Source: a virus. Taken from it: DNA of 64,000 nt. The DNA is taken from positions 3,367 to 67,366 of IMG/VR virus record IMGVR_UViG_3300033571_010557. The stretch is one strand, 5' to 3'. Numbering within the stretch: the stretch's first letter is position 1; each line of letters opens with the position of its first letter. The position numbers and the translations under genes were made by a program. The notes under the pieces were generated by a model that was given only the letters and a program-made list of their open reading frames with translations, did not search any database and was not told the DNA's origin. Positions 1 to 64,000 of the stretch are shown here, piece after piece.

Positions 1-2
1 GT

Positions 3-257
3 GGTCAGGTCGCCAAGAATGTCGTTATTACCAACGGCAAGCTTCTTCGCATCGAAGTACAAGGCGTGGGCGCTGACTTCAAGGGTGCCTCAGGTACTCT
101 CGACGTGATGCACAACGGCACCTACTACATGGGTCAGGTTGACATCGAAATCCACGGCGGCAAGGCCGGTGCTGGATTCTTCGGTGCTTCCGTCACCCAG
201 ACTGGTATCGACACCAGCGCTCCCGTCGCTTGGCCTGAGACCGCTACTGGGGTCTAA
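3..257 (+). CDS. 3' end of a probable virion structural protein (5'-truncated by the window)
   Basis: Frame is open from the window start, uses capsid-like optimised codons, is Gly/Thr/Val-rich and is followed by a strong terminator. Confidence 0.6.
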   Translation, partial: GQVAKNVVITNGKLLRIEVQGVGADFKGASGTLDVMHNGTYYMGQVDIEIHGGKAGAGFFGASVTQTGIDTSAPVAWPETATGV

Positions 258-278
258 TCCAGAAGTGTCAGAAGTTAG

Positions 279-311
279 GAAGCCTCCCCCGAAAGGTGGA
301 GGCTTCTTTTT
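279..311 (+). terminator. Intrinsic terminator
   Basis: GAAGCCTCCCCC-GAAA-GGTGGAGGCTTC followed by TTTTT. Confidence 0.85.
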
Positions 312-328
312 ATACATTCTGATAACTT

Positions 329-628
329 ATGGGAAAGTCGGAAGAATGGGCCGCTAGGTTTGGCTTGAATACTATTAACTACCAATCTAATAGAAGGAAA
401 AGAGCAGCAAGATTGTGCTCTAGTCTCGGAGGTCATGCCGAGTTATCAACTAGCATATTACCTGGGGCAAAGGTTACCTATTTTAGCACCTTCGAAGAGG
501 CCGTTGACGACATGACCTCAGTAGCCGTTTCCAAATCCATAAGATTTATGATAGAGGGGGTCATGAAATCTGACAATAAATGGGCAGTTTTCTATTTAAC
601 ACTTGACAGAGTCAAAAGCCTGTGTTAG
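329..628 (+). CDS. Hypothetical protein
   Basis: 99-aa ORF filling the gap. Confidence 0.55.
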   Translation: MGKSEEWAARFGLNTINYQSNRRKRAARLCSSLGGHAELSTSILPGAKVTYFSTFEEAVDDMTSVAVSKSIRFMIEGVMKSDNKWAVFYLTLDRVKSLC

Positions 629-631
629 AAT
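603..631 (+). promoter_or_regulatory. Sigma70-like early promoter upstream of the tRNA
   Basis: TTGACA-17 bp-TAGAAT with TGTGT extended -10. Confidence 0.8.
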
Positions 632-677
632 GTGAGATAGAGAGGGTTAAAACAAACGCTTAACAGCGCCCTCCAAT

Positions 678-752
678 GTCCCCATAGTTCAATGGACAGA
701 ACGGGAGTTTCCTAAACTTCAAATGTAGGTTCGATTCCTACTGGGGATACCA
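678..752 (+). tRNA. tRNA-Arg(CCT)
   Basis: Acceptor GTCCCCA/TGGGGAT, D arm GTTC/GAAC, anticodon loop TT-CCT-AA, T arm GTAGG-TTCGATT-CCTAC, encoded CCA. Confidence 0.95.
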
Positions 753-762
753 AAAATCGGGA

Positions 763-791
763 TTGACAGGATGCCTAGTGAGTGTTAAAGT
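763..791 (+). promoter_or_regulatory. Early promoter (ATG 5 nt after the -10)
   Basis: TTGACA-17-TAAAGT, ATG at 797. Confidence 0.75.
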
Positions 792-796
792 TGGAT

Positions 797-1153
797 ATGA
801 GAGTTACTCACTATTACTATGAAATTCACGTTGGTAGCATTTTACCAGTTAATGGCAACCACAAACACATTGCCGCTGAATTCCATAAGGTGTTTCCATT
901 TTGTCGAGCAGTATTGAGTCAGACCTCCAAGCCATATCAACGGACTGGTTGGAAATCCTGGCACAGGATACTTGTAGTATCAAGGAAGGAAGTTTCTATC
1001 AAACAGCTTATCCACCATCTAGAACAAAACGAATTCTATGATGGCATCAAATCAACGAGTAAGCCAATTACAAAAGGCAAGGCTAAATCGTGGATGGAAC
1101 ACGCCGAATGGGTCGAGCGCGTATTGAAACCAGAAATGGCTCTTTATTCATGA
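797..1153 (+). CDS. Hypothetical protein
   Basis: ORF directly behind the promoter. Confidence 0.7.
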   Translation: MRVTHYYYEIHVGSILPVNGNHKHIAAEFHKVFPFCRAVLSQTSKPYQRTGWKSWHRILVVSRKEVSIKQLIHHLEQNEFYDGIKSTSKPITKGKAKSWMEHAEWVERVLKPEMALYS

Positions 1154-1374
1154 CTGCGTCTTTCTGGTGTCCATAATATAGCCTGTTTTACCACTCCCTC
1201 GTTCTTGCCGTCTAAGAATAAGGCTATGAAACTACCAGACATAGTGTCTGTGTCTATCATCGACATGGACGTTATCGCGTAGGAGGCTACCGATGGATAC
1301 ATTGACTCAAGCCTCTTATTAACCTCATCTATGTGCAGACCAGAAAGGGTTCTCAGAAAGTCCTTATAAACCAT
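1144..1374 (-). CDS. Hypothetical protein
   Basis: 76-aa ORF filling the gap between plus-strand genes. Confidence 0.5.
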   Translation of the reverse strand: MVYKDFLRTLSGLHIDEVNKRLESMYPSVASYAITSMSMIDTDTMSGSFIALFLDGKNEGVVKQAILWTPERRSHE

Positions 1375-1397
1375 GCTATAAGTACGTTCTACGTTGC

Positions 1398-2411
1398 ATG
1401 AGTAAGCTTTTCATAACTGGAGACGTTCACTTAAACGAGTGGGACGAATTTTCAACTATACTGCCAAACGGTATAAATTCAAGACTTCAAGTAGGTATAG
1501 ACTCCATTGTTCAGATAGCGGAAGCGGCCAAGGATGAAGTGCTGATCATAGCGGGTGATCTGTTTCATACTAGAGAGGAATTGTCGGTGCAAGTCCTATT
1601 CAGAGCCGGGGAGGTTATAAGATACGCTTCCTTGATGTGCAAAGAAGTGATAATCCTGGTTGGTAATCACGATCAACATCTGAAAGACGGTAGGGTTCAT
1701 TCTTTGGGCACCTTCGAGTCAGCTAACGTAAGAGTCATAGATAAGCCAGGAGTATACAATGTTTCAGACTTCGGCGAGGTATTATTCATGCCGTATATGA
1801 ATGACTACGAGGAATTCTCCAAAGAGTATTACAATCTCACTGAGAGATTTTCCGGAAAAGGTCTATCCATTCTCCACGCTGATATAGTAGGGTTCGAAAT
1901 GAACTCAGGGTTCCTATCCACTAAAGGTATAAGCCCTCAGTTCACCTTGAATGCTGGTAGGGACACAAACTCCATCAGTCTGTGTATCTCTGGCCATTAT
2001 CACAAGCCGCAGAAGTTCGGGGATTTGAACGTTTATTATGTCGGAAGCCCTTATCAGATGGATAGGTCTGAAGCTGGTCATGAGAAGAGGTACTTGGTAG
2101 TATCAGAGGATTTGACGGTGGAGTCAATTTTGATGAAGGGTCTACCAGTTTTTAGGAAGGTTAGTCTAAAGGAAGCCTCAGAACTGGGGAAAACGAAGGA
2201 CTTCGTTGATGTCAAGTGCAAAGAGGATGAGGTTAAGGACGTCTGGTCATCTCTTCCTGGGAACTTCAATATAGTGCTTGAGAAGTCGGACAAGAATGAA
2301 ACAGACTTCACATCAATAGAAATAAGTGAGGCTTGTCAGAGGTGGCTCCGCGAGAAGGGGGAGCCTGGCCTTATAGAGACAGCCATGGAGAGGTTAATGA
2401 GAAATTCATAA
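1398..2411 (+). CDS. SbcD/Mre11/T4 gp47-like metallophosphoesterase nuclease
   Basis: GDVH, AGDLFH, GNHD, H, SGHYH and YVGSPYQ motifs. Confidence 0.9.
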   Translation: MSKLFITGDVHLNEWDEFSTILPNGINSRLQVGIDSIVQIAEAAKDEVLIIAGDLFHTREELSVQVLFRAGEVIRYASLMCKEVIILVGNHDQHLKDGRVHSLGTFESANVRVIDKPGVYNVSDFGEVLFMPYMNDYEEFSKEYYNLTERFSGKGLSILHADIVGFEMNSGFLSTKGISPQFTLNAGRDTNSISLCISGHYHKPQKFGDLNVYYVGSPYQMDRSEAGHEKRYLVVSEDLTVESILMKGLPVFRKVSLKEASELGKTKDFVDVKCKEDEVKDVWSSLPGNFNIVLEKSDKNETDFTSIEISEACQRWLREKGEPGLIETAMERLMRNS

Positions 2412-2431
2412 GATAGATTTCTAATACATGC

Positions 2432-2737
2432 ATGAATAGACAATCAGTCATTGACAAGCTAAAGGATCTGGCGGATAGGACAGAGATCTCAGACCCACAA
2501 CCTGTAAGTCAGGATGAGCAGGGTGTCGCGGGAGACAGCGATAGTCTCCTGAATCGGATCGAGGAAGTTCGTAGGAAGGTTGAAAATCTTTCTTCATCTC
2601 TTGGGGTCGAACTGAAACCTGACTCTCTAGCAGTTCCAGTTCCGGTCGAGCTTTTAATTGAGATAGTGAAAAGGATTCATACCCTGGAGTCATTATCTCC
2701 CCCCGTTGTAGAGTTCGTCGATCCCACACAGGAATAA
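2432..2737 (+). CDS. Hypothetical protein
   Basis: Acidic coiled-coil ORF, operon spacing. Confidence 0.7.
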   Translation: MNRQSVIDKLKDLADRTEISDPQPVSQDEQGVAGDSDSLLNRIEEVRRKVENLSSSLGVELKPDSLAVPVPVELLIEIVKRIHTLESLSPPVVEFVDPTQE

Positions 2738-2742
2738 ATCAT

Positions 2743-3096
2743 ATGCCAAAGCTTAAGTTAACCCCTAATCAGCTATTGGATGAGGTAATGGAGCAGGACC
2801 TTCCTGCCCATGTTCAAACCGGCATCTACAATTTGGTGAAGTCGTTCGACAGCATCACCACTCAAAACAAATTCCTTTTAATGCTCAACATGAGTTTGAT
2901 GGCTGAGTTTGATGTTGAGTCCTCAGAGAATATACTTGAGGGGAACGCGAAAGTTGGTATCTCAAGGAACACTCTGAGCAGGATAACAACGAAGATCGAA
3001 TCAAAGAAGGAGAAACCAATCATCTGTTACAACGAGGAGGGGGATGATGGGTTCCTTCGGATCAAGTGGGGGAAAGCAGATGAGGAAGGTTCCTAA
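2743..3096 (+). CDS. Hypothetical protein
   Basis: ORF, operon spacing. Confidence 0.7.
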   Translation: MPKLKLTPNQLLDEVMEQDLPAHVQTGIYNLVKSFDSITTQNKFLLMLNMSLMAEFDVESSENILEGNAKVGISRNTLSRITTKIESKKEKPIICYNEEGDDGFLRIKWGKADEEGS

Positions 3097-3264
3097 TTTC
3101 ATCCTATCTTTTCTAGGGTTAATTGCGGGGCTGTGTCAGTATTTGGTATGCCGGATTCCGAAGATGGCTACCATATTCGTGGCAGGTCTTAGGTACGCAT
3201 TCGATCGTACTGGATCGATAGACTGCCCCGAAAGACAGGATATAGAACTAGAAACTAGAGTTGA

Positions 3265-4902
3265 GTGATAAAAGTAAAGGCCAAGAAAATAGGAATTGCG
3301 ATTAGTGGTTTCCCATCATTCGCAACTACCGTTCTTGACCTTGAATTCGCCAAGCCAGACCCAAAGGCTTATATCCTTAAAGCTAGGATGAGGAATCTAG
3401 CCCACTGGGATGGGATGAAGAGATTCTATGAGGTTGTTGGTAGCACTATTGCAATGAGGAGGGGGTTTCTCAATAGACTGATAGACTTCCTTCGCAATAA
3501 CGAAATGGACCATGAGGTAGAAGATTGCCTAGGCGATTATGCCCCACCGGATTTTTACAACTTTATCGAGACCGATGGTTTCAAGTTCGATAAAGTTCAG
3601 GTGGATGCTGGTAGAGCGATGATAAGCTCTAGGATAACAGCTATAGAATTAGCCGTCTCCTCTGGGAAAACGGAAATATTCATGAACGCCGCTTGTTGTT
3701 ATCTGGCATCTAACAAGGGGTCCAAAGTGCTCGTTATAGTGCCATCCAGGAACTTGATGAGGCAAACTTATGATAGGGTTAAGTCAAGGATACCCTCAAT
3801 AATCGGAATGGTCGGGATGTTTGGGGATGGGGAGAGACCGAGTGACGGCAACAGAATAATAATTTCTACAATAGCCTCTGCCATCAAATACTCAAGTGAC
3901 CCGATCATAAAAGGAGTTCACGGCATTATTATAGATGAAGCTCATAGGTCTAAAACCAACTCGGTCAGGACACTCGTTGATAACATAGACTGGAAATTCC
4001 TATGGGCTTGCTCCGGCAAGCTAACCTATTTGGATGATGATATCTCTTCAATGGAGATCGAATCAATTCTTGGAAGACCAGTGTTCAGGGGCGCTGTGAA
4101 GTCCAGGCATAGTCCAGTTGAGGTAGTAATTCACAAACATGGTAAGAGATCAATTCAAAAAGGAATCAAACTACATGCCTCAGTAAGAGACGGGGTTGAG
4201 TGTATGTTCGTCGATTCGGATGGTGAGTCAAAGATCGGCATTTATAGATCCGCGAGGCCGAATGGGGAAGTTGACGAGGACCTGTGTAACGAGGACGGTA
4301 AACCCATTAAAAGCCTATTCGGAATATGGTACGCTGATAAGTCGTCTATAGTTGATCCGCCTCCCGATCCAGAAAAGGTAATATACTTTACTTATTCGGA
4401 CATTGGGATAGTGGAGAACAAGGAGAGGAACGACTGGGGTGTCCAAATGATGTCTAAGTTCGAACAGGCAAAAGAACCTTATCTCGTCACGGTAGCCAGG
4501 TTGAGACATGCCAAGAAACTATTTAAGAAGGCCACGAAAATAGGTCTCAAGGTTGGCATGGTGTCTGGAGAGTCGTCTGGTAAGGAACAATCGGAGACTG
4601 TGAAGAAGTTAGCCACCGGGGAGGTAATGGGGATCGTGGCAGTATACTCGACAATGTCTGAGGGGGTAGATGTTCCTAATCTAGTGCACCTCCTGAAGAT
4701 GGACGGTATAGCCAGTGAACAGGTTCTGACTCAGCAACTGGGAAGGGTTCGCAGGAAACATGAGTCTAAAGACAAGGGATACCTACACATTCCTTCTGAC
4801 GACCACTACAAGCATCTTGCTGATAAGACTACCTATATGGGAAACTATTATTCAAGAGTAGGAGAGGTAGTTATGTTTGATGGGGTTCGAAGAGTTCTGT
4901 AG
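3265..4902 (+). CDS. SF2 DNA helicase, UvsW-like
   Basis: SSGKTE (motif I), IIDEAHR (II), SEGVDVP (V), QQLGRVRR (VI). Confidence 0.88.
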   Translation: MIKVKAKKIGIAISGFPSFATTVLDLEFAKPDPKAYILKARMRNLAHWDGMKRFYEVVGSTIAMRRGFLNRLIDFLRNNEMDHEVEDCLGDYAPPDFYNFIETDGFKFDKVQVDAGRAMISSRITAIELAVSSGKTEIFMNAACCYLASNKGSKVLVIVPSRNLMRQTYDRVKSRIPSIIGMVGMFGDGERPSDGNRIIISTIASAIKYSSDPIIKGVHGIIIDEAHRSKTNSVRTLVDNIDWKFLWACSGKLTYLDDDISSMEIESILGRPVFRGAVKSRHSPVEVVIHKHGKRSIQKGIKLHASVRDGVECMFVDSDGESKIGIYRSARPNGEVDEDLCNEDGKPIKSLFGIWYADKSSIVDPPPDPEKVIYFTYSDIGIVENKERNDWGVQMMSKFEQAKEPYLVTVARLRHAKKLFKKATKIGLKVGMVSGESSGKEQSETVKKLATGEVMGIVAVYSTMSEGVDVPNLVHLLKMDGIASEQVLTQQLGRVRRKHESKDKGYLHIPSDDHYKHLADKTTYMGNYYSRVGEVVMFDGVRRVL

Positions 4903-5641
4903 GAATCTAGTAATAGCTTTCGTCACTTTCAATAGGAAGGAAGTTACCGAAATATGTCTTGATCAAATTAACAAGACCAAATTTGGTTCAACCCTCGTCG
5001 TCTATGATGACTGCTCCGATGATTTCGATGTTGGGTTCCTAAAAAGAGTATCAAAGGACGCCATAGTTAAACGTATGGATAGGCCAACCGGGGTGGGGGG
5101 CGTAAGATCTGAGATACATAACGAGTTTAAAAAGGAGTTCCGGTTCATTTACCACACTGATAATGATGCATACCATGATCCAAACTGGATGTATAGGTTA
5201 CATGAGTTGTATACAAGATACAAACTTCCGACAGGACTTTTCACTCTAGGTAAGCGTCACCATATAATTAAAGAGATGGGGGGTGAGTCTGTAAACAGAA
5301 TGTGCCAGGGTGTATCATTCTTTTATGACTTTGGGTCCTTGGAAGGTATTAAGTACAATAAAAAAGTTGATCCAAGGACTTCCCCTGGATGGGATAATAT
5401 GACCAGTAGAGTTTTGAAGAGGTTCATAGTTTCTGGAGTCTCATATTTGGAGCATTTTGGGGCGAACGGACTTACTACCAGGGAGTATTCTGATAACAGA
5501 GCTTATAACCCAACAATGTGGCTACAAAACATGAGAGACTCAGTGATCGAAAGCTTACATGATCAAGGCAAGAGGAGAGAGTTGTTAATGGCGCATCGTG
5601 AAATGCCTAGAATCACTAATGTACCTATTTTCACCGACTAA
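4880..5641 (+). CDS. GT2/GT-A-like glycosyltransferase, paralog 1
   Basis: VTFNR, VYDDCS and HTDNDAY (DxD) motifs, late H..G. Confidence 0.8.
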   Translation: MGFEEFCRNLVIAFVTFNRKEVTEICLDQINKTKFGSTLVVYDDCSDDFDVGFLKRVSKDAIVKRMDRPTGVGGVRSEIHNEFKKEFRFIYHTDNDAYHDPNWMYRLHELYTRYKLPTGLFTLGKRHHIIKEMGGESVNRMCQGVSFFYDFGSLEGIKYNKKVDPRTSPGWDNMTSRVLKRFIVSGVSYLEHFGANGLTTREYSDNRAYNPTMWLQNMRDSVIESLHDQGKRRELLMAHREMPRITNVPIFTD

Positions 5642-5654
5642 TTACTATCAACTG

Positions 5655-6434
5655 ATGGAGTTCGACGAATTTTGTAGAAACTTAGTAATAATTTTCGTAA
5701 CTTTCAATAGGAAGGGTATAACAGAAATATGTTTAGATCAGATTAATAAGACCAGGTTTGGGTCAACCCTAGCAGTATACGATGACTGTTCTACTGATTT
5801 CGATGATAAATTCTTGAGGAGTATATCTACGGACGCCATAATCAGGCGTATGAAATGTTCTACTGGACTGGGCAAGATAAGATTCAAAGCGCATAATGAC
5901 TTTAAGAATGACTTCCAATTCATTTATCATACTGATAACGACGCGTATCACGATCCACATTGGTTACATAGATTATTTACACTACACTTAAAATATGGCA
6001 TACCAGTTTCACTCTTTAACGATCCATACCATCTGAACTGTGACAACATAATAGTTAATCATGATGGAGTTTCTATAAGAAGAAGGTGTCCAGGAATATC
6101 TTTCTTTTACCCCCTTAATTGTCTCGATAGGGTTCTTTTCTCTAAAAGGTATAGCGTAGGGCGGAGCGGTTTCAAGGAGAGACCTGGATGGGATATTATT
6201 AACAGTAAAGCTCTAGGTCGTTTTGCGATATCAGAAGAATCGTTCGTTGAGCATTATGGGGCCGATGGAGTCAACACTTATTCAAACTACAAATGTACAG
6301 CCGTGAACCCAACTCCGTGGCTGCAACAAGGTAGAGAAGCAGTTTTAGACAGCATTACAAATGAAAGTAGAAGGAAGGAGTTGATTATAAGCCACCAGTG
6401 GCCTCAGACTACAATACCGTGTTTCACAAACTGA
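5655..6434 (+). CDS. GT2/GT-A-like glycosyltransferase, paralog 2
   Basis: Same motifs, N-terminus nearly identical to paralog 1 (MEFDEFCRNLVI vs MGFEEFCRNLVI). Confidence 0.8.
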   Translation: MEFDEFCRNLVIIFVTFNRKGITEICLDQINKTRFGSTLAVYDDCSTDFDDKFLRSISTDAIIRRMKCSTGLGKIRFKAHNDFKNDFQFIYHTDNDAYHDPHWLHRLFTLHLKYGIPVSLFNDPYHLNCDNIIVNHDGVSIRRRCPGISFFYPLNCLDRVLFSKRYSVGRSGFKERPGWDIINSKALGRFAISEESFVEHYGADGVNTYSNYKCTAVNPTPWLQQGREAVLDSITNESRRKELIISHQWPQTTIPCFTN

Positions 6435-6435
6435 T

Positions 6436-7530
6436 ATGACTCAGTATTCTAGTAATAAGATATTCCACCATAGAGATAGAATTGACGAATTAAAGTCTGG
6501 AGAGCTGACTAATCCGTTGCAGGTGTACTTGGTCATTTCGGATTTGTGCAATCAAGACTGTAACTTTTGCGCATACAGAATGTCCGGGTATACTACAAAT
6601 CAGTTATTCGGGGTAAGAGTTAATAACACTGTTAACAACAACCCTAATAGGAGAATTCCCTATGAAAAGTGTTTAGAGATTTTGGATGACTGCCAACAAA
6701 TGGGCGTGAAAGCCATTCAGATAACCGGTGGGGGAGAACCATCAGTACACCCATTTCATGACAAAATATACCAGGCCGTTCTGGACCGAGGGATGGATCT
6801 CGCTTTGATCAGTAACGGAGTTATACTAAGGGATGAGGCGATACCCCCATTACTTAACGCCACATGGGTTAGGTTTTCGATCGACTCTAGTAATCCGGAG
6901 TCATATGCCAAGGTAAGAAAGTCCACAGTAGAACATTATGGAAGAGTGTGGGGGAATGTGAGAAAACTGGTGTCTTACAAAAAGGATCGTGGGTCTAAAG
7001 TAACGATAGGTCTCGGATTCGTAGTGACCAGTGACAATTGGATGGAAGTTGAAGAATTCGTTATTTTAGCTAAGGAGTCTGGGGTTGACAACGTCAGAAT
7101 TAGCGCTGTTTTTCAACCCTCAAACATTGGGTACTTCAGTAAATTCTTCAATGAAGCCTACGAACTCTGTAGGTTGGCTAAAGACAAACACGAGGATGGA
7201 AAATTCATTGTTTTTAATAACTTTGGGTATAGATGTGACGATCTAATAAGAGAAAATCCGGATTATTCCTTTTGTGGATATCAACACCTAACCACTTACA
7301 TAGGTGGAGATATGAACGTGTATAGGTGTTGCGTGACCGCTTACAGCAATCACGGCCTCCTAGGTTCTATATCGGACAGGAGGTTCTCTGAATTCTGGAA
7401 CTCTGAGGAGAGAATCAGCAAACTTACTAATTTCGATGCCAGATCTTGCGAAAGATGTATGTTTAACGAAAAGAATAAGACCATATTATACGCCATAGAC
7501 AAACATCCAGAGCATGTCAATTATATATGA
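6436..7530 (+). CDS. Radical SAM protein with SPASM/Twitch-like C-terminal domain
   Basis: CNQDCNFC, TGGGEP, C-terminal C..CC..CxxC. Confidence 0.9.
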   Translation: MTQYSSNKIFHHRDRIDELKSGELTNPLQVYLVISDLCNQDCNFCAYRMSGYTTNQLFGVRVNNTVNNNPNRRIPYEKCLEILDDCQQMGVKAIQITGGGEPSVHPFHDKIYQAVLDRGMDLALISNGVILRDEAIPPLLNATWVRFSIDSSNPESYAKVRKSTVEHYGRVWGNVRKLVSYKKDRGSKVTIGLGFVVTSDNWMEVEEFVILAKESGVDNVRISAVFQPSNIGYFSKFFNEAYELCRLAKDKHEDGKFIVFNNFGYRCDDLIRENPDYSFCGYQHLTTYIGGDMNVYRCCVTAYSNHGLLGSISDRRFSEFWNSEERISKLTNFDARSCERCMFNEKNKTILYAIDKHPEHVNYI

Positions 7531-7531
7531 C

Positions 7532-7560
7532 TTGACAAAAGCAGTATTAAGTGTTACAAT
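7532..7560 (+). promoter_or_regulatory. Early promoter
   Basis: TTGACA-17-TACAAT, ATG 5 nt later. Confidence 0.8.
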
Positions 7561-7565
7561 TGGTG

Positions 7566-8000
7566 ATGAATCGGTTATTGCCAATCACCCCTGATTTATT
7601 CGTTCTTGGTGGAAATTCAACATTCACTATTAAATCTGTTAAAACTGGTAACAGGTTCACATTCAGAGCAAAGGCGGATAAGGAGAACCCAAGCCGTGTT
7701 TATGTGTCCGTTCTTACTGGTCCTGATAATGAGTCAAATTACAGCTATCTGGGCACCATTTTCCGGCACAACGAGGAGCACGCAGTATACCGACATGGTA
7801 AGAAGAGTAGGGTTTCTCCGGAATCGAGGAGCGCTATTGCGTTCGATTGGTTCTGGAGAAATTCAAAGAATTTACCGGATGGGGTTCAATTCCTTAAATC
7901 AGGAAAATGTTGTAGGTGCGGGAGGACTCTTACCACACCGGAGTCGATTGAAGCTGGATATGGTCCAGAATGCTCTAGGATACTATCATCGGTATTCTAG
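7566..8000 (+). CDS. DUF6011-like Zn-finger protein
   Basis: C-terminal CCRCGRTLTTPESIEAGYGPEC. Confidence 0.75.
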   Translation: MNRLLPITPDLFVLGGNSTFTIKSVKTGNRFTFRAKADKENPSRVYVSVLTGPDNESNYSYLGTIFRHNEEHAVYRHGKKSRVSPESRSAIAFDWFWRNSKNLPDGVQFLKSGKCCRCGRTLTTPESIEAGYGPECSRILSSVF

Positions 8001-8673
8001 TCTCGATCTTCCCTACTGACCACCTCTTCACGAATTCATTAGCATCTTCATAATCAGTATATTCTGACTTAGCATGCCATTTCCTTATTCTTCCGAAAGA
8101 CTGTCCACCTCTTATTAAGTGGGTTTTCCTGCCAGCGGCATGAGCGACATGCGAAAATCCAGAGCACATTCCTACGAAGCATTCGCACTTAGTAATTAAT
8201 TCCACGGCGCTCATCAACCCGGTGGAATTACAATCCACTACTGAGATGAAATTACTCTCAAGTTTCTTGATTACTCCAGCTTTCTCGTTCTTATTTAGTT
8301 TCCACTTCCCGGATAGGTGTGTACAACACAGTCCTTTAATGGTGTCATTGAAGGGTCTCGCATTATTAACAGGACACGTCAACGTTGTATGGAGTCGTGG
8401 GGTGTAAACTCCCCTAACTAGCATGTGGTCGATTATTTCTATAAACGGTTCATACTCATACAGATACTTCGCCACTTCCAACCTCTGATGACATGCTATA
8501 ATGTCATTACTGCTCCAGTTGTTTATCTTTGGACTTAATGAGAACTTAATTCTTCTCCCAACTGATTTGGCTATATGTATGGCGTTATTCATAGCCAGGA
8601 GGGTATCACCGAGTCTTACCCCCTTGCAAACATATAAGTCTTCATCATAGGTCATACAACGCACTCTTGACAA
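7975..8673 (-). CDS. GT9/GT-B-like glycosyltransferase, paralog 1
   Basis: RLGDT and FVGMCSGFSHVAHA; true start may be the second Met. Confidence 0.65.
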   Translation of the reverse strand: MSRVRCMTYDEDLYVCKGVRLGDTLLAMNNAIHIAKSVGRRIKFSLSPKINNWSSNDIIACHQRLEVAKYLYEYEPFIEIIDHMLVRGVYTPRLHTTLTCPVNNARPFNDTIKGLCCTHLSGKWKLNKNEKAGVIKKLESNFISVVDCNSTGLMSAVELITKCECFVGMCSGFSHVAHAAGRKTHLIRGGQSFGRIRKWHAKSEYTDYEDANEFVKRWSVGKIETRIPMIVS

Positions 8674-9340
8674 TTAGTCTCCCAGGCCACCTCTTTACGA
8701 AGTCACTGGCGTCGTCATAAACCGTACACTCTGACTTGTGATGATTCTTAAGTATTCTATCTAACTTGCATCCGGATCGAATAATGTTTACCTCTTTTCT
8801 GGCCGCATGGGCCACGTGTGAGAACCCAGAGTCAACTCCGACAAAAAATGCGCATTTAGTGGTTTCTATGATCGCCTCCATAAGGGGTAGTGAATTGCAA
8901 TCTATGACTCTTGGGAATTCTTCACTTATCCTTTTAAGTATTTCCTTTTGATCTCTTTTATGCGTCTTCCAGGACCTACCAGTCAAGTGTATGCAGCAGG
9001 TTCCATTTGATTCTGGAAACTCCCTGGCATTGCTAGACAGGCTGACCAAAGGATACTTCGGTCGTTCTATATGGTCTCCAACACCCCTATGATCCACTAT
9101 ATCAATGAATGGCTCATAATTTAGAAGATACTTGGCCACTTCGAGTCTCTGATGACACGCTTCCACCGAGTTACTACAACCACTATTCGGCCACCCGTTT
9201 ATTTTAGCGCTGAGAGAAAAATACAGTTTCTTGCCAAGCTTTTTTGACATGTATATGGCATTACTTAGTGATATGATTGTATCACCTAGTCTGGTGTGCC
9301 TGCTGACATATAAATCATCACCCGAGAAGTTCATCTTCAA
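8645..9340 (-). CDS. GT9/GT-B-like glycosyltransferase, paralog 2
   Basis: RLGDT and FVGVDSGFSHVAHA (DSG..H.A.A heptosyltransferase-type motif). Confidence 0.7.
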   Translation of the reverse strand: MKMNFSGDDLYVSRHTRLGDTIISLSNAIYMSKKLGKKLYFSLSAKINGWPNSGCSNSVEACHQRLEVAKYLLNYEPFIDIVDHRGVGDHIERPKYPLVSLSSNAREFPESNGTCCIHLTGRSWKTHKRDQKEILKRISEEFPRVIDCNSLPLMEAIIETTKCAFFVGVDSGFSHVAHAARKEVNIIRSGCKLDRILKNHHKSECTVYDDASDFVKRWPGRLIVKSALYDL

Positions 9341-10841
9341 TAGATACCTTACCAGTCTGTATCGACTTCCTTTTCTCCCGTATGGCGTTCAATTTCTTCA
9401 TGCCAGCTGCCACTGCTTCCTCATCATCCTTCTCGTCATCGTCCCTTCTTTTCCGTGGCTGCTTCTTCTTATATGGTGCTTCGTCGTCATCATCGAAGTC
9501 ATCGTCAGTGAGATCCCTGGCCTCAACTGACCAGATTGCCATTCTGCTAGGTTCGAATCTGCATATAACCTGCCTACTACCTCCATCATTTCTGCAGGCC
9601 ACTGGGACGATCCTCATTATGTTGTTCACTCTCTCCTGGTCTGTCTGACAGAGTGCCACAACTAGATCACAAATGGCTACTCGTTCGAAGGCACCAGCCA
9701 TGTGAGCCATTGATATTCTTTTCCTTCCCGTTGCCTCTCTGGTGGCACGACATGCGGTCCATATTGGAAGGTTGTAGTCAACGGCAATAGCCCTTAAATC
9801 CGTGCATATTCTAACCTTCTCAAGGTAATCCTTCTCAGACTTGACATCAGATCCCATCAGATCCAGATAGTCGATCATTATTGAGTCGAACTCGATCCCG
9901 GACTCGTTCTTCATCTGGTCAAGATAGGTCCTGATCGTCTGAGGGGTACATACATAGGGAGCGAAATACGCAATGTATAACTCAGCGTCATCATCGAATA
10001 TTACATCAGCCCTATCTTGAAATGTCTTTATATAACCATCAGTATCTATAAACATTTGCTCCTTTGGGAGCATTGTGGTCCTTATGGCGAAGCGAAGAGC
10101 CTGAAGCTCTTCGGATAACTCCAAAGTCAGATACAGCACTTTCTTATGTGTTCCAACGCCTCTCTTCAGGCCGTGGAAGGCAAAATTAAGTAAAGTTCCT
10201 GACTTGAATCCCTTCGGAGGTGCCAGCAAACACCCAAGTTCCCCACCCCTCAGACCACCCCCTATTTCATGATCGAAATGGGATAAACCAGTAGGTCTTC
10301 TCGGTTTATGATCTACGGATACTTCTTTCCTGATAACTTGGGTAACATTTTTGATCGCGGGTGTACCGGTTTTCACATCGAAGGTACCTTGTTTTATCGC
10401 CTCTGAGAACCAGTCAACCACTTCTTCCGGGACATCACCATTCTTGATCACATCGACCGTTTTGTGGACCATTTGAATGATGGCCCTCCATTGCATGAAC
10501 TTACCTATTTTCTCTTTGACGTATTCAAAGTCACTGATATCCAGTTCGTACAGATCGTCCACTTTCCTCTCTAGGGTCGATCTCTCGGCTGTGTGCTTCG
10601 GGTCGTTGATGTCCGGATAGGATTTCCTGATTAGCTCAAAAAGGGTCTCTCTGGACGGTGATTTAGCGAATCGTTTGAAATATCCCTGTATGATCGAGGC
10701 TAAGTGGGAGCATGTAGGATCTTGCAAAAAGGACGGTTTAAACTTATCCTGACCAAGAACAGAGGTGAGCCTTGAATCCCTCCACATAGACGCCAGACAC
10801 GTTTCTTGGAACTCTGGATGGAATGGGCTTTGCTGAGACAT
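9318..10841 (-). CDS. Replicative DnaB/T4 gp41-like helicase
   Basis: TGLSHFDHEIGGGLRGGEL, YLTLELSE, IDYLDLM, LRAIAVDYNLPIWTA; atypical Walker A. Confidence 0.85.
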   Translation of the reverse strand: MSQQSPFHPEFQETCLASMWRDSRLTSVLGQDKFKPSFLQDPTCSHLASIIQGYFKRFAKSPSRETLFELIRKSYPDINDPKHTAERSTLERKVDDLYELDISDFEYVKEKIGKFMQWRAIIQMVHKTVDVIKNGDVPEEVVDWFSEAIKQGTFDVKTGTPAIKNVTQVIRKEVSVDHKPRRPTGLSHFDHEIGGGLRGGELGCLLAPPKGFKSGTLLNFAFHGLKRGVGTHKKVLYLTLELSEELQALRFAIRTTMLPKEQMFIDTDGYIKTFQDRADVIFDDDAELYIAYFAPYVCTPQTIRTYLDQMKNESGIEFDSIMIDYLDLMGSDVKSEKDYLEKVRICTDLRAIAVDYNLPIWTACRATREATGRKRISMAHMAGAFERVAICDLVVALCQTDQERVNNIMRIVPVACRNDGGSRQVICRFEPSRMAIWSVEARDLTDDDFDDDDEAPYKKKQPRKRRDDDEKDDEEAVAAGMKKLNAIREKRKSIQTGKVSIEDELLG

Positions 10842-10874
10842 TTTCTTCCGAGAAAGCCTTCACTAGTTATTAAC

Positions 10875-11468
10875 ATGAACAGACCCGAAATAGAGTCGAT
10901 GCAGAAGAAGCTGGCTGCGGCTGGCTTCTACAAGGGAGAAATAGACGGATTCTGGGGTGGTATGAGCATAAGTGCTTGTAAGAAGTACTTGACAAGCTTA
11001 ATGCCAAACCCATACCCGTGGCCTAACAGTGATAGGGCCTCTCTGGAAGCCTTCTATGGTAAACCCGGAGACGAGTCTAATTTAGTACAATTCGATTTCC
11101 CATACCCAACTTTTTACGATGGCAAGAGGGTTACCAAGGGCAGGTGTCATTTCAAGGTGAAAGACAGCCTGCTTCGCATCCTGAAGAATATTGGAGAACT
11201 CCATGGCGGGAAAAGAGACATCATGGAGGAAGCGGAGGATTACGGTGGCATCTATAACTTCAGAGACAAGAGAGGTTCATCCTCACTCTCCCTCCATTCG
11301 TGGGGCATAGCCATTGATCAAGACGCGGATGATAACACCTTCAGGGATCATTGGCCCATGCAGGCTGATATGCCTCTTGAGATAATGGAATGTTTCGCCA
11401 GAGAAGGGTGGATATCAGCTGGTGCATTCTGGGGATATGACGCCATGCACCATCAGGCGGCAAGATAA
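10875..11468 (+). CDS. Endolysin: peptidoglycan-binding domain plus M15 peptidase
   Basis: QKKLAAAGFYKGEIDGFWG; YNFR..RG, SLHSWGIAID, DAMH. Confidence 0.85.
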   Translation: MNRPEIESMQKKLAAAGFYKGEIDGFWGGMSISACKKYLTSLMPNPYPWPNSDRASLEAFYGKPGDESNLVQFDFPYPTFYDGKRVTKGRCHFKVKDSLLRILKNIGELHGGKRDIMEEAEDYGGIYNFRDKRGSSSLSLHSWGIAIDQDADDNTFRDHWPMQADMPLEIMECFAREGWISAGAFWGYDAMHHQAAR

Positions 11469-11818
11469 TGGAGGAAGATAACGACGACATATTCGAGGAG
11501 GATGAGCCTAAAGAGAGGGTCTCAAACGCGATACCCGAATATGCCAAATTCGATACTTCAATTGGAGACGAATTCGGATCGTGTTGCAAAAGCGTCGAAT
11601 CAGCCGGAGTCGTCTTTGCCGTCTCTGACGTTGGTAAGAAAGTAACTGAGGGGATTTGCAAGATCCTTCGATCTGAGGGATTCACCGCTGACTGGCATTC
11701 AGTGAAAAACTCAGTATCCCTAAAGACTCTTGAGACTGGTGATAGGCTGAGTCTCCTGAAGCGTAGATGGAGAAACCTCGTGAAGGAGTACTCTATCGGT
11801 AGTTTAAAGATTCGCTGA
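11468..11818 (+). CDS. Hypothetical protein
   Basis: ORF coupled to the endolysin stop. Confidence 0.65.
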   Translation: MEEDNDDIFEEDEPKERVSNAIPEYAKFDTSIGDEFGSCCKSVESAGVVFAVSDVGKKVTEGICKILRSEGFTADWHSVKNSVSLKTLETGDRLSLLKRRWRNLVKEYSIGSLKIR

Positions 11819-11837
11819 ATATCATGTATTTATTTAC

Positions 11838-12401
11838 ATGGCTAACATCTCAAAATTCGCAGGTTCAGCATTGGCTCATCAGGGAGGCGGTTATCAGCCT
11901 CAGCGTAAAGACAACTTTGCCGTTCTAATAACTGGCATTCAAAACGTTGATGTGGTGACGCTGTCGGTAAGCACCTTCAACATCCCAGAGCTTGCGATCC
12001 AGCAGGGGAAAGTCAAGCATTTCAATGAGACCACTTTCTATGCCGGTTCAAGGACACCGACCACGGGCGGTCAGTTGACTGTCGTTGATTACATTGATAA
12101 GGATCTGCTCTCCATCTTAGCACAATGGCATCGTCAGGTTTATAATCCAAACACTGGTGCTATAGGCTGGGCTGCTGACTACAAGAAACGTGGTGAGATC
12201 ATTCTCCTTCCTCCCGGAACTCAGGGAGCGACCCCCGGCGCTGTCAATGCTGATGGTCAGAGGAAGTGGACCATGGACGGGGTCTGGCCAATGTCTCTCA
12301 AGTATGACGACCTCTCCATGGAGGACGACGGTACAACCCCGGCTAAAATCACCCTCACTCTCTCCATCGACAGGTGCATTCCTGTAGTGGTAGGCGGCTA
12401 A
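11838..12401 (+). CDS. Tail tube protein, T4 gp19-like
   Basis: PQRKDNF, YAG, W.RQVYNP.TG, DYK, W..GVWP pattern; 187 aa. Confidence 0.8.
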   Translation: MANISKFAGSALAHQGGGYQPQRKDNFAVLITGIQNVDVVTLSVSTFNIPELAIQQGKVKHFNETTFYAGSRTPTTGGQLTVVDYIDKDLLSILAQWHRQVYNPNTGAIGWAADYKKRGEIILLPPGTQGATPGAVNADGQRKWTMDGVWPMSLKYDDLSMEDDGTTPAKITLTLSIDRCIPVVVGG

Positions 12402-12402
12402 C

Positions 12403-12882
12403 GTGAATCCACTAGATACAAAGCTAAGAAGGAACAGACTATCCGGTTTTTCAGCGAGATCCGGTAAGAACGCTTTAGCCAACTCTAGGTGGGGTAGTAA
12501 GAATCCAAATGGTATACCAGTACCTAAATTGGGAATAGTGTGGAACTCCCTTATTAATGGCTTGTCCCTCATTGAGGGTATTCACGAAGAACTCACTGAG
12601 GATATTTTCGGGAAATCCCTGGCTTCCTCTTCACCGACAGCCCAAAAACTGATTGATTTATACGAGAAGTCAGTCAATGGAAGATATGAGGATTGGTCCT
12701 CTACTATTTCAAAAAGGGACCTCAAGAGGATTGCTGAGGAGATTGGCAATAACGCAGTTTCCAAGTGGCTAAAATCGACCGATCTTAGGGAGACCAATTC
12801 TGAGATGAGAAGTTGGTTCCTGTTTGAAGGTGGTAGATCTCTTGAAGTGATTCTAGAAAGAATCCTAAGAGATCATGGATAA
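12403..12882 (+). CDS. Hypothetical protein
   Basis: ORF in the late operon. Confidence 0.65.
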   Translation: MNPLDTKLRRNRLSGFSARSGKNALANSRWGSKNPNGIPVPKLGIVWNSLINGLSLIEGIHEELTEDIFGKSLASSSPTAQKLIDLYEKSVNGRYEDWSSTISKRDLKRIAEEIGNNAVSKWLKSTDLRETNSEMRSWFLFEGGRSLEVILERILRDHG

Positions 12883-13450
12883 GAAAATCTACAACAGTAC
12901 CAACACGCCAGTCTATGGAGGTTATCACCCGAATGACATTGGGTACGGCTGGTTCGGCAACTTCAGGATAGATTCTAAGAAGGCCATCGAGTTTTTCAAC
13001 GCGGTCGCTATGAAGATGGCCAAATTAGTTCATTCAGTGAACCGTGGGGAGTTGATTTTCAGAGTTTCTGATGGTGGTTTCTCCATGCAAGCAATAAGGG
13101 TCAAAGTCGGACTCACGATGGTTCTGAAGGCGTGGAAAAATGATAACGAATTGGCTCATGCCACGATAAGCAGGCAGGATGTCCCACTGATCGTTAATGG
13201 AACGGTTGAGGAGGACACATATAACTGGCTGGAGTCGTCTTGGGAGTCTTTGACTAGTTTAGTGTCTCAGTCTTTGAATGATATAACGTTCCCAGACTTT
13301 TCTGAACTAATAAGTTCTGAACTATCAGCCTCAAATAACCCGCCTCCTTTCTTTAACGAGTATAACGGGACAGGTGAATCACCACCTTACGAGGAGTCAT
13401 CACAATCATCTGAATATGGAGATTTACCAGACTTCAGCACTGACGCGTGA
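12875..13450 (+). CDS. Hypothetical protein
   Basis: ORF overlapping the upstream stop. Confidence 0.7.
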   Translation: MDKKIYNSTNTPVYGGYHPNDIGYGWFGNFRIDSKKAIEFFNAVAMKMAKLVHSVNRGELIFRVSDGGFSMQAIRVKVGLTMVLKAWKNDNELAHATISRQDVPLIVNGTVEEDTYNWLESSWESLTSLVSQSLNDITFPDFSELISSELSASNNPPPFFNEYNGTGESPPYEESSQSSEYGDLPDFSTDA

Positions 13451-13468
13451 AGTTATTATTTATAAGGT

Positions 13469-13834
13469 ATGATCACTTCTAAGACATTCGTAAGGTCAGT
13501 TCCAGCATCATCCGACACCATCTTCGAGTTCAACGGTAACGTTGATGGAGGTCTCTTAGTGGTCATGGAGAACCTTAGTTCTGATAACACCATGGTTTAC
13601 AAGTTCATGGAGTCGTACGACGGTATCACCTGGGTTGATAAATCATTCCCTCTCACTGGTGGTGGTACTGCAACCCAGTTTACGATACTCCCTGATTCTC
13701 ACCATGAAATAAAAGTGACATACACCAGGCAGAAGTTGAAGCTGATGGCTTCTGGTAATCTCATGGCGAACTTCAGTGTGACACACAGGTCCCAGTCCAC
13801 CCTAGACGGACCCCTCGTTATAAGTGCCTCCTAA
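13469..13834 (+). CDS. Hypothetical beta-rich, probably virion, protein
   Basis: Ser/Thr-rich ORF with AT-rich late-type motif upstream. Confidence 0.65.
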   Translation: MITSKTFVRSVPASSDTIFEFNGNVDGGLLVVMENLSSDNTMVYKFMESYDGITWVDKSFPLTGGGTATQFTILPDSHHEIKVTYTRQKLKLMASGNLMANFSVTHRSQSTLDGPLVISAS

Positions 13835-13836
13835 AT

Positions 13837-14496
13837 ATGAGCATATCCGAATCTTTACTCAATCCTCAGGCGGTACAGGAACATCCCGTAAGATCCTTCC
13901 TTGAGTCTAGGGAAAGCGTCCTAAAGTTCTCCTCTCACTTCAAAAGGACTAACAACCCTCTGATACAGAAGTACATCGGTAAGATATCCTCTGTCCTCGA
14001 AGGTCATATAAAGAATCCAACTGATGCTGGCAATAAACTGCTTTCGGAAGTTGCTGCTGACTGCAGAATTATACTAGAAGCCTCCCAGAAAGGTGAGAGG
14101 CACAAAGTGTCTAACGTTCTCCCGGAGGCTTACGGAAGGGCTAATGAATATTCCTCCATGATAAGAGAGTTCGGACTCTCTGGGCTGGGTTCAACAGGAA
14201 CGCTGACGGAAGATTCGAAATACTCCGATGAGCACTCTTCGTTCTGCAAGAAATTCTGCAAGGAATTTGGTGTGGAGGCTGATCACTTTGACGAGGTAGC
14301 TGAGGGTCTCTTCATATACTTCGATGCCAACAACACAGACAAGCTTCTCAGGAATCTCCAGTTTGACCTCTCCAGTTTCAGCTTTGATAACGGCTATATC
14401 ATGTTGAAAGCTGGTTCGGTGGACGACTTCTCATTCGGTTCTTTCGGAGAGGAATTGAGCAAGTGGAGCTTCGTATACCTTCCAGAAAGTGAATAG
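13837..14496 (+). CDS. Hypothetical protein, possible internal head protein
   Basis: ORF with several I/L-x-E-S/A/G sites. Confidence 0.65.
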   Translation: MSISESLLNPQAVQEHPVRSFLESRESVLKFSSHFKRTNNPLIQKYIGKISSVLEGHIKNPTDAGNKLLSEVAADCRIILEASQKGERHKVSNVLPEAYGRANEYSSMIREFGLSGLGSTGTLTEDSKYSDEHSSFCKKFCKEFGVEADHFDEVAEGLFIYFDANNTDKLLRNLQFDLSSFSFDNGYIMLKAGSVDDFSFGSFGEELSKWSFVYLPESE

Positions 14497-16168
14497 TATC
14501 TTCCTAAAGCACAGAAGGAGAAAGTATGAGGCACTCTTACAAGAGGAGGGTGCCAAGGAGTCTGGATCAGTGATAGGATACTGGCTTCTACCAACTCAAG
14601 GTGGTTATGTGAAGCTGAAGATACTTGAATCTTATGGAGTTCAAACCAATTCTGGCGGTTTCTTCGGTAAGAAATTGGGGTCGGGGAAGGTGGTTCAGGT
14701 AAAGACTCTCACGGGTGGGAGGTATCTGCCAGTGTGGCCTGTAATGAATTCCATCGACGTGCTGAAGAAGTTCTTCGGGTGGGTCTCCAAAATAAGCCAA
14801 GAAATCGACTCTAAACTATGGTCATCGGATAGCGAAGAGAGGGAGGAATCAGCCGCCCAGATCCAAGCTGAGATGATAAAGCGTGGATTCTGTTTCGTGA
14901 TAAGAGACTCAGAAACTGTGCATTGGTGCGGGACCAATCAGGAATTACTTAAGTTATTTCTGATGGAGATCTCCGGAATGCGCACTTTTAATCCCCCGAG
15001 TCTGTCGATATTATACAGCAAATATGACCCACAGGACCAGGGTGAATCGGAGGTTGTCAAACTATCTCTCTTAAGTCCTAGCGGAAATAAAGTAAAGTCC
15101 ATGACGGTGGACTCGGCCTTCAGGTCCCTTTTCAAGAACAAGAAGACTTTCGCTCAGTACATCAACTCCGTAAAATCCCCAATCATTGGAAACTTCTACA
15201 GGGGAGAGGTAAGGTGGGACTCGGCTAAGGATTGGAAGGGGATAGACCCTGACAGGATTAGATCGGCTATAGACCTAAGTGATATAGCTGACGAATACAG
15301 AAGGTCATCTAATAAGAAGCTCTTACTGGAGACTATAAAAATATTCCTTGCTTATGCGAAGCAGAATAACGTAAAGCAGGAGTGGGATCCAGAAGAGGTT
15401 AAGCGAGTAGTAGAAGAACTTCCAGAGTTAGGCTCAGTCTTGGTTCCGGTTCCAGATAAGGGCGGTTTGAAGAAGCAGAGACCTATATACTCGCCCACTG
15501 CAAGAATTCCTAAACCACCAACCGTCTCCGAGTCAACTTTTAAAGAATTACTTGACGACACTCTGATGAACGGTGGGTATAAAGTAGGAGGTCTCAGAAG
15601 AATTGGTAGATTGTGGGTCTATGACAGGAGCATCCCTGGCAGGGTTGATAACAGCAGGTTCGTAGTCACCAGAAGACCCTCCCTGCAGTTAGATAGAGAT
15701 GGTTATCCAATCTACAGGTTTCAGTTCAGGTCGAGACCGGATAGGAATACGACCAACATGTCACACGCTGGTTATATAAAGTTCATCGACGGTCGTTCGA
15801 CAGGTTTCATATCAAGGATCAAGGGATACTTCAAGGACGAAATAGACCTACAAGTCCATGTCCATTGTGCCTGCCCAGATTTTAAATACCGTTGGCATTG
15901 GGTATTAGCCAAAAATGGATGTTCGCACAAACCAACCGGTGTTGGGTTCGACGCTATAGACTCTCCTCCTAGGATAACCAACCCTAATGGGCTTATAAGC
16001 ATGTGCAAGCATTTAGTAGTAGCCAAGGACTACTTGTTAATGAGCGCCAGTGAACACTACAAGGTGGTCAGAGATCTACAAAAATCGAGTTCACTGAAGC
16101 GTGGTTCACTGAACGATCCTGACACCAGGGGGGTGAAACCGGATTCGGAGGTATCAGATAATGATTGA
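14489..16168 (+). CDS. Large protein with C-terminal SWIM-like Zn finger
   Basis: VHCACPDFKYR...MCKHL. Confidence 0.7.
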   Translation: MNSIFLKHRRRKYEALLQEEGAKESGSVIGYWLLPTQGGYVKLKILESYGVQTNSGGFFGKKLGSGKVVQVKTLTGGRYLPVWPVMNSIDVLKKFFGWVSKISQEIDSKLWSSDSEEREESAAQIQAEMIKRGFCFVIRDSETVHWCGTNQELLKLFLMEISGMRTFNPPSLSILYSKYDPQDQGESEVVKLSLLSPSGNKVKSMTVDSAFRSLFKNKKTFAQYINSVKSPIIGNFYRGEVRWDSAKDWKGIDPDRIRSAIDLSDIADEYRRSSNKKLLLETIKIFLAYAKQNNVKQEWDPEEVKRVVEELPELGSVLVPVPDKGGLKKQRPIYSPTARIPKPPTVSESTFKELLDDTLMNGGYKVGGLRRIGRLWVYDRSIPGRVDNSRFVVTRRPSLQLDRDGYPIYRFQFRSRPDRNTTNMSHAGYIKFIDGRSTGFISRIKGYFKDEIDLQVHVHCACPDFKYRWHWVLAKNGCSHKPTGVGFDAIDSPPRITNPNGLISMCKHLVVAKDYLLMSASEHYKVVRDLQKSSSLKRGSLNDPDTRGVKPDSEVSDND

Positions 16169-16646
16169 TGGGATACACCTGAAGAAGGAGTTCATCACTT
16201 CGGACGAGGAAGCATACCTGATAAGTGAAGTATCCAGGAACAAGGGTATTACCAGTGGAGGCGGTCTTTACCAGTCAAGATATGGTTCCAGCGTGTACTC
16301 GAAAAAGCTCGTCTCAGATACCATACCAGAGCATCTGAAGATATTATGTGACAGGTTGTGGCTGACTCATCAGTTGCCACATTCTCCTAAACATGTCACA
16401 GTTAACACATATACTGCGGGAAGTGTTATAAAACCACATATTGATAAAATATCCTGCGGTAAGGTTATAACCATTCTTTCCCTTGCCTCTGATGCCACCA
16501 TGATGTTGACCAAGGATGACTTAAGGGAGGAACTATTATTACCTAGGAGGTCCCTATTACAGCTTACTGGAGACGCTAGGTATAATTGGTTTCATGAAAT
16601 ACTTCCAGTGAACCAACTCAGGTACTCAATTGTATTCAGGGATTAG
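16161..16646 (+). CDS. AlkB-like 2OG-Fe(II) dioxygenase
   Basis: VNTY..G..IKPHID, LSL, ARY.W.H.I, RYSIVFR. Confidence 0.88.
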   Translation: MIDGIHLKKEFITSDEEAYLISEVSRNKGITSGGGLYQSRYGSSVYSKKLVSDTIPEHLKILCDRLWLTHQLPHSPKHVTVNTYTAGSVIKPHIDKISCGKVITILSLASDATMMLTKDDLREELLLPRRSLLQLTGDARYNWFHEILPVNQLRYSIVFRD

Positions 16647-16649
16647 CTT

Positions 16650-17360
16650 ATGAAAGATTACGAATTAGAGATGGCCAGTAAAGTCTGGCCGAAAAGTAAC
16701 TTCAAGTCCGAGAAGGAATGGCTTGATTACGTGAATAAGTGGTGGCCAAAACTTCCTGGTCTTACCAAGACACTTGACAGATTCAAGAAGCCAAAGATGA
16801 CCGAATCAAAGATTGGCAGTTACAGCTATTCTTGTCTAATGGCTGAACTGGACCCGGAGGATAAATTCTTCGTTATAAGGAATTTGACGTCACAATTGAA
16901 CCCATCCGATCTGGTATGGGGAGACGGCAAGGGGGCAGAGTTGGAGCCTCATATCACGGTTTTGTACGGTATCCATGAGACTTCCCCTAGGCCGTTCATG
17001 GAGTTGCTCAAGGAGATTAGTCCATTTTCGGTAGAAGTGACCGGTCTTACGATATTCGAGGGGGAGCAATACGACGTTCTGAAGCTCGATATAAGAAGCC
17101 CGGAATTGGTTAGCCTGAACAATCTCATAAGAAGGAAGTTCGAGCACACGAGTAGTTTTCCGGATTACCACCCTCATTGTACTATAGGGTACTTAAAGAA
17201 AGGGGTGGCTTCGAGATACGTTGGAGATACTAGAATGATCTCTTCCCTCAAAGTCAGTGGCTTCACATTCTCCTCAAGCTCCCAGATAAGGGGTAAAGTC
17301 TCTATTCCCTGTAAAGATCCCAATGAGTTGGTGTTCAAATTGCTTGGTGAAACTCGGTAA
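16650..17360 (+). CDS. 2H phosphoesterase, T4 gp57B/Acb1-like
   Basis: Two HxT motifs: PHITVLYGIH and FPDYHPHCTIGY. Confidence 0.82.
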   Translation: MKDYELEMASKVWPKSNFKSEKEWLDYVNKWWPKLPGLTKTLDRFKKPKMTESKIGSYSYSCLMAELDPEDKFFVIRNLTSQLNPSDLVWGDGKGAELEPHITVLYGIHETSPRPFMELLKEISPFSVEVTGLTIFEGEQYDVLKLDIRSPELVSLNNLIRRKFEHTSSFPDYHPHCTIGYLKKGVASRYVGDTRMISSLKVSGFTFSSSSQIRGKVSIPCKDPNELVFKLLGETR

Positions 17361-17369
17361 TTATTTACT

Positions 17370-17687
17370 ATGAGCAACCCGCTTGACCATAAACCATTCA
17401 AGAACGACTTAGCCGGAAAAAGTGTTAAGAAGAAACAACGTTTCAAGCCCAACCCTATGTCTGGTTTTGGTAAGGGGACTGATGTTCTGGTTCCGAAGAA
17501 CAAGTTGGCATACCCTCCAGGTCGTCACCGTTTAGTCTTCAGATCAATGCTTGATGGAGTCAGGCTGATAGAGTCCTTGAAGGATGAGGTTGAAGGCATG
17601 AGCACGATGCCACCCGTGAAGCTCTCAAAAGGTGAACAGACACCATCGGTCCGTCCCGCGATAGGCTTCCCTAAGAAGAAACAATAA
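17370..17687 (+). CDS. Basic hypothetical protein
   Basis: ORF with TAATTAT motif upstream. Confidence 0.7.
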   Translation: MSNPLDHKPFKNDLAGKSVKKKQRFKPNPMSGFGKGTDVLVPKNKLAYPPGRHRLVFRSMLDGVRLIESLKDEVEGMSTMPPVKLSKGEQTPSVRPAIGFPKKKQ

Positions 17688-17998
17688 TGGGATTCATAGA
17701 CACTCATTTCCTCCTAAGGGATGAAGAGTACTATAAGTTTAGGACCCCGAAGCCTAAGCCTATTCCAGGAGCATACCTTCTACAGAAGACTCCCTTTGTT
17801 GATTTCATAAAAGTAACTAGGCCAGATGGATCATCTAGATCCTTTTACACCAGAGGTCAGGGACTTTCCAAGAAGCTGGAGAACATAGGTATACCACCAG
17901 ATAGGCAAGATCGTGTCCTATCCCATGTGATGAATTTCCAATCAGCCTATATAAGGGTTGACAATGCTGAAAATTGGGGTAGTCCGAGTTCAAACTGA
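17687..17998 (+). CDS. Hypothetical protein
   Basis: Translationally coupled ORF. Confidence 0.7.
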   Translation: MGFIDTHFLLRDEEYYKFRTPKPKPIPGAYLLQKTPFVDFIKVTRPDGSSRSFYTRGQGLSKKLENIGIPPDRQDRVLSHVMNFQSAYIRVDNAENWGSPSSN

Positions 17999-18069
17999 AT
18001 TTCCCCTCTTTTCTCAGTCTGTTATACGAGACCTTCCGAACCAACAACCCTTAGTTATTTAACAGCACC

Positions 18070-20088
18070 ATGCCGAAGCAATTACTAACAGAGAGAGAAA
18101 ACCCCTTTCCTTTTAAGCCGATAGGGTCTCCAGTCATCACTGAAAGTATAGGTGACAATGGCTCTCCTACTCAAATAATAAGAGCTACTGGTGTTTTCCA
18201 AAACTACCTCAGAGAAAACTCTAACGGTAGAATCTACCCGAAGTCGATCTGGGACAGGATTCTCAAAGAGGATTCAGACTTCATGAGGAAAATTAAGGAA
18301 AGGGGAGTGTTAGGAGTCATAGAACATCCGGATGATGGTCAGACTCACCTCAAGTATATTTCTCACGTGATAACCGAGGTTAGGTATGCAACACCTCAGG
18401 AAATCGCGTCAAGCAACGGTCAGATAGTTGAAGGTGACATTGTAGGAACCTACGAAACCCTCCCTTACGGTGACGGCGTCTATCTGGCCGGTCTCCACAA
18501 GTCAAAAGTAAGTTTTGGTATCTCATCAAGGGGCCAGGGCAATGTCGTCGAGAGGAACGGTAAGAAAATCGTTGAGGACGATTTTGACCTTGAGACGTGG
18601 GATGTGGTTTATAACCCTTCCGTGAAACATGCGAGACCACGTGCCGTGGAAGAATCTTCAAAGAAGGAAGGGGGCCTTACCGAGGCCACTCTAAAGGAGG
18701 GTGACGCTCAACCGGGCTATGATCTTCCGGTTGAAACCCATGAAGATCTTATAGACGCGCTCTCCATGATGGGCTTCGAGTCGGAAGATGGGATCAGGTT
18801 CCGCAAGGACGGGAACGACCAAAAAGTAACGTGCTCTATTGAAAGCAACTGGGTTTCCTACGACCGCGAGTTCCCGGAGGACTACACAGTTAACTGCGCT
18901 GGAGCAGTTCACACTTTTAATTCTCCTGCCGAAGTTTGGCAGTTTATCTCTTCAAAGGAGACAGTCCTTGAGAGATTCAATCCAGGTCTCCTCTTCAAAT
19001 CCCGTGCTCTAGCCCGTCATCGAAAAGATGACAAGAAGGAGCGCAAAGATAAGGAGGAGGTCTCAGAATCCACCCACACACCTACCATGACCAAATACGA
19101 AGAACTCCGCTCCATCAAAGGCGGAATCATCCGTCTCCTCCAGACGGAAACCAAGAAGCTCAAGGCGTCCGATAAGGCTGCTATCCTTGAGGAAATCACC
19201 AACAGTCGCATGAAAATCGACGGCATTATCGCCGAAGATAAGTCTCTCACGACCGAAGGCCAGAAGCTTCTGAAGAGGCTCCAGGAATTCGAAGACGTGG
19301 TTGATGCTCCTGAAGCTCCTGAAGCTCCTGAAGCTCCTGAAGCTCCTGAATCACCGGAAGTAGAAGCTCCTCTCCCCGAAGAGGCAAAAGAAGTCATCTC
19401 TAAAGCTGCCGAAATGCTCAAGGACCTCGGCGGCGATAGCGAAGAAGCCCAACAGGCCGCTGAAGAACTCGAAGCCCTCTGCGGCTGCGAAGGCGGCGAA
19501 GTTGGCGGCGAAGATGAAGAAACCGATTTCGTGGATAGCATCCCGGTCGCGGAAAGTAAGGTCAAGGCCATTGGCTTTGTCAAGAGATACCGCACCCTGG
19601 AAGCTATCCACAAAGCAACCCTCGTCTCAGCAAATCGTTTGCTGGAAAAGGTTCGCGAAGGGAAGACCAAAAGCATCAGCGAGTCTGCTGCCAACCGTAA
19701 GGAACTTCGTGAGTACAAGGAAGCGGCCACTGAGCTTGCTGAAATGTACAACCAGGACATGATCGCAGTAAGTCTGAAACTGCTTGAAGCCACGAAACCC
19801 GAGTTCTACGCCGGAAACGCCGAAAAGCTCAAGGGTATCAAAAACTACAAGAAGTTCACTGAGGCGGTCGAGGATGCACTCACCAAGACTCCTGCTCCTA
19901 AGAAGGTGGCCGAGTCCAAGGAACAGAAGAAGGAGCCTCTCAAGGAGTCCAAGGAACCCGTCAAGGAGTCCAAGGAACCCGTCAAGGAGTCCAAGGAACC
20001 CGTCAAGGAGTCCAAGGAAGAGCCTAAGAAGCTTACCGAATCTGTTCACCCCGCTCTTGCAATGGTGCAACGCACTCGTCGCAAGTAA
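18070..20088 (+). CDS. Prohead core protease (gp21-like) fused to an acidic scaffold-like region
   Basis: NSNGRIYP, GVIEHP, GISSRGQG, WDVVYNPS; C-terminal Glu/Lys-rich helices; directly upstream of the capsid gene. Confidence 0.88.
   Translation: MPKQLLTERENPFPFKPIGSPVITESIGDNGSPTQIIRATGVFQNYLRENSNGRIYPKSIWDRILKEDSDFMRKIKERGVLGVIEHPDDGQTHLKYISHVITEVRYATPQEIASSNGQIVEGDIVGTYETLPYGDGVYLAGLHKSKVSFGISSRGQGNVVERNGKKIVEDDFDLETWDVVYNPSVKHARPRAVEESSKKEGGLTEATLKEGDAQPGYDLPVETHEDLIDALSMMGFESEDGIRFRKDGNDQKVTCSIESNWVSYDREFPEDYTVNCAGAVHTFNSPAEVWQFISSKETVLERFNPGLLFKSRALARHRKDDKKERKDKEEVSESTHTPTMTKYEELRSIKGGIIRLLQTETKKLKASDKAAILEEITNSRMKIDGIIAEDKSLTTEGQKLLKRLQEFEDVVDAPEAPEAPEAPEAPESPEVEAPLPEEAKEVISKAAEMLKDLGGDSEEAQQAAEELEALCGCEGGEVGGEDEETDFVDSIPVAESKVKAIGFVKRYRTLEAIHKATLVSANRLLEKVREGKTKSISESAANRKELREYKEAATELAEMYNQDMIAVSLKLLEATKPEFYAGNAEKLKGIKNYKKFTEAVEDALTKTPAPKKVAESKEQKKEPLKESKEPVKESKEPVKESKEPVKESKEEPKKLTESVHPALAMVQRTRRK
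19306..19350 (+). repeat. In-frame tandem repeat (GCTCCTGAA)x5 encoding APE x5
   Basis: Read directly. Confidence 0.95.
19940..20019 (+). repeat. In-frame 21-bp tandem repeat, about 3.8 copies (KESKEPV)
   Basis: TCAAGGAGTCCAAGGAACCCG repeated. Confidence 0.95.
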
Positions 20089-20121
20089 CCCACCAAACCA
20101 ACACCACATATATACGACTCC

Positions 20122-21564
20122 ATGAAAGGAATCATCGCTCAAGACGTCACTCGCATGCTGAAGAGAGGCCTTAGCCTCTCCGAACGCACTATGGGGGGCG
20201 TCCTCTCTGAATCCAACGGTTCGTTAGTGAAGGCAGAAGGCTGGAAGGAAATGGTAGAGTCCATCTCCAATCCTGAACGCCGCGCTTTCGTTGCGAACAT
20301 GCTGGAAAACTACCGTCAGGCTCGCCAGCAGCTTGATGAAACCACCACCTCGCTGACTGTCGGTAACTTCGACAAGTACGCCTTCCCGCTCATCTCCATC
20401 GTCTCGGAGAATATGATCGCGCAGGATCTTGTTTCGGTTCAGCCGATCGAAGGCCCGTCCGGTCACATCTTCTTCGTCAACCTCGTTACTGGTCAGACGA
20501 AGGGCAACGTGCCTAAGGGTACCCCAATCTGGGACGCCCGTACTGGCCGTGCTGATCGCTCGGATACCTCTGATGACGCCATCAATGAGGAACACGTCGG
20601 CACTTCAGGTGAAGACGGCTCCCTCGCCGATGTCAACCTGTCCTACACCCCTGTCGTTCCCGGCACGGTTACGGTGCAGTCTGACGACGGTAGCGTTGTT
20701 TACCGTGACAATGGCAATGGCACCCTCCTCAGCGGTGCTACCACCGTTGGTACTGTGGACTACAACACTGGCGCGGTTACGTTGAATACCAGTGCTGCTG
20801 CAGACACCGTCTTCACGGCGAGCTACAACACCAACACCGAACTCAACGGTGAGGCCCAGATGCTCGACATCGAAATCCAGCACGCCCCGGTGTTCGCCAA
20901 GGAACGCAAGATGCGCATCCGCTGGTCCACGGAAGCCGCTCAGATCATGGATGCCCTGCATTCCGTGAACGCTGAGAATCTCCTGACGACCTCGGTGACC
21001 AACAACATCAACTGGGAAATCGATCGCGAGATCATCGAGGACCTCCGTCGTGGTGCCTCCGCTGGTACCGTGAACTGGAGCGCTACTCCTCCTACTGGTC
21101 AGACCATCGGTTATCAGGAGCACAAGCTCTCGTTCGTTGACGCTCTGGTGTACGCCTCCGGTTACATCAGCCGCGCCACGAACCGCGTTCGTGCAAACTG
21201 GGTTGTCGCCGGTCAGAACGGTGCCAACGTCATCGAAACCCTGCCTCAGTTCGAACCCTCCGATGCGGATCTTACCGAAATCGAAGGTGTTTGCTACCTC
21301 GGCAACCTTGGTCGCCTCAAGGTTTACGCTGATCCGCACTACGTCCAAAACGAGTGCCTTGTCGGCTACAAGGGTAAGGACTTCACCCGTGCGGGCTACG
21401 TTTACGCCCCATGGCTGCTCCTGTTCTCGACTCCGACCATCACCCTCGACGACTTCATCAATCGTAAGGGTATGGCATCGAGCTACGGCAAGAAGATGAT
21501 CAACAGCCGCTTCTACTCCAAGATCAAGCTGTCGAATTTCTCTGACCAGTTTGGGGAAGCCTAA
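20122..21564 (+). CDS. Major capsid protein, T4 gp23-like
   Basis: DLVSVQP..GPSG.IF, AKERKMRIRWS.E.AQ, EIDREII, YVYAPW; strong codon bias. Confidence 0.93.
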   Translation: MKGIIAQDVTRMLKRGLSLSERTMGGVLSESNGSLVKAEGWKEMVESISNPERRAFVANMLENYRQARQQLDETTTSLTVGNFDKYAFPLISIVSENMIAQDLVSVQPIEGPSGHIFFVNLVTGQTKGNVPKGTPIWDARTGRADRSDTSDDAINEEHVGTSGEDGSLADVNLSYTPVVPGTVTVQSDDGSVVYRDNGNGTLLSGATTVGTVDYNTGAVTLNTSAAADTVFTASYNTNTELNGEAQMLDIEIQHAPVFAKERKMRIRWSTEAAQIMDALHSVNAENLLTTSVTNNINWEIDREIIEDLRRGASAGTVNWSATPPTGQTIGYQEHKLSFVDALVYASGYISRATNRVRANWVVAGQNGANVIETLPQFEPSDADLTEIEGVCYLGNLGRLKVYADPHYVQNECLVGYKGKDFTRAGYVYAPWLLLFSTPTITLDDFINRKGMASSYGKKMINSRFYSKIKLSNFSDQFGEA

Positions 21565-21590
21565 TCGATCACGACCGATAAAATAACTTG

Positions 21591-21622
21591 GCGGCGTTCT
21601 CGAAAGGGAACGCCGCTTTTTT
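21591..21622 (+). terminator. Intrinsic terminator
   Basis: GCGGCGTTCTC-GAAA-GGGAACGCCGC followed by TTTTTT. Confidence 0.9.
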
Positions 21623-21637
21623 ACATCTAAAAAGTAC

Positions 21638-21666
21638 TTGACAAGACTCATGTGGTATGTTAAAGT
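21638..21666 (+). promoter_or_regulatory. Early promoter
   Basis: TTGACA-17-TAAAGT, ATG at 21672. Confidence 0.75.
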
Positions 21667-21671
21667 ACGGC

Positions 21672-22151
21672 ATGGAAAACGTTATTACTAGGTATTTCTT
21701 CAAAATTTGGTGCAAGACCACCAAGCGGCCTTCGGGAGTTGGATTCAACGCTGGCGTTATGACCTTCGCCAGTCCAGAACAAGCCATCGAGTGGAGGGAG
21801 AAGCATCCAGAAGATTTTCTCCCTAAAACTGAGACCTTCGCCAAGCATCTTGACTGTAGCAGGGTGTTCCTCGTGAGGTCCAAGGTCATTGATACTATCG
21901 TTGAATGTGACTCCCTCAACGCTGACTCCTTCAAGGAGGATGACTCTAATGATCTAGAGGAGGTTCACGCCCTGCGTGCTGCCCGAATTGCGTACGCTAA
22001 GGAGTTTCCGTACAGGGATGGCGAGCCTGATGTCGGGAGTATTCACGAGAACATTCGTGATTTGAAAAAGAAGTTTAATCGTCTGAACGATGAATATAAC
22101 CAACTTCGACGCCACCATAACCAACACTGCCACTGCTCTGAAATCTACTAA
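21672..22151 (+). CDS. Hypothetical protein
   Basis: ORF behind the promoter. Confidence 0.7.
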   Translation: MENVITRYFFKIWCKTTKRPSGVGFNAGVMTFASPEQAIEWREKHPEDFLPKTETFAKHLDCSRVFLVRSKVIDTIVECDSLNADSFKEDDSNDLEEVHALRAARIAYAKEFPYRDGEPDVGSIHENIRDLKKKFNRLNDEYNQLRRHHNQHCHCSEIY

Positions 22152-22152
22152 C

Positions 22153-22407
22153 ATGAACGACGACCCAGCTGTCAGGGATGAGGAACTAGAGTCACTACTT
22201 ACTAAGGCTTATCAGAAGCTTCACAAATGTGTGACCGAGATTGGCAAGTTCAATGAAGCCTCACGAGTAGGGAGAAACTCCCCATGCCCCTGTGGTTCCG
22301 GAGATAAAGTCAAGAGGTGTTGCGCAAGTAATGACAACCTGCCCTCTATCAATAAGAGCAGGGGAATCGCCAACTCAATACTGAGAGCTTTTGTTTCATC
22401 CCATTAG
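22153..22407 (+). CDS. SEC-C motif protein
   Basis: VGRNSPCPCGSGDKVKRCC. Confidence 0.8.
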   Translation: MNDDPAVRDEELESLLTKAYQKLHKCVTEIGKFNEASRVGRNSPCPCGSGDKVKRCCASNDNLPSINKSRGIANSILRAFVSSH

Positions 22408-22511
22408 TTATCTATGGAGACTATTATGAAATGCTTAGCTGTTTATCTTTTGCTATCCGTAGTCTCTCTTTTCTTTTGGAATTTAATAATTCCTCCAAAG
22501 GATAATGAGTC

Positions 22512-22790
22512 ATGAATGCAGTGATACTGGAGGAGGATGGCTTACTTAAATTCTGGTGCCCAGGATGTGACTCAGTACACCGCGTAAGAATCGATCATAG
22601 AATCGGTTGGAACAATAACCCGCACAAGCCGACGCTCCCCCAGTCCCTGTTACTTTGGCTTGATCTAGTTGGTGGACCTGTTCAATGTCATTCTATGATT
22701 TCGGAGGGTAATATAAGATTCCTACCAGACTCGATCCATAATATGGCTGGCCAGACTGTTAGGCTACCACCGTTTCCGGAAGGACACTAG
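22512..22790 (+). CDS. DUF6527-like small Cys/His protein
   Basis: FWCPGC..H, WN....PT...S, CHS.I..G.I.FL.D..H..AGQTV. Confidence 0.65.
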   Translation: MNAVILEEDGLLKFWCPGCDSVHRVRIDHRIGWNNNPHKPTLPQSLLLWLDLVGGPVQCHSMISEGNIRFLPDSIHNMAGQTVRLPPFPEGH

Positions 22791-22821
22791 TTCAACCTGC
22801 GGAGGTACGGATGAATGAATC

Positions 22822-22850
22822 TTGACAGATTTTTACATCTGTGTTATAAT
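22822..22850 (+). promoter_or_regulatory. Early promoter, perfect consensus
   Basis: TTGACA-17-TATAAT with TG, ATG at 22856. Confidence 0.85.
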
Positions 22851-22855
22851 GGGAC

Positions 22856-23452
22856 ATGGAACCACCTACTTTCCCATGTCGTCCAATCAACTGCGGCAAA
22901 TTGACTATCGCTCGTCCGAAAATAGGTGAGTTCTGGGTTGAACCGAAGATCACTGGCATGCGTGTCGTTCTTCACGTTCCCACAGGTCAGATGTGGACTC
23001 GCCACGGTACTACTGTTTCTAATCCCAAGTGGTTTACGGAAGCGTCAAAAAAGATAAAGGACGTCCTTCCTAATGAGGAATGGTTGGATTGTGAGGGTCT
23101 CTATCAGGCCCATAACGTAGGTAAGGGAACCCTCGTCGTTCTTGATTCTATCGTGAAGGACGAGAGCATCGAGAAACGCCGCGAAAGGTTCTCCATCCTC
23201 CCAGAAATGCCGATCACTAACGACATCAAGGGAAACGAGGTATATCGTATCCCATCTTTCGATTGGAAGTCAGAAGCGAGGATGCTTTGGGACAGGCTTC
23301 TAAGTCTCGGTGATGACTGGGTCAAGAGAGGTAACGGTAGTGTTCCTCTTTTCGAGGGAGTAGTAGCTAAGAAGAAGAATTCCAGTTACGCGTTCCAAAA
23401 TATAGACCCAAAACGCGAAACACCGATCTGGCAAAAACACCGATTCGCATGA
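22856..23452 (+). CDS. Stand-alone ATP-dependent ligase-type nucleotidyltransferase domain
   Basis: EPKITG.R (motif I variant), LDCE, EGVVAK, W.K. Confidence 0.7.
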   Translation: MEPPTFPCRPINCGKLTIARPKIGEFWVEPKITGMRVVLHVPTGQMWTRHGTTVSNPKWFTEASKKIKDVLPNEEWLDCEGLYQAHNVGKGTLVVLDSIVKDESIEKRRERFSILPEMPITNDIKGNEVYRIPSFDWKSEARMLWDRLLSLGDDWVKRGNGSVPLFEGVVAKKKNSSYAFQNIDPKRETPIWQKHRFA

Positions 23453-23763
23453 ATTCAACACCGATGGCATCATATATCACTCTAACAAAAGAAGGTCAAA
23501 CTGAATTACTCGACCGAGTTGATGCACCGTCGCCATACAAGGTCGCCAATTGTAAGACTCCAGAAGAGGGGGAAAGGCTTCGACGTGGGCAAACTCGCCG
23601 TAGTATACGCAACAGAAACCTTGCTCGTGTCATCGGGATGGAAGCTAGGGTAATTGGGGTGCGGGCTTCTGATGGTCTTCACCTAATTAAATTCGACGGA
23701 GTCAGCGAGCATTACGGCGTTCCGCTGTCGAGTGTTGCGACGAAAAGGGAAGCTTTTGTATAA
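23449..23763 (+). CDS. Hypothetical protein
   Basis: ATGA-coupled ORF. Confidence 0.65.
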   Translation: MNSTPMASYITLTKEGQTELLDRVDAPSPYKVANCKTPEEGERLRRGQTRRSIRNRNLARVIGMEARVIGVRASDGLHLIKFDGVSEHYGVPLSSVATKREAFV

Positions 23764-23782
23764 GGCAGGTGGATTCAGGCAC

Positions 23783-23811
23783 TTGACAAAATTAAGCTTT
23801 TGTGTTAAAAT
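23783..23811 (+). promoter_or_regulatory. Early promoter
   Basis: TTGACA-17-TAAAAT, ATG at 23817. Confidence 0.8.
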
Positions 23812-23816
23812 GGGTC

Positions 23817-23963
23817 ATGGCTTCCACTAACCCATTCCCCTCCGACTTCGACTTCGAAACCTACGAGAACTGGCTCGATGAACTTGGTGATGACCTCATC
23901 GTTTCGGAATACGAAGCTAGGGATCATTACAACATGATGGTGAAATTCGGACCAGAGCGGTGA
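23817..23963 (+). CDS. Small acidic early protein (48 aa, not in the ORF track)
   Basis: MASTNPFPSDFDFETYENWLDELGDD..., behind its own promoter. Confidence 0.65.
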   Translation: MASTNPFPSDFDFETYENWLDELGDDLIVSEYEARDHYNMMVKFGPER

Positions 23964-23964
23964 T

Positions 23965-24354
23965 TTAGTCTCCGATTATCTCTCCAGTGTTCTGCTTAAC
24001 CTTCTTCATGTCCAGTTTATCATCAAGCAGTCCTATCATCTGAGGGTCTTTCTCATTGGTGATAGGAAAGGTTTTGCCGAAGTGTTTCCTGCAGAAATCT
24101 CTGATAGCTTCTCTGGCCTCGTCTTCTTCGTCAGGGTTTGATACCCTGGCCGTGAATATCTTTACCTTCCTTCCGGATTTTAGAAGGCCCTTAACGAAGT
24201 TTATAGACTTCTGAATTGGTTTACCAACATGGCCGGGTCCACGCCACTCGTCGTATGTGGCAAGAGTCCCGTCGAAATCAATTCCGAACCATTCTTCGTT
24301 GTCGGATTCGGAGAGAAGAAGGTCTATAACTTTGATGGACTCAATGATCATCAA
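23965..24354 (-). CDS. HAD-family phosphatase-like protein
   Basis: GIDFDGTL, IFTAR, K, LDD motifs. Confidence 0.8.
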   Translation of the reverse strand: MMIIESIKVIDLLLSESDNEEWFGIDFDGTLATYDEWRGPGHVGKPIQKSINFVKGLLKSGRKVKIFTARVSNPDEEDEAREAIRDFCRKHFGKTFPITNEKDPQMIGLLDDKLDMKKVKQNTGEIIGD

Positions 24355-24359
24355 AATAT

Positions 24360-25082
24360 TTACTCATCCTCGATTATCCTAACGATCTTATCAATCTTCT
24401 CCTTAGGAAGCCTAAGAGTTCCTATGTGGAGCAGCATATCATCAGACCCGCTGACATGCGACAAAAGGTATCCCTTACCAGTGGTGGACACTTCCTTTTC
24501 AGACTTCTGTGAAGCGTATACTGGTGCCTTCTTCGGTTGTTCACTCGGGACTCCCGATCTTTTGATAGCCCTGTTAACCACACTCTTATACGAGGGGATT
24601 CCGTTGGCGCGAGGGGCAAACATGATGTGATGAGGATAGCCATTCCTACCTATCTTAAATTTGGTAGAGTATTCAATCACCTCCGACGAAACAAGATGCG
24701 GGACGAATCTGTTAGGGGAAGTCTTCACATCAGCTTCTTCGATAACCACCCCAACAATAAGGGATCTCAGGTCTACACCTGTAAGATCGATGCACCCCGT
24801 TTTAACGAGTTCCTTCATGTATTCCTTCGCTTTCTCCTCGTGGGGGAACGACTTGACAACCACCTTGTTATTCGGGTCTAGATAAACAGCCTTGGAACTA
24901 TCCCCTGGAGGTTCTCCAATAGCGATAGCGTATACTTGGTTATCAAGCTTGTCATGATATTCGAAGTTGTCATCGACTTCAACCCATGGTACCTTGGTTT
25001 GTTTTTGCACCTCCGCCAGTAGCGCTTGCTTCCACCTTTTAACTTCCTGCACGGCATCTTCGAAACTCATCATAGTGTTCAT
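24360..25082 (-). CDS. Hypothetical protein
   Basis: 240-aa ORF; TTGACA-16-TAAAAT on the minus strand at 25138-25111. Confidence 0.75.
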   Translation of the reverse strand: MNTMMSFEDAVQEVKRWKQALLAEVQKQTKVPWVEVDDNFEYHDKLDNQVYAIAIGEPPGDSSKAVYLDPNNKVVVKSFPHEEKAKEYMKELVKTGCIDLTGVDLRSLIVGVVIEEADVKTSPNRFVPHLVSSEVIEYSTKFKIGRNGYPHHIMFAPRANGIPSYKSVVNRAIKRSGVPSEQPKKAPVYASQKSEKEVSTTGKGYLLSHVSGSDDMLLHIGTLRLPKEKIDKIVRIIEDE

Positions 25083-25134
25083 GTTTAGTTAGAAATCAGT
25101 TAGCTCAACTATTTTAACCAGAGATTCACTCTTG

Positions 25135-25629
25135 TCAAGTCTTTTGTTCCAAGAGCTTGCTTTTCAAGGTGAGAGCTAGGTTTCTAATTCTCTGACGCTG
25201 CTCTGGTGAGAGTTGAGTTGCTGCGTTTCTCTTCACTTGAGTCTCTTCACCAGCTGCAACCTTCATCCCCTCTGGAGACGAAATGGTAGGACTTTTTGCT
25301 TTCGAAACTATAAACTCAACGGAAACCTGAAGCTCTTTCGAATAGTGTTTTAGAAGTTCCAGCCGTTCTTCCTCACCAAGGCTCACAATCTCCGAATCAG
25401 GCGGTATTATAGTATCTTCTATGAGTTCTACTAGCCTACTTAACTTCTTTGCCCTTGACATATGATACTTGACCAACCCGATCTGAGTTAAGTCAACCCT
25501 GGCCTGAACGTTATTCAGAAACCAGTGTATCTGTTGAACCAATGACACTGATGGCGTTGCACCCTCAGATATGGTATCTATCAGATCCCCTAAGAATTTC
25601 GTTCCGGATTTTTTCTCTTCTTCTTGCAT
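25135..25629 (-). CDS. Hypothetical helical protein
   Basis: 164-aa ORF. Confidence 0.75.
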   Translation of the reverse strand: MQEEEKKSGTKFLGDLIDTISEGATPSVSLVQQIHWFLNNVQARVDLTQIGLVKYHMSRAKKLSRLVELIEDTIIPPDSEIVSLGEEERLELLKHYSKELQVSVEFIVSKAKSPTISSPEGMKVAAGEETQVKRNAATQLSPEQRQRIRNLALTLKSKLLEQKT

Positions 25630-25640
25630 TCTTATAATTT

Positions 25641-25802
25641 ATGGAAGAGAATGCAAAATACTTCGTAGTCGATTCCGAAACGGGTCGGAAGGTCAATCAG
25701 AAAGCCCTCCCGTTGGAAGAAGCCAAAGCCTTTATAGAGAAGAAACTTACGGAGTCATCCGGAAGTCAAAAACTGATCCTTAAACAATACCTTGTCGAGT
25801 GA
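25641..25802 (+). CDS. Small hypothetical protein (53 aa, not in the ORF track)
   Basis: MEENAKYFVVDSETGRKVNQK...LVE. Confidence 0.6.
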   Translation: MEENAKYFVVDSETGRKVNQKALPLEEAKAFIEKKLTESSGSQKLILKQYLVE

Positions 25803-26063
25803 ACAGGAGATAGATGTACATTATCTGATCAGGGAACTAAAGGACTCCCTGAGGGGTATAGACAAACTGCCTAAGGGGACACGCGGGAAGTACTTCCGTT
25901 CATATCTTAACGAATTAATAAGGACGTGCGTCAAAATTCCGATGGACCTGAGCGATGACCGTCCTCCTATAAGATGGAATTCGGACATTATATCAGATTG
26001 CTTGTTAATCGCCTCAAGAGGGTTGGATCATGTTATCATCAACCGCATTCTAAAGAAGCACGT

Positions 26064-26591
26064 ATGACACCAATAGGCTATTACAACCCGTTCCAGCATC
26101 CAGTATCATTCACCGGTTCCAAGGGGAACATGATCGAGGTATCTCCTAACACCCCGGTAACTGACAAAGACGGGTTTCTTATCGCATCCTCTCCGGTCCT
26201 CGACAAGCAGGTGTCAGACGGAGTGCTGAAGAGAATTTACGACACTCACCCAAACTTCCGCGATCACGATAAGAAGGTAGAGAAGAAGAAAGGCGTGACT
26301 AGATTCACGAAGGCGCAAGTGGATCAAATGCCCATACAGGAAGTCGCCAAAATAACAAAGAACTCTCCCCCTCAGAAGAAAAATAAAGCCCCACCGTAAC
26401 TCCTGCTTGATAGCAGGATTGGGGTGGTTGAATTGGGTGGATGGAAGATTCCTGAGGATGCTGAGGTCGGGGAGGACGGAACCGTTAAGTATAAGAACAA
26501 AAGATTCGCTTCTACAACGGCTCTCAAAGCTTATATGGCTAGTTCCCGAGACAACAGCCCAAACCCTCTTTCAGTTCCAATTAAGTCATGA
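26064..26591 (+). pseudogene. ORF interrupted by one in-frame TAA at 26397-26399
   Basis: Same frame continues for 63 sense codons to a TGA overlapping the next ATG. Confidence 0.5.
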
Positions 26592-26857
26592 AAAAGAAGA
26601 AGAACCAAGTGACTCCTAAGGTGGAATCAGAAGTAGCTACCGTAGAAGTACCTGCACAGAAGGAGGAGTACGTTCACATAAAGAACAACTCCAATCAGGT
26701 TGTCGCTGTCAACATCAGAAAGAAGGACGGTAAGCTGATCGGAATACAGTTAGACGCCAATGCTTCTAGGCAATGGCCGAAGCTCTCCGACTACGGTCCT
26801 GACGCCTCTCGACTGATAGCTAGGAAAGTCATAAGGCTCGATCCGGTTAAGACCTAG
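26588..26857 (+). CDS. Hypothetical protein
   Basis: 89-aa ORF. Confidence 0.7.
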   Translation: MKKKKNQVTPKVESEVATVEVPAQKEEYVHIKNNSNQVVAVNIRKKDGKLIGIQLDANASRQWPKLSDYGPDASRLIARKVIRLDPVKT

Positions 26858-26865
26858 TTATAAAC

Positions 26866-27999
26866 ATGGTAATACCGTTAATAAGACTAGACAATGTCTT
26901 CCCGGCAACTTGGGAATCAGTTTGGGGAGGCATCCATCCGGAACCATATGACCCCTATTTGGACTCAGAGTCTAGGGTTAGGTTCATTGACGGTCAGGAC
27001 CCAGTAAACTATTTTACGGCGCAGAGATTCCAGGGAGACCTTTTTAAGAGAGACCTTCTACAAGCGGAGACATCAAGGAGAATAATTGATTATCTCTCGG
27101 CTCGACAGGGCTATTTTTTCAACATCCCGTCAGTGACGCTTCAACCTGACACCTATATCCCATTGGGGGCGATGATGGGTACTGATCAGATTGAGGGTTA
27201 TTATCTGGTAGCCTACGTCTGCAACGTTGATTATGGTCTAATATCCGACATCGAGTTGAGAATCGTAGATCAGGACACCGGAGCGGTCTTATCTCATTTC
27301 AACCCAACTGGTGAACAGAATCTAGTGTGGGCTGTTGGGACCTCCCGAATAAACAATGAGAGGGGTAAGTTAGTAGATAACTTCGAGATACGTCTATACA
27401 ATAAGGGATGTGAAGACTTAGTCACCGTCCAAGCTGGCGTTGTCCTATCTCCAAAGATAAACTGGGATGGTCTTAATGCCTCCTCTTACAGTGAAGACAC
27501 AGCTACTTCAATAAGTGAGGATACCCCAACTCCGATACTTCCTGAACCGCCTACTCCCACTTCTGCCGCTCCTGATTTATTGGCTGATACCGTCTGGCTT
27601 GACTCCCTATGGAAACTCATGCAGCAAAGGACTTACCCAGTAGGAGAGTTGTGCATAACTAGAAGGGGAGGAAACCCATCCTCCTGGCTCGGGTTCGGTG
27701 CTTGGGAGTTGTATGGTCAAGGTAGGGCTATCGTGGGCTACGACCCATCCGATTCCGACTTTAATCTCTTGGATAAGATTGGTGGTTCTAAGACCCACAC
27801 GCTGTCCATAAACGAAATGCCTTCTCATAATCATTCGATACTACTAGGGGCCGGATCAGTTACAGCAGCAGTATATAACGGGTCAAATGGGAACGTGACA
27901 ATTGCTGATACGACTTCTATTCAGAATTCGGGAGGTGGTCAAGCCCACAATAACCTCCAGCCGTACATAACGGTTTACGTGTGGAAGAGAATAGCATAA
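26866..27999 (+). CDS. Baseplate/fibre protein with gp10-C-terminal/collar-like domain
   Basis: YPVG...NP...GFG.W...GR..VG...GGSKTHTL...EMPSHNH...NNLQPY. Confidence 0.8.
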   Translation: MVIPLIRLDNVFPATWESVWGGIHPEPYDPYLDSESRVRFIDGQDPVNYFTAQRFQGDLFKRDLLQAETSRRIIDYLSARQGYFFNIPSVTLQPDTYIPLGAMMGTDQIEGYYLVAYVCNVDYGLISDIELRIVDQDTGAVLSHFNPTGEQNLVWAVGTSRINNERGKLVDNFEIRLYNKGCEDLVTVQAGVVLSPKINWDGLNASSYSEDTATSISEDTPTPILPEPPTPTSAAPDLLADTVWLDSLWKLMQQRTYPVGELCITRRGGNPSSWLGFGAWELYGQGRAIVGYDPSDSDFNLLDKIGGSKTHTLSINEMPSHNHSILLGAGSVTAAVYNGSNGNVTIADTTSIQNSGGGQAHNNLQPYITVYVWKRIA

Positions 28000-28003
28000 T
28001 ACC

Positions 28004-28519
28004 ATGGGTTGCGAAACATCATCAGGATCTTATCTTCTAAAGTCGGCTAACCTATCCGACGTTCAAAATAAATCTGAGGCAAGGGATAACCTTGAACTGC
28101 TCTCTAATCAGGAATACCTTGATGCCCTGTGGAGGTCTATGATGATGAGGCAGTACCAGACCGGATCCCTCTGGATCACGACTGATCAACGTAACCCATC
28201 CAATTTCTTTGGGTTCGGTTCCTGGGAGAGGTATGCCACGGGTAAGGCCATGGTCGGTTCCGATTCCAATGATATAGACTTCGCGAACGTTGGTCAGACG
28301 GGTGGTTCGAAAAGTCATACACTTACGATTGATGAGATGCCGTCACACAACCACGGGATATCGTTGGGGGCTGGACGCGTGACTGCAGCCGTATACAACG
28401 GGTCAAACGGGGATATACGTCAGATAGACAATACTTCGATTCAGATGAACGGTGGTGGACAGCCCCACAACAATCTGCAGCCTTATATCGTAGTTAATGT
28501 CTGGAGGAGAATCGCATGA
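28004..28519 (+). CDS. Paralogous gp10-C/collar-like fibre protein
   Basis: Same domain plus NLSDVQNKSEARDNL fibre motif. Confidence 0.8.
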   Translation: MGCETSSGSYLLKSANLSDVQNKSEARDNLELLSNQEYLDALWRSMMMRQYQTGSLWITTDQRNPSNFFGFGSWERYATGKAMVGSDSNDIDFANVGQTGGSKSHTLTIDEMPSHNHGISLGAGRVTAAVYNGSNGDIRQIDNTSIQMNGGGQPHNNLQPYIVVNVWRRIA

Positions 28520-29622
28520 AGCATGAAACTGGGTGGGCCTTCGGCTGTAGTCTTGGCCCATCCATTTCTACGGCTTGCAACAAGCTAATACTCGTGGAGA
28601 GAGCCAACAATCTGCTCTCAAGCTCCGAGATTCACTTCTTGGTCAAGGATGCCAAGGTAGGCGACACGTCCCTTAATGAGATAACCGACGCCTTTATTAA
28701 GCAAAAGGATGAGCCATTTCAGCTGTGGCTCAGCAACGGTTCTGGGAGTAAGACCAAAGTGTGGAATCACGTGGTTGCCAGACTTCACTTGTCGTACTCT
28801 CAGAATGACTCCTTCGACCCGAAGTTGGTGGTGACCACCGTAGAACAGCTTGCCCACCTTAACAGATATACTAAGAACAGGGCGCATTCCAAACATGAGA
28901 AGAGGGTCAGTACTTTAGTGGAGTCCCTTATAAAAGAGAACGAGTTAACGGCAGATTCGATAGAGCAGACTAAGGAGGTACAGGAATTCGGTTTATTGAG
29001 ACAGTGTTACATGACTGACTATCAGTTCATAATGTCTCATTTGATACCGAGGTCTTCTGGGGATTCCGGTTCCGGGTTCAGGCTTTTCACAAAGGATGGC
29101 AAGAAGGTATGTTTCCAGACTCTCTCGTACAAGGCCAAGGATTGCACTATGGAGCCGGAGTTCGTCCTCAAAATCGACGAGTTCATAGACTGCTATGAAG
29201 TTCTTAAGAAGGGCGGTATTGATATAAAATCCGGTGCTCTTAGTCCTATCGATAAGAGAGTGGTATACTCTGATTCAAAGGGAGAGGACGGTAATACCGG
29301 ATCGACTGGACCCTCATGGTCCTACCCGACTTATTTACAATACCCGGTCTATTCCAAGGATGCGCTCGAAGCTATAACGAAGTCGCATCAGAGAGGCATT
29401 TCGGGGAACGCTTACCCACTGTGGATAAGACTAATCGGGTCGGATAAGATAGGCAAAGAAAGAATGACTCCAGAGTTTCCAATGAAGATAAAGTTTGGGG
29501 CTGGTACCAAGTATAGGAAGAGGGATGATCAGAACGGTTATCTGGAGGAGATCGTGCATCACTACGATAGTGGAACATACGAAATGACCTTGAAATGTTC
29601 CAGAGGAAAGATCAACGTCTAG
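28516..29622 (+). CDS. Probable baseplate hub (gp27/late control D-like)
   Basis: Q..MTDYQFI..L motif, C-terminal YLEEIVHHY..G.Y.M.L, size and context. Confidence 0.5.
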   Translation: MKHETGWAFGCSLGPSISTACNKLILVERANNLLSSSEIHFLVKDAKVGDTSLNEITDAFIKQKDEPFQLWLSNGSGSKTKVWNHVVARLHLSYSQNDSFDPKLVVTTVEQLAHLNRYTKNRAHSKHEKRVSTLVESLIKENELTADSIEQTKEVQEFGLLRQCYMTDYQFIMSHLIPRSSGDSGSGFRLFTKDGKKVCFQTLSYKAKDCTMEPEFVLKIDEFIDCYEVLKKGGIDIKSGALSPIDKRVVYSDSKGEDGNTGSTGPSWSYPTYLQYPVYSKDALEAITKSHQRGISGNAYPLWIRLIGSDKIGKERMTPEFPMKIKFGAGTKYRKRDDQNGYLEEIVHHYDSGTYEMTLKCSRGKINV

Positions 29623-29631
29623 TTATAATAT

Positions 29632-30414
29632 ATGTCAACCACTGTAAGATTACTAAACCTTGATCAAAGTCTCCCGGTTCAGGATGACTATTACGACACT
29701 CAAGCGGCTAAGTCAGGTGTTGTCAGATTCCTTAACGCCTCGGATCCTCAAAAGTTACCAGCTTTTAATCGCCTTCAGGGTGATTTGGTTAACCGCTTCA
29801 AGATAGTGGAGGCTAAGATTAATGAGATAATCGTAGCAGCTGCCAACGGTGAATTCAGTAATGATACCTTTGACGGTGGATTGTACTCCAGGATAGATGG
29901 GTCCACACCATTCACGGCACCGGTTTCTGGAATTGACCCGATACAGCCGGAGCATTTGGCTACCAAGGATTATGTTGATGATCTAATCCAGACCCTTAAC
30001 ACCTCAATAACTGAATTTTCCGAAGTTCTTGAGACCATCAATGAAACGAGCGCACATTACTCTGGTTGGATTACTCATACTTGGCAAGCAGCGACCAGAC
30101 AAATCGTAAGCCTCCCAATATCCCCACAGGTCTCTGACATAAATAAAATAATAGGAATAAACATTCTCGAAAGAGTTAACGTTTCGATCCCAACAGTTGG
30201 GAATCCAAACCCCGCTCAGAGAGTTATAACCAGACCTCTTGGCATAAATCAAAGATCACCGTTCGGCATTGATGATATATGGTTTGAAAACAACACCGTG
30301 AAGGTAGCTATACCGAACACTGCTTTCTATCAGTTTGGTTATGAACAATCCTATCAGAGTGTTCAATCAGTATCATTCAGACAGCTTAGGGCTGTCGTAA
30401 CGCTAATCAAATGA
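29632..30414 (+). CDS. Virion/tail-associated protein
   Basis: DP..PEHLATKDYVD fibre motif, late-type motif upstream. Confidence 0.65.
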   Translation: MSTTVRLLNLDQSLPVQDDYYDTQAAKSGVVRFLNASDPQKLPAFNRLQGDLVNRFKIVEAKINEIIVAAANGEFSNDTFDGGLYSRIDGSTPFTAPVSGIDPIQPEHLATKDYVDDLIQTLNTSITEFSEVLETINETSAHYSGWITHTWQAATRQIVSLPISPQVSDINKIIGINILERVNVSIPTVGNPNPAQRVITRPLGINQRSPFGIDDIWFENNTVKVAIPNTAFYQFGYEQSYQSVQSVSFRQLRAVVTLIK

Positions 30415-30656
30415 ACGTAAAGGTAGACTTCAGTAAGAGAAGGACGGATGCTAAGACATCAATACTAGACCAGCTTCTTCCAGGCCAGTCTTACATCCAT
30501 GATCATACTGGTATGAAAACCCCCTTTGCAGTCTGGATAGCGACCAGACGTAGCAGGATGAATAAAAGATTTTCTTATTCCACCAAGGATGAGGATGGGA
30601 ATAAACTCCCCGAAGGTTGGTACAGAGTATTCCTTCCAGAAGAACAGACACCATGA
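30411..30656 (+). CDS. Hypothetical protein
   Basis: ATGA-coupled ORF. Confidence 0.6.
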   Translation: MNVKVDFSKRRTDAKTSILDQLLPGQSYIHDHTGMKTPFAVWIATRRSRMNKRFSYSTKDEDGNKLPEGWYRVFLPEEQTP

Positions 30657-30850
30657 CACACACAAGTTCAAAAACCGGGGTAGATTATTACCTACACAGG
30701 ACCCAGACACAGAAGCCAGGCTCCTTTCTTTATTACTTCTCGAAGAAGAAGAATGAAGCATGTTTTTGTCAGGAAATGCCAATGGGTTACCGAGTAGTGG
30801 AGTCTGATAATGGGTTCCCGATCCTTCGTAAGGTGAAGGCGGGACAGTAA
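30653..30850 (+). CDS. Small hypothetical protein
   Basis: G..YYLH...YYFSK...P.GY.V.E..NG.P.L.K. Confidence 0.65.
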   Translation: MTHTSSKTGVDYYLHRTQTQKPGSFLYYFSKKKNEACFCQEMPMGYRVVESDNGFPILRKVKAGQ

Positions 30851-30858
30851 TTATTCAC

Positions 30859-31497
30859 ATGAATCAGGCCATTGAAGACTTTGTTGGATACGCAGAGGGA
30901 AAAGGAAGACCGTTAGGAGACGTATTCATTAGGCCATTCGATAGAAGTGGTTCCTTTTTGAAGGACCCCCTCTCCGTCTTCGACAATAGAAGGTCGGCTG
31001 AGAAGATTTGTTTATCGAATCCGGAAGCTAGGAGAGTATTCGAAGACCACGGCGTAATAGTCTTAGGTGATAACCTAGTGGTCAATAGTGGTAGGCAAAT
31101 TATCGCCAATCTACTCGGTGGAAGGAATTTCAACTCATCCTCTCCTAACAAGGATTGGATCGTGTCCAAAATAAGCTTCGGGACGTATGATGAGGCACCC
31201 AGATTCACGGATACCACTTTGAGTCCTCAGTTCCTCAATGGCGTCTATGCTGGCGGTGAAAACGAAATTGCTTACGACGGCACCAACTACAAGAAAACCC
31301 TTAGTTCCGTTGACTGGCCTCAGCCTTTCATAGTTAGATTCGAAGGCATACTCGGGGTTGATGAGGGCGTTGGTTTCCTGATCAGGGAATTAGGTCTTTG
31401 GTCATATAACGAGACGCTGTTCGCTAGGAAGGCAATACCGGCGATAGCCAAGGATGACCAGTTCGGGTTTAGCATCCTTTGGCGAGTCAGAGTGTAA
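30859..31497 (+). CDS. Tail-collar/baseplate fibre-attachment-like protein
   Basis: NLVVNSGR..IA, IRELGL, LFARK...I.K pattern. Confidence 0.65.
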   Translation: MNQAIEDFVGYAEGKGRPLGDVFIRPFDRSGSFLKDPLSVFDNRRSAEKICLSNPEARRVFEDHGVIVLGDNLVVNSGRQIIANLLGGRNFNSSSPNKDWIVSKISFGTYDEAPRFTDTTLSPQFLNGVYAGGENEIAYDGTNYKKTLSSVDWPQPFIVRFEGILGVDEGVGFLIRELGLWSYNETLFARKAIPAIAKDDQFGFSILWRVRV

Positions 31498-31506
31498 AAT
31501 TCGTAC

Positions 31507-31535
31507 TTGACAGATTTCTAGGTTTGTGTTAAAGC
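31507..31535 (+). promoter_or_regulatory. Early promoter
   Basis: TTGACA-17-TAAAGC with TGTGT. Confidence 0.65.
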
Positions 31536-31543
31536 ATAAACCT

Positions 31544-33535
31544 ATGTTCGACCAAATCCGAAATCAAGTATCAAGTCGTTTCTCACTCCTGTCTAAGTCA
31601 ATCCTATTCAAGGTTGACGTCGATAAGGACAAAATCTGGGACATCTATCTGAATGCCATCCCGGAACAATACAGGCAATCCAATAACTGCAACTGTTGTA
31701 AGAGTTTCTTGCGACAATTCTCAGGCATTGTTGCAATCGGCCAAGACCTGGAGCGTCTAACCCTCTGGGACTTCGACGTCGAGAGTGAAGAGTACTCGGA
31801 AGCCATCAAGGCTCTCCGTAAGTACATCAATTCCCTTCCCATCTCCGGAATCTTCCTGAACCCCTTCGCGAAGTTGGGAACGAATAAGAGTCCGGACCCA
31901 AAGCGCAACGTCGTCTGGACCCACTATTACGTCGAACTCCCCTCGTCCTTCGTGAAGGGGGAACACCACATCGGGCCTCTCGTCGCCTCTAACACTGACA
32001 ACAAAAATGTTCTCAAGCGCTCTCTCGAAGAAATTACCGACGACGCTGTGGAGACAGTCATCGACCTCATCAACCAAGGCTCCATCTACCGTGGGAATGA
32101 GTTCCTTCCTCAAGTCGTCGAATTGAATCGCCTAAAGAAAAAGTACAAGGCTATCAAGAATATGGTCCATAAGGACCACTTCTGTTGGCTCACAGCGTCA
32201 CAGGTGTCGGGAACCGTTTGCAGAATTCGTAATTCAGCTATCGGGACCTTGCTACAGGACTTGAGCGAGGGTAAGGATATTGACGCTGCTGTGACGGCCT
32301 TTGAGCGTGTGACGGCACCAGCAAACTACCAACGCCCTAAGTCGATCGTCACCCCTAAGATGGTCGATGCCGCGAAAGCTCGTCTCCAAGAATTGGGACT
32401 TACCAATGCTGCTCTTGGCCGTCGTCAGCTTACTGACACCGACCTGACTGCCAATGCTGCTCTTTTCACGCACCGCGCCACCACTAAGTCGGTTGATGTG
32501 TTCGATCAGTTGAAGAATGAGAGCGTGATCAATCCGCGTTCATTCTCCAAGGTGGAAGAAGTGTCCCTCGATGACTTCATCAATAAGGTTCTGCCGACTT
32601 CTAAGTCAATCCGACTTCTACTCGAAAACGGTCACCTCGGTAATTTCGTTTCCCTCATTGGCTCGAAGGATGGTCCAGAGTCTAACTCCGGATTGTTCAA
32701 GTGGGATAACGACTTCTCGTGGTCGTACAGCGGCCAAGTAGCCGATTCAGTGAAGGAGAGGGTTAAAGCGGCTGGCGGGAAGGTTGATGGATTCCTTCGA
32801 ATCTCTCTTTCTTGGCTCAATCATGACGACCTAGACCTCCACGTTCATGAACCAGATGGTAACCATATCTATTTTGGGAATCGCGGCCTCATCAGCAATT
32901 GCGGTGGGTCGTTGGATGTCGATATGAACGTAAGTTCACCCGTTAGGAACGCAGTAGAGAATATCTGCTATCACCGACTCCCGAAAGATGGAACATACCG
33001 AGTAGTAGTTGACAACTATAATCGAAGAGAGACTACGGATGGAGGGTTCGAAGTGGAGGTTGAGTGTGATGGAGAGACGAAAGTATTCTCCTGTCACAAC
33101 AACAACGTACACCACTTCGAGGTCATGACATTCAAAATGAAGGGTGGCATGATCACTCTTCATGAGAGCAGCCTTAAGTCTGATGACAAGGGGTACGCTT
33201 CCAAAGAGAAATGGGGTGTGAAGACTGGCCAGTTCCACAAGGTTAAGGCGGTCACCCTGTCCCCCAACCATTGGAATGGGAAGGTGGGCAACAGACACCT
33301 CTTCTTTATCATCGACGGGTGTACCGCCGATGAGAAGCTCCGCCCTTTCTACAACGAGTTCCTCAACGAGAGTCTCTCAAAAGATAGGAAGGTGTTTGAA
33401 GTCCTAGGAAGTAAGGTCGAAGTAGAGAAAGTCGAAAACGAGCTTTCTGGACTCGGATTCTCTGACACTATCAGGAATCATGTTATTCTTGAGGTCGAAG
33501 GCTCGTTTAAACGAGTCATCAAAGTGAAGATTTAA
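31544..33535 (+). CDS. Large phage protein with internal YfaP/DUF2135-like domain
   Basis: CNCC motif; LRISLSW...DDLDLH..EP.G, G.LDVD.N, VENI. Confidence 0.7.
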   Translation: MFDQIRNQVSSRFSLLSKSILFKVDVDKDKIWDIYLNAIPEQYRQSNNCNCCKSFLRQFSGIVAIGQDLERLTLWDFDVESEEYSEAIKALRKYINSLPISGIFLNPFAKLGTNKSPDPKRNVVWTHYYVELPSSFVKGEHHIGPLVASNTDNKNVLKRSLEEITDDAVETVIDLINQGSIYRGNEFLPQVVELNRLKKKYKAIKNMVHKDHFCWLTASQVSGTVCRIRNSAIGTLLQDLSEGKDIDAAVTAFERVTAPANYQRPKSIVTPKMVDAAKARLQELGLTNAALGRRQLTDTDLTANAALFTHRATTKSVDVFDQLKNESVINPRSFSKVEEVSLDDFINKVLPTSKSIRLLLENGHLGNFVSLIGSKDGPESNSGLFKWDNDFSWSYSGQVADSVKERVKAAGGKVDGFLRISLSWLNHDDLDLHVHEPDGNHIYFGNRGLISNCGGSLDVDMNVSSPVRNAVENICYHRLPKDGTYRVVVDNYNRRETTDGGFEVEVECDGETKVFSCHNNNVHHFEVMTFKMKGGMITLHESSLKSDDKGYASKEKWGVKTGQFHKVKAVTLSPNHWNGKVGNRHLFFIIDGCTADEKLRPFYNEFLNESLSKDRKVFEVLGSKVEVEKVENELSGLGFSDTIRNHVILEVEGSFKRVIKVKI

Positions 33536-33573
33536 CCCGCAAACAACACAACACAACAAACCAAACAACACAA

Positions 33574-33963
33574 ATGAATACGTTCCTCATCGCATCCAAG
33601 AAGAAGCTCCGCTTCATCACCAATAAAGGTCAACTCTCGGTCGAAGACTTGTGGGACCTCAATCTTGAAGCCCTGGACACCATCGCCGTTCAACTCGACG
33701 AGAAGGTCCAACAGTCCGGGAAGAAGTCCTTCATTGGAAAACTCGACAAAGCATCGGCTGACGATAAGCTTCGTTTCGAGGTCGTGAAGACCATTATCGA
33801 AACGAAGATGGAAGAAGCTGAGAAAGCCAAGACTAGGGCTTCTCGTCGTGCTGACCGCGAGTTCCTGCAGCGTCTCCTTGACCAGAAAAAGGTCCAGGAA
33901 CTCGAAGGACTCGACATCGGGGAAATCCAGAAGCGTCTGGACGAACTCAAGGAAGAGGAGTAA
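33574..33963 (+). CDS. Coiled-coil phage protein, probable partner of the upstream gene
   Basis: LRF.T.KG.LSVEDLWDL motif. Confidence 0.75.
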   Translation: MNTFLIASKKKLRFITNKGQLSVEDLWDLNLEALDTIAVQLDEKVQQSGKKSFIGKLDKASADDKLRFEVVKTIIETKMEEAEKAKTRASRRADREFLQRLLDQKKVQELEGLDIGEIQKRLDELKEEE

Positions 33964-33973
33964 CCACGATAAC

Positions 33974-33999
33974 AGGGGCGGACCGATGGGTCCGCCCCT
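33974..33999 (+). terminator. GC-rich hairpin, likely terminator
   Basis: AGGGGCGGACC-GATG-GGTCCGCCCCT. Confidence 0.7.
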
Positions 34000-34051
34000 A
34001 AGTGGTTGACACGAACGTTCCCGTGTGCTAAGGTGCAACCTAATTATCCCT

Positions 34052-34780
34052 ATGAAGTTATCCGAAAGATTGTTGCAAGAGAGTCCTGATAAGATCAGAA
34101 TCGCCGACATGGTTCTAGAGTACGACCACATAAAGGCTACCACTTTCTGCTTCATAGATGATAGTCACATCGCGATCGCGGACCGCACCCACATCTTCAT
34201 TTATAATGCCCTTAGGGCCTTTAAGAAGTCTGCTGAATTGGGCAAGCCGAATTTCGGAGTCTTCAAGGATTATGGCGTTCGATTCTTACCTTCCAGACCT
34301 TCAAAAGAGGCTCTCTTGGATGTCGCTGATAAACTTGTCGGAGACATGGGAGGAAATCGCTTCAACACATACTCTGGGAGAGTCTGGGTTGGTCTTCGTT
34401 CAGAGGCTATAGGTAAGTTCTCGGCGATATCTTTCTGGACCACCTCTAAGGCCCCTGGAATGGTACGTAAGTTGGGTTCTATTCTCCATATCTTCAAGAT
34501 CGGCGACGAACCCCTATACGTGGAATTCATAGATTCAGAACAGCCGGAAGTGTTTAACTTAGGCTCTACTTCGGGGAAACTCATCAGCAAGGTCAATCCT
34601 AATTTGACCCAAGCCCAGATCGCGGACATACTTAAACGTGCTCATTTCGACAAAAAGTCTCTCACAAGGGAGGAGAGGGCGGTTGTGGACGAGTTCAGGC
34701 CAAGGGTAACCAAGAGCTTGTTCGACGAACCAATGATATCGGTTAGGGCCAAGGCCAGCACTAGTGAGTCATTAGTTTAG
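34052..34780 (+). CDS. Hypothetical protein, possible internal head protein
   Basis: MKLSERLLQESPD N-terminus, TAATTAT upstream. Confidence 0.7.
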   Translation: MKLSERLLQESPDKIRIADMVLEYDHIKATTFCFIDDSHIAIADRTHIFIYNALRAFKKSAELGKPNFGVFKDYGVRFLPSRPSKEALLDVADKLVGDMGGNRFNTYSGRVWVGLRSEAIGKFSAISFWTTSKAPGMVRKLGSILHIFKIGDEPLYVEFIDSEQPEVFNLGSTSGKLISKVNPNLTQAQIADILKRAHFDKKSLTREERAVVDEFRPRVTKSLFDEPMISVRAKASTSESLV

Positions 34781-34997
34781 TGATGACCCGCAATTCACTA
34801 TTTACTATTAGTTGCTTTAATAAAGAAACTGATGTAGATTATATTGCTGCTGGCAATTCAATATCGCGGATCAAAGGAGGCCATAAGGAGCTTGATAGGT
34901 CTGTTTCAGTTCGACCTCTTTTTATAGGGAGTATGAGAGGGATGGTATGATAAACTACTCTCGTGAGTGAATTGATAATACCAGCCCGTCGAATTAC

Positions 34998-35026
34998 TTG
35001 ACAAGAAGCGGATTTTGTGTTAAAAT
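34998..35026 (+). promoter_or_regulatory. Early promoter
   Basis: TTGACA-17-TAAAAT, ATG at 35033. Confidence 0.8.
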
Positions 35027-35032
35027 TAACAC

Positions 35033-36217
35033 ATGTCCCCTCAATCCATCAAAGTCGAAAGCAGGCCGTATCAAACGGAAATTCTGAAAGACCTCACTCA
35101 CGCCATCGAGTCCGGCATCACCTCGGTGATTGTTGACTCGCCAACTGGCTCCGGTAAGACTTTCATGGGTCTGGAAGCTTGCCGCAGGATGGTCACTGAA
35201 ATCCTCCCCAAGCTCCATGGGGTAAGCCCTGACGAAATTGGGGTGGCTTGGATTGCGATGCGTTCCAATCTGCTCACTGCCACCAACGAGGTCAATTCCA
35301 GGTACTTCATCGAGGAAATCACCGAACCCGGACAGTTCTGCCCGAATCTGCACACTGTTTCGATGTTCCAACGTGACTCTAAGTTCATGCGGAAGTACAA
35401 GATTCGCATTGCCGTCATGGACGAAGCCCATCACGACACCACGGAGTCGATGGCAAGGGTTTACGGGGATATCGACCCCCAGTACTGCATCGGTCTTACC
35501 GCGACCCCATTCCGTATGGACCAGAATCGCCTCGGATTCCAAAAGGTCATCAAGAAGGCTGGATACCGCTATCTTATCGATGACGGCTATTTGGCTGGAT
35601 TCAATCACTGGTCCATCACCAATGAGTGGAGTCCAGAGGCCGTTGCCAATACCTACCTTGAGAGTCCTGACGCTTGGGGTTCCAGCGTGATGTTCTTCCT
35701 CAACCGTGAAGAATGTGAGACTGCCAGCCGAGTTCTCACCGAAGGGGGCGTCTCCAATACCATCGTCCACGGCGAGTCTGATCGGGAGTCCCAAATCGAA
35801 GATTTGCAGAATGGTAAGGTCCAGGTCGTCATCTCAATGGCCATCTTGGCTGAGGGGTTCGACTTCCCCGCCCTGCAGTCGGTATTCGTTCGGGACTCAC
35901 AGAGCAAGGGTCTTGTCATGCAGATGGCAGGCCGAGCGCTTCGCAAGTTCACCATGCCGGATGGGAAACAAAAGGTGGCAAACGTCATTCAGAGTTCCAA
36001 GTCGCACTACCCATTCACCCGCTTCGCTCGTGCTCGGAACCAGTATGTGAAATCGAACGGTCGTTGGTCTTCTATTAAACCGAATGACAACGTTGAGAAG
36101 CACGTCGAAATCTCCCTCAAGGGCCTCGTGGTGGCCAAGGTCGATAAGAGTTCTCTCGATCGACTTCGTAAGAACATGAAAACCAAGAGGGTCTGGAAGA
36201 ATACGGACAATATCTAA
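35033..36217 (+). CDS. SF2 helicase (ResIII/DEAH-type)
   Basis: RPYQ, SPTGSGKT, DEAHH, GLTATPFR, EGFDFP, QMAGRALR. Confidence 0.92.
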   Translation: MSPQSIKVESRPYQTEILKDLTHAIESGITSVIVDSPTGSGKTFMGLEACRRMVTEILPKLHGVSPDEIGVAWIAMRSNLLTATNEVNSRYFIEEITEPGQFCPNLHTVSMFQRDSKFMRKYKIRIAVMDEAHHDTTESMARVYGDIDPQYCIGLTATPFRMDQNRLGFQKVIKKAGYRYLIDDGYLAGFNHWSITNEWSPEAVANTYLESPDAWGSSVMFFLNREECETASRVLTEGGVSNTIVHGESDRESQIEDLQNGKVQVVISMAILAEGFDFPALQSVFVRDSQSKGLVMQMAGRALRKFTMPDGKQKVANVIQSSKSHYPFTRFARARNQYVKSNGRWSSIKPNDNVEKHVEISLKGLVVAKVDKSSLDRLRKNMKTKRVWKNTDNI

Positions 36218-36349
36218 TTCCAATGAAATCAATACTAATCTCCTGCCTTTTTCTGGTTTCATGTCAGTGCAAAGACAAACCTACCATCCGAGACTACTTA
36301 GACCTTTGGTTTATGGTCCCTAATAACCCGTTTCCAATAATAGAGCCAA

Positions 36350-36700
36350 ATGAGTATAAAAACACTGGAAAGTGAGTTGACCGCAGCAGGTTGGTCATCG
36401 TTCAAAAACGCCTTGAAGAACGCTGATGCGTGCCTTTATAAAAGGTATCAAAATCATGAGGTCTGCCGGTCCAACAAATCCGGTGGAAAGCAGGTTGAGA
36501 TATACCTTTATGATATGTCGAAGTTCCACCGGGACAAGCGAATTTTATCTGCAGCGGTTCACGTGTCAGGGAATCTCGGCGATAGGTGGGTTGACTTCTC
36601 AGCCTACGGTAACCACGACCCTACTGTAGCTGAATTGGAGAAGATCGCCGAGAGACTTCTAACGGTGTGGGATTTCGCAGTCAAACAAGAGAACCAGTAA
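36350..36700 (+). CDS. Hypothetical protein
   Basis: 116-aa ORF. Confidence 0.65.
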   Translation: MSIKTLESELTAAGWSSFKNALKNADACLYKRYQNHEVCRSNKSGGKQVEIYLYDMSKFHRDKRILSAAVHVSGNLGDRWVDFSAYGNHDPTVAELEKIAERLLTVWDFAVKQENQ

Positions 36701-36713
36701 CCTATCTATTCGT

Positions 36714-37082
36714 ATGTTCATGCAAGGTCAGAAAGTGGTCTGTATCAACGACTCGTGGTCAGCCCTCACGTTAAACTTCTACACCGCTCTACCGGTGAAG
36801 GATAGTATATACACTATCAGGGCAGTAATGCCTGGACGCGGAAATCAGCAGATGACTCCTCCTTATAAATTCACCGAGGAAATAGCTGTGTTACTTGAGG
36901 AATTGATTAACCCGGAGTATGGGCCAGAGGGTAAGAAGACAGAAGCCGGTTTCAACATCGAAAGGTTCGCACCTTTAGAGGAGCTTACAGAGGAGCAAAT
37001 AATGAGATTCCACAAGGAGGAACCCGTTAAACCAGCTAAACCCGTTAAACAGCCAGCAAAGCCAGAGTTGGTTCCTGCTTAA
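36714..37082 (+). CDS. Hypothetical SH3-like protein
   Basis: GQKVVCIND...YTIR...RFAPL. Confidence 0.65.
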   Translation: MFMQGQKVVCINDSWSALTLNFYTALPVKDSIYTIRAVMPGRGNQQMTPPYKFTEEIAVLLEELINPEYGPEGKKTEAGFNIERFAPLEELTEEQIMRFHKEEPVKPAKPVKQPAKPELVPA

Positions 37083-37112
37083 TATTTGAGGACGACTCTC
37101 TAAGTATAGAGT

Positions 37113-37490
37113 ATGCCATACAAACTCAAGAAAGTAAAGGGAGGCTGGCAAGTTACTTCCCCTAACCATCCAGGTGGTTTTAAAAAGACTCCTCACAAGT
37201 CAAAGGAAAAAGCTATCGATCAACTGGCAGCTCTTAAAATCCATACTGACGAGTCTATAAAGACGATCAAGGACCTTCTTGAAGCTCATGAGCATCTGAA
37301 TAGGAGAACTCCGACCGAGGAGGAGTTAGCTGAGAAGTATGGAGTTGACATCTCGACTGTCAGAGAGGCTGTCAGAATCGGTACTAGGGTTGAGATTAAG
37401 GATCACACTACAGATCCAGAGATAGCCAGAGAAATAGCCATGGATCATCTCGGGGAGAGACTAGATTACTACGATAAACTGACGGTCTAG
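37113..37490 (+). CDS. DUF5661-like protein
   Basis: G..VE..HT.D..IAREIAMDHL.E..DYY.KL. Confidence 0.75.
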   Translation: MPYKLKKVKGGWQVTSPNHPGGFKKTPHKSKEKAIDQLAALKIHTDESIKTIKDLLEAHEHLNRRTPTEEELAEKYGVDISTVREAVRIGTRVEIKDHTTDPEIAREIAMDHLGERLDYYDKLTV

Positions 37491-37506
37491 TCTAGTAATT
37501 ATACGG

Positions 37507-38358
37507 GTGGAGAATTTAAATACAGCAGGCTCAAAGGACCTAGCGAAGCCTATACACCCGAAGGCTCTCATCCCTCAAGACTGGGACTTCGGGAGTGTTC
37601 TCAAATCAGCCCAAGACGGTACCCCAGGTAAGGACTCTAGAACCTTCATACGATTCTATGACAGAGCGGTAAGGAATTGGCTTCAGCAGACCACTATAAT
37701 GAACGGTCATAAGATACCGGTCATAAAATCGATGCCCAGAAAAGCTTTCGCAGAGTACGACCGGTTGTTGAAGGAGCAAGGGAACTTTCAGATGACTGGG
37801 GAGACCGCCATGAATGATATTAAGAGGCCCCCACTTCCTCTTATTAGTATATCAAGATCTAAACTACAGATAAGATCGTGGGGTAGATCAGTCTTTCCAA
37901 ACAGGAATTTGGCGTTCATCAATGGAGCGCATGACAATAAATCTGGAGACCTTCGTCGAGCAACCGTATACAGTAGAAGGCCGACACCAGTTGACATACC
38001 ATATTCTATAGAGATATGGACCACTTATGAGGCGCAGCACGCATGGGTGGCCCAGCAACTTCTCTCTAGCTTCTGGAATAATATCGCCCATTGGGAGACT
38101 TCCGATCCCTACTCAGGTGAGCAAACATTTCAGGTACCGATCCGCCTAAACTCCTTCACGGATAACAATGAGATACCAGAGAACGATTCAGACGCTAATC
38201 ATAGATGGACTATTGATATAACCGTTGAGGGCTGGATGTTCCATGATTTGTTGCTGGCCCCGACAGTACAGATAGGTACCAATATCATAGACATAGATGA
38301 GAAGTCTGACTCAGACGATGAGAGTTTAACCACAGAATTGACTTCTCTAGCCCCATGA
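37507..38358 (+). CDS. Tail terminator/sheath stabiliser, T4 gp15-like
   Basis: IPVI, LPLISISR, PTPVDIPYSIEIWT, ITVEGW. Confidence 0.65.
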   Translation: MENLNTAGSKDLAKPIHPKALIPQDWDFGSVLKSAQDGTPGKDSRTFIRFYDRAVRNWLQQTTIMNGHKIPVIKSMPRKAFAEYDRLLKEQGNFQMTGETAMNDIKRPPLPLISISRSKLQIRSWGRSVFPNRNLAFINGAHDNKSGDLRRATVYSRRPTPVDIPYSIEIWTTYEAQHAWVAQQLLSSFWNNIAHWETSDPYSGEQTFQVPIRLNSFTDNNEIPENDSDANHRWTIDITVEGWMFHDLLLAPTVQIGTNIIDIDEKSDSDDESLTTELTSLAP

Positions 38359-38933
38359 GAATACTGACTCAGAGAATATTGACTTCATTGGCACCTGTGC
38401 CATTGAGTGAACAAAATTATACTGGAGAGGTTCCGGAGGCATTTGTAACTTTGTCCTTGTCACCTTCGATAAGTCTATCTCTATCTCCATCTACCTCTGC
38501 ATCGGCCTCTGGCCCTAGCCCTTCGGCCTCTGGCCCTAGCCCTTCGGCCTCTGGCCCTAGCCCTTCGGCCTCTGGCCCATCCCCCTCTGCATCGGCCTCT
38601 GCATCTGCATCGGCTTCTGGCCACAGTCCTTCGGCTTCTGGCCCATCCCCCTCTACATCGGCTTCTGGCCCAAGTCCTTCGGCTTCTAGCCCTAGCCCGT
38701 CCCCATCTTATTCCATTTCTCCTTCCGGACCGTCTCCTTCCGGACCGTCTCCTTCCGGACCCTCTTATAGCCCATCTTATTCCATTTCTCCTTCCGGACC
38801 ATCTCCCTCTCCTTCCGGACCGTCTCCTTCCGGACCCAGTCTTTCTATTAGCCCAAGTCCTTCTATTAGCCCAAGCCCATCACCTAGTCCATCTGGACCC
38901 AGTCCTTCACCCAGTCCTTCACCAGACCCATGA
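38355..38933 (+). CDS. Ser/Pro-rich mucin-like protein
   Basis: About 150 aa of SASGPSP/SGPSP repeats after a short unique N-terminus; ATGA-coupled on both sides. Confidence 0.75.
   Translation: MRILTQRILTSLAPVPLSEQNYTGEVPEAFVTLSLSPSISLSLSPSTSASASGPSPSASGPSPSASGPSPSASGPSPSASASASASASGHSPSASGPSPSTSASGPSPSASSPSPSPSYSISPSGPSPSGPSPSGPSYSPSYSISPSGPSPSPSGPSPSGPSLSISPSPSISPSPSPSPSGPSPSPSPSPDP
38500..38925 (+). repeat. Degenerate 15-21 bp tandem repeats encoding Ser/Pro
   Basis: CGGCCTCTGGCCCTAGCCCTT and TCTCCTTCCGGACCG units. Confidence 0.9.
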
Positions 38934-39424
38934 ATAACCGCGTAATATGGGTTATGGGTCTGTCAGGGACTGGCAAGACCACCACTATAACCGAGTACTC
39001 TAAGAGGAACGATGCGATCTACATTGACACCGATGATCTACGTGTCACGATGAACAGTGACCTCGGGTGGGGTAAAGATGATCGGTTGGAAAATGTCAGA
39101 AGATACGCTGAGTTGGCGAAGGCAATTTCAGTTCAAAGGGAGGTAATCGTTGGATGTACTACTCCAATGAAATTACAAAGAGAACTGCTGAAAAAAATTC
39201 TGCATAACCTGATCTTGGTTGAATTGGTTTGTAATCGGGATTTATTGGTTGATAGAAGTGTAGGGAATTATTACCGCAGATGCGGAGTCGATGACAGGGT
39301 CCCGTCATTAGCAGGGGTAAACTTTGAATACGAACCAACCGAGCATGGGGAGGCGAATTTCGTGTTTGACACCGGTGTGACATCGACGGAAGACATTCTA
39401 GAAGAACTAAGGAGGACAAAATGA
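38930..39424 (+). CDS. Adenylyl-sulfate kinase-like P-loop kinase
   Basis: IW..GLSGTGKTT, D.DDLR...DLG..K.DR.EN.RR.AE.AK, AGV...YEP. Confidence 0.75.
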   Translation: MNNRVIWVMGLSGTGKTTTITEYSKRNDAIYIDTDDLRVTMNSDLGWGKDDRLENVRRYAELAKAISVQREVIVGCTTPMKLQRELLKKILHNLILVELVCNRDLLVDRSVGNYYRRCGVDDRVPSLAGVNFEYEPTEHGEANFVFDTGVTSTEDILEELRRTK

Positions 39425-39849
39425 CTGACCTAATAGAAGAAGCTAGGGATGAAGATCTATTCCCTCTCATACTTGAGGATGAAAACCTAACCACTAAAGA
39501 GGCGTCTGATGATTTGATTGAGAGGATCGTCAGTAGTCAGATTCCACATTGTATAACCGACAGGGGTGTGACAATCCCGAATTCAAGTCTCAAGCATTTG
39601 AGGGGGTTGTCGGAGGAGGTCAGGATAACTCGAACTGACGATTTCCCTGTGAATGATTCAATTGGTATAGGGTATGAAATTGACGAAGATACTTGGAACA
39701 CTCTGAAAGGTATCTCGGAGGGTAAGGTTTATGATGGAAATGAGTTACATATCAAATGGCTTTCTGAGGCTGGACTAGTAGTCATTACCGACAGCGGTAG
39801 AATAGTCCTAACTGAGGACGCCAAAACTTGGATTTCTTCAACACAATGA
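39421..39849 (+). CDS. Acidic hypothetical protein with C-terminal wHTH-like segment
   Basis: L.EAGLV......I.LTE. Confidence 0.6.
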   Translation: MTDLIEEARDEDLFPLILEDENLTTKEASDDLIERIVSSQIPHCITDRGVTIPNSSLKHLRGLSEEVRITRTDDFPVNDSIGIGYEIDEDTWNTLKGISEGKVYDGNELHIKWLSEAGLVVITDSGRIVLTEDAKTWISSTQ

Positions 39850-40832
39850 CCGCCACAAAATCCCTCCCAAAGGTACTTCAACCAAGAAAGAATATTAAAC
39901 CTTATGATTACCCAGAGGTGGCGGAGTTTGCCAAACCGATCAGGGACGCCTTCTGGACTGTTGACCATTTTAACTTCACCAAGGACATACAGGATTATGA
40001 GGTAGTCCTGACTGATCTGGAACGGTCCGCCATCAAGAGAACACTTCTTGCCATATCCCAGGTGGAAGTGAAGGTGAAGGAATTTTGGGGAGACCTTTAC
40101 AAAAAGTTTCCCAAGTCTGAATTCAGCATAGTTGGATCGTGTTTCGCTGAGTGTGAGGGAAGGCACATGGAGACCTACAGCCATCTCCTCGAACTCCTCG
40201 GTCTTAATGACGAGTTCGACAATCTCCTCGAAGTACCAGCTATAGCAGCTAGAGTGGATTACATTTCGGAAGCGATGGTTCACGCTTCATCACAGAATCA
40301 CCAGCATTACGTCCTGACGCTGGCCCTTTTCTCCCTCTTCGTTGAGAACGTGAGCCTCTTCAGTCAGTTCGCTATTATTAAGGCTTTCTCCAAGGAAAGA
40401 AATACCCTGAGAGCCGTTGACAATGCTGTTCAGGCCACTCAGAAGGAAGAGCTTGTTCACGGCATGTTCGGGACATACCTCATAAATCTCGTCAGGAAGG
40501 AAGCCCCTGAGTGGTTCGATGGCGAGTTCTACCGTATCGTCCACGAAGCCTGCACTAAATCTTATAATGCCGAGCTTGCGATCATAGACTGGATATTTGA
40601 AGAGGGTGAGCTTGATTTCCTTCCCAAGTCAGTCCTCCATAGCTTCCTCAAGAATCGGTTCAATGAGTCAGTTGTCGGTATTGGCGGTAACCCGGTCTTC
40701 GAAGAGGTCGGCGACTTGTCTTCCCTCAAGTGGTTCGATGAGGAAATCAAGGCTGCTGTTCACGTGGACTTCTTCGCAAAGAAGAGTCCGAATTACGCGA
40801 AAATAGAGGTCAGTTCGGACGAACTCTTTTAA
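39846..40832 (+). CDS. nrdB: Ribonucleotide reductase class I beta subunit
   Basis: EGRH..TY, E.VSLFSQF, EELVH, VDFF. Confidence 0.93.
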   Translation: MTATKSLPKVLQPRKNIKPYDYPEVAEFAKPIRDAFWTVDHFNFTKDIQDYEVVLTDLERSAIKRTLLAISQVEVKVKEFWGDLYKKFPKSEFSIVGSCFAECEGRHMETYSHLLELLGLNDEFDNLLEVPAIAARVDYISEAMVHASSQNHQHYVLTLALFSLFVENVSLFSQFAIIKAFSKERNTLRAVDNAVQATQKEELVHGMFGTYLINLVRKEAPEWFDGEFYRIVHEACTKSYNAELAIIDWIFEEGELDFLPKSVLHSFLKNRFNESVVGIGGNPVFEEVGDLSSLKWFDEEIKAAVHVDFFAKKSPNYAKIEVSSDELF

Positions 40833-40858
40833 TAGCTTTCTAAGCTAATCCAAAACAT

Positions 40859-42514
40859 ATGTCTGACACTGATTATCGTTGGTACAACGACGTTTCTAAA
40901 CAATTCCTCAAGAGGGATTATCTACTTCCCGGACAGACTCTAGACGAAAGGGTTAGAGCCATAGCTCAACACGCTGAGAGGCTCAGCGGTAGGAGGGGGT
41001 ACGCTGAGAGAGTTATACATGCTGTTCAGAAGGGCTGGTGGTCTTTCTCTACGCCAGTATGGACCAACTACGGCCAAAGGCGTGGTCTCCCAATCTCATG
41101 CTTCGGTACTCATATAAGTGATTCCGTTGCTTCCATTGCCGAAGCCTTTGCCGAGATCACCATGATGAGCAAATTCGGTGGTGGTACTTCCGCTTATTTC
41201 GGAGCCATAAGACCACAAGGCCAAGACATCAAGGATAATGGTAAGGCTGGTGGTCCTAATTACTTCCTTCCCCTCTTCGAGCAACTCGTTAAAACGATTA
41301 CCCAGGGATCTACCAGAAACGCCAGTATGGCCGTTTATCTGGATGTCGAGCACCCGGACATTAGGAAATTCCTTGAGATCAGAGATGACCTTCACCCGAT
41401 TCAGAATCTTAACTATGGAATCTGTGTTGGTGATGAATGGCTTGAATCGATGAAGGCTGGAGATCCAGACAAGAGAGATCTTCAAGCCAAGATCCTGACG
41501 AACAGGAATAATAAGGGCTATCCCTATATCTTCTTCCGTGATAACGTTCGCAGGAATACTGTTGACGTTTATCGCGATAAGGGGATGGAGATCAGGCACT
41601 CGAATCTCTGCAGTGAGATTCTTCTTCCCACTAACGATGAGGAGTCATTCGTATGCTGCTTGTCATCCTTGAATCTCTCTCACTGGGATGAATGGAGAGA
41701 CACCGATACCATAGCCGACATGGTTCTTTTCCTCGACACCGTCATCACTGACTTCATCGAGAGAGCACGTTCGATACCGTTCTTGTACCGTGCTGTTAGA
41801 TTCGCCGAGCGTCATCGCGCTCTTGGAATGGGGGTCCTCGGGTGGCATTCCCTCCTGCAGTCCAAGATGATTCCATTCGAGAGCATGGAAGCCAAGATGC
41901 TCAACGCAACCATCTTCAGGCAGATCAAACAGCAGTCATGGGATGCTTCTAAAAAGCTCGCTCAGGAATTCGGCGAACCGGATGTTCTTAAGGGGTATGG
42001 CAGGAGGAACACCACCCTGACTGCCATTGCTCCAACGGTTTCTAGCGCAACCATTCTGGGACAGGCTTCGAGGGCTATTGAACCATACCTTGACAACTAC
42101 CACATCGTTGACACAGCTAAGTTGAAATATACCTTCCGCAATAGTCATCTTGAGAAGGTTCTCAAAGGTTATGGTGCGGATAAGGATTCCGTCTGGGATT
42201 CAATTCTCGACAACAGGGGTTCAGTACAACATCTAGACTTCCTGTCTGAACATGAGAAGGCGGTTTTCAAGACCTTCCCAGAGATCTCCCCAATGGAGAT
42301 AATAACTCAAGCCGCTCAAAGGCAACCAAGCCTCGACCAGACCCAGTCTCTTAATCTATTCTTGCATCCAAAGATGGACACGAAGGACAAAAACGCAGTG
42401 ATCATGAAGGCTTGGCAGGAAGGCATATCAACCTTATACTACCAATTCAACGTCAATGCTGCTCAGGAATTTTCCAGAGAGCACTCGATGAATTGTGCTT
42501 CCTGCTCCGCTTAG
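40859..42514 (+). CDS. nrdA: Ribonucleotide reductase class I alpha subunit (short, no ATP cone)
   Basis: STP, PISC, GGG, SNLCSEI, APTVSS, LYY, C-terminal CxxC. Confidence 0.95.
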   Translation: MSDTDYRWYNDVSKQFLKRDYLLPGQTLDERVRAIAQHAERLSGRRGYAERVIHAVQKGWWSFSTPVWTNYGQRRGLPISCFGTHISDSVASIAEAFAEITMMSKFGGGTSAYFGAIRPQGQDIKDNGKAGGPNYFLPLFEQLVKTITQGSTRNASMAVYLDVEHPDIRKFLEIRDDLHPIQNLNYGICVGDEWLESMKAGDPDKRDLQAKILTNRNNKGYPYIFFRDNVRRNTVDVYRDKGMEIRHSNLCSEILLPTNDEESFVCCLSSLNLSHWDEWRDTDTIADMVLFLDTVITDFIERARSIPFLYRAVRFAERHRALGMGVLGWHSLLQSKMIPFESMEAKMLNATIFRQIKQQSWDASKKLAQEFGEPDVLKGYGRRNTTLTAIAPTVSSATILGQASRAIEPYLDNYHIVDTAKLKYTFRNSHLEKVLKGYGADKDSVWDSILDNRGSVQHLDFLSEHEKAVFKTFPEISPMEIITQAAQRQPSLDQTQSLNLFLHPKMDTKDKNAVIMKAWQEGISTLYYQFNVNAAQEFSREHSMNCASCSA

Positions 42515-42583
42515 AATTTCTGACCGGGGAAGGAACGGTGACTAAATCCGGAATCAGGTTACTTTCTTTCCCTGGTTGGAATC

Positions 42584-43108
42584 ATGAACATTAAACTAAT
42601 CGCAGCAACAGATAAGAACCGGGGAATAGGGCTGAACGGTACTATACCGTGGAGCCTTCCCTTGGACATGAAGCATTTCAAGGAGACGACTAAAGGACAC
42701 GTCGTGGTGATGGGCCGTAAGACCTACGAGTCTATCCCAGAGAAGTACAGACCACTTCCGGGAAGGACCAACGTGGTTCTTAGTAAAAGTCTTGTCGAAG
42801 GGGATCTACCTGGGTGCAGCATATTTAACGGCTTTCACGAGGTTATTAACTTCTACGCTAGAAAAGAAGTAGATACAATCTATGTGGCGGGGGGTGGACA
42901 GATTTACGAGGAAGCTATAGGGTATGCCAGCGAGGTCATATTGACAGAGATCGATGAATCGTTCCCTGCAGACACTTTCTTCCCATTCGGTCTGGTATCC
43001 TGGATCGGGAGGTCTATGGAGTTCTTTCCTAAGTCCGAAAGTAATCCATACTCGTTTAGAATAATGAGGTACACCAGACCACCCTCTCATCACCTATATA
43101 GGGGTTGA
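42584..43108 (+). CDS. folA: Dihydrofolate reductase
   Basis: IG.NG.IPW..P.D..HFK, MGRKTYES, RPLPGR, GGGQIY. Confidence 0.95.
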   Translation: MNIKLIAATDKNRGIGLNGTIPWSLPLDMKHFKETTKGHVVVMGRKTYESIPEKYRPLPGRTNVVLSKSLVEGDLPGCSIFNGFHEVINFYARKEVDTIYVAGGGQIYEEAIGYASEVILTEIDESFPADTFFPFGLVSWIGRSMEFFPKSESNPYSFRIMRYTRPPSHHLYRG

Positions 43109-43286
43109 CAAATTGCCTTTTCTGGTTTTTATTTATTTATATGAAAGACAAAAGCAAAGAAAAGTTCTCACTCAACGAAAACCATGAAAAGCGCAACGCA
43201 GAGATCCTCAAAAAAGAGATCAACAGCAAAGTATCGGTAGAGGAAGCTATGCAACAGTACGAAAAAATTAAAGCTGGCTCCAACCG

Positions 43287-44054
43287 ATGAATCAAGCCTC
43301 ACGCTACAGACCCGACGTCCTACCCTTCAACCTCGATGACGGCATCCTAAAAGATGCCATCAGAGTGGCCTCCTCGGTACATGACGAGCTAAATATACCG
43401 GAATGGTCGGAAATCGAGGGTAGACCACTTAGGGTAGCTGCCCGGAATCGGTTAGCGAAGCTGGTAAAGCCAAAGGAGCAGGAAGCCTTGTTCAAGTGGG
43501 CTAATGAGTCCGGTCATTTGATATCAAACTCTGACTTTAACCGCCTCTGGAAAGAACAGGGGAAGAAAGGTGAGACTGAGAATGAGGTGTTTTATGACAA
43601 GAACAAGGGGATGTGGTTCAAGAGGAACGACCTGTCCTATCACGACTCATACCTTGGATTCCTCCAAAGGGTGGCCCTGCACAACAGACTGTTTCCGGAA
43701 GCCTCCTTGGCATTGGAGGGATTCATGGTTGACTATAACAGGTCCACGCCAGACCGGGTACCAATGTTGAAGCCAGTGATTTCCCAACGGCATATACCAT
43801 CAAGTAAGGGTGCAGAACCCCATGAGGTTGAGAAGTTCATGTCTCTCCAGGGTTATGAGAAGATAAACCAAACTGACTACTACGACCCGGTTAGACACAT
43901 AAGGGTGGAGGACCTTCATAATGAAAATGTTCTCATTCACGATGGTACGATTTACATTATCGACCCAGTTATCTTTCTGGACGAGAAGGGAAAACAATAC
44001 CGGCTGAAAGGTTCCGTAGAGGACGCAACTAAGGTTGTCTCAAAGTCTGAATGA
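43287..44054 (+). CDS. Polyvalent-protein-type Ser/Thr/Tyr kinase domain
   Basis: G.ENEV, R..LHN.LFPE, ISQ, DLHNENVL, IDP. Confidence 0.7.
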   Translation: MNQASRYRPDVLPFNLDDGILKDAIRVASSVHDELNIPEWSEIEGRPLRVAARNRLAKLVKPKEQEALFKWANESGHLISNSDFNRLWKEQGKKGETENEVFYDKNKGMWFKRNDLSYHDSYLGFLQRVALHNRLFPEASLALEGFMVDYNRSTPDRVPMLKPVISQRHIPSSKGAEPHEVEKFMSLQGYEKINQTDYYDPVRHIRVEDLHNENVLIHDGTIYIIDPVIFLDEKGKQYRLKGSVEDATKVVSKSE

Positions 44055-44057
44055 GAT

Positions 44058-44145
44058 GGATAGGTGGCAGAGCGGTTTATCGCGTCAGTCTTGAAAACTG
44101 AAACACCGTAAGGTGTCGAGGGTTCGAATCCCTCCCTATCCTCCA
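44058..44145 (+). tRNA. tRNA-Ser(TGA)
   Basis: Acceptor GGATAGG/CCTATCC, anticodon TCAGT-CTTGAAA-ACTGA, long variable arm ACACC-GTAA-GGTGT, TTCGAAT loop, CCA. Confidence 0.95.
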
Positions 44146-44445
44146 TCAATGGCTGGACCAATTAGCACCTTCTGGTACTTTGAAGAAGATCACTGCTCCC
44201 GGTCCATAACTTCTTTTCGCCCATCCTTTTTGTAGTAAGGCCGGGGAGGCTTCTTTAGAGAACGCTCTCAAAACGGACGGTGGCGCGTATGTTTTAGAGC
44301 CACTAGCATAATACCACGTATCCAGAGTGAATGGACCGTCTTCTTCCCAGAGAGACTCTGCAGCGGCTAACGCTCTTTCAACATCAAACCCAGATTGCTC
44401 CAAAAGTCGAGTTTTACTAAGTAATTTGTCGGTTAAGCTTCTCAT
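44146..44445 (-). CDS. Hypothetical protein
   Basis: 99-aa ORF with TATTTAT motif upstream on the minus strand. Confidence 0.65.
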   Translation of the reverse strand: MRSLTDKLLSKTRLLEQSGFDVERALAAAESLWEEDGPFTLDTWYYASGSKTYAPPSVLRAFSKEASPALLQKGWAKRSYGPGAVIFFKVPEGANWSSH

Positions 44446-44457
44446 ATTTCAATAAAT

Positions 44458-44489
44458 AGCGGGGTGCGAGCACCACCTCGCACCCCGCT
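44458..44489 (-). terminator. Hairpin terminator
   Basis: AGCGGGGTGCGAG-CACCAC-CTCGCACCCCGCT, T-rich tail on the minus strand. Confidence 0.75.
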
Positions 44490-44505
44490 GACCATGACCA
44501 CGCCG

Positions 44506-44973
44506 TTACGAAATTACTTCAACCGGTTCGTTGGAAACCCTTTGAAGGAAAGTGTCGATTTTCTTCTTGTTCTCTTCGTTCAGAAGGAGGACCTTTGCCC
44601 TCTTCCCTTCCAGGATGCGATCTTCGCACGCCAATCTGAGGAGGTGGTCACCGATTGCATCCCCGTTGGCACGATCATCTCCAGCCCTGACTTCGCGCTC
44701 GGATTGATCGGAACTGTTGCGCCTCGGTAAAGATGCCAGAAGACTGTTCTTCGAATTCCTGACGAACTGTCCGATGCATTCGATCATGAGATCCCTAAGT
44801 CGTTTACACGAGATAGCTCTCCCAATCCCGGTCAGGGTATCCCAATTATCTTGCAAGAAGACCGCGATGTTGGATGCTCTTGCCATTCTGTCATTTTCTG
44901 ATGCGGCGTACCTCTCGTTGTTCACTTTGAGGGTCACTGATTTGTTCATTAGAACGGTATTGATACGATTCAT
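44506..44973 (-). CDS. Hypothetical protein
   Basis: 155-aa ORF with AC-rich leader. Confidence 0.7.
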   Translation of the reverse strand: MNRINTVLMNKSVTLKVNNERYAASENDRMARASNIAVFLQDNWDTLTGIGRAISCKRLRDLMIECIGQFVRNSKNSLLASLPRRNSSDQSEREVRAGDDRANGDAIGDHLLRLACEDRILEGKRAKVLLLNEENKKKIDTFLQRVSNEPVEVIS

Positions 44974-45041
44974 TGTTTGTGTATTGCTGGTTTTATGTTG
45001 AGACCACTGCGGGTCAACTGTTAAGAAATCCTATAACTGAC

Positions 45042-45070
45042 TTGACAAAACATGAAGTGTGTGTTAAAAT
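45042..45070 (+). promoter_or_regulatory. Early promoter at the start of the accessory gene block
   Basis: TTGACA-17-TAAAAT, ATG at 45076. Confidence 0.8.
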
Positions 45071-45075
45071 ATGTC

Positions 45076-45426
45076 ATGACAAAGCAACAAGAAATTGAAA
45101 CGCTGAACGCATTCATTCGAACCCTGCCACAAGATTCTTATCTGCGGCCATGGTTGGAGTACGCTTTTCCGGATATCACGCAAGATATCATGAACGACAT
45201 CTTCCCAACCGCCATCCCGAGCGAGGCTCGAAAGCAAGCCATGCAGATTCTGATGCTTGCCAAAAACGAAGCAGCAGAGTTGAGGTCAAACGCTCAAAGG
45301 GAACTGGAGAAAGCTAATAAACAGGCCAATGAAACAGTCGAGAGCGCTCGCTCCTATGGTCGCAGGATTACAGCAGCGGCAAAGGATGCTGTTGAGCGTC
45401 TTGGCTCATGGGAACCGAAGTATTAA
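45076..45426 (+). CDS. Coiled-coil hypothetical protein
   Basis: ORF behind the promoter. Confidence 0.7.
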   Translation: MTKQQEIETLNAFIRTLPQDSYLRPWLEYAFPDITQDIMNDIFPTAIPSEARKQAMQILMLAKNEAAELRSNAQRELEKANKQANETVESARSYGRRITAAAKDAVERLGSWEPKY

Positions 45427-45640
45427 CCATCTTTCATGAAACTTGTTCTACCAAAATCAGACTCTGGCGACCCACGCATGGATCGCCTACTTGTAAAATA
45501 CTGGAAAAACCGAGAGACGCATTTCCTTCATTACAAGCAGACCCTGACTGCGTGTGGTAGACACCCGAATAAGGCGGTGGCAACGTCTCCACGTTGGTCA
45601 AATGTAACATGTGAGGAGTGCTTAGGCAAGTATTAAAGTT

Positions 45641-45997
45641 ATGAAACCACCATTTGCTATCGTCGATCATAACACATGTCCGGTCAGAGTGGCGTGGATG
45701 AGGCTCACCCCTAGTGGTAGGAAGACTAACGACTGGCACAGCATCACTATTAAGAGGTACAAGCAAGACGTACTAGTCAAGACTGATAAAGGCATGGGTC
45801 GGAAGTATATTCCCACCAAGTATCATGGGGTCAGGAATTTATCGGATGCCGTCGAAGTAGTCATGCGAGAACACCCTCCGCGAAAATTAAAGTCAAAGGA
45901 GGGCATCTGGTCTTTTCCGATTTTTGAAGAATTCGTCCAAACCCAGGCAACTGGATTTCCAGATTTCTTTATCGCACACAACTCAGCCGCCCTTTGA
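45641..45997 (+). CDS. Hypothetical protein
   Basis: 118-aa ORF. Confidence 0.6.
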   Translation: MKPPFAIVDHNTCPVRVAWMRLTPSGRKTNDWHSITIKRYKQDVLVKTDKGMGRKYIPTKYHGVRNLSDAVEVVMREHPPRKLKSKEGIWSFPIFEEFVQTQATGFPDFFIAHNSAAL

Positions 45998-46200
45998 TAT
46001 GTCAGATACCTTCAAGGCAGGTGACTCGTTCACCCTTCAAACCCGCTCCTACGACGTCACTCGAACTATTAACGAGATGGACGGAATGTACGTCCTGTTC
46101 ACCACTTCCTACTCAAAGAATGGGAAGGAATGCAAACCACCCGTTGATGGAAGGCTCTCGTTGGAGTCCTTCTCTGATTGGGCCTACAAAGCGGATAAAA

Positions 46201-46578
46201 ATGAATAGAGAAATTAAATTCCGTATTTGGTGCAAGGGTACTTCCACCAACTCTAACTTCAATAAACCTCGATGGATACCACCGACAGATTTTATTCTGC
46301 TTAAGTATTACCGTTGTTTCCAGGACGTGGTCGAGTCAGATGATTTCATTGTTCAACAATATACTGGGTTGAAGGATAAAAACGGAGTGGAAATTTATGA
46401 GGGCGATATTATTCGCTTGGGTCTCAACGACGACACGGTGTGGACCGGAGTAGTCGAGTGGGATAGATATATGGGCTTGAGAATGGATAACGGCGGGTGG
46501 ACAAGCATGGTCCATGTCGAGTCAATAGGTGAGGTGCTAGGTAACACCCTCGAAAACCCCGAATTACTAAGGCAATGA
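46201..46578 (+). CDS. YopX-family protein
   Basis: MNREIKFRIW, QYTGLKDKNG.EIYEGDI, EVLGN..ENPELL. Confidence 0.9.
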   Translation: MNREIKFRIWCKGTSTNSNFNKPRWIPPTDFILLKYYRCFQDVVESDDFIVQQYTGLKDKNGVEIYEGDIIRLGLNDDTVWTGVVEWDRYMGLRMDNGGWTSMVHVESIGEVLGNTLENPELLRQ

Positions 46579-46931
46579 GTACCCCTTTAACCGACAAGGA
46601 AGAATTCACTCTATACTCCGGACGTTCACCGGTCGAGGTAGTTTTATCCAGCTTCGCTCGTGATCTTGAGGAGAAGCTGACTCGAAAGTCCTTCCAATGT
46701 GTCGGGCTTGAGGCGGAAGTATCCGGCTTGAGGGCTGACATCGACTCTTTGAAGGAAGTCATTCAGGGGGTTCACGACTCTATTACGAGATTAACTCCTG
46801 CCAGCCTAAACATGGAGTACGAGGATTACGTCACCAGATTCGGTTGTGGACAAGAACACGCCAAGTCAAAAGGACTTTTAGAAACGATCAGCAAGCTAAA
46901 ATCATGCATCCAAAATACACCCCAGAAGTAA
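46575..46931 (+). CDS. Hypothetical protein
   Basis: MSTP.TD...FARDLE coiled-coil pattern. Confidence 0.65.
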   Translation: MSTPLTDKEEFTLYSGRSPVEVVLSSFARDLEEKLTRKSFQCVGLEAEVSGLRADIDSLKEVIQGVHDSITRLTPASLNMEYEDYVTRFGCGQEHAKSKGLLETISKLKSCIQNTPQK

Positions 46932-47305
46932 TAGACAAACTGCCAGAGAATAGCGTCTTCGTCTTCGGCTCGAATGAGTCAGGAATTCACGGCGCTGGAG
47001 CGGCTAAGACGGCCAAATTCAAATTCGGGGCCAAATTCGGATTAGGGTTCGGACCGAGTGGACTGAGCTTCGCTATTCCCACCAAGGATTGGGATATAGA
47101 GACTCTTCCGATCAAGGTCATTGAAACGTACGTAAAGAGGTTCATCGCGTATGCCAAGAACAGGCCGGAAACCACTTTCTATGTAACCAAGATCGGGTGT
47201 GGTCTGGCTGGTCACTCGATTAGGAAGATCGCACCGCTTTTTAAAGAAGTGGTAGAGGAATCAATCAAAAACATTATCCTTCCGGAGGAATTTCATCATG
47301 AGTAA
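46904..47305 (+). CDS. Macro-like phage protein (A1S_2505 type)
   Basis: VFVFGSN..G.HG.GAA, SFAIPTK, F.VT.IGCGLAG. Confidence 0.75.
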   Translation: MHPKYTPEVIDKLPENSVFVFGSNESGIHGAGAAKTAKFKFGAKFGLGFGPSGLSFAIPTKDWDIETLPIKVIETYVKRFIAYAKNRPETTFYVTKIGCGLAGHSIRKIAPLFKEVVEESIKNIILPEEFHHE

Positions 47306-48143
47306 TATTAGGAACGACTGCATAACGGTTTCTGGTAAGAGGGGGGAGGTGGAGAATTATTTCCACCCAATCCATCACAGGAACTTCGACAACGGACTCC
47401 AGCTATTTGTCACTATCCCAAGGGAGAAGGTCGGTGAATCAGGCTGGTTCCTAATCACTCCACGTGCTGTGTACCTTGATGAAGCTACGGTGTTGTTGCG
47501 ACAGCAGGGAGTGTGTGAAAGGGACGCGATCAAGAGGTATTTCGTGTACAGGTTCTTTCGTTATGAATTACCACCTCTCGACAACGAGACATACGAGGTG
47601 TGGGAGAAGGGGATATGCATCAGGAATAAGGTCTTGAATCTGCTTAGTGAATCAAGCAGACAGGAAGCGATCAAGTTCATCAAAGATCTGCAACCGGAGA
47701 GCAGGAAAGACGTCAACAAGGCTATCAGGGAAGATCTTCTGGTCCTGGTCAACAAGGCTATCAGGGAAGATCTTCTGGTCCTGGCTGAAAACCTTGGAAA
47801 GCTCCCACCCATCATCAGTAACGTGTGTGAGTCTATTATGCGTCTTACTTCGTTCGCTGAGGATTATCTGAGTAAGGAACAAGAGAAGGGACAGGAGAGG
47901 AAGTTCGTGGTTCCGACTCCGGTGCCTGAAAAGGTTCAACAGACCGGGACAAGCAACCTGTGTAACGAAGTAGCCCTCCCAAATAAAGAGGATCCTCACT
48001 ACCACCTTTCCGTAGCCGTCCTGAACGGACGTAGGATTCAGTGGAGGACAAGCTCCGGTCAGTGGATCGACTGCGAGAACCCGTCCAAGTATATTAAGAA
48101 CGGATGGAAATACCCACAGAACACCTACAGAATAGTACTATGA
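47298..48143 (+). CDS. Mosaic hypothetical protein
   Basis: 281-aa ORF with internal duplication. Confidence 0.65.
   Translation: MSNIRNDCITVSGKRGEVENYFHPIHHRNFDNGLQLFVTIPREKVGESGWFLITPRAVYLDEATVLLRQQGVCERDAIKRYFVYRFFRYELPPLDNETYEVWEKGICIRNKVLNLLSESSRQEAIKFIKDLQPESRKDVNKAIREDLLVLVNKAIREDLLVLAENLGKLPPIISNVCESIMRLTSFAEDYLSKEQEKGQERKFVVPTPVPEKVQQTGTSNLCNEVALPNKEDPHYHLSVAVLNGRRIQWRTSSGQWIDCENPSKYIKNGWKYPQNTYRIVL
47712..47783 (+). repeat. Perfect in-frame 36-bp tandem duplication (VNKAIREDLLVL x2)
   Basis: Read directly. Confidence 0.95.
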
Positions 48144-48907
48144 ATTGCGATCAAGATAGGCTTCTAGCCACCCTAATAGACATTAAGAAGGTAGTCTCGG
48201 AAGCACGAGGACAACATTCGGTCCAGGGTCATCACTGCGAGCTTAGGCAGGCCGTGGATTCCATATACGACAGGGCTGACGCGGTTCTTAAGGACGTATT
48301 CTCCCAGCAGGGAGGGAGTGTATTCCAGAGAATCGAAAATGTGGTAAAGGAAATCAACGACGTATCCCTTAGGAACACTGCCCAGACAGTATTGTCCAAC
48401 GCTGACTTCTTCTACTTCCCTGCCTCAACTCATGTCCACCACGCTTATGTCGGTGGTCTGGCCACCCACACGCTGGAGGTGATGGAGTATGCTTTGAAGT
48501 ACCGGCATCAGTTCCCAGAGGCTAACTTCGACATCATTCTTACGGCAGCTATCTGGCACGACTACGCCAAGATATGGGATTACGAGCTTAGGGTATTTCC
48601 TAATGCCGAACTTCCAAAGAGATACGTCAGGGTAGAGGAAGCAGGCGGATTTAGTAAGGTGTACGTGGCCAATTACAAGTATAAGGACACAATTCATCAC
48701 ATTTCCGGTTCAACCGCTGAGTTCACTGCAGCTGCCATCTCATCCGGAGTACAGAGAGGACTCATCATGGCCGTACAGCACGCCATTCTGGCACATCACG
48801 GTAGAAAGGAATGGGGTACCGTGAAGGATCCCCAAACCCTGGAAGCATGGATACTACACAGCGCTGATTATTCAAGCGCCCATTTCGGACCAAGAAAGAA
48901 CAAATGA
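48140..48907 (+). CDS. HD-domain hydrolase, YhaM/Cbf1-like
   Basis: PAS...HHAY.GGL..HTLEV, WHD.AK, AHHG, EA.ILH.AD. Confidence 0.85.
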   Translation: MNCDQDRLLATLIDIKKVVSEARGQHSVQGHHCELRQAVDSIYDRADAVLKDVFSQQGGSVFQRIENVVKEINDVSLRNTAQTVLSNADFFYFPASTHVHHAYVGGLATHTLEVMEYALKYRHQFPEANFDIILTAAIWHDYAKIWDYELRVFPNAELPKRYVRVEEAGGFSKVYVANYKYKDTIHHISGSTAEFTAAAISSGVQRGLIMAVQHAILAHHGRKEWGTVKDPQTLEAWILHSADYSSAHFGPRKNK

Positions 48908-49052
48908 AACATTACCCCAAGACACCCGAAGAAAACGATTCAAATGCCAGAGTAGGAGCAGTGTTTCTGTTCCTCGGCCTTTTCACCTTCCTCTCTCTGA
49001 AATCCTGCGGGGTTTACGACAAGAAGTATTCAAACCCAATTCAAATATCCAA

Positions 49053-50891
49053 ATGAGCAAAATTATCAGCCTCACTGCCAAGGAAACAAAAGCGATCAGA
49101 GATCTTGCCAAGATGCAGGACCTTACCATCGATGAAATTATCAGACAAGCCATTAGGCATTATCAAAAGACAGTACTCACGATGAGAGAGGGAGGTCCCC
49201 TTGAGATCAGAAGTGTGGGCCAGTGGTCTGGCGATACTACCATGACTCATCCGAGAGAAATTGCTGAGACTACCATCAAAACAGCGTACTCGTACCTTGC
49301 CGACGCACTCTCTTGGACCAGAATATCAGACACTACAACCGGGTTATCTTCATACCAGGAGTCTCTCCGTAACCTTCCTCGTGCCGTCGATGCCGCCGTA
49401 AAGGAACTCAAGGGATCTAAACCCTCATGGGCGAAGGCGTCTGCAGAATTAGAAAAGAAGTTGGAGGAAGCGGGCATCGATCCTTATAAGCATGTAAACG
49501 AGGAAGAAGATGTCCTCCCTAAGAAGAAGGATGTGGAGGAAGAGGAAGACGAGGAGGACGTGGAGAAACGCCTTTGGGAAAACGCCCCAATCTGGTCCAA
49601 GGAGGACGCCAAGGAGGTCATTGAGCAGGTTAAATCCTTAGCCCAGCCAGATCTAATCACCCTTATTCGTGAGGCAATCGTGGAGGCGAAATACGCGGAG
49701 GCAAGCTTTGCCGGTGTTGCCCTCAGGGTTAATCCAAACGACCCAGCGAATGACAAAGTACTTGAGAGGATAGCCAAAGTCCAATCGAAGCTAACCGAGT
49801 GTCTCCGTGTTGCCGATTCGGTGGAACACAACCTAAAGTCTCTTATTGGGGCCATGGTTGATGACCCGGAGTATGCATGGGGATGGCATTGCAATATCGC
49901 GATGTCGGCGTTTGATGCCGGTGCCAGATCGCATGCCGCCTGTAATCGCGGTGCCGCTCTCTTCCTTAAGCTCCTCAGTGACGGGAAGGTAGATACGACC
50001 ACTCACCCGGCCTACAAAGGAATAGAGGAAAAAGAAGACAGCAATGACTCAAACAAGGAGATAGTAAGACTATCAGCCGAAAATGAACGTTTAGTCTCTC
50101 AAGTCATCAGCCTAAGGGAACAACTCCTAGCTAAGGAACCCTTGGCAATGCACGAGGCTTATGAACTCTCCCCCGATCAACCAGAAGAGGTAAAGGCCCC
50201 AGAGCTTGACTTACTCGTGGACCTTCCCCCAGGATTAAAGCATGCCGTCAAGGGCCTCAAGGAGAGGAGATCCCAACAACCTGATCATAAGGTTGAGTGC
50301 TGCGATCATAATTCTCTTAAAGAGTGGGAGAAGTGGGTGGCGGAAACGGCTACTTACCTGGACTGTGGTAATGGTGATATAACATACCCTTTACTTGGTC
50401 TAGTGGGAGAATTGGGCGAACTTGTCAACGCCATTGTGAAATACTATAGGAAGAGCGATCTCATAACACTTAAAGTTAATCAACTTCCAGAGGATCTCCG
50501 AAGAAAGCTAAAAGACGAAAGTTACGACGCCCTGCACTTCCTGGCCTTCCTCCTGCAGGAGCAGGGGATTTCACTGGAGGAAATCATCTCCTACGGACGT
50601 GCAAAGCTCGAAAAGCGTATTGAAGAGGGAACCGTTCACAAGGAAAATCGTACATCCGGTTCTATTGTTGGAAGGGAAGTTACGATTCACTTCGACACTG
50701 GCGCTAGAGAAGTTATACACGGTGCAGTATCTGATGAAAGCTTGAATTTTGTCAAGTTGAGGACATTGATACCACTCCACCCCCTTAACTTGACAAAAAT
50801 CGAGTTGGGGGATCCCATGGAATTGCCCTTGAGTGATATGACCTATACCACAACTATACCGCGAGAGAAGTTCTACTCACTTCTCAAGTAA
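49053..50891 (+). CDS. Multidomain mosaic protein with MazG-like domain near the C-terminus
   Basis: YPLLGLVGELGEL...K..R...DE..D; N-terminal RHH-like segment. Confidence 0.65.
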   Translation: MSKIISLTAKETKAIRDLAKMQDLTIDEIIRQAIRHYQKTVLTMREGGPLEIRSVGQWSGDTTMTHPREIAETTIKTAYSYLADALSWTRISDTTTGLSSYQESLRNLPRAVDAAVKELKGSKPSWAKASAELEKKLEEAGIDPYKHVNEEEDVLPKKKDVEEEEDEEDVEKRLWENAPIWSKEDAKEVIEQVKSLAQPDLITLIREAIVEAKYAEASFAGVALRVNPNDPANDKVLERIAKVQSKLTECLRVADSVEHNLKSLIGAMVDDPEYAWGWHCNIAMSAFDAGARSHAACNRGAALFLKLLSDGKVDTTTHPAYKGIEEKEDSNDSNKEIVRLSAENERLVSQVISLREQLLAKEPLAMHEAYELSPDQPEEVKAPELDLLVDLPPGLKHAVKGLKERRSQQPDHKVECCDHNSLKEWEKWVAETATYLDCGNGDITYPLLGLVGELGELVNAIVKYYRKSDLITLKVNQLPEDLRRKLKDESYDALHFLAFLLQEQGISLEEIISYGRAKLEKRIEEGTVHKENRTSGSIVGREVTIHFDTGAREVIHGAVSDESLNFVKLRTLIPLHPLNLTKIELGDPMELPLSDMTYTTTIPREKFYSLLK

Positions 50892-50940
50892 CCTAACCAA
50901 TGACTCAAGAACAAAAACGAATCAAGCTGGTGGATTGACT

Positions 50941-51459
50941 ATGACATGGAGACAGCTACGCGACCGACTCAACGAGGCCACCGACGCAGTGCTCGATAGA
51001 CCTGCGAATGCATCCTGTGACCCGCTCGACAGGGCACCGGAAGATGGGTTTCGCTACATGGGTGAAATCCACGAACTGAATCCGGTGGGTGATCCGCAAC
51101 GCACGGTCAATCTCGTCGCGTGCTTCGATGGTGACCCGAACGACCAAAGCGCAGGTATGAACAACAGTCTAGTCAATGACGCCATAAGGGCGATTGAAAG
51201 CCTTCGTAGGATTATAGATCACGGGATTCCAAGTCCGTCGCATGATGGTCCATGCGGACCTTGGGCAGCGTGTGACGGTAATTGCGAGTCTGCAGCTTAT
51301 TGTGCTGATGATCTCCATCACGCAAACACAACTCTTGAAAGGTTGAAGAAAGAAGTTAAGAGCGGGTCAGTCAATCGTGTAGTGTTAGCCCGTGAATCAC
51401 TCCATGAAGCAATGTCAAACGCCGGTTTAATATCAAAGAAGAGATTAACCAAACGGTAA
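50941..51459 (+). CDS. Hypothetical protein, probable fusion of two fragments
   Basis: GC-richer 5' half ending PNDQSAG, then a second Met. Confidence 0.55.
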   Translation: MTWRQLRDRLNEATDAVLDRPANASCDPLDRAPEDGFRYMGEIHELNPVGDPQRTVNLVACFDGDPNDQSAGMNNSLVNDAIRAIESLRRIIDHGIPSPSHDGPCGPWAACDGNCESAAYCADDLHHANTTLERLKKEVKSGSVNRVVLARESLHEAMSNAGLISKKRLTKR

Positions 51460-51464
51460 AGTCT

Positions 51465-52181
51465 ATGAAATTTTACATCCACAGACATATAAACAACTCA
51501 ATCAATCGGGAAACTGTAGCCAGAGGTGCTTACCTCCTAGGTCATGAGTTTGCCATTGTTGACTCCCATGATGAAATACCGGAAGAAGACCTTTACACTT
51601 CTGGTTTTTACGGCAGCGTTGGATTCTCCAGAAAAGTGATCGATAAGCTTGGGTACGAGAGGAGATGGTTGGGGCATGTTCCGGAAGAACTTTATAAACT
51701 TGTCGATAGAAAAATAAAAGTTTCCACCTTGTCGGAAGCTATAAAGTCCACGGGGGTATTCATCAAGCCTATTCCGGAAGCTGGTAAAAGTTTCAACGGC
51801 TTCATTTATAAGGTCCAAATGGACTTGATAAAAATCGCGAATGTGTCTTTGGAGGATATGGTAATTACGAGCGACCCAGTCAGTTTTGTTTCCGAATGGA
51901 GATGTTGCGTACTTAATAAGGAGTTTGTCGATATCAGGCCATACTCTGGCAATTTCAGAATTCAACCAGATCATCGAATCATTGATAGAGTTATTGAAGC
52001 TTGGGTAGAATCACCCGTTGCATACTCGTGTGATATTGGAGTTCTAGATAGTGGGGAAACCACTATTGTTGAAATTAATGATGTAATGTCGTTAGGATCA
52101 TATGGGGTTCCTCCAATGATACTGGCAAGCATGATTGAGAAGAGATGGGAGGAAATACACAAGAAAAAGTCAATGAAATGA
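51465..52181 (+). CDS. ATP-grasp protein (DUF4343/R2K-like)
   Basis: FIKP....K.F.G, SEWR, AY..D.G, IVEIND..SLG.YG. Confidence 0.82.
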   Translation: MKFYIHRHINNSINRETVARGAYLLGHEFAIVDSHDEIPEEDLYTSGFYGSVGFSRKVIDKLGYERRWLGHVPEELYKLVDRKIKVSTLSEAIKSTGVFIKPIPEAGKSFNGFIYKVQMDLIKIANVSLEDMVITSDPVSFVSEWRCCVLNKEFVDIRPYSGNFRIQPDHRIIDRVIEAWVESPVAYSCDIGVLDSGETTIVEINDVMSLGSYGVPPMILASMIEKRWEEIHKKKSMK

Positions 52182-52582
52182 ATGCCTCAAAAGCTGTTAT
52201 CTCCCTAAGGACTCAGATCGATAGAATCCTAAACTCTCCCGATGATCGTCAGTCGAAGATTATCGCTCAAAAGCTGGAAGAGATAAGCGAATTCTTGAAG
52301 AAGATCAGGGACAACCCTTCTATTCCCACCGGGAGTATTCTAGGGCTGTTTCTTCATCATGAGCCTGGAGTAAGGACCATGACCAGCGCTGCCATTCTTT
52401 CATACTTGGCAGAGAAGGGACAAGCAACAATCTCTGAGATGGCAGAGAAGTTCAATGTCACCACTTCATCAGTGAACAAGATAGCCAACAAATTAGTACA
52501 GTATGGATATCTGACTAGAGAAGAAGGCGGTAGCAGCGGAATAGGAGGTAAGAACCCTCTGATATATCGGTATAAAACTTGA
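52178..52582 (+). CDS. Winged-HTH DNA-binding protein
   Basis: TISEMAEKFNVTTSSVNKIANKLVQYGYL. Confidence 0.75.
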   Translation: MNASKAVISLRTQIDRILNSPDDRQSKIIAQKLEEISEFLKKIRDNPSIPTGSILGLFLHHEPGVRTMTSAAILSYLAEKGQATISEMAEKFNVTTSSVNKIANKLVQYGYLTREEGGSSGIGGKNPLIYRYKT

Positions 52583-52607
52583 CAAGCTTGGGTCTTTGTG
52601 TTATAAA
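52579..52607 (+). promoter_or_regulatory. Early promoter
   Basis: TTGACA-17-TATAAA with TGTGT. Confidence 0.7.
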
Positions 52608-52612
52608 TGGTT

Positions 52613-53110
52613 ATGCAACCAGAACCAGGACAAAGGATTGAATTTGATGAATGGCCGGGTGATTTTTATTCATACGGAGAGGTATCCGGTATTTCAGGCA
52701 CAGAATCAGCCAAGAGACTGGAGGTAAGAGTGGACACCATGGAAATGGAGTCTCATATCAAGACAGTGTATTTCCAAGAGTGCGAAGTATGGAGCGAGTG
52801 CGGCTTCTTCAAGCTCGAAAGGGCATGGTCACCTTCTCCGCCCCCTACAACCAGCCCTGTGGCATGGGGGCAAATGCTTCGATATAAAACGGATGATCGA
52901 GATATTTCCAATTCTGAACTTTGCATCATGCAGGGTGGTAATGGGGACTGGTATGTGTCCGTCGCCAATGGACCTGATCACTACCCAACTAATGGAGTGA
53001 GAATCTGTACTAGTGGAGGAGCAGCGGTGGCCTGTCCGGGACTAGGTCTGGCAATATCGAAAGCTTACAACGCAATGTATGATGCGCAACTCATGAAAAA
53101 TCTATCATGA
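52613..53110 (+). CDS. Hypothetical protein
   Basis: ORF behind the promoter. Confidence 0.6.
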   Translation: MQPEPGQRIEFDEWPGDFYSYGEVSGISGTESAKRLEVRVDTMEMESHIKTVYFQECEVWSECGFFKLERAWSPSPPPTTSPVAWGQMLRYKTDDRDISNSELCIMQGGNGDWYVSVANGPDHYPTNGVRICTSGGAAVACPGLGLAISKAYNAMYDAQLMKNLS

Positions 53111-53448
53111 CACAGGAGCAAAAACGAATTAAGCTGGCGGAGGCTGCGGGGTGGAAACGCAAAGGGAAGAATAAAATCTGGATCAACCCAGGCGGTGGTT
53201 TTGATTGTTTAAGCGACCTTCCAGACTACTTCAACGATCTAAACGCGGTGCATAAATTGGAGGGATTGCTTCTCGATTCCAAGCCAGTTGATGTTCGTTC
53301 CCTTTGGATGGATTATCTGGCCATAGTCCCCACTTGGCCGAAGTGCAAGAATGCCAAAGACCTGCAGTTTGAGATTAGTTACTTATCTATCCGTTTAACA
53401 GCTGCCCATCGCTGCGAGGCTCTGGGTAAAGCCCTCAACCTTTGGTAA
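53107..53448 (+). CDS. Hypothetical phage protein (ABA-sandwich-like)
   Basis: LAE..GW...PDY.NDLNA.H..E. Confidence 0.6.
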   Translation: MTQEQKRIKLAEAAGWKRKGKNKIWINPGGGFDCLSDLPDYFNDLNAVHKLEGLLLDSKPVDVRSLWMDYLAIVPTWPKCKNAKDLQFEISYLSIRLTAAHRCEALGKALNLW

Positions 53449-53729
53449 CCTATGAAAGATACCGACGTACACCTTTTAAGAGAAGACGGATGGAGCCTGG
53501 AAGTACTAAATACCCTATGTTCACTAGGGTATGACTTGGTTGAATACGATAGCTCATCCTGTGTGGCCCACTTCTCCTGCGAAGGTTCCGACCCACACGG
53601 TTTTGAGCTTCACCGACAAGATCATGTTTCAAAGATTCGTTCTATGATCTACGAGGCCGGACGTTTCTCTCATGAGAAAGAAGTCGGTGACGCTATCAGA
53701 ACGATTTCCCGTCTCGGAGGAATTATAAA

Positions 53730-54104
53730 GTGATTTCCAATTTTGAAGACATCACCGAAGACCTCACCAAGGATGAGTTGAAGTTGATTGACCCACTGAT
53801 CAGCGGATTGGAATCAAGAACCTCAAAGAACCCAGTAAAGGCCCCAACGATAGTAAGGGGTATGAACTCCTATGCTAAGGAACACGGTCTTACCAAGATC
53901 TCGGAAGTTAGGCTTCGGAAGTTAGTAAACCACATAAGGTCCAACAGTATAGCCCCAATAATTGCAACCTCGAAGGGTTATTTTCTACCAACCGATAGAG
54001 AGGAGATAAGGTCGCAGATTGAAAGTCTAGAGCAACGCGCTAGAAGCATACTTTCTTGTGCTAGTGGGTTAGAGAGGTTTTTGAGAGAGAAAATTGATTT
54101 CTAG
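53730..54104 (+). CDS. HTH-type phage protein
   Basis: RLRKLVNHIR....PI.ATSKGYF. Confidence 0.65.
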   Translation: MISNFEDITEDLTKDELKLIDPLISGLESRTSKNPVKAPTIVRGMNSYAKEHGLTKISEVRLRKLVNHIRSNSIAPIIATSKGYFLPTDREEIRSQIESLEQRARSILSCASGLERFLREKIDF

Positions 54105-54109
54105 AGCGT

Positions 54110-54571
54110 ATGAATTACAAGGCTTCAGCGAATCGTATCAGTGAATCAGTGAAAAAAGAAATGAACCAGTTTATTGGAAGGAAGATAGACCAATCTAGCA
54201 TCGATAGTGTCAGAACGGCCTTCATGAATTGGAGTTCGCAAGTTCGAGTTAGTTCGCAAGTTCGAGTTAATGAGTCTAGCATCACAGACGCTTGGAGCGT
54301 AATGACCATTGTTGACAAAATCAAGTGGTGGATAGTCAATGGTTTGTTCCCATCTATAGGTAAGGAAATTCGGCGTCAGTATCACACAGCCTCCATCCTT
54401 CGCCATCGCTTGGAAGAATTTCCTGAGGAATGCAAATGCCCTCTTCCAAACTGGGCCGAGCGGGAACCGAAGGCAGTTTTATTAATTGAGTCAACTATTG
54501 AAGTTCCACAGCCTTTAGAGTATATTAGCGTCAACATGGTGATCAACATGGACGGAGTAAACCCAAACTAG
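54110..54571 (+). CDS. Hypothetical protein with 18-bp tandem duplication (54233-54268)
   Basis: SSQVRV x2. Confidence 0.6.
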   Translation: MNYKASANRISESVKKEMNQFIGRKIDQSSIDSVRTAFMNWSSQVRVSSQVRVNESSITDAWSVMTIVDKIKWWIVNGLFPSIGKEIRRQYHTASILRHRLEEFPEECKCPLPNWAEREPKAVLLIESTIEVPQPLEYISVNMVINMDGVNPN

Positions 54572-54576
54572 TGACG

Positions 54577-54789
54577 ATGAAACGCAGGGATCTTTTTCGT
54601 ATCATATCTGGAACTATTGCCGGGGCTATCGTGCCTATAAAGTCCAGAATTGATAAACCAGATTGGACGAACATCAGGATTTATCCATCAATCCTGGCCA
54701 GAGATTTGATAGGTGTTCAGCCACTGGACTTCCCTACTGGAAGCGTATTTTATACTAAACTTATATATGACGAAGACTCCATTAAGTGA
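54577..54789 (+). CDS. Small protein carrying a gp23 capsid-like motif
   Basis: ARDLIGVQPLDFPTGSVFY versus capsid AQDLVSVQPIEGPSGHIFF. Confidence 0.65.
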   Translation: MKRRDLFRIISGTIAGAIVPIKSRIDKPDWTNIRIYPSILARDLIGVQPLDFPTGSVFYTKLIYDEDSIK

Positions 54790-55179
54790 TGCGGCCAGGA
54801 TTCACAATGCCGATCTTTACGAGGGAATCATCGGATTGAGCAACTTCGTGCCGTATGAATTCGCTTGTGAACTAGAGCTTAGGCTACAAGCCTTGGAGGA
54901 GTGGAAGAAAGAACAGATCGAGGTTGAGTCAACTTGGGATGAACAAGCTATTGGCAGATTGCTAGATATACCGTTGGGGCATCCGATCCGTTCTCGAATC
55001 CAGGAATCCATCGAACTTCTCAAACAGGAACTAAGTCAGGTGTTCGGTCTGCCTCACCCAGCGAAATCCGTCATGTATGCACGCCGATGAATGGTGATGG
55101 TTCCATGTCGGGACGCGAGATGAGGCTCTACCGCGAGAAGTTCCTCAGTAATATGGAGGACGAGGCTTAGCTCACAGAC

Positions 55180-55208
55180 TTGACAAAACTCAATGAGTGT
55201 GTTAAAAT
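55180..55208 (+). promoter_or_regulatory. Early promoter
   Basis: TTGACA-17-TAAAAT, ATG at 55215. Confidence 0.8.
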
Positions 55209-55759
55209 CGGATCATGACAATCGAATCAATCATTTCCCAAGCCAACTCAAGCCATGAAGAACTGAAAGAGCACCTCAAGGAAAGCCTTGCTCTATCTGT
55301 CTCACTTCTCGAAGCAGCACTCTCCCACGGAGCGACAGTGGAATTTTTCACGTACGATAGGGCGAGTGTCACCCTCGGCAAGGGTGATGACGCGGTATCC
55401 TTCTGCGTGTCGAATCAAGGTAATTTTTGGGAACTTGGATGGATTTAATCCTCATAAACACCTTCATGAAAGTCATCACCTCCCTTTCCACGCACAACGT
55501 CAAGCTTTCCCGCTCATCACGTTTCTGTTCGTTTCTTGTGTCTGCACAGTTTCCCACGGCTAACGGTGGTATTACTGCTCAGCAGTCACGCAGTTTTAAG
55601 CTTCCTTGCTACAAGACTTCACATAAGCGCCACCCTCTTTACCAGACGTTCCTGAACGGTGCGATTAGCACGCTGGCGCAAGAAGCAGGATTGCCAAGTT
55701 ATGCGCTCCCCGTTGTAATGAGCGTTCAATAACAACCCATTTGACGCTAACCCGTCGAT

Positions 55760-55794
55760 AACCAAACCAAACCAAACCAAACCAAACCAAACCA
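55760..55794 (+). repeat. (AACCA)x7 microsatellite in a 5' leader
   Basis: Read directly. Confidence 0.95.
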
Positions 55795-55807
55795 CACGTA
55801 TAGAAAT

Positions 55808-56173
55808 ATGCAGACCCAGACCCACGCTAAAAATCGTTTCCTTCGTCGAATCCAGAATCGTCGCCTCGGCAAGGGCAATCCGGACTTCGGAAAGCCTATT
55901 ACCGGTGTCATGACCGAAGCTGAGATTGCCCGCAAGCAACGCCGGAAGGCCGCTCGCCACTTCAACCTTCAACGCCGAATCAAGGACACCGAGTACTCGA
56001 TTCAGAAGCTGACTGAGGAGCACAATCTGCTCGCAGGGGCCAGCGGCAATGACAAGCGCGAGAAGGATGAGATTCAGAAGATCAAGTCCAAGATGCGGGA
56101 ACTCTCGTACAGCATCGACAAACGCAATGAAGAGCTTTCTCGCCTGAAAAAGTCCTTCTCCGTTATCCACTAA
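55808..56173 (+). CDS. Basic coiled-coil protein
   Basis: ORF with optimised codons, followed by a hairpin. Confidence 0.75.
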   Translation: MQTQTHAKNRFLRRIQNRRLGKGNPDFGKPITGVMTEAEIARKQRRKAARHFNLQRRIKDTEYSIQKLTEEHNLLAGASGNDKREKDEIQKIKSKMRELSYSIDKRNEELSRLKKSFSVIH

Positions 56174-56198
56174 CACCCGGTTTGTGTGTGACATGACA

Positions 56199-56228
56199 CC
56201 CCCGGCCACCCTAAAGGTGGCCGGGGGT
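56199..56228 (+). terminator. GC-rich hairpin
   Basis: CCCCGGCCACC-CTAAA-GGTGGCCGGGG. Confidence 0.7.
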
Positions 56229-56534
56229 TAATACAGTCAACGAAGTATGAGACAAGAATTATTATGGATGCCAAGAGGGGTACACGCAGGTACTTATGCT
56301 CTCAAATGCTCCGTGGCATACAATGGACCTGAGCCTGACAGGATTTGGACTCTCTACCTGCACACCGATCAGAACTCTCCGCCGTCATTACCGTTTAGAG
56401 CGTACCATCATCAAAACGCCTTCCTTGAGGATAAGGCCCACGATTGGAATATCAGGGATAGGGTTTTGAATTACTTCTCCAGAGCTAGTGAGGGTGGAAA
56501 TTGGCTCTTACTCGAATTTAAGCCTAAATAAATC

Positions 56535-56684
56535 ATGACTGATTCATCACCATACAGACAAGGCGTAGCCGCTCACCGTGCGGGATTTTGGTTTGACGCA
56601 AATCCTTTTCCAGCTACTTCCGCAGAGTTTCGGGAGTGGGAAAGGGGAATGAGCGCGGCTTGCGCAGATTTTTGGCTGGATTAA
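56535..56684 (+). CDS. Rmf/CrpP-like small protein (49 aa, not in the ORF track)
   Basis: YRQGVAAHRAG....ANPF......REWERG pattern. Confidence 0.55.
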   Translation: MTDSSPYRQGVAAHRAGFWFDANPFPATSAEFREWERGMSAACADFWLD

Positions 56685-56710
56685 CCCTTGACTTTTCTTT
56701 CTCGCCATCG

Positions 56711-57116
56711 GGGGAACTATAAAGCGCACACACAGAAGGGGCGGGAGCGCGGCCCCGATAACACCCAAGACTAAAAATATGGAAACACCTATCGAAAACA
56801 ATGCGGCCCCTTCTGTTGATGTGCCGCGCCTTGTTCGTCCGAGTTGGGTGGACACTTGCACGTGCATCCGTGTGGCCGTGGAAGTCTCTCCATGCCGCCA
56901 AAACGAATCGCCTGACAGCTATCGGAACCGATGGAAGCAGACCGTGCAATCCGCCTACGAGCGTGGCGCGGACTGGAACTATGATGCCGACTGCCCGCTC
57001 TGCTACTGCGGCGACATCTCTGGGACGAACGACCCACATCAGGCGACGGCGAGCGATGGACGCCCGCAGACATGACAGATGAGCTACGAGCCGTTGCCTG
57101 CATGTGATGGTTCTCT
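56711..57116 (-). mobile_element. Two attC-like sites (56711-56839, 57024-57116) flanking one 313-bp cassette
   Basis: AAC...GTT imperfect hairpins with bulged bases; cassette ends GTTCGTCC/GGACGAAC are complementary. Confidence 0.8.
56779..57075 (+). CDS. Cassette-borne Cys-rich hypothetical protein
   Basis: Starts in the loop of one site and stops in the loop of the next. Confidence 0.65.
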   Translation: METPIENNAAPSVDVPRLVRPSWVDTCTCIRVAVEVSPCRQNESPDSYRNRWKQTVQSAYERGADWNYDADCPLCYCGDISGTNDPHQATASDGRPQT

Positions 57117-57387
57117 GACGTTGGTCTAAAGCCCCCGAAAATAAAGTTACGAAAAGTTACATTTAGCGTTTGACTCTCTGTAACCTTGGGTTACTATCTC
57201 TCACCATGAGCAAAACATCAATCGCCCCCCACATCGCAATCGAAAAGATCAAAATCAACGGTCTTACATTTAATGTCATGCAATCCTTCACTCCAGAGCA
57301 AGTCGCCGCTCGCGGTCGTGAAAACACCCCTCTTTTTAGCGAATAATCCTCCTAGGTAATTATCCCCATATAATCATTACGGGATAC

Positions 57388-57416
57388 TTGACAAATTCGC
57401 TTTCTTGTGTTAAAAT
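57388..57416 (+). promoter_or_regulatory. Early promoter
   Basis: TTGACA-17-TAAAAT. Confidence 0.8.
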
Positions 57417-57457
57417 GCTGGGTGGTCATTCGACCCTCCTCATTAACCAACACCGCC

Positions 57458-58564
57458 ATGAATAGCATCCCCACCATCAAGTCCATCTCCGCCCCCATCT
57501 CCGCCATCTCCTACACCCCGTCTTATCGCGAGAGCGGTGTCCTCACTCCCGCCCGCATCGCGGTCGATGGAATGGAACTGGAGAGCACCAATCGCATGCG
57601 TGATTCGATGCTCGGCCTCATCGGCCAGTCCCACAGCATCTTCCGCCTCTTCTCTCCGACAGAAGTGTTCAACAAGTTCCAGGCCATCAACGGCTCGAAG
57701 GTGGTCAACATCAACTTCGAAGAGGAATCTGGCCGCGCCATCAGCTTCACCAGTGGCTCCAAAGGCATCATCGACTTTGGTAACCTCCGCAACGATGTGA
57801 TCGGCGATGCCGCCGTCTCCTACAAGGATGGCGTGCTCTACACCACTCTGGAGCCATTCCGCACCGAAGGCTTCATCATCAACAACGACCAGCACCTTCC
57901 CCGCCTCTCCCTGCAGATCCCCCTCGATGGTTACGGCAGCATCCAAAGCTGGCTCGCCATGCTCCGTCAGATCTGCTCGAATGGCATGGTTGCCATGGGA
58001 CGCGCCTTCCGCCACACCGTTTCCGTTGGTGATGGTGATAATCCCATCGCCACGGTTCGTCGCTTCAAGAACAGCTTCTACGATGAAGACGGCTACGCTG
58101 ATCTTCGCAACCGCCTCGAAGCTGCTGGAAAGACAGCCGCTTCCATCAGCGAGTTCGTCCGCCTCCTTCGCATCGCTCAATCCGACACCACCAATTTCTC
58201 GATTGGCCTCATCGGTAAGATCGAACAGGCTGTCTCCCAGACGCAGACCTACTACGGCCTCAGCGCCCTGAACGCAATGGACGAGAAGCGCTCCCGCCTC
58301 ACTCCCTCCCTCCTCACGGTGTACGATCTGATCAACATGTCCACTGAGCTTTCCACTCACGTGACTGATAACCCCTACGTCGCTACGAAGCTGCAGGGTC
58401 TGGTCGGTGATTTCCTCAGCAACCAGTTCGATCTGGAAGGTCTGGAGTCCACCATCGAGGTCACCGAGAAGTTCTCCCCTACCTTCTTCGTCAGCGAGGA
58501 AAGCGTTTACGGAGTCAACCGCAGCGGGTTCGGCAATCCTAAGGACCTCGCTCTGGAAGCTTAA
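57458..58564 (+). CDS. DUF932-like protein, highly codon-biased
   Basis: DG.GS......R.ICSNGM motif; own promoter and terminator. Confidence 0.6.
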   Translation: MNSIPTIKSISAPISAISYTPSYRESGVLTPARIAVDGMELESTNRMRDSMLGLIGQSHSIFRLFSPTEVFNKFQAINGSKVVNINFEEESGRAISFTSGSKGIIDFGNLRNDVIGDAAVSYKDGVLYTTLEPFRTEGFIINNDQHLPRLSLQIPLDGYGSIQSWLAMLRQICSNGMVAMGRAFRHTVSVGDGDNPIATVRRFKNSFYDEDGYADLRNRLEAAGKTAASISEFVRLLRIAQSDTTNFSIGLIGKIEQAVSQTQTYYGLSALNAMDEKRSRLTPSLLTVYDLINMSTELSTHVTDNPYVATKLQGLVGDFLSNQFDLEGLESTIEVTEKFSPTFFVSEESVYGVNRSGFGNPKDLALEA

Positions 58565-58580
58565 TTCAGGAGACATGAGA

Positions 58581-58612
58581 GAGGCCGGTCATTCGAAAGG
58601 GTGACCGGCCTC
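58581..58612 (+). terminator. Hairpin terminator
   Basis: GAGGCCGGTCATTC-GAAA-GGGTGACCGGCCTC. Confidence 0.8.
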
Positions 58613-58629
58613 AACGTAGTTATCATTCC

Positions 58630-59075
58630 ATGAAACGGAATGTATCTGAAACCGCCTCCAAGTTCCTCAATATAGTTAGTTCGCCCACTATAGAGATAAG
58701 GGAGCCAGCGGATAAACCAATCACGGACCCATCTAGGTTAGTCCAGGGTGGTTGAGTCCAAGTGGTAAATTATTCGAGACAGGCTCCCATAGGGCTACAG
58801 CGATGAAGATGGTTCAATACGACGACCGAAATTTCTCGCATATGGAACATTTGGAGAGGAACGGGTGGGTTAGGATAGCCATCACAAGAATTGATAACGA
58901 ACACGATATATTTATCACATCTAAGAGCTTGCCTACACAGGCACAACGCAAATTCCTTAAGTCTTATATTGAGAACCATGATCGCAACTTCTTTGGATCA
59001 TGGGATGTAGTTTATCTAGCGCCTGGAGGGCTGAAGGATGATATGCTGGGAACGCTCCCGGAGGAGGAGGGTTAG
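58630..59075 (+). pseudogene. Probable frameshifted gene (58630-58755 plus 58737-59075)
   Basis: ATG with late-type motif; GWLSPSGK continues in the -1 frame, which has no ATG before that motif. Confidence 0.45.
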
Positions 59076-59439
59076 TAGGGGGTGAATAAATGATTTCTTT
59101 GGCCTATGAGCCAATAATTTGACCACAAAGTTAATGATCGAACTCACACATCGCGAATACAGGCTGCTCACCCGAGCGGAATCGGAAGCCAAGGCTAACC
59201 TTGGTATGCACACGGGAGGGCCACACGAGGCTGAATACCGGGTGTTCCTTCAAGACCTCAGACGAGTCATCTTGAAGATCAAGCATGGCGGCAATGAGCG
59301 TCCTGAGAAGGCCCGTCGCCGAGAGAAGAAAGTAACCCAACTGTCAGGGTGGCAAGGGCCTATACCTGATACAGACTACGACGATTGAGAAGCATCGCTG
59401 ATACGACAGGCAGACGACGCACGAGCGCTTCATGAATTG

Positions 59440-59760
59440 ATGAAGACATACCAGGTATACATCGCCAGATGTTCAGATGGATCTTTATATACCGGATTTA
59501 GCGATGACCCGGTGAGAAGATGTCGGGTTCATAACTCGGGAAAGGGTGCCAAGTACACTAGATCAAGGCTTCCTGTTGAATTAGTATGGGTTAGTGAACC
59601 GTACTACGATGTTTCCACAGCCATGTCCTTTGAACGGAGTATAAAGAAAATGAGCAGAAAGAAGAAGCTGAAGATTGTGACACGCGAAACACATGCATGT
59701 CAGCGTCTCGACGATCAAATCCACGCCGAGCAATTGAGTCAGGCGAACCGTCAAAGATGA
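59440..59760 (+). CDS. GIY-YIG nuclease (YhbQ/UPF0213-like) fused to a cassette tail
   Basis: VYIARCSDGSLYTG.SDD..RR...HN.GKGAKYTRSR.PV. Confidence 0.88.
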   Translation: MKTYQVYIARCSDGSLYTGFSDDPVRRCRVHNSGKGAKYTRSRLPVELVWVSEPYYDVSTAMSFERSIKKMSRKKKLKIVTRETHACQRLDDQIHAEQLSQANRQR

Positions 59761-59769
59761 GGCGACCGC

Positions 59770-60036
59770 ATGAGCGCGACTGACCAACATAGCACCCACA
59801 ACGCAACCGCGAATGCGGTTGCCTCCAGCGGCATGGTATGTGCCGCCCGTCGGAAAAAGCCAGCTCGCCACATGAGCGCAAGAAATGCGGATGGCTGGGC
59901 ATGGGTCAAGTGCGGTAGAAAAGCAGTGACCGTGAGTGAGTTTGGCAAACCGCTTTGTCGTCAGTGTTCACATACCGATAAAACTCTGGCGACGGGAGGG
60001 GCGGCGATGCGCTCCGACGAAGCCGGGAAACTCTGA
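59770..60036 (+). CDS. Cassette ORF, Cys-rich
   Basis: Starts and stops within attC-like loops; PLCRQC. Confidence 0.6.
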   Translation: MSATDQHSTHNATANAVASSGMVCAARRKKPARHMSARNADGWAWVKCGRKAVTVSEFGKPLCRQCSHTDKTLATGGAAMRSDEAGKL

Positions 60037-60049
60037 ACTCAAAAATAGC

Positions 60050-60361
60050 ATGGATAAAACAAAACAGACCCCTCCCGTTGCCAGCAGTGCCCTTGTTCGG
60101 CCTTTGCCGAAGTCGGGCGTGGCGGACTGCCCATCTTGCGGTTGCAAACAGACAGTGAAGCGCCACAACGCCGACTGGACATGCTACAAATGCTGGTTCC
60201 ACGAGACGGTCGATGAGGATAAAGAGATGGAACGCGAAATCACTGACATGCTCATGGAGTGCGTCGATTGGCTGGGGCGAAACCCGGCAATAAAACCCGA
60301 TCCTCGCGTGTGGCAACACCTAGCGGTGTATTGGCCGAACGTCAAAAATCAGGCACCATGA
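60050..60361 (+). CDS. Cassette ORF, Zn-ribbon protein
   Basis: MDKTKQ start in the loop; CPSCG...CYKC; ends PNVKNQAP. Confidence 0.65.
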   Translation: MDKTKQTPPVASSALVRPLPKSGVADCPSCGCKQTVKRHNADWTCYKCWFHETVDEDKEMEREITDMLMECVDWLGRNPAIKPDPRVWQHLAVYWPNVKNQAP

Positions 60362-60594
60362 GCACAGGACGACACCAACACGACAGGCAGCCTACGAATG
60401 GTTGCGTGCATTTTTCTTGTTCGCATGCGGCTTGGTGGGATGCTGGATGGTTGCGTTGTCACTACAAATGGATTGGTCCTCATATTTGGATCGAGCATGG
60501 CAAGTTTATGAAGATTGTGACACGCGAAACACATGCATGTCAGCGTCTCGACGATCAAATCCACGCCGAGCAATTGAGTCAGGCGAACGATTAA
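60358..60594 (+). CDS. Cassette ORF
   Basis: ATGA-coupled inside the site; ends QAND. Confidence 0.5.
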   Translation: MSTGRHQHDRQPTNGCVHFSCSHAAWWDAGWLRCHYKWIGPHIWIEHGKFMKIVTRETHACQRLDDQIHAEQLSQAND

Positions 60595-60748
60595 GCGCAG
60601 TGAACCGCGAGCACAAAGCTATGAAAACACCTCAGATGGCTACGAGCGGTTCACGGCCGCGCCTGGTTCGGGCGTGTCCGTGCTGCGGTGTCCGCAAATA
60701 CCCGCACCGAGCATGGTGCCCAAACCCGCCAATCATGCGCCTACCAAA

Positions 60749-60964
60749 ATGAATATCGGAGAGATCATCATTGCCGCCGTCATCCGCGCTGCGGCCATCG
60801 AGAACGCTGTCACGCACGAGGACGGCGGATGGATATTCGTGTGGTCGGCAAACGCAGCAGAGCAGATCGAAGCCGCGCTACACGAGGCTGGCTACACGCT
60901 CTGCCCGAACGTCAAAAATCAGGCACGCGAACCCAGTGCGCCTGATACTGCCAAAACCGAATAG
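60749..60964 (+). CDS. Cassette ORF (second in its cassette, after 60621-60752)
   Basis: MNIGEIII...PNVKNQARE... Confidence 0.6.
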   Translation: MNIGEIIIAAVIRAAAIENAVTHEDGGWIFVWSANAAEQIEAALHEAGYTLCPNVKNQAREPSAPDTAKTE

Positions 60965-61010
60965 AGCGTTGCCTGCATTTTCTTTGTTCTCCGACGATTT
61001 ACCCAAGACT

Positions 61011-61262
61011 ATGGACCCACTACAAGACAACTTCCAAGCACTTCCTGAATGGCTGAAACACGCCTACCACAACGACAGCGCAGTGAATCGCGTCGTCAAA
61101 GACTGGCGCATGACATCGAAGCCGCTCGCTTCTCTCTACGAAAGTCTGGCAATGCGGATGTATGAACTCAAGAACCACTGGCAGGCTACGGCGGAGCATC
61201 ACGCATCTCGTGCGCCCGCTGTTGTCGCGATGCCTTCGGAGAATGACCAAGGTATGCCATGA
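61011..61262 (+). CDS. Cassette ORF
   Basis: MDPLQDNF...SENDQGMP. Confidence 0.65.
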   Translation: MDPLQDNFQALPEWLKHAYHNDSAVNRVVKDWRMTSKPLASLYESLAMRMYELKNHWQATAEHHASRAPAVVAMPSENDQGMP

Positions 61263-61662
61263 ATGCCGCGCCCTCCAGTTCCGTAGCGCCAATGACTCCA
61301 ACGCGGCAGTCATTGGCGTCTCCGTCTGGTTCTGGCGGGGGTTTGCATTGGGCGCAGATCATGGCACGCGATCTTGGCATTGTGTCTGGCTGGCGACGTT
61401 CGCACACAACTCAATGCTCGTCAGTGCGCCAGGCCGAAATCCTGGAAATGTGATTGAGCGGATGCCTGAACTCATCGCCTCTGCGCGGGCGGCATACGGA
61501 CCAAATGCAATCACACGCTGGGACGGCCTGCAATTCCTCGGCGCGGTCTGTGTGCCTAACGCTGCTGCTGAGACACGGCGGGAATAAAACTTTGACCCTG
61601 CTAGAGACTGCATCCCGCCGTTGTCTCTAGCAGCTTTGTTCGGCGGGTTTGGAATCACGACT

Positions 61663-61902
61663 ATGCTAACTGAAATCATACCTGAAATCATCGAAGAACC
61701 AATCAAAGCCGGATGCGCTCCGGGCAACGAAACCATCGGCTACCTCGCCGGTGAAATCTCACGACTACGGGCTGAACTGCGGAACATCGCCACTGCGAAG
61801 CCACGCGAATGGGGAGAGATGTCCGACCAGTTCCAGCCGTGGGCGCAGAATCGCGCAAGGGCCGCGCTGACTCCGCCGAACGTCAAAAATCAGGCACCAT
61901 GA
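61663..61902 (+). CDS. Cassette ORF
   Basis: MLTEII...ARAALTPPNVKNQAP. Confidence 0.65.
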   Translation: MLTEIIPEIIEEPIKAGCAPGNETIGYLAGEISRLRAELRNIATAKPREWGEMSDQFQPWAQNRARAALTPPNVKNQAP

Positions 61903-62017
61903 GTACAGGACGACACCAACACGAGCAGCAACCTTCGAATGGTTGCCTGCATTTATTTTAATTCAGCGATGAAGGCCGAAAATTAGAGTGGACTTCTTCT
62001 TTTCCTAGTTATAGGTT

Positions 62018-63265
62018 ATGGCAGAAGTCCACCCGTTCGATCTTACTAACATAAACAACACTCAGATAAATGATGCAGCGCTCGCTAAGCGTATCATGGT
62101 CGATGTTGGTACCGTTGGTGTTGGAGTGTCAGCGTCTCTTTACGCAACACCGGAGCAGATTCTCCAGATGGGTGCTGACATCGGCTCGACCAACAACGCA
62201 ATATTAAGGTCGAAGCCAAATGGCACGAAGAAGGCAGCTTATTCAGTGGTTACACTGGATGATGTCGGTAACATGGGGGGGATAAACGCTGCCAGATTCT
62301 CCACGAGTCCAACAAGCGTTCCTACCACAGTCGGAACCATGTCGTGGGATGATGGTAATGGATCTCTCTCACTCACGCTGAAGGGTGGCAACGTCAATCA
62401 GGTGATAGGCCAGGATGAAATCCACCTTTGCCATAACTCATCTGCCTCAGTCGCCTTATCGAAGGGGAACGTGGTTAAGATTGTGGGGGCGCAAGGTAAC
62501 AGAATTTCAGTGGCTAAGGCTCAGGCTAATAGTGAGGCCAACTCCGTTCACACTATTGGATTCGTTGCTGAGTCAATTTCCACTCTGTCAGAGGGATTCG
62601 TGATTAGCTCCGGGTTGATCAAAAATCTCGATACCAGATACGACAGTCACGGCTCGTCATTCTCAGCCGGGGATACGGTTTATCTGTCTCCAACTATCGC
62701 CGGTGGCTTCACAAAGACTAAACCTTCGGCACCCGATCAGACGGTAATAATTGGGTTTGTAGTCAGGGTTCATCAGTCTGTCGGGTCTATTTTCATTAAG
62801 GTCGATAATGGATACGAGATAGATGAACTTCATAATGTCAGTTCCACCGGTTCCGGTTCTGCCTTCCTGATCAGGAATGACTCTACCAATCTTTGGGAAG
62901 ACAAGACTCCTGCCTCAGCCAGAGATGTAATAAACGGAGCGGCAACTGCTAACTCGGTAACCACTGCTAACTACACGCCTGCTCTCACGGATGTACAGGA
63001 TTACATACTGATGAATTACACTGGCGGTCCTCAGAGTGTAACTATACCGACCAACGGCTCCGTTCCCTTCCCTGTTGGAACTACCCTGAACATCATTCAA
63101 AAGAGTGAGCAACAAGTAACCATAGAAACATCAGTAGGAGTTATCCTGAGAGTAAGAGGTTACGGAAACGCTATCGCCGGTCAGTGGGGTGTAGCAGTTC
63201 TCATAAAGATAGACACAAATGAGTGGGTGCTCACTGGAGATATAACATACATTCCTATCTCATGA
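62018..63265 (+). CDS. Virion fibre/decoration-type protein
   Basis: Gly/Ser/Thr-rich; A.A.SE...T.G, G..YLSPT.AG..T.TKPSAP, C-terminal T.P...FP.G..I.Q...W...GD; late-type motif upstream. Confidence 0.7.
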   Translation: MAEVHPFDLTNINNTQINDAALAKRIMVDVGTVGVGVSASLYATPEQILQMGADIGSTNNAILRSKPNGTKKAAYSVVTLDDVGNMGGINAARFSTSPTSVPTTVGTMSWDDGNGSLSLTLKGGNVNQVIGQDEIHLCHNSSASVALSKGNVVKIVGAQGNRISVAKAQANSEANSVHTIGFVAESISTLSEGFVISSGLIKNLDTRYDSHGSSFSAGDTVYLSPTIAGGFTKTKPSAPDQTVIIGFVVRVHQSVGSIFIKVDNGYEIDELHNVSSTGSGSAFLIRNDSTNLWEDKTPASARDVINGAATANSVTTANYTPALTDVQDYILMNYTGGPQSVTIPTNGSVPFPVGTTLNIIQKSEQQVTIETSVGVILRVRGYGNAIAGQWGVAVLIKIDTNEWVLTGDITYIPIS

Positions 63266-64000
63266 TTTCCTCAGCCAGAAGAAGATCGATCATAGAAGTT
63301 CAGCCTTACGGTGACTTGAGCGCTTTATATTATGGTGCTATCAATGGTGATGTAGTAAGGCCGATACACTTAAGAATCTTCGACCAGACTTCCAATGGTT
63401 ATGGAATTACCCTTGAACAAGCGGGTGCAGCAAACGGGATGTTGATAATAGAGTCATGCACTAGCAGTCCAGCTGGTCCGTCTTTTATCGACATTAATAT
63501 AGGAGTAGAGCCTATTCCCCCTAGGGTAATAGACATGATAGGTACTGATATCGGGGGTATAAGCAGTAACAGTGGTTATTCTTCCTCACAAACAGTAGTC
63601 CTTAATGGTTATTCAAGATTCAATTCGAAGCCGCATGTTGGTGAGTTAAATTTTCAGTCTCCAAACATTGATTCTCCGCCCATTGCGCTCCTCCAGGCTG
63701 ACAATATCGAGTTCGATGTCGTATACATGAACGGTTCACAAGCCCAGGGTGGAGACAGTGGTACTGGTGGGACCCATGATAACGGAAGTGACGGCGGTGA
63801 TGGTCTCCCAGAGGAAATGTACCAAAGCCCTACAGGTGGAGAGAGCGGTGGGGGCGGTGGTACCGGTGGGAGTGGTGGAGATGCAGGTCCTGGCATTGAC
63901 GCAACTTCTGCTGGGGGGTCTGTTCACATGACTGACTGCGTGAGATCCGAACTCAGACTTCATGGGGGGAATGGTGGCAGTGGAGGGGTAGGCGGATCTG
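63262..64000 (+). CDS. Gly-rich probable fibre protein (3'-truncated)
   Basis: Frame open from ATG 63262 to the window end, GG.GG.GG repeats. Confidence 0.7.
   Translation, partial: MISSARRRSIIEVQPYGDLSALYYGAINGDVVRPIHLRIFDQTSNGYGITLEQAGAANGMLIIESCTSSPAGPSFIDINIGVEPIPPRVIDMIGTDIGGISSNSGYSSSQTVVLNGYSRFNSKPHVGELNFQSPNIDSPPIALLQADNIEFDVVYMNGSQAQGGDSGTGGTHDNGSDGGDGLPEEMYQSPTGGESGGGGGTGGSGGDAGPGIDATSAGGSVHMTDCVRSELRLHGGNGGSGGVGGS

Follow-up and report, generated by a model that had tools for sequence, protein, structure and literature searches.

Tiny accessory genes in integron-type mobile cassettes of a large uncultured freshwater tailed phage

Results

A cassette array without an integrase in a phage contig

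It is very probable that the contig described here carries a CALIN, that is, at least two attC sites with no integron integrase nearby (PMC9892861), in the genome of a large tailed phage, and that its sites belong to a Verrucomicrobiota-type attC family wired in reverse. The main array contains five firm sites (Table 1; coordinates refer to the window, the whole stretch of 64,000 nucleotides analysed, positions 3,367 to 67,366 of IMG/VR record IMGVR_UViG_3300033571_010557). A profile search of the whole 67,366-base contig with PF00589 (tyrosine recombinase) gave no matches, as the first-pass annotation had reported for the window, and neither intI nor an identifiable attI was found, so that the arrangement of a complete integron (intI, adjacent attI and cassettes) is not present in the contig. 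As the contig represents only about 33% of the phage genome, an integrase may lie elsewhere in it. The core reading of that annotation, integron-type cassettes in a phage contig, is upheld for a contig devoid of integrase; the observation behind it is largely real and confirmed in part, and its interpretation is likewise supported in part.

Table 1. Features of the main array and of the second mini-array, with positions in the window
Feature	Position	Strand	Description
Site A	56711..56840	+	divergent hairpin, opens mini-array; fold
cA ORF	56779..57075	+	98 aa, Cys-rich; start in site A loop, stop in site B loop
Site B	57022..57119	+	attC near Verrucomicrobiota chromosomal type; R2 77.6 bits, E 3e-18; fold z -3.1
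GIY-YIG nuclease-domain ORF	59437..59760	+	107 aa; Pfam PF01541, 59 bits
80-nt copy	59669..59748	+	100% identical to 60509-60588 (c3 tail); repeat search
S1	59742..59842	+	degenerate attC; R2 14.1 bits, E 0.15, inner core only; R1 5.9 bits
c1 ORF	59770..60036	+	88 aa, or 54 aa from ATG 59872; stop within S2 loop
S2	59969..60102	+	degenerate attC, long loop; R2 8.2 bits, E 5.5; fold z -2.6
c2 ORF	60050..60361	+	103 aa; start in S2 loop, stop in S3
S3	60333..60425	+	attC, bottom strand on +; R2 76.1 bits, E 8e-18; fold
c3 ORF	60358..60594	+	78 aa; start is ATG inside S3 loop
S4	60582..60673	+	attC sub-type, L box AAGCGC...; R2 48.8 bits, E 1e-10
c4a ORF	60621..60752	+	43 aa; ATGA overlap with c4b
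c4b ORF	60749..60964	+	71 aa; ATGA overlap with c4a
S5	60903..60994	+	attC; R2 36.4 bits, E 2e-7; fold
c5 ORF	61011..61262	+	83 aa; preceded by leader GATTTACCCAAGACT
Segment without recognisable attC	61259..61587	+	c6 61259-61453, 64 aa; c6b 61462-61587, 41 aa
S7	61554..61646	+	attC, stablest hairpin; R2 53.2 bits, E 8e-12; fold z -5.9
c7 ORF	61663..61902	+	79 aa; stop TGA overlaps ATG in S8 loop
S8	61873..61967	+	attC, decayed closing arm (no GTT); R2 46.1 bits, E 6e-10

The DNA derives from a large uncultured freshwater tailed phage whose accessory genes are tiny and lie in integron-type mobile cassettes. Its capsid protein shares no more than 37% identity with large-myovirus capsids and matched many T4-type records too, so that the earlier label 'T4-like' applies only loosely; 'lytic' in the same label is a presumption. 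The array had also been called GC-richer than its flanks, which is true of the immediate ones (0.535-0.595 in the array; left flank 0.45-0.52, right flank 0.42-0.515); a gene at 57.4-58.6 kb is as GC-rich as the array. This local difference, together with the origin of the record in a metagenome assembly, would suit a bacterial integron fragment misjoined to a phage contig, but such a chimera is extremely unlikely given that contigs from two other runs, X7 (with no differences) and X2, span S8 into the tail-fibre-like gene that starts 50 nt downstream of this right end of the array, that a second mini-array lies 2.6 kb upstream of the main one, at 56.7-57.1 kb, between phage genes, and that at least 12 other viral contigs, two of them complete with terminal repeats, share the attC family.

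Identity of the sites

Eight attC-like sites had been proposed, recurring every 227-365 bp. The box positions bear out the repeats and their spacing: the left boxes end at 59748, 59975, 60340, 60588, 60910, 61244, 61560 and 61881, which gives junction-to-junction lengths of 227, 365, 248, 322, 334, 316 and 321 nt, and the sites measure 89-133 nt. Some of the coordinates given earlier are off by a few bases (the closing GTATGTG of S1 is at 59836-59842, and the GTT of S5 starts at 60986). That every site opens with AAC and closes with GTT is true of six of the eight openings (S2 has TAC and S6 AAT) and of six of the seven existing closing boxes (S1 has GTA; S8 has no closing box).

To assign the sites we used a covariance model, R2, built from 29 bacterial sites only, of which 24 come from the Verrucomicrobiota metagenome-assembled genome G002 (including the array beside its intI) and five from other Verrucomicrobiota genomes. 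On the + strand R2 recognised S3, S4, S5, S7, S8 and site B at 36-78 bits (E 2e-7 to 3e-18); its best match on the minus strand reached only 10 bits, and S1, S2, S6 and site A were not significant. Five of the eight proposed sites, all on +, and site B therefore match sites that adjoin an integron integrase. S4 and S7, both outside the training set of model R1, scored 43.2 and 40.6 bits with it. S1 and S2 are degenerate: each keeps the inner stem only, with L-box pairing absent. S1 retains GAGGC/GCCTC with a bulged C, and the inverted repeat of S2 has the stem CTGGCGACGGGAGGGG/CCCCTCCCGTTGCCAG, the opening box CACATAC and the closing box GTTCGGCC. The candidate S6 (61237..61335, +) was rejected as an attC on its fold, a score of 1.1 bits with R1 and no R2 match; it is a plain hairpin at 61285-61320 within ORF c6.

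Known attC sites measure 57-141 bp and are bounded by 5'-AAC...GTT-3' (PMC5027507), dimensions and boundaries that are also seen here. The minimum-energy folds of S3, S5, S7 and site B show the R box, spacer, L box, bulges opposite AAC and variable loop of an attC; in S3, S5 and S7 the AAC and GTT are paired, a short unpaired spacer follows, and two single-base bulges lie about 6 bp apart on the 3' arm. Single-strand folding thus gives an attC shape for these three proposed sites, and S1 and S6 are not attC-like. The example chosen in the first-pass annotation, 61554-61644 with two bulged bases, is borne out by both model and fold, the bulges of S7 being two Ts on the 3' arm, 6 bp apart. In the family alignment a bulged C is invariant and accompanied by a bulged T. 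Compared with the usual attC, in which the unpaired spacer is 5-6 nt and the first bulged base is G (PMC5027507), the sites here have a spacer of 3-4 nt and a C as their first bulge. The extended cores of the family, (G/C)CGAAC / GTTCG(G/C), depart from RYYYAAC/GTTRRRY at the fourth position, as do the G002 sites beside intI; the cores of some related phage sites (locus L002) are of the GTTAGGC type.

The structure of the attC family is conserved via compensatory change. Among 44 family sites, 92.6% of the cells are paired (85.1% in shuffles), double changes occur in 57 cells, against 16.4 in shuffles, a value that none of 500 shuffles reached, and pairing falls to only 30-43% when the partners are slid. 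Several sites are thermodynamically unremarkable, S7 alone being much stabler than its shuffles and S3, S4, S5 and S8 having z values of about 0, which is what chance palindromes or generic terminator-like repeats might look like. The probability of that explanation is nevertheless negligible, and we regard it as already refuted by the strong covariation, by E values down to 8e-18 with a model of bacterial sites only, by the significant chaining of the cores (below) and by the lack of any family match in 80 unrelated phage loci (925 kb) used as a control for specificity. Rfam scans returned only tRNAs at the gathering threshold and no relevant weak match.

Cassette borders and movement

Integration of cassettes leaves successive cores related to each other, and the claimed pairing between the core at the end of each site and the core at the start of the following one is well supported: scored over the 6 nt beyond the triplet, 32 of 42 positions are complementary, compared with a permutation mean of 18.7 (P=0.0008). 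Successive junctions match at 4, 5, 5, 5, 6, 1 and 6 of the six positions, the exception being S6/S7, the pair GTTCTGG/GCCTAAC already recognised as poor; inside one site the complementarity is just 1-3 of six. Pooling with L002 and L006 gives 76 of 96, which 0 of 50,000 permutations reach. The borders fall within the R box, and breaks are found there in other contexts. Where identical attC bodies occur in differing contexts among viral and metagenome loci, all 10 pairs (from six groups) share the right flank and differ to the left of AAC. Homologues of c5 are conserved to ...PSEN and those of c2 to ...YWPN, after which they diverge, and these points are the junctions (61244 in the case of c5). 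Contigs assembled from independent metagenome runs break at 59976, 60341, 61243/5, 57028 and 57120. Cassette order differs in contigs of two of these runs, X3 and X6, where 60331-60508 is joined directly to 59669-60016 (c3 is followed by c1) and c5 runs at 61243/4 into another attC of the family.

The second mini-array is bounded by site A, which consists of GAAC, 9 nt, a stem with two 3'-arm bulges, a further 9 nt and GTTCGTCC, and which was detected neither by R1 (1.7 bits) nor by R2, and by site B; the cores of A and B match at five of six positions. In X3 and X6, site B has other flanks on both sides.

At the left end of the main array, the last ~27 codons of the GIY-YIG ORF, which had no match in NCBIfam, copy the 3' end of c3, and the 80-nt copy stops at the predicted crossover, GGCGAA|C. 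Since this gene directly adjoins the array and contains the duplicate of a cassette tail, it could itself be the mover, as a homing endonuclease, or a phage recombinase could, with the likeness to attC being secondary. We consider this highly improbable, because attCs that neighbour integron integrases, one set in a bacterium and one in a phage, are homologues of these sites, because the breakpoints agree with the cleavage point of the integrase, and because a tblastn search with the GIY-YIG protein against 59 loci matched only L026, through the shared c3 tail (residues 72-106).

The array in this phage looks partly eroded, as S1 and S2 are degenerate, S8 is shortened, no attC can be recognised in 61245-61559 and the left end is fused to the GIY-YIG gene. 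That cassettes are still being shuffled in this very phage is therefore a conjecture; in other genomes, cassettes of this kind do occur in differing contexts, with breakpoints in the R box. Both arrays also end in a non-canonical way (S8 is decayed, and no cassette body follows site B in this phage), so that the block may have come from ordinary recombination and not from an integrase. It is possible, if doubtful, that a piece of an array was acquired once by homologous or illegitimate recombination and is now static, its hairpins being kept for expression (as embedded start and stop codons, for translational coupling or as transcript ends). Besides these right ends, the missing L-box pairing of S1 and S2, the fusion to the GIY-YIG gene and the conserved coding features in the attC loops, such a fossil block is favoured by run X2, a close relative with the phage backbone present, which shares the order c2-S3-c3-S4 and the c5/segment-6 junction with our array. 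Against it, these cassettes are also present in other genomes, where the breakpoints fall precisely at AA|C; the 80-nt duplicate, which is exact and stops at the crossover, points to a recent event; and the full attC architecture is kept in five sites. The fossil-block alternative bears on present activity in this phage only, and not on the integron origin of the array.

Reversed wiring of the genes

The strand of attC carried on the phage coding (+) strand is the bottom one. Bulged bases on the arm opposite AAC mark the bottom strand (Nivina et al. 2016; PMC5027507), and it is on this arm that the phage sites have theirs. Similarly, intI and the cassette ORFs define the top strand in G002, and phage-seeded profiles match the G002 sites on the opposite strand. 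With the bottom strand on the coding strand, each cassette is an attC followed by a gene, with its crossover at ...AA|C in the opening box. The canonical layout of a promoterless top-strand ORF followed by attC is thus not what is found; the ORFs are on the bottom-strand side, downstream of attC. The longest ORF runs along the bottom strand in 12 of 16 viral and metagenome intervals, whereas in the bacterial array it runs against it in 17 of 20 and with it in one. Of the ORFs in the window, c2 and c5 are backed by homologues, three with 44-95% identity over the alignment for c2 and six with 70-95% for c5.

Genes often begin inside their own attC and borrow their stop from the next cassette. 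In the sub-type represented by S3, 11 of 13 sites have an ATG in the loop that starts an ORF of 40 aa or more (or one cut off by the end of the contig), and in 11 of 13 an ORF is closed by the overlapping TGA; the loop of S3 itself contains CACCATGA, in which the c2 stop and the c3 start overlap. This gene direction, antisense to canonical cassettes, together with a crossover that lies in the opening box, is what chiefly sets the array apart from a standard integron array, and it was absent from the first-pass annotation. Phage cassette arrays have already been published; our literature search found no published description of the reversed wiring, although the supplementary tables of Qi et al. 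may hold orientation data. The product of c2 has a zinc-ribbon-like CxxC...CxxC arrangement, with weak, below cut-off matches to Zn-ribbon Pfam families.

Discussion

The explanation that we favour, a reverse-wired CALIN in a large tailed phage, would have an attC and the small gene behind it as the mobile unit, exchanged at ...AA|C in the opening box, and would draw on an attC family that also builds chromosomal integron arrays in Verrucomicrobiota. The genes would be read by the phage's own transcription, several of them beginning in or just after their own attC and ending a few codons into the next, with one attC sub-type supplying an overlapping stop and start (ATGA). Cassettes probably enter and leave by single-strand recombination of attC, with an integron integrase acting in trans from the host or a co-resident phage, and their cargo would be small proteins, several of them Cys-rich. 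The first-pass annotation had called upon a host or distant phage IntI; the contig has none, and an integron integrase is indeed encoded by a distant phage whose sites belong to this attC family. In this 39-kb phage, G310, a full-length IntI (352 bits with TIGR02249, against a cut-off of 265) lies beside sites of the family, its orientation to the polarity of attC being the regular divergent one, as in a complete integron, and the cassette gene of this phage, a DNA methyltransferase, is also reversed and co-directional with intI. No integrase was found in three other phages that carry the family and are 90-100% complete. A complete integron has the same site type and cassette borders as our array, which differs in that the contig has neither intI nor an identifiable attI.

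The sedentary chromosomal integron of G002 (L018 and other contigs) contains at least 33 copies of the same attC family. Its sites have the order seen in the phage, with AAC, a short spacer, the L box, a bulge, a 5-bp stem, a second bulge or a G-T pair and a variable loop, and the crossover is on the same side relative to attC polarity (pair L055/L056). The L boxes differ by compensatory changes (CGGAT/ATCCG against AAAAAT/ATTTTT), and the cassettes differ in layout: those of G002 measure 450-1200 nt and have their gene on the top strand, ahead of attC (17 of 20 intervals), and those of the phages measure 170-500 nt and have it on the bottom strand, behind attC. One G002 array contig has a phage-type reversed cassette at its end. 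The match to intI in G002 is broken into pieces, the middle part lying in another frame that holds a TGA, so that this reference integrase may be broken.

Integrons are usually seen as bacterial devices, in which promoterless genes all face away from the integrase. Our array and its relatives suggest that phages employ these recombination sites the other way round, to plug in accessory genes of very small size. A broader reading, on which with all its details we are evenly divided, is that freshwater phages, probably those of Verrucomicrobiota, share a common pool of phage-adapted, reverse-wired integron cassettes. In this pool an attC would precede each tiny gene, its conserved arms and loop providing the last codons and stop of the previous gene and, in one sub-type, the loop also providing the start of the next (ATGA), so that whatever order the cassettes took would yield a translationally coupled operon under phage transcription. 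Hosts would supply the integrase, or else the minority of phages with an IntI of their own, and such cassettes might now and then be inserted into bacterial arrays and be silent there. If this is true, the pool would be a large untapped source of phage genes, with candidates for factors of, for example, host takeover or counter-defence, and would add a phage-to-bacterium route to cassette traffic; the type of attC family would be of practical help in inferring which host an uncultured phage has. Integron-finding pipelines that look for the gene upstream of attC will set the borders of phage cassettes wrongly.

A survey of 10,705 phage genomes by Qi, Rajabal, Ghaly, Tetu and Gillings (2023; PMC9892861) found 17 CALINs, in temperate and virulent phages, and five of six phage attC sites recombined with attI1 under IntI1. 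Ours resembles these as an attC-bounded array with no integrase nearby, but has five firm and two degenerate sites and a second array in the same phage. Cassettes are described there as 'oriented in the same direction' as in typical arrays, whereas here the genes are antisense to attC; genes antisense to attC, starts within attC and borrowed stops, all present here, go unmentioned in the portions of that account that bear on cassette structure. The attC family of our array is one common to Verrucomicrobiota integrons and at least 12 other uncultured viral contigs. The attG route (bioRxiv 10.1101/2022.09.11.507474), as outlined in that source, also places cassette arrays away from the integron platform in ordinary genomic DNA, but no clean GTT junctions form the outer borders here: on the right the arrays end in shortened attCs, and on the left in a gene fusion.

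Reversal as such has a counterpart in bacteria. Chromosomal integrons contain a self-promoted minority of reverse-oriented cassettes, such as those for toxin-antitoxin systems, that are antisense to the canonical direction. In the phage pool, reversal is the rule, and expression appears to rely on read-through and on overlapping stops and starts.

Recurrent sites and their identity as attC

The imperfect palindromes described in the first-pass annotation were borne out by direct reading of positions 59400-62400 and by a repeat finder, with box-to-box spacings of 227-365 nt in the main array (S1-S8). The left arm shared by S3, S5 and S8 occurs three times in the window, against zero expected. 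The proposal that a site's closing core pairs with the opening core of the following site also held: 32 of 42 positions beyond the triplets are complementary, where permutation gave a mean of 18.7 (P=0.0008), and core complementarity inside individual sites reached just 1-3 of 6 positions. Pooling the window with two related phage arrays (L002 and L006) gave 76/96 against 41, a count in which three box coordinates are slightly off and which none of 50,000 permutations equalled. When exact cores of 7 nt or longer were required, the chain test could not be told apart from Markov shuffles, owing to several imperfect cores, and the permutation test was used in its place.

Rfam, searched at the gathering threshold over the whole window and at E values of up to 10 over 59300-62200, returned just two tRNAs and two chance-level matches. 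A covariance model trained on 29 bacterial sites only (R2) was then run over the whole window (see table), in which the top minus-strand score was 10 bits; a mixed model (R1) was in agreement. Five of the eight attC-like sites originally proposed are firm by R2, and we regard the array on sequence grounds as a genuine integron-type cassette cluster. The remaining three were not firm: S1 (14.1 bits, E 0.15) and S2 (8.2 bits, E 5.5) were matched in the inner stem alone, not significantly, and S6, like site A of a mini-array upstream, had no R2 match in this whole-window search. The suggested folding of the sites as single-stranded DNA gave a mixed outcome, with an attC shape in S3, S5, S7 and B and stability above shuffles clear for S7 and B only. 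Thermodynamic stability was discarded as an attC criterion, not being useful here.

Coordinates, R2 covariance-model scores and remarks for the attC-like sites and mini-array features
Feature	Position	Strand	R2 (bits)	E value	Remarks
S3	60333-60425	+	76.1	8e-18	left arm CCGAACGTCAAAAATCAGGCAC, near-identical to S5 and S8
S4		+	48.8	1e-10	
S5	60903-60994	+	36.4	2e-7	left arm CCGAACGTCAAAAATCAGGCAC, near-identical to S3 and S8
S7		+	53.2	8e-12	
S8	61873-61967	+	46.1	6e-10	left arm CCGAACGTCAAAAATCAGGCAC, near-identical to S3 and S5
Site B	mini-array	+	77.6	3e-18	
Mini-array	56711-57119				2.6 kb upstream of main array; site A (divergent hairpin), cA, site B
cA	mini-array				98-aa Cys-rich ORF

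Searched against 80 unrelated phage loci (925 kb) as a control, the attC family of these sites gave no match. Across an alignment of 44 sites, 92.6% of the stem is paired, a figure that drops to 30-43% when the partners are slid; double-change cells number 57 versus 16.4 in shuffles, none of 500 shuffles being as high. Compensatory changes also separate the L box of the phage from that of G002, a Verrucomicrobiota metagenome-assembled genome (MAG) with a chromosomal integron (e.g., CGGAT/ATCCG versus AAAAAT/ATTTTT). We judge the G002 attC type to be homologous to the sites of the window phage.

Orientation of the cassettes and point of crossover

In the phage sites, it is the 3' (GTT) arm of the + strand that carries the bulged bases, and phage-seeded profiles match the integrase-adjacent sites of G002 on the strand opposite to their ORFs. 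According to Nivina et al. 2016 (PMC5027507), extrahelical bases sit on the arm facing AAC in the attC bottom strand, and on the AAC arm itself in the top strand. On these grounds, the coding strand of the phage is the attC bottom strand, with the crossover predicted at AA|C within the opening box.

This assignment is consistent with four independent lines of evidence. First, an exact 80-nt duplicate (59669-59748 and 60509-60588) ends exactly at GGCGAAC. Second, in all ten pairs (six groups) of 100% identical attC bodies on different viral or metagenome contigs, the right flank is common and the difference lies to the left of AAC; two pairs scored as having the same left and different right flanks represent a single event: one upstream cassette, common to both contigs, has a different attC after it (body identity 0.92). 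Inside G002, identical attC bodies differ in both flanks, which is what a homogeneous array should give. Third, the homologues of cassette ORFs c5 (six proteins) and c2 (three proteins) are conserved up to ...PSEN and ...YWPN, respectively, which are the codons of the junction boxes, and then continue into unrelated tails; a 95%-identical c2 homologue retains the N-terminus encoded in the upstream attC. Fourth, Logan contigs from four freshwater metagenome runs of two studies (X2, X3, X6 and X7) break or switch partner at 59976, 60341 (with two different continuations), 61243/61245, 57028 and 57120.

In both X3 and X6, one contig joins c3 directly to S1-c1. The phage backbone is absent from X3, so the cassettes found there sit in other genomes. 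In X2 and X7 the backbone is present and contigs bridge S8 into a tail-fibre-like gene, which argues against a chimera. Coverage gaps in the four runs (e.g., 59738-60004 in X2) were not taken as absence. A joint in X3 from 60631 to 57087, with 12 letters between, probably arises from a related attC with alignments to S4 as well as to B.

Gene wiring and cargo

In the viral and metagenome loci, 12 of 16 intervals have their longest ORF running with the attC bottom strand (two against, two ambiguous); in the G002 array, 17 of 20 have it running against that strand (one with, two ambiguous). By this crude length test, the window has one interval with the bottom strand and two ambiguous. In the window, c2 and cA have their starts within the loops of their own attC sites, several ORFs stop 6-60 nt inside the next site, and ATGA overlaps are found at c2/c3, c4a/c4b, c5/c6 and c7/c8. 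Among the distinct sites of the S3 sub-type, the loop ATG begins an ORF that is 40 aa or longer, or that is cut off by the contig end, in 11 of 13, and the overlapping TGA closes an ORF in 11 of 13.

Clusters of attC sites lacking an integron integrase (CALINs) on phages are already a known kind, since Qi et al. 2023 (PMC9892861) report 17 of them among 10,705 phage genomes and recombination of 5/6 phage attC sites by IntI1. The array of the window is new with respect to these known phage CALINs because of its reverse wiring, its embedded stop and start codons and its tie to the Verrucomicrobiota attC family. The passages of that article consulted here do not describe a reversed gene orientation. 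It was also the only work on phage attC sites returned by a literature search, and within that search no account of reversed phage cassettes was found.

None of ten cassette proteins matched PHROGs, and of ten ORFs submitted to Pfam the GIY-YIG ORF alone exceeded the cut-off. In several unrelated cassettes the conserved sequence (C/T)GATTTACC(C)A(A/C)GACT(A) forms a leader that separates the closing GTT box from the ATG (60995-61010 and 56764-56778 in the window, 27-45 in locus L001, and the right flanks in alignment A1). One possibility is a promoter or an element for translation initiation, carried along with the cassettes.

State of the array and of the mini-array

L-box pairing is absent from S1 and S2, and S8 has lost its closing arm. 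No recognisable attC was found in the segment 61245-61559, the left border of which behaves as a junction in X3. The last 27 codons of the GIY-YIG ORF derive from c3. Given that c3 comes before c1 in X3 and X6, the most economical reading is that a c3 copy once stood upstream of S1 and that the GIY-YIG gene took the place of most of it. A candidate attC remnant upstream of that gene (59380-59423) was rejected as not significant (R1 8.2 bits, E 6.9); the stretch contains a 17-nt repeat at 88% that resembles the S3 loop, and could be what is left of an attC displaced by the GIY-YIG gene. Site B is followed directly by backbone in the window phage and by a cassette leader in X3 and X6. A promoter-like TTGACT-N17-TACTAT lies after site B.

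The phage and its relatives

The source contig is viral, 67,366 b long and about 33% complete by CheckV, and encodes a ribonucleotide reductase, a DnaB-like helicase, a prohead protease and a major head protein. The head protein shares no more than 37% identity with its counterparts in cultured large myoviruses, and it also matched many T4-type records. PF00589, the profile used for tyrosine recombinases, had no match in the whole contig (67,366 b, about 33% of the genome). Two tRNA genes lie at 678-749 (65.5 bits) and 44058-44142 (55.8 bits), the second an 85-nt match with a long variable arm. The array region had no blastn match among 50,697 phage records, the upstream gene used as a query gave no match, and the tail-fibre-like protein gave only domain matches of 34-55% identity, in 80 loci, and no close phage relative. 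Gene order in a sister phage was comparable through run X2 only.

Distribution of the family and its integrases

A right-arm pattern search matched 13 viral contigs, 12 of them with a full site, and the left-arm 19-mer was found in 23 metagenome contigs, 16 with a full site and seven with no full-length site. Of six exact matches of this 19-mer in genomes, two are real places, one of them a contig end of G002 (L008); the other four (L003, L004, L005 and L007) were dismissed by inspection as chance. With R1, 6/151 sampled genomes of the phylum of G002 were matched, three with at least 10 sites, and 2/151 in the phylum of genome G001, one being the phage-like contig L006 itself. This contig of 44.5 kb, placed in the bin of a Lysobacterales MAG that has a different attC type in its own integron (L017), is probably a phage or prophage. 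Its six-site array (640-2310) shows perfect core chaining and comes after a DNA cytosine methyltransferase gene.

The G002 genome has at least 33 copies of a single attC type, and its cassette array adjoins intI, with all ORFs co-directional. The intI gene (62-1294 of its contig, L018) matches TIGR02249 in pieces, with 318.5 bits summed and the middle part in another frame holding a TGA; the reference copy may be broken, as a pseudogene or through assembly errors. At a contig end (L008 7592-8000 / L059 2598-3002), a reversed cassette of the phage type stands in line with canonical G002 cassettes, with an S3-like attC and a bottom-strand-side ORF whose longest frame is 114 aa (105 aa from the loop ATG). 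Its presence hints at traffic between phage and bacterial cassette pools.

PF00589 matched in 3/10 other viral records, G310 and its fragment G311 among them, and tyrosine recombinases were absent from three phages that are 90-100% complete and carry the family (G004, G305 and G307). A full-length integron integrase (352 bits versus a cut-off of 265), 48% identical to the IntI of G001, is encoded by G310, a 39,247-b phage record with DnaB, a primosomal protein and a major head protein, and by G311. Family sites of regular geometry lie upstream of intI in G310 (L149 8321-10752), and a DNA methyltransferase cassette just upstream of intI has its start inside a family attC. A second array of five sites lies on the other strand at the left contig end (L149 80-1662).

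Follow-up and report, generated by a model that had tools for sequence, protein, structure and literature searches.

Results

Hairpin sites and genes of the two arrays

The window (the whole 64-kb stretch of phage DNA analysed in the current study) contains, between 56.7 and 62.0 kb, ten imperfect hairpins with the anatomy of integron attC sites, all on the plus strand and split between a mini-array of two sites (56.7-57.1 kb) and a main array of eight (59.7-62.0 kb), with cassette units of approximately 235-360 nt (Table 1). The last ~29 codons of the GIY-YIG nuclease gene are a remnant of a second copy of cassette J (repeat D3). A tail gene (62018-63265) directly follows S10, where a 20-codon remnant ORF starts at 61899.

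Table 1. Sites, open reading frames and duplicated segments of the two arrays, in window positions. R1 is the covariance model described in the text; a hyphen within a protein ending follows the Asn codon of the core.
Feature	Position	Strand	Remarks
S1, long-loop attC-like site	56709-56841	+	First of the two-site mini-array; core AAC 56715-56717; identified by fold; missed whole by R1; ATG 56779 in its loop
ORF a, 98 aa, Cys-rich	56779-57075	+	Starts in S1 loop; AAC 57028 in frame; stop in S2
S2	57022-57118	+	Closes mini-array; R1 68.6 bits; phage backbone directly after
GIY-YIG nuclease gene	59440-59760	+	PF01541, 59 bits, residues 4-77; stop in S3
Cassette J 3'-end copy, exact 80 nt	59669-59748	+	100% to 60509-60588; ends ...GGCGAAC
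S3, diverged S5-type attC	59741-59843	+	Decayed right core; R1 22.5 bits, E 0.0027
ORF h, 88 aa	59770-60036	+	Start in S3 loop; stop in S4
S4, long loop and 16-bp apical stem	59975-60103	+	Inverted repeat I11; identified by fold; likely core ACC 59974-59976
ORF i, 103 aa, zinc ribbon and helices	60050-60361	+	Start in S4 loop; ends ...WPN-VKNQAP in S5
S5	60332-60427	+	R1 87.9 bits; core AAC 60338-60340; ATGA overlap 60358
ORF j, 78 aa	60358-60594	+	Start in S5 loop; ends ...QAN-D in S6
S6	60580-60674	+	R1 62.6 bits; core AAC 60586-60588
ORFs k and l	60621-60964	+	k 60621-60752, starts in S6 loop; l 60749-60964, ends ...CPN-VKNQARE... inside S7; ATGA overlap
S7	60902-60994	+	R1 71.5 bits; core AAC 60908-60910
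Cassette M, one unit	60910-61243	+	From C of S7 AAC to AA of S8 core; ORF m 61011-61262
S8, weak attC	61236-61337	+	R1 15.6 bits, E 0.11; core AAT 61242-61244; ATGA overlap 61259
ORFs n and o	61259-61587	+	n 61259-61453, start in S8 loop; o 61465-61587, ends ...VPN-AAAETRRE in S9
S9, best-folding site	61552-61646	+	z -5.25, 0/200 shuffles equal; R1 71 bits; core AAC 61558-61560; two single-base bulges in right arm
ORF p, 79 aa	61663-61902	+	Starts 16 nt past S9; ends ...PPN-VKNQAP in S10
S10, terminal S5-type site	61873-61969	+	Decayed right core; R1 56.2 bits; 85% to S5 over 96 nt

In single-strand folds the sites are closed by a CGAAC/GTTCG helix, which leads over a small internal loop into a long stem with unpaired bases in the 3' arm; the terminal loops are unrelated from site to site. 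Folding energy alone is not striking (z from -5.3 to +0.3 over the ten sites, five of which were beaten by no more than 4 of 200 shuffles), and therefore the case for attC sites rests on conservation. The RNAalifold consensus of eight sites comprises 20 pairs, 12 of them with compensatory changes, a 4/4-nt internal loop equivalent to the unpaired spacer, and two unpaired right-arm columns, 76 (T) and 83 (mostly C), spaced by 7 nt. The AAC (columns 7-9) pairs with GTT (columns 93-95) in all eight aligned sites. Bulged bases in the right arm of the plus strand, as originally predicted, were thus recovered both in the folds and in the consensus. With lengths of 91-133 nt, the sites have the inverse AAC/GTT cores closing a hairpin of 55-141 nt that are required for membership, together with the extrahelical bases on the arm opposite AAC, the unpaired spacer and the variable terminal loop expected of attC.

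The covariance model R1 was built from eight window sites. Over the 64-kb window it recovered eight plus-strand sites at E <= 0.11 (57022-61969) and, outside these, scored nothing better than E 0.48; the long-loop sites S1 and S4 were not recovered whole. For S4, ACC 59974-59976 is supported as the likely core by the family consensus AACGAT and by a contig that breaks at 59976, and the candidate AAC at 59982 was dropped. Rfam is not known to hold an attC family. Membership in attC rests on the model made here and on linkage to intI. R1 gave no match in 1.06 Mb comprising 80 loci of phages with a related tail protein, and consequently no syntenic empty site was available for comparison.

Relation to a chromosomal integron and polarity of the sites

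R1 had 31 matches, of the same site family, in a Verrucomicrobiota genome (G002), in which one contig (G002:C368) carries an intI gene followed by five R1 matches at 55-82 bits. This intI scored 263 bits against TIGR02249 on its own and 318 bits with the neighbouring stretches (cut-off 265). Sites of the same family do therefore lie beside an integron integrase gene, in a bacterial genome and not in the phage. In a Verrucomicrobiota array (L105), intI is encoded on the minus strand with its 5' end facing the array, the cassette ORFs (151-201 aa) lie on the plus strand pointing away from intI, each followed by a site, and R1 matches the minus (intI) strand at 74-82 bits compared to 14-16 bits on the plus strand. 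Because the model matches the strand opposite the cassette genes, the plus strand of the window corresponds to the canonical bottom strand. The claim that the canonical top strand is the minus strand was thereby settled without depending on bulges alone. The bottom-strand rule and the unpaired bases on the arm opposite AAC are given in the available text of Nivina 2016 (PMC5027507). Three agreeing lines, namely the intI array, the bulge arm and the natural breakpoints presented below, identify the plus strand of the window as the recombinogenic bottom strand.

No PF00589 match was found in the 67-kb record. This record is just 33% complete, which leaves room for an integrase in the remainder of the phage genome. 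No tyrosine recombinase was found either in a complete 64.5-kb phage (G003), which carries three such arrays on both genome strands, with the ORFs on the bottom strand each time. Considering its eight R1 matches on one strand, the window meets the definition of a cassette cluster lacking an integrase (CALIN: two or more attC sites on one strand, separated by <4 kb, without an integron integrase in the vicinity). It does not meet that of a complete integron, with intI and attI adjoining the array, given that phage genes border the arrays at S2 and S10 and no attI-like end was seen at either site.

Natural variants and the swap point

Natural variants were drawn from a two-locus alignment, four other sequencing runs and a 334-nt contig; window parts without contig cover in runs X2, X3, X4 and X6 were left uninterpreted. 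Two loci (L088 and L107) are 100% identical over 419 columns up to ...GGCGAACG and then diverge. Contigs of runs X3, X4 and X6 leave the window at 57028, 60331/60341, 60910 and 61243/61245: contigs of three runs exit at 57028 and 57120 (S2) and at 60331 and 60341 (S5), exact contig matches begin at 60910 in three runs (S7), and the S8 breakpoints are 61243 and 61245, with a C/T difference at 61244. The 334-nt contig, from run X4, equals exactly 60910-61243, that is, the single cassette M, and cassette J occurs intact and joined directly to S3 in contigs of three runs (joint 60508>59669). The 80-nt duplicate of the cassette J 3' end also ends at AAC. Even between neighbouring hairpins that do not resemble each other, breaks occur at a single triplet, with loose ends at 60341. 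Cassettes thus move as units bounded between AA and C on the bottom strand, and the swap point is the left-arm AAC, where the original prediction had placed it, and not the right-arm GTT.

Crossovers at this point are, however, insufficient on their own to account for all the variants. The proteins P0002 and P0004 keep their bodies (84 and 94% identical) with unrelated loop-encoded N-termini, and some contigs join S6-like left halves to S2-like right halves. These replaced N-termini and mosaic hairpins imply some exchange or turnover within the hairpin or to the right of it.

Coding strand and gene products

The bottom strand is open across the whole body in 24/24 small units from the window and related contigs, and the top strand in 9/24, which supports the view that all genes run antisense to the canonical attC polarity. 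Of 20 chromosomal units, one has a fully open bottom strand and 15 have a top strand that covers 85% or more of the body. The canonical arrangement of a gene on the top strand upstream of its attC is not met in the window, where ORFs extend across the sites.

Bottom-strand ORFs of related arrays matched PF00145 (93 bits), PF01555 (69 bits) and PF24591 (55 bits); the products encoded there include DNA methylases and a YunG-like protein. The ORF i family has 39 representative clusters at E <= 1e-3, and relatives of ORFs i, a and m are 62-95% identical, with conserved Cys motifs. The fold predicted for ORF i (pLDDT 80.8) retrieved only generic zinc-ribbon structures (E >= 0.06). Searches of the window ORFs yielded only GIY-YIG, DUF932 and sub-threshold zinc-ribbon matches in Pfam, the tail protein alone in PHROGs and nothing meaningful in PADLOC. 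No match to positions 56001-64000 was detected by blastn in 50,697 phage records, and the related-locus search of IMG/VR with the ORF i alignment and ORF a returned no relatives.

Reading frame at the core and exchange of C-termini

At eight of the nine window junctions with an upstream ORF, the AAC or AAT is an in-frame Asn codon and the stop lies 6-54 nt beyond it (binomial p 0.001 at 1/3), in agreement with the original prediction; the ninth site, S4, is likewise in frame if its core is ACC. The rule was maintained in a larger sample of 29 junctions, each with an open upstream frame of at least 150 nt, from the window and nine related loci: the AAC was in frame with the stop beyond it in 23, a TAA or TGA overlapped the core in four, and two were other or unclear. 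Counting read-through junctions, 23/25 are in frame (p 1.5e-9).

Homologous proteins had also been expected to diverge exactly after the Asn, and this was verified in three families. ORF i and its relatives (95 and 84% identical) share ...WPN and continue into three different tails; the relative of ORF a (P0004, 94% identical) differs before LVRP and after ...GTN; and five of seven members of the ORF m family end in ...SEN followed by five different tails. The J body itself ends in ...QAN-D at S6 and in ...QAN-RQR upstream of S3. The frame rule and the swapping of tails are therefore shown by the data, as are the site family, polarity, coding strand and swap point.

The frame of the right-arm GTT is not fixed (5, 16 and 10 in the three frames), according to a rough heuristic that takes the longest downstream frame and chooses wrongly for at least S1 and S5 of the window. 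A stop in frame 0 is present in 23/25 chromosomal sites without bottom-strand genes (2 and 1 for the other frames), and for this reason the in-frame stop may be inherited rather than an adaptation. The chromosomal top-strand control, in which 12/26 sites had an open frame of at least 150 nt reaching the site, in mixed frames, is flawed, as the second AAC of AACAAAAC was used as core.

Start codons within the hairpins

The seven ATGs originally assigned to hairpin loops (56779, 59770, 60050, 60358, 60621, 61259, and 61899) all lie inside hairpin sites. A loop ATG occurs in 31/36 small-cassette sites compared to 6/25 chromosomal sites; about half of the genes start at such an ATG and the remainder just behind the hairpin. 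Purine-rich stretches precede several loop ATGs. ATGA stop/start overlaps are found at 60358, 61259 and 61899, only three of the nine window junctions, and also at 60749 inside a cassette, and stop-to-start gaps of 13-46 nt separate the genes at S4, S6, and S7. Regarding the proposal that each site is both a recombination substrate and a translational-coupling module, the swap at AAC and the exchange of C-termini hold, while coupling has not been demonstrated. That the hairpins help to restart translation, and that the array is read within a plus-strand phage transcript, are inferences made without RNA or ribosome data.

Discussion

Our results make it likely that the locus is an integrase-less integron cassette cluster (CALIN) in a large phage, with genes on the bottom strand and the AAC locked in frame. 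The sites are members of the attC family that also populates the chromosomal integron of a Verrucomicrobiota bacterium. Given that the phage plus strand is the recombinogenic bottom strand, each cassette opens at the C of a left-arm AAC, takes in its own hairpin and then its body, and closes at the AA of the following AAC. The genes are written on the bottom strand, which also carries the flanking phage genes, and each hairpin therefore lies 5' of its gene. In nearly all of these genes the AAC at the swap point is an in-frame Asn codon and the stop lies a few codons inside the hairpin of the next cassette, so that a change of neighbour alters the last 1-20 residues with a stop still supplied. 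A host integron integrase is inferred, from sequence alone, as the swapping enzyme because none is present in the phage record; transcription would proceed within the phage plus strand and the hairpins may aid the restart of translation.

A more far-reaching proposal, for which we consider the chances evenly balanced, is that phages keep their own pool of mirror-image miniature cassettes, in which the attC hairpin has been co-opted as a universal linker between genes. As part of this same proposal, the loop would provide its own gene with a ribosome-binding region and a start codon, the left arm would supply, in one fixed phase, the last residues and stop of the upstream gene, and the host integrase could reshuffle small accessory genes without ever breaking the polycistron. 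Exchange might then occur within and between unrelated phages and with the chromosomal integron of the host, involving methylases, YunG-like proteins, zinc-ribbon proteins and possibly counter-defence genes.

It is possible, although we find it rather doubtful, that the layout is real and the frame lock has no coupling function, merely reflecting the stop phase of the site family, with genes under selection only to end at some point and hairpins idle in translation start. The frame-0 stop of chromosomal sites that have no bottom-strand genes, the small number of ATGA overlaps, the gaps at S4, S6 and S7, and the junctions that use their own TAA or TGA at the core (4/29) all agree with such a view. 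However, it does not account for the excess of loop ATGs over chromosomal sites or for the purine-rich stretches before several of them, and an AAC frame that is fixed beside a GTT frame that is not is what would be expected from selection for interchangeability at AAC.

Repeated hairpins between small accessory genes are also known from T4-type phages as promoter-early stem-loop (PeSL) modules. These carry promoters and are regarded as vehicles of modular shuffling through homologous recombination; neither a link to an integrase nor a fixed crossover triplet is known for them. The phage cassettes resemble them in having repeated hairpins between small accessory genes of large phages. Nevertheless, it appears quite improbable that the sites have nothing to do with integrons and are instead regulatory or recombination hairpins of the phage, such as terminators or promoter-stem-loop modules, whose shuffling relies on homologous recombination between conserved arms. 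The absence of an integrase from the record and from the complete phage is compatible with that origin, and the mosaic hairpins and replaced loops suggest exchange within arms, but the same family, present in 31 copies in a bacterial genome, flanks cassettes beside an integron integrase there, and breakpoints occur at one triplet even between unlike neighbouring hairpins.

Still less credible is the notion of genuine attC sites whose plus-strand ORFs are not genes, the cassettes being gene-less or coded on the minus strand. These window ORFs had no Pfam match past the family cut-off and no significant PHROGs or PADLOC match, and minus-strand frames of 97-141 aa are present; these frames, however, traverse the hairpins and have low-complexity, Arg-rich translations, whereas every small unit is fully open on the bottom strand, sister arrays carry methylases and a YunG-like protein there, and ORFs i, a, and m have relatives with conserved Cys motifs. 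The canonical reading (plus strand as top strand, each gene owning the hairpin downstream, crossover between G and TT in the right arm) is just as hard to believe and already contradicted by the present evidence: the stop codon of several ORFs does lie only a few codons inside the hairpin behind them, or is a TAA in the core, as in ordinary cassettes, and S2 and S10 close their arrays with a hairpin like a canonical last cassette, but R1 matches the intI strand in a real integron, the bulges lie on the arm opposite AAC, breakpoints fall at the left-arm AAC, the 95% identical relative of ORF i keeps its loop-encoded N-terminus and changes only its tail, and one J tail occurs in front of two distinct hairpins.

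Integron theory assumes a single entry orientation for reading by the promoter and a gene that forms a closed unit with its attC; the phage cassettes break both assumptions with the same sites and swap point. By using the enzyme of their host, phages would gain a site-specific trade in small accessory genes, proteins arise whose C-termini depend on the neighbouring cassette, and translation, not recombination alone, can shape an attC sequence. Cassette surveys, according to the methods available for one of them (PMC7370490), consider ORFs mainly upstream of attC on the top strand with an attC overlap of at most 50 nt, and would therefore miss or misassign most of these genes.

Phage attC clusters were already known. 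The available text of Qi 2023 (PMC9892861) describes attC clusters without intI in virulent or uncharacterised phages, with DNA methyltransferases among their cargo, and shows, for five sites from other phages, activity of a bacterial integrase. The arrays described here share the lack of an integrase and the methyltransferase cargo, and the main text of that paper, as far as it was available, is silent on bottom-strand genes, starts internal to attC and a fixed crossover frame. The original prediction named no precedent, and our literature search, which did not extend to subscription journals or supplementary files, found no paper on cassettes that are coded on the bottom strand or locked in frame.

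Canonical cassettes, as portrayed in the accessible parts of Nivina 2016 (PMC5027507) and Cury 2016 (PMC4889954), share with the phage cassettes the AAC/GTT cores, the unpaired spacer, the bulge arm, the variable loop, site lengths of 91-133 nt, same-strand arrays and crossover at AAC. The phage cassettes differ in having the site 5' of the gene on the coding strand, ORFs that cross sites and crossover, and units of only ~235-360 nt. The opposite orientation prevents expression from Pc, according to the portion of Nivina 2016 (PMC5027507) that was accessible. Promoter-bearing cassettes of chromosomal integrons, for example toxin-antitoxin (TA) cassettes, are Pc-independent, and a figure legend notes for TA cassettes an "orientation in the array" (Richard 2024, PMC13108822); these are self-contained operons inside the cassette body, and the available sections of that source contain nothing on attC starts or neighbour-dependent ends. 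ORF-11 in attI1, with translational coupling in class 1 integrons (Fonseca and Vicente 2022, PMC8876359), is similar in that a recombination site carries translation signals for the adjacent cassette and cassette expression depends on the neighbour. It differs, within the text available, in being a top-strand attI that serves only the first cassette, provides a start and not a stop, and involves no attC frame rule. At the level of individual bases, the CGAAC/GTTCG cores are one position off GTTRRRY, and the proximal unpaired base is mostly C in the phage sites compared to G in the available text of Nivina 2016 (PMC5027507).

Identification and conservation of the attC-like sites

The small cassettes of this phage are coded on the recombinogenic strand of their attC sites and are frame-locked at the crossover. 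Ten imperfect hairpins of 93-133 nt each (S1 and S2 in a mini-array, S3-S10 in the main array) were recognised on the + strand of the window, all of them combining a CGAAC/GTTCG terminal helix with a small internal loop and a long stem bearing extra bases in the 3' arm, and their loop sequences are unrelated to each other. Because the folding energy of the sites is unconvincing taken alone (z -5.3 to +0.3), the case for them rests on conservation. Eight sites were aligned, with the window contributing five and a viral contig with a common 20-mer the other three. The alignment yielded a consensus of 20 pairs, 12 of which had compensatory changes, and two unpaired right-arm columns spaced 7 nt. 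The covariance model built on this alignment in the orientation of the + strand (R1) matched eight + strand sites within 57022-61969, with no match better than E 0.48 elsewhere in the window and none in 80 loci (1.06 Mb) of phages with a related tail protein. The long-loop sites S1 and S4 were recognised by eye and folding only. In several S7-type sites, the motif GATTTACC occurs 3' of the right arm, approximately 10-20 nt before the next ATG, and it may represent a common leader.

Relationship with integrons and strand polarity

The 20-mer of site S5 was found in 10 metagenome contigs and two genome contigs, and every one of them bears R1 arrays, on one strand each. One of these genomes, a Verrucomicrobiota metagenome-assembled genome (G002), showed 31 R1 matches over many contigs. 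Two of its contigs also matched the integron-integrase family (cut-off of 265 bits): C368 (263 bits alone and 318 bits with the neighbouring stretches) and C10, where the match is partial, lies at the contig end and stays below the cut-off (227 bits). On C368, intI occupies the minus strand and its 5' end faces the array; the + strand carries five ORFs, four of them 151-201 aa long and one shorter, with a site after each. R1 scored 74-82 bits on the minus strand of this array versus 14-16 bits on the + strand. The model derived from the window + strand therefore fits the strand opposite the cassette genes, which identifies the window + strand as the bottom strand. In the accessible portion of Nivina et al. 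(2016; PMC5027507), the bottom-strand attC is described as having a conserved AAC in R', with the extrahelical bases on the arm facing this triplet and a conserved T as the distal one. The window sites agree with that account in the AAC/bulge arrangement and in the T of the distal unpaired column, but their proximal unpaired column is mostly C instead of G. Both lines of evidence, the latter within the limits of the text available from that source, support the original prediction that the + strand, on which the ORFs lie, is the canonical bottom strand. Altogether, the phage carries a genuine attC array, whose site family is common to a Verrucomicrobiota chromosomal integron.

Location of the crossover

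The crossover had been placed in the left-arm AAC, and this position was borne out by breakpoints from several sources. The window has two exact copies of an 80-nt stretch (59669-59748 and 60509-60588), both of which end in GGCGAAC and continue into different hairpins. Likewise, metagenome contig L088 and contig C145 of the Verrucomicrobiota genome (L107) are 100% identical over 419 aligned columns covering one small cassette, up to GGCGAACG, past which they bear different hairpins and unrelated neighbours. In three freshwater runs from another study, contigs place several window cassettes among other neighbours: cassette I is followed by two other hairpins after 60341, another neighbour enters cassette J at 60331, entry into S2 occurs at 57028, and the matches to cassette M run from precisely 60910 to 61243, one 334-nt contig corresponding to just this interval, from C to AA. 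Cassette J was also found intact and directly joined to S3 in the three runs, an arrangement that is interrupted by the GIY-YIG segment in the window phage. The breakpoints sit at the left-arm triplet, and the sole right-side one (57120) is the junction between the mini-array and the phage backbone.

At the right end of both arrays (57120 and 61960-61969), a hairpin (S2 and S10, respectively) abuts a phage gene, hinting that a resident landing site precedes this gene. Array growth could be explained by insertion at the AAC of such a resident site, an inference that fits the terminal hairpins. S2 is intact at the array end, S10 has a decayed right core, and the sequence after S2 in other runs is a cassette body, not backbone. 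The L107 and L088 arrays both finish in GAAC, followed by the same sequence of about 90 nt starting ATTGTTTAGCC; this sequence adjoins DUF1501/PSD1 genes but no integrase, and could be an attI-like or a secondary insertion site.

Coding strand and gene content

Open frames were counted per unit between consecutive sites. In the 24 small units (spacing of 234-502 nt) from the window and from loci L001, L082, L083, L086-L089, and L111, excluding L107, which duplicates L088, and a 560-nt L091 unit, the bottom strand was open over the whole body in all cases and the top strand in nine; being longer than the unit body, the bottom-strand frame extends into the sites. The bacterial-array units (n = 20, spacing of 376-2281 nt) had a fully open bottom strand in one case, and in 15 cases a top-strand frame took up 85% or more of the body. 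Family matches in sister arrays also agree with the proposal that the genes run antisense to attC, since bottom-strand ORFs there matched a phage YunG-like protein (55 bits) and methylases of two types, C-5 DNA (93 bits) and N6/N4 (69 bits), the two methylase ORFs each having their ATG within a hairpin loop. In the window, ORF i is a member of a zinc-ribbon family, for which 39 representative clusters were counted at E <= 1e-3 and 29 of these at 1e-10 or better; its predicted model (pLDDT 80.8) retrieved generic zinc ribbons only in a fold search.

Bottom-strand coding occurs beyond the window as well. A bacterial contig with PSCyt2, PSD1, and DUF1501, genes typical of the PVC group, carries one small bottom-strand cassette among top-strand ones, and locus L111 belongs to another phage, with an SU10-type capsid protein and a weak, sub-cutoff terminase match. 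The complete 64.5-kb phage G003, which has terminal repeats, showed ten R1 matches, which form three arrays and lie on both genome strands; the ORFs are on the bottom strand in all three, and no tyrosine recombinase was found in this genome.

Reading frame at the AAC core

The junction frame was taken as the longest open stretch upstream of a site and kept if at least 150 nt were open, resulting in 29 junctions (nine from the window and 20 from nine other loci); another seven, most of them located at contig starts, fell short of this length and were left out. AAC or AAT was an in-frame codon at 23 of the 29, with the stop 6-57 nt further on, TAA or TGA overlapping the core ended the ORF at four, and the remaining two were other cases (window S4 and one ambiguous L111 site). 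Among the read-through junctions, 23/25 had AAC in frame (p = 1.5e-9 against a one-third chance), so the frame conservation expected at this triplet persisted in the larger sample, even though the counts are not fully independent because the sites form few subfamilies (the bodies are unrelated). One contig breakpoint points to ACC (59974-59976) as the S4 core, with which S4 would be in frame too. At the right-arm GTT, by contrast, a rough heuristic showed no fixed frame. ORF starts are mixed, some with ATG in the loop and others 2-40 nt past the site.

An in-frame stop was present in 35/36 small-cassette sites and in 23/25 chromosomal sites without bottom-strand genes; given its presence in the latter, it may be a family heirloom exploited by these genes. 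ATGA stop/start overlaps occur at three of the nine window junctions. Translational coupling, transcription of the + strand, and an acting integrase are inferred.

C-terminal tails and replacement of loops

One proposed check was whether homologous proteins diverge exactly after the Asn, and such divergence was observed in the families of ORFs i, a, and m. ORF i ends in WPN followed by VKNQAP, in place of which DQRQATASTQP is found in the 95% identical relative and DELTHR in the 84% identical one; ORF a ends in GTN followed by a tail starting DPHQ, where a 94% identical relative has a single I; and five of seven members of the ORF m family end in SEN, then five unrelated tails. One tail type, (D/I)QTQQPHRA, is common to three unrelated proteins.

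In P0002 and P0004, relatives of ORFs i and a, respectively, the body is kept and the loop-encoded N-termini are unrelated up to a conserved LVRP, the translated right core. Moreover, contigs of two sequencing runs carry hairpins whose left half resembles S6 and whose right half resembles S2, the halves being separated by 12-13 other letters, indicating that mosaic or related hairpins exist and hinting at exchange inside the hairpin loops. Taken together, the unrelated N-termini and the half-site joins show that loops are replaced too, by a route not given by AA|C crossovers.

The right core CTTGTTCG (window 60095-60103, 56830-56841, and 60663-60674) reads LVR in several unrelated ORFs and also within RLVRPLP, the most conserved motif of the zinc-ribbon family. 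Either a DNA or a protein constraint may keep it.

Comparison with described cassettes

As far as the available text of Qi et al. (2023; PMC9892861) goes, phage attC clusters without integrase are already known, their cargo includes methyltransferases, and phage attC sites can be recombined by IntI1; however, the cassette layout there is typical, whereas it is reversed in the window. In the available part of a metagenome cassette survey (PMC7370490), ORFs were predicted on the top strand upstream of attC with an overlap of up to 50 nt, and such rules would therefore hide genes like those of the window. No description of bottom-strand-coded, frame-locked cassettes was found in full-text literature searches, within the portions of the sources that these covered.

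Phage setting of the arrays

The window derives from a large phage, since its 67-kb IMG/VR record is rated only 33% complete (CheckV). Long-ORF coding is mostly on the + strand (12,200 aa versus 2,296 aa), and G+C reaches 52-56% at 59-62 kb, compared with about 45% in most of the window. Other G+C-rich islands (0.52-0.56 versus about 0.45) lie at 19000-22000, 35000-36000, and 38000-39000, none of which had a significant R1 match.

Coordinates of features in and around the arrays
Feature	Position	Remarks
DUF932 gene	57458-58564	between mini-array and main array
GIY-YIG nuclease gene	59440-59760	between the two arrays; domain residues 4-77
Tail gene	62018-63265	directly after main array
S6/S2 half-site joins	window 60580-60631 and 57087-57120	runs X3, X4
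Motif GATTTACC	window 60995-61012; L111 9803-9822	contig loose ends at 57120
Arrays of phage G003 (contig C1, L115-L117)	~19.3-20.8 kb, 29.1-30.3 kb, 64.0-64.5 kb	both strands

At 59119-59760, a second cassette J copy has had its hairpin and 5' part replaced by the GIY-YIG gene and an upstream segment, and the nuclease ORF runs on into the cassette J remnant, with its stop in S3; a homing-type insertion into the array could account for this segment. Finally, a run from a different study (X2) contains the backbone flanking the array on both sides, with a likeness of 95-100%, and also parts of the array itself (window 55500-63500), and thus a close relative of the window phage is present elsewhere.
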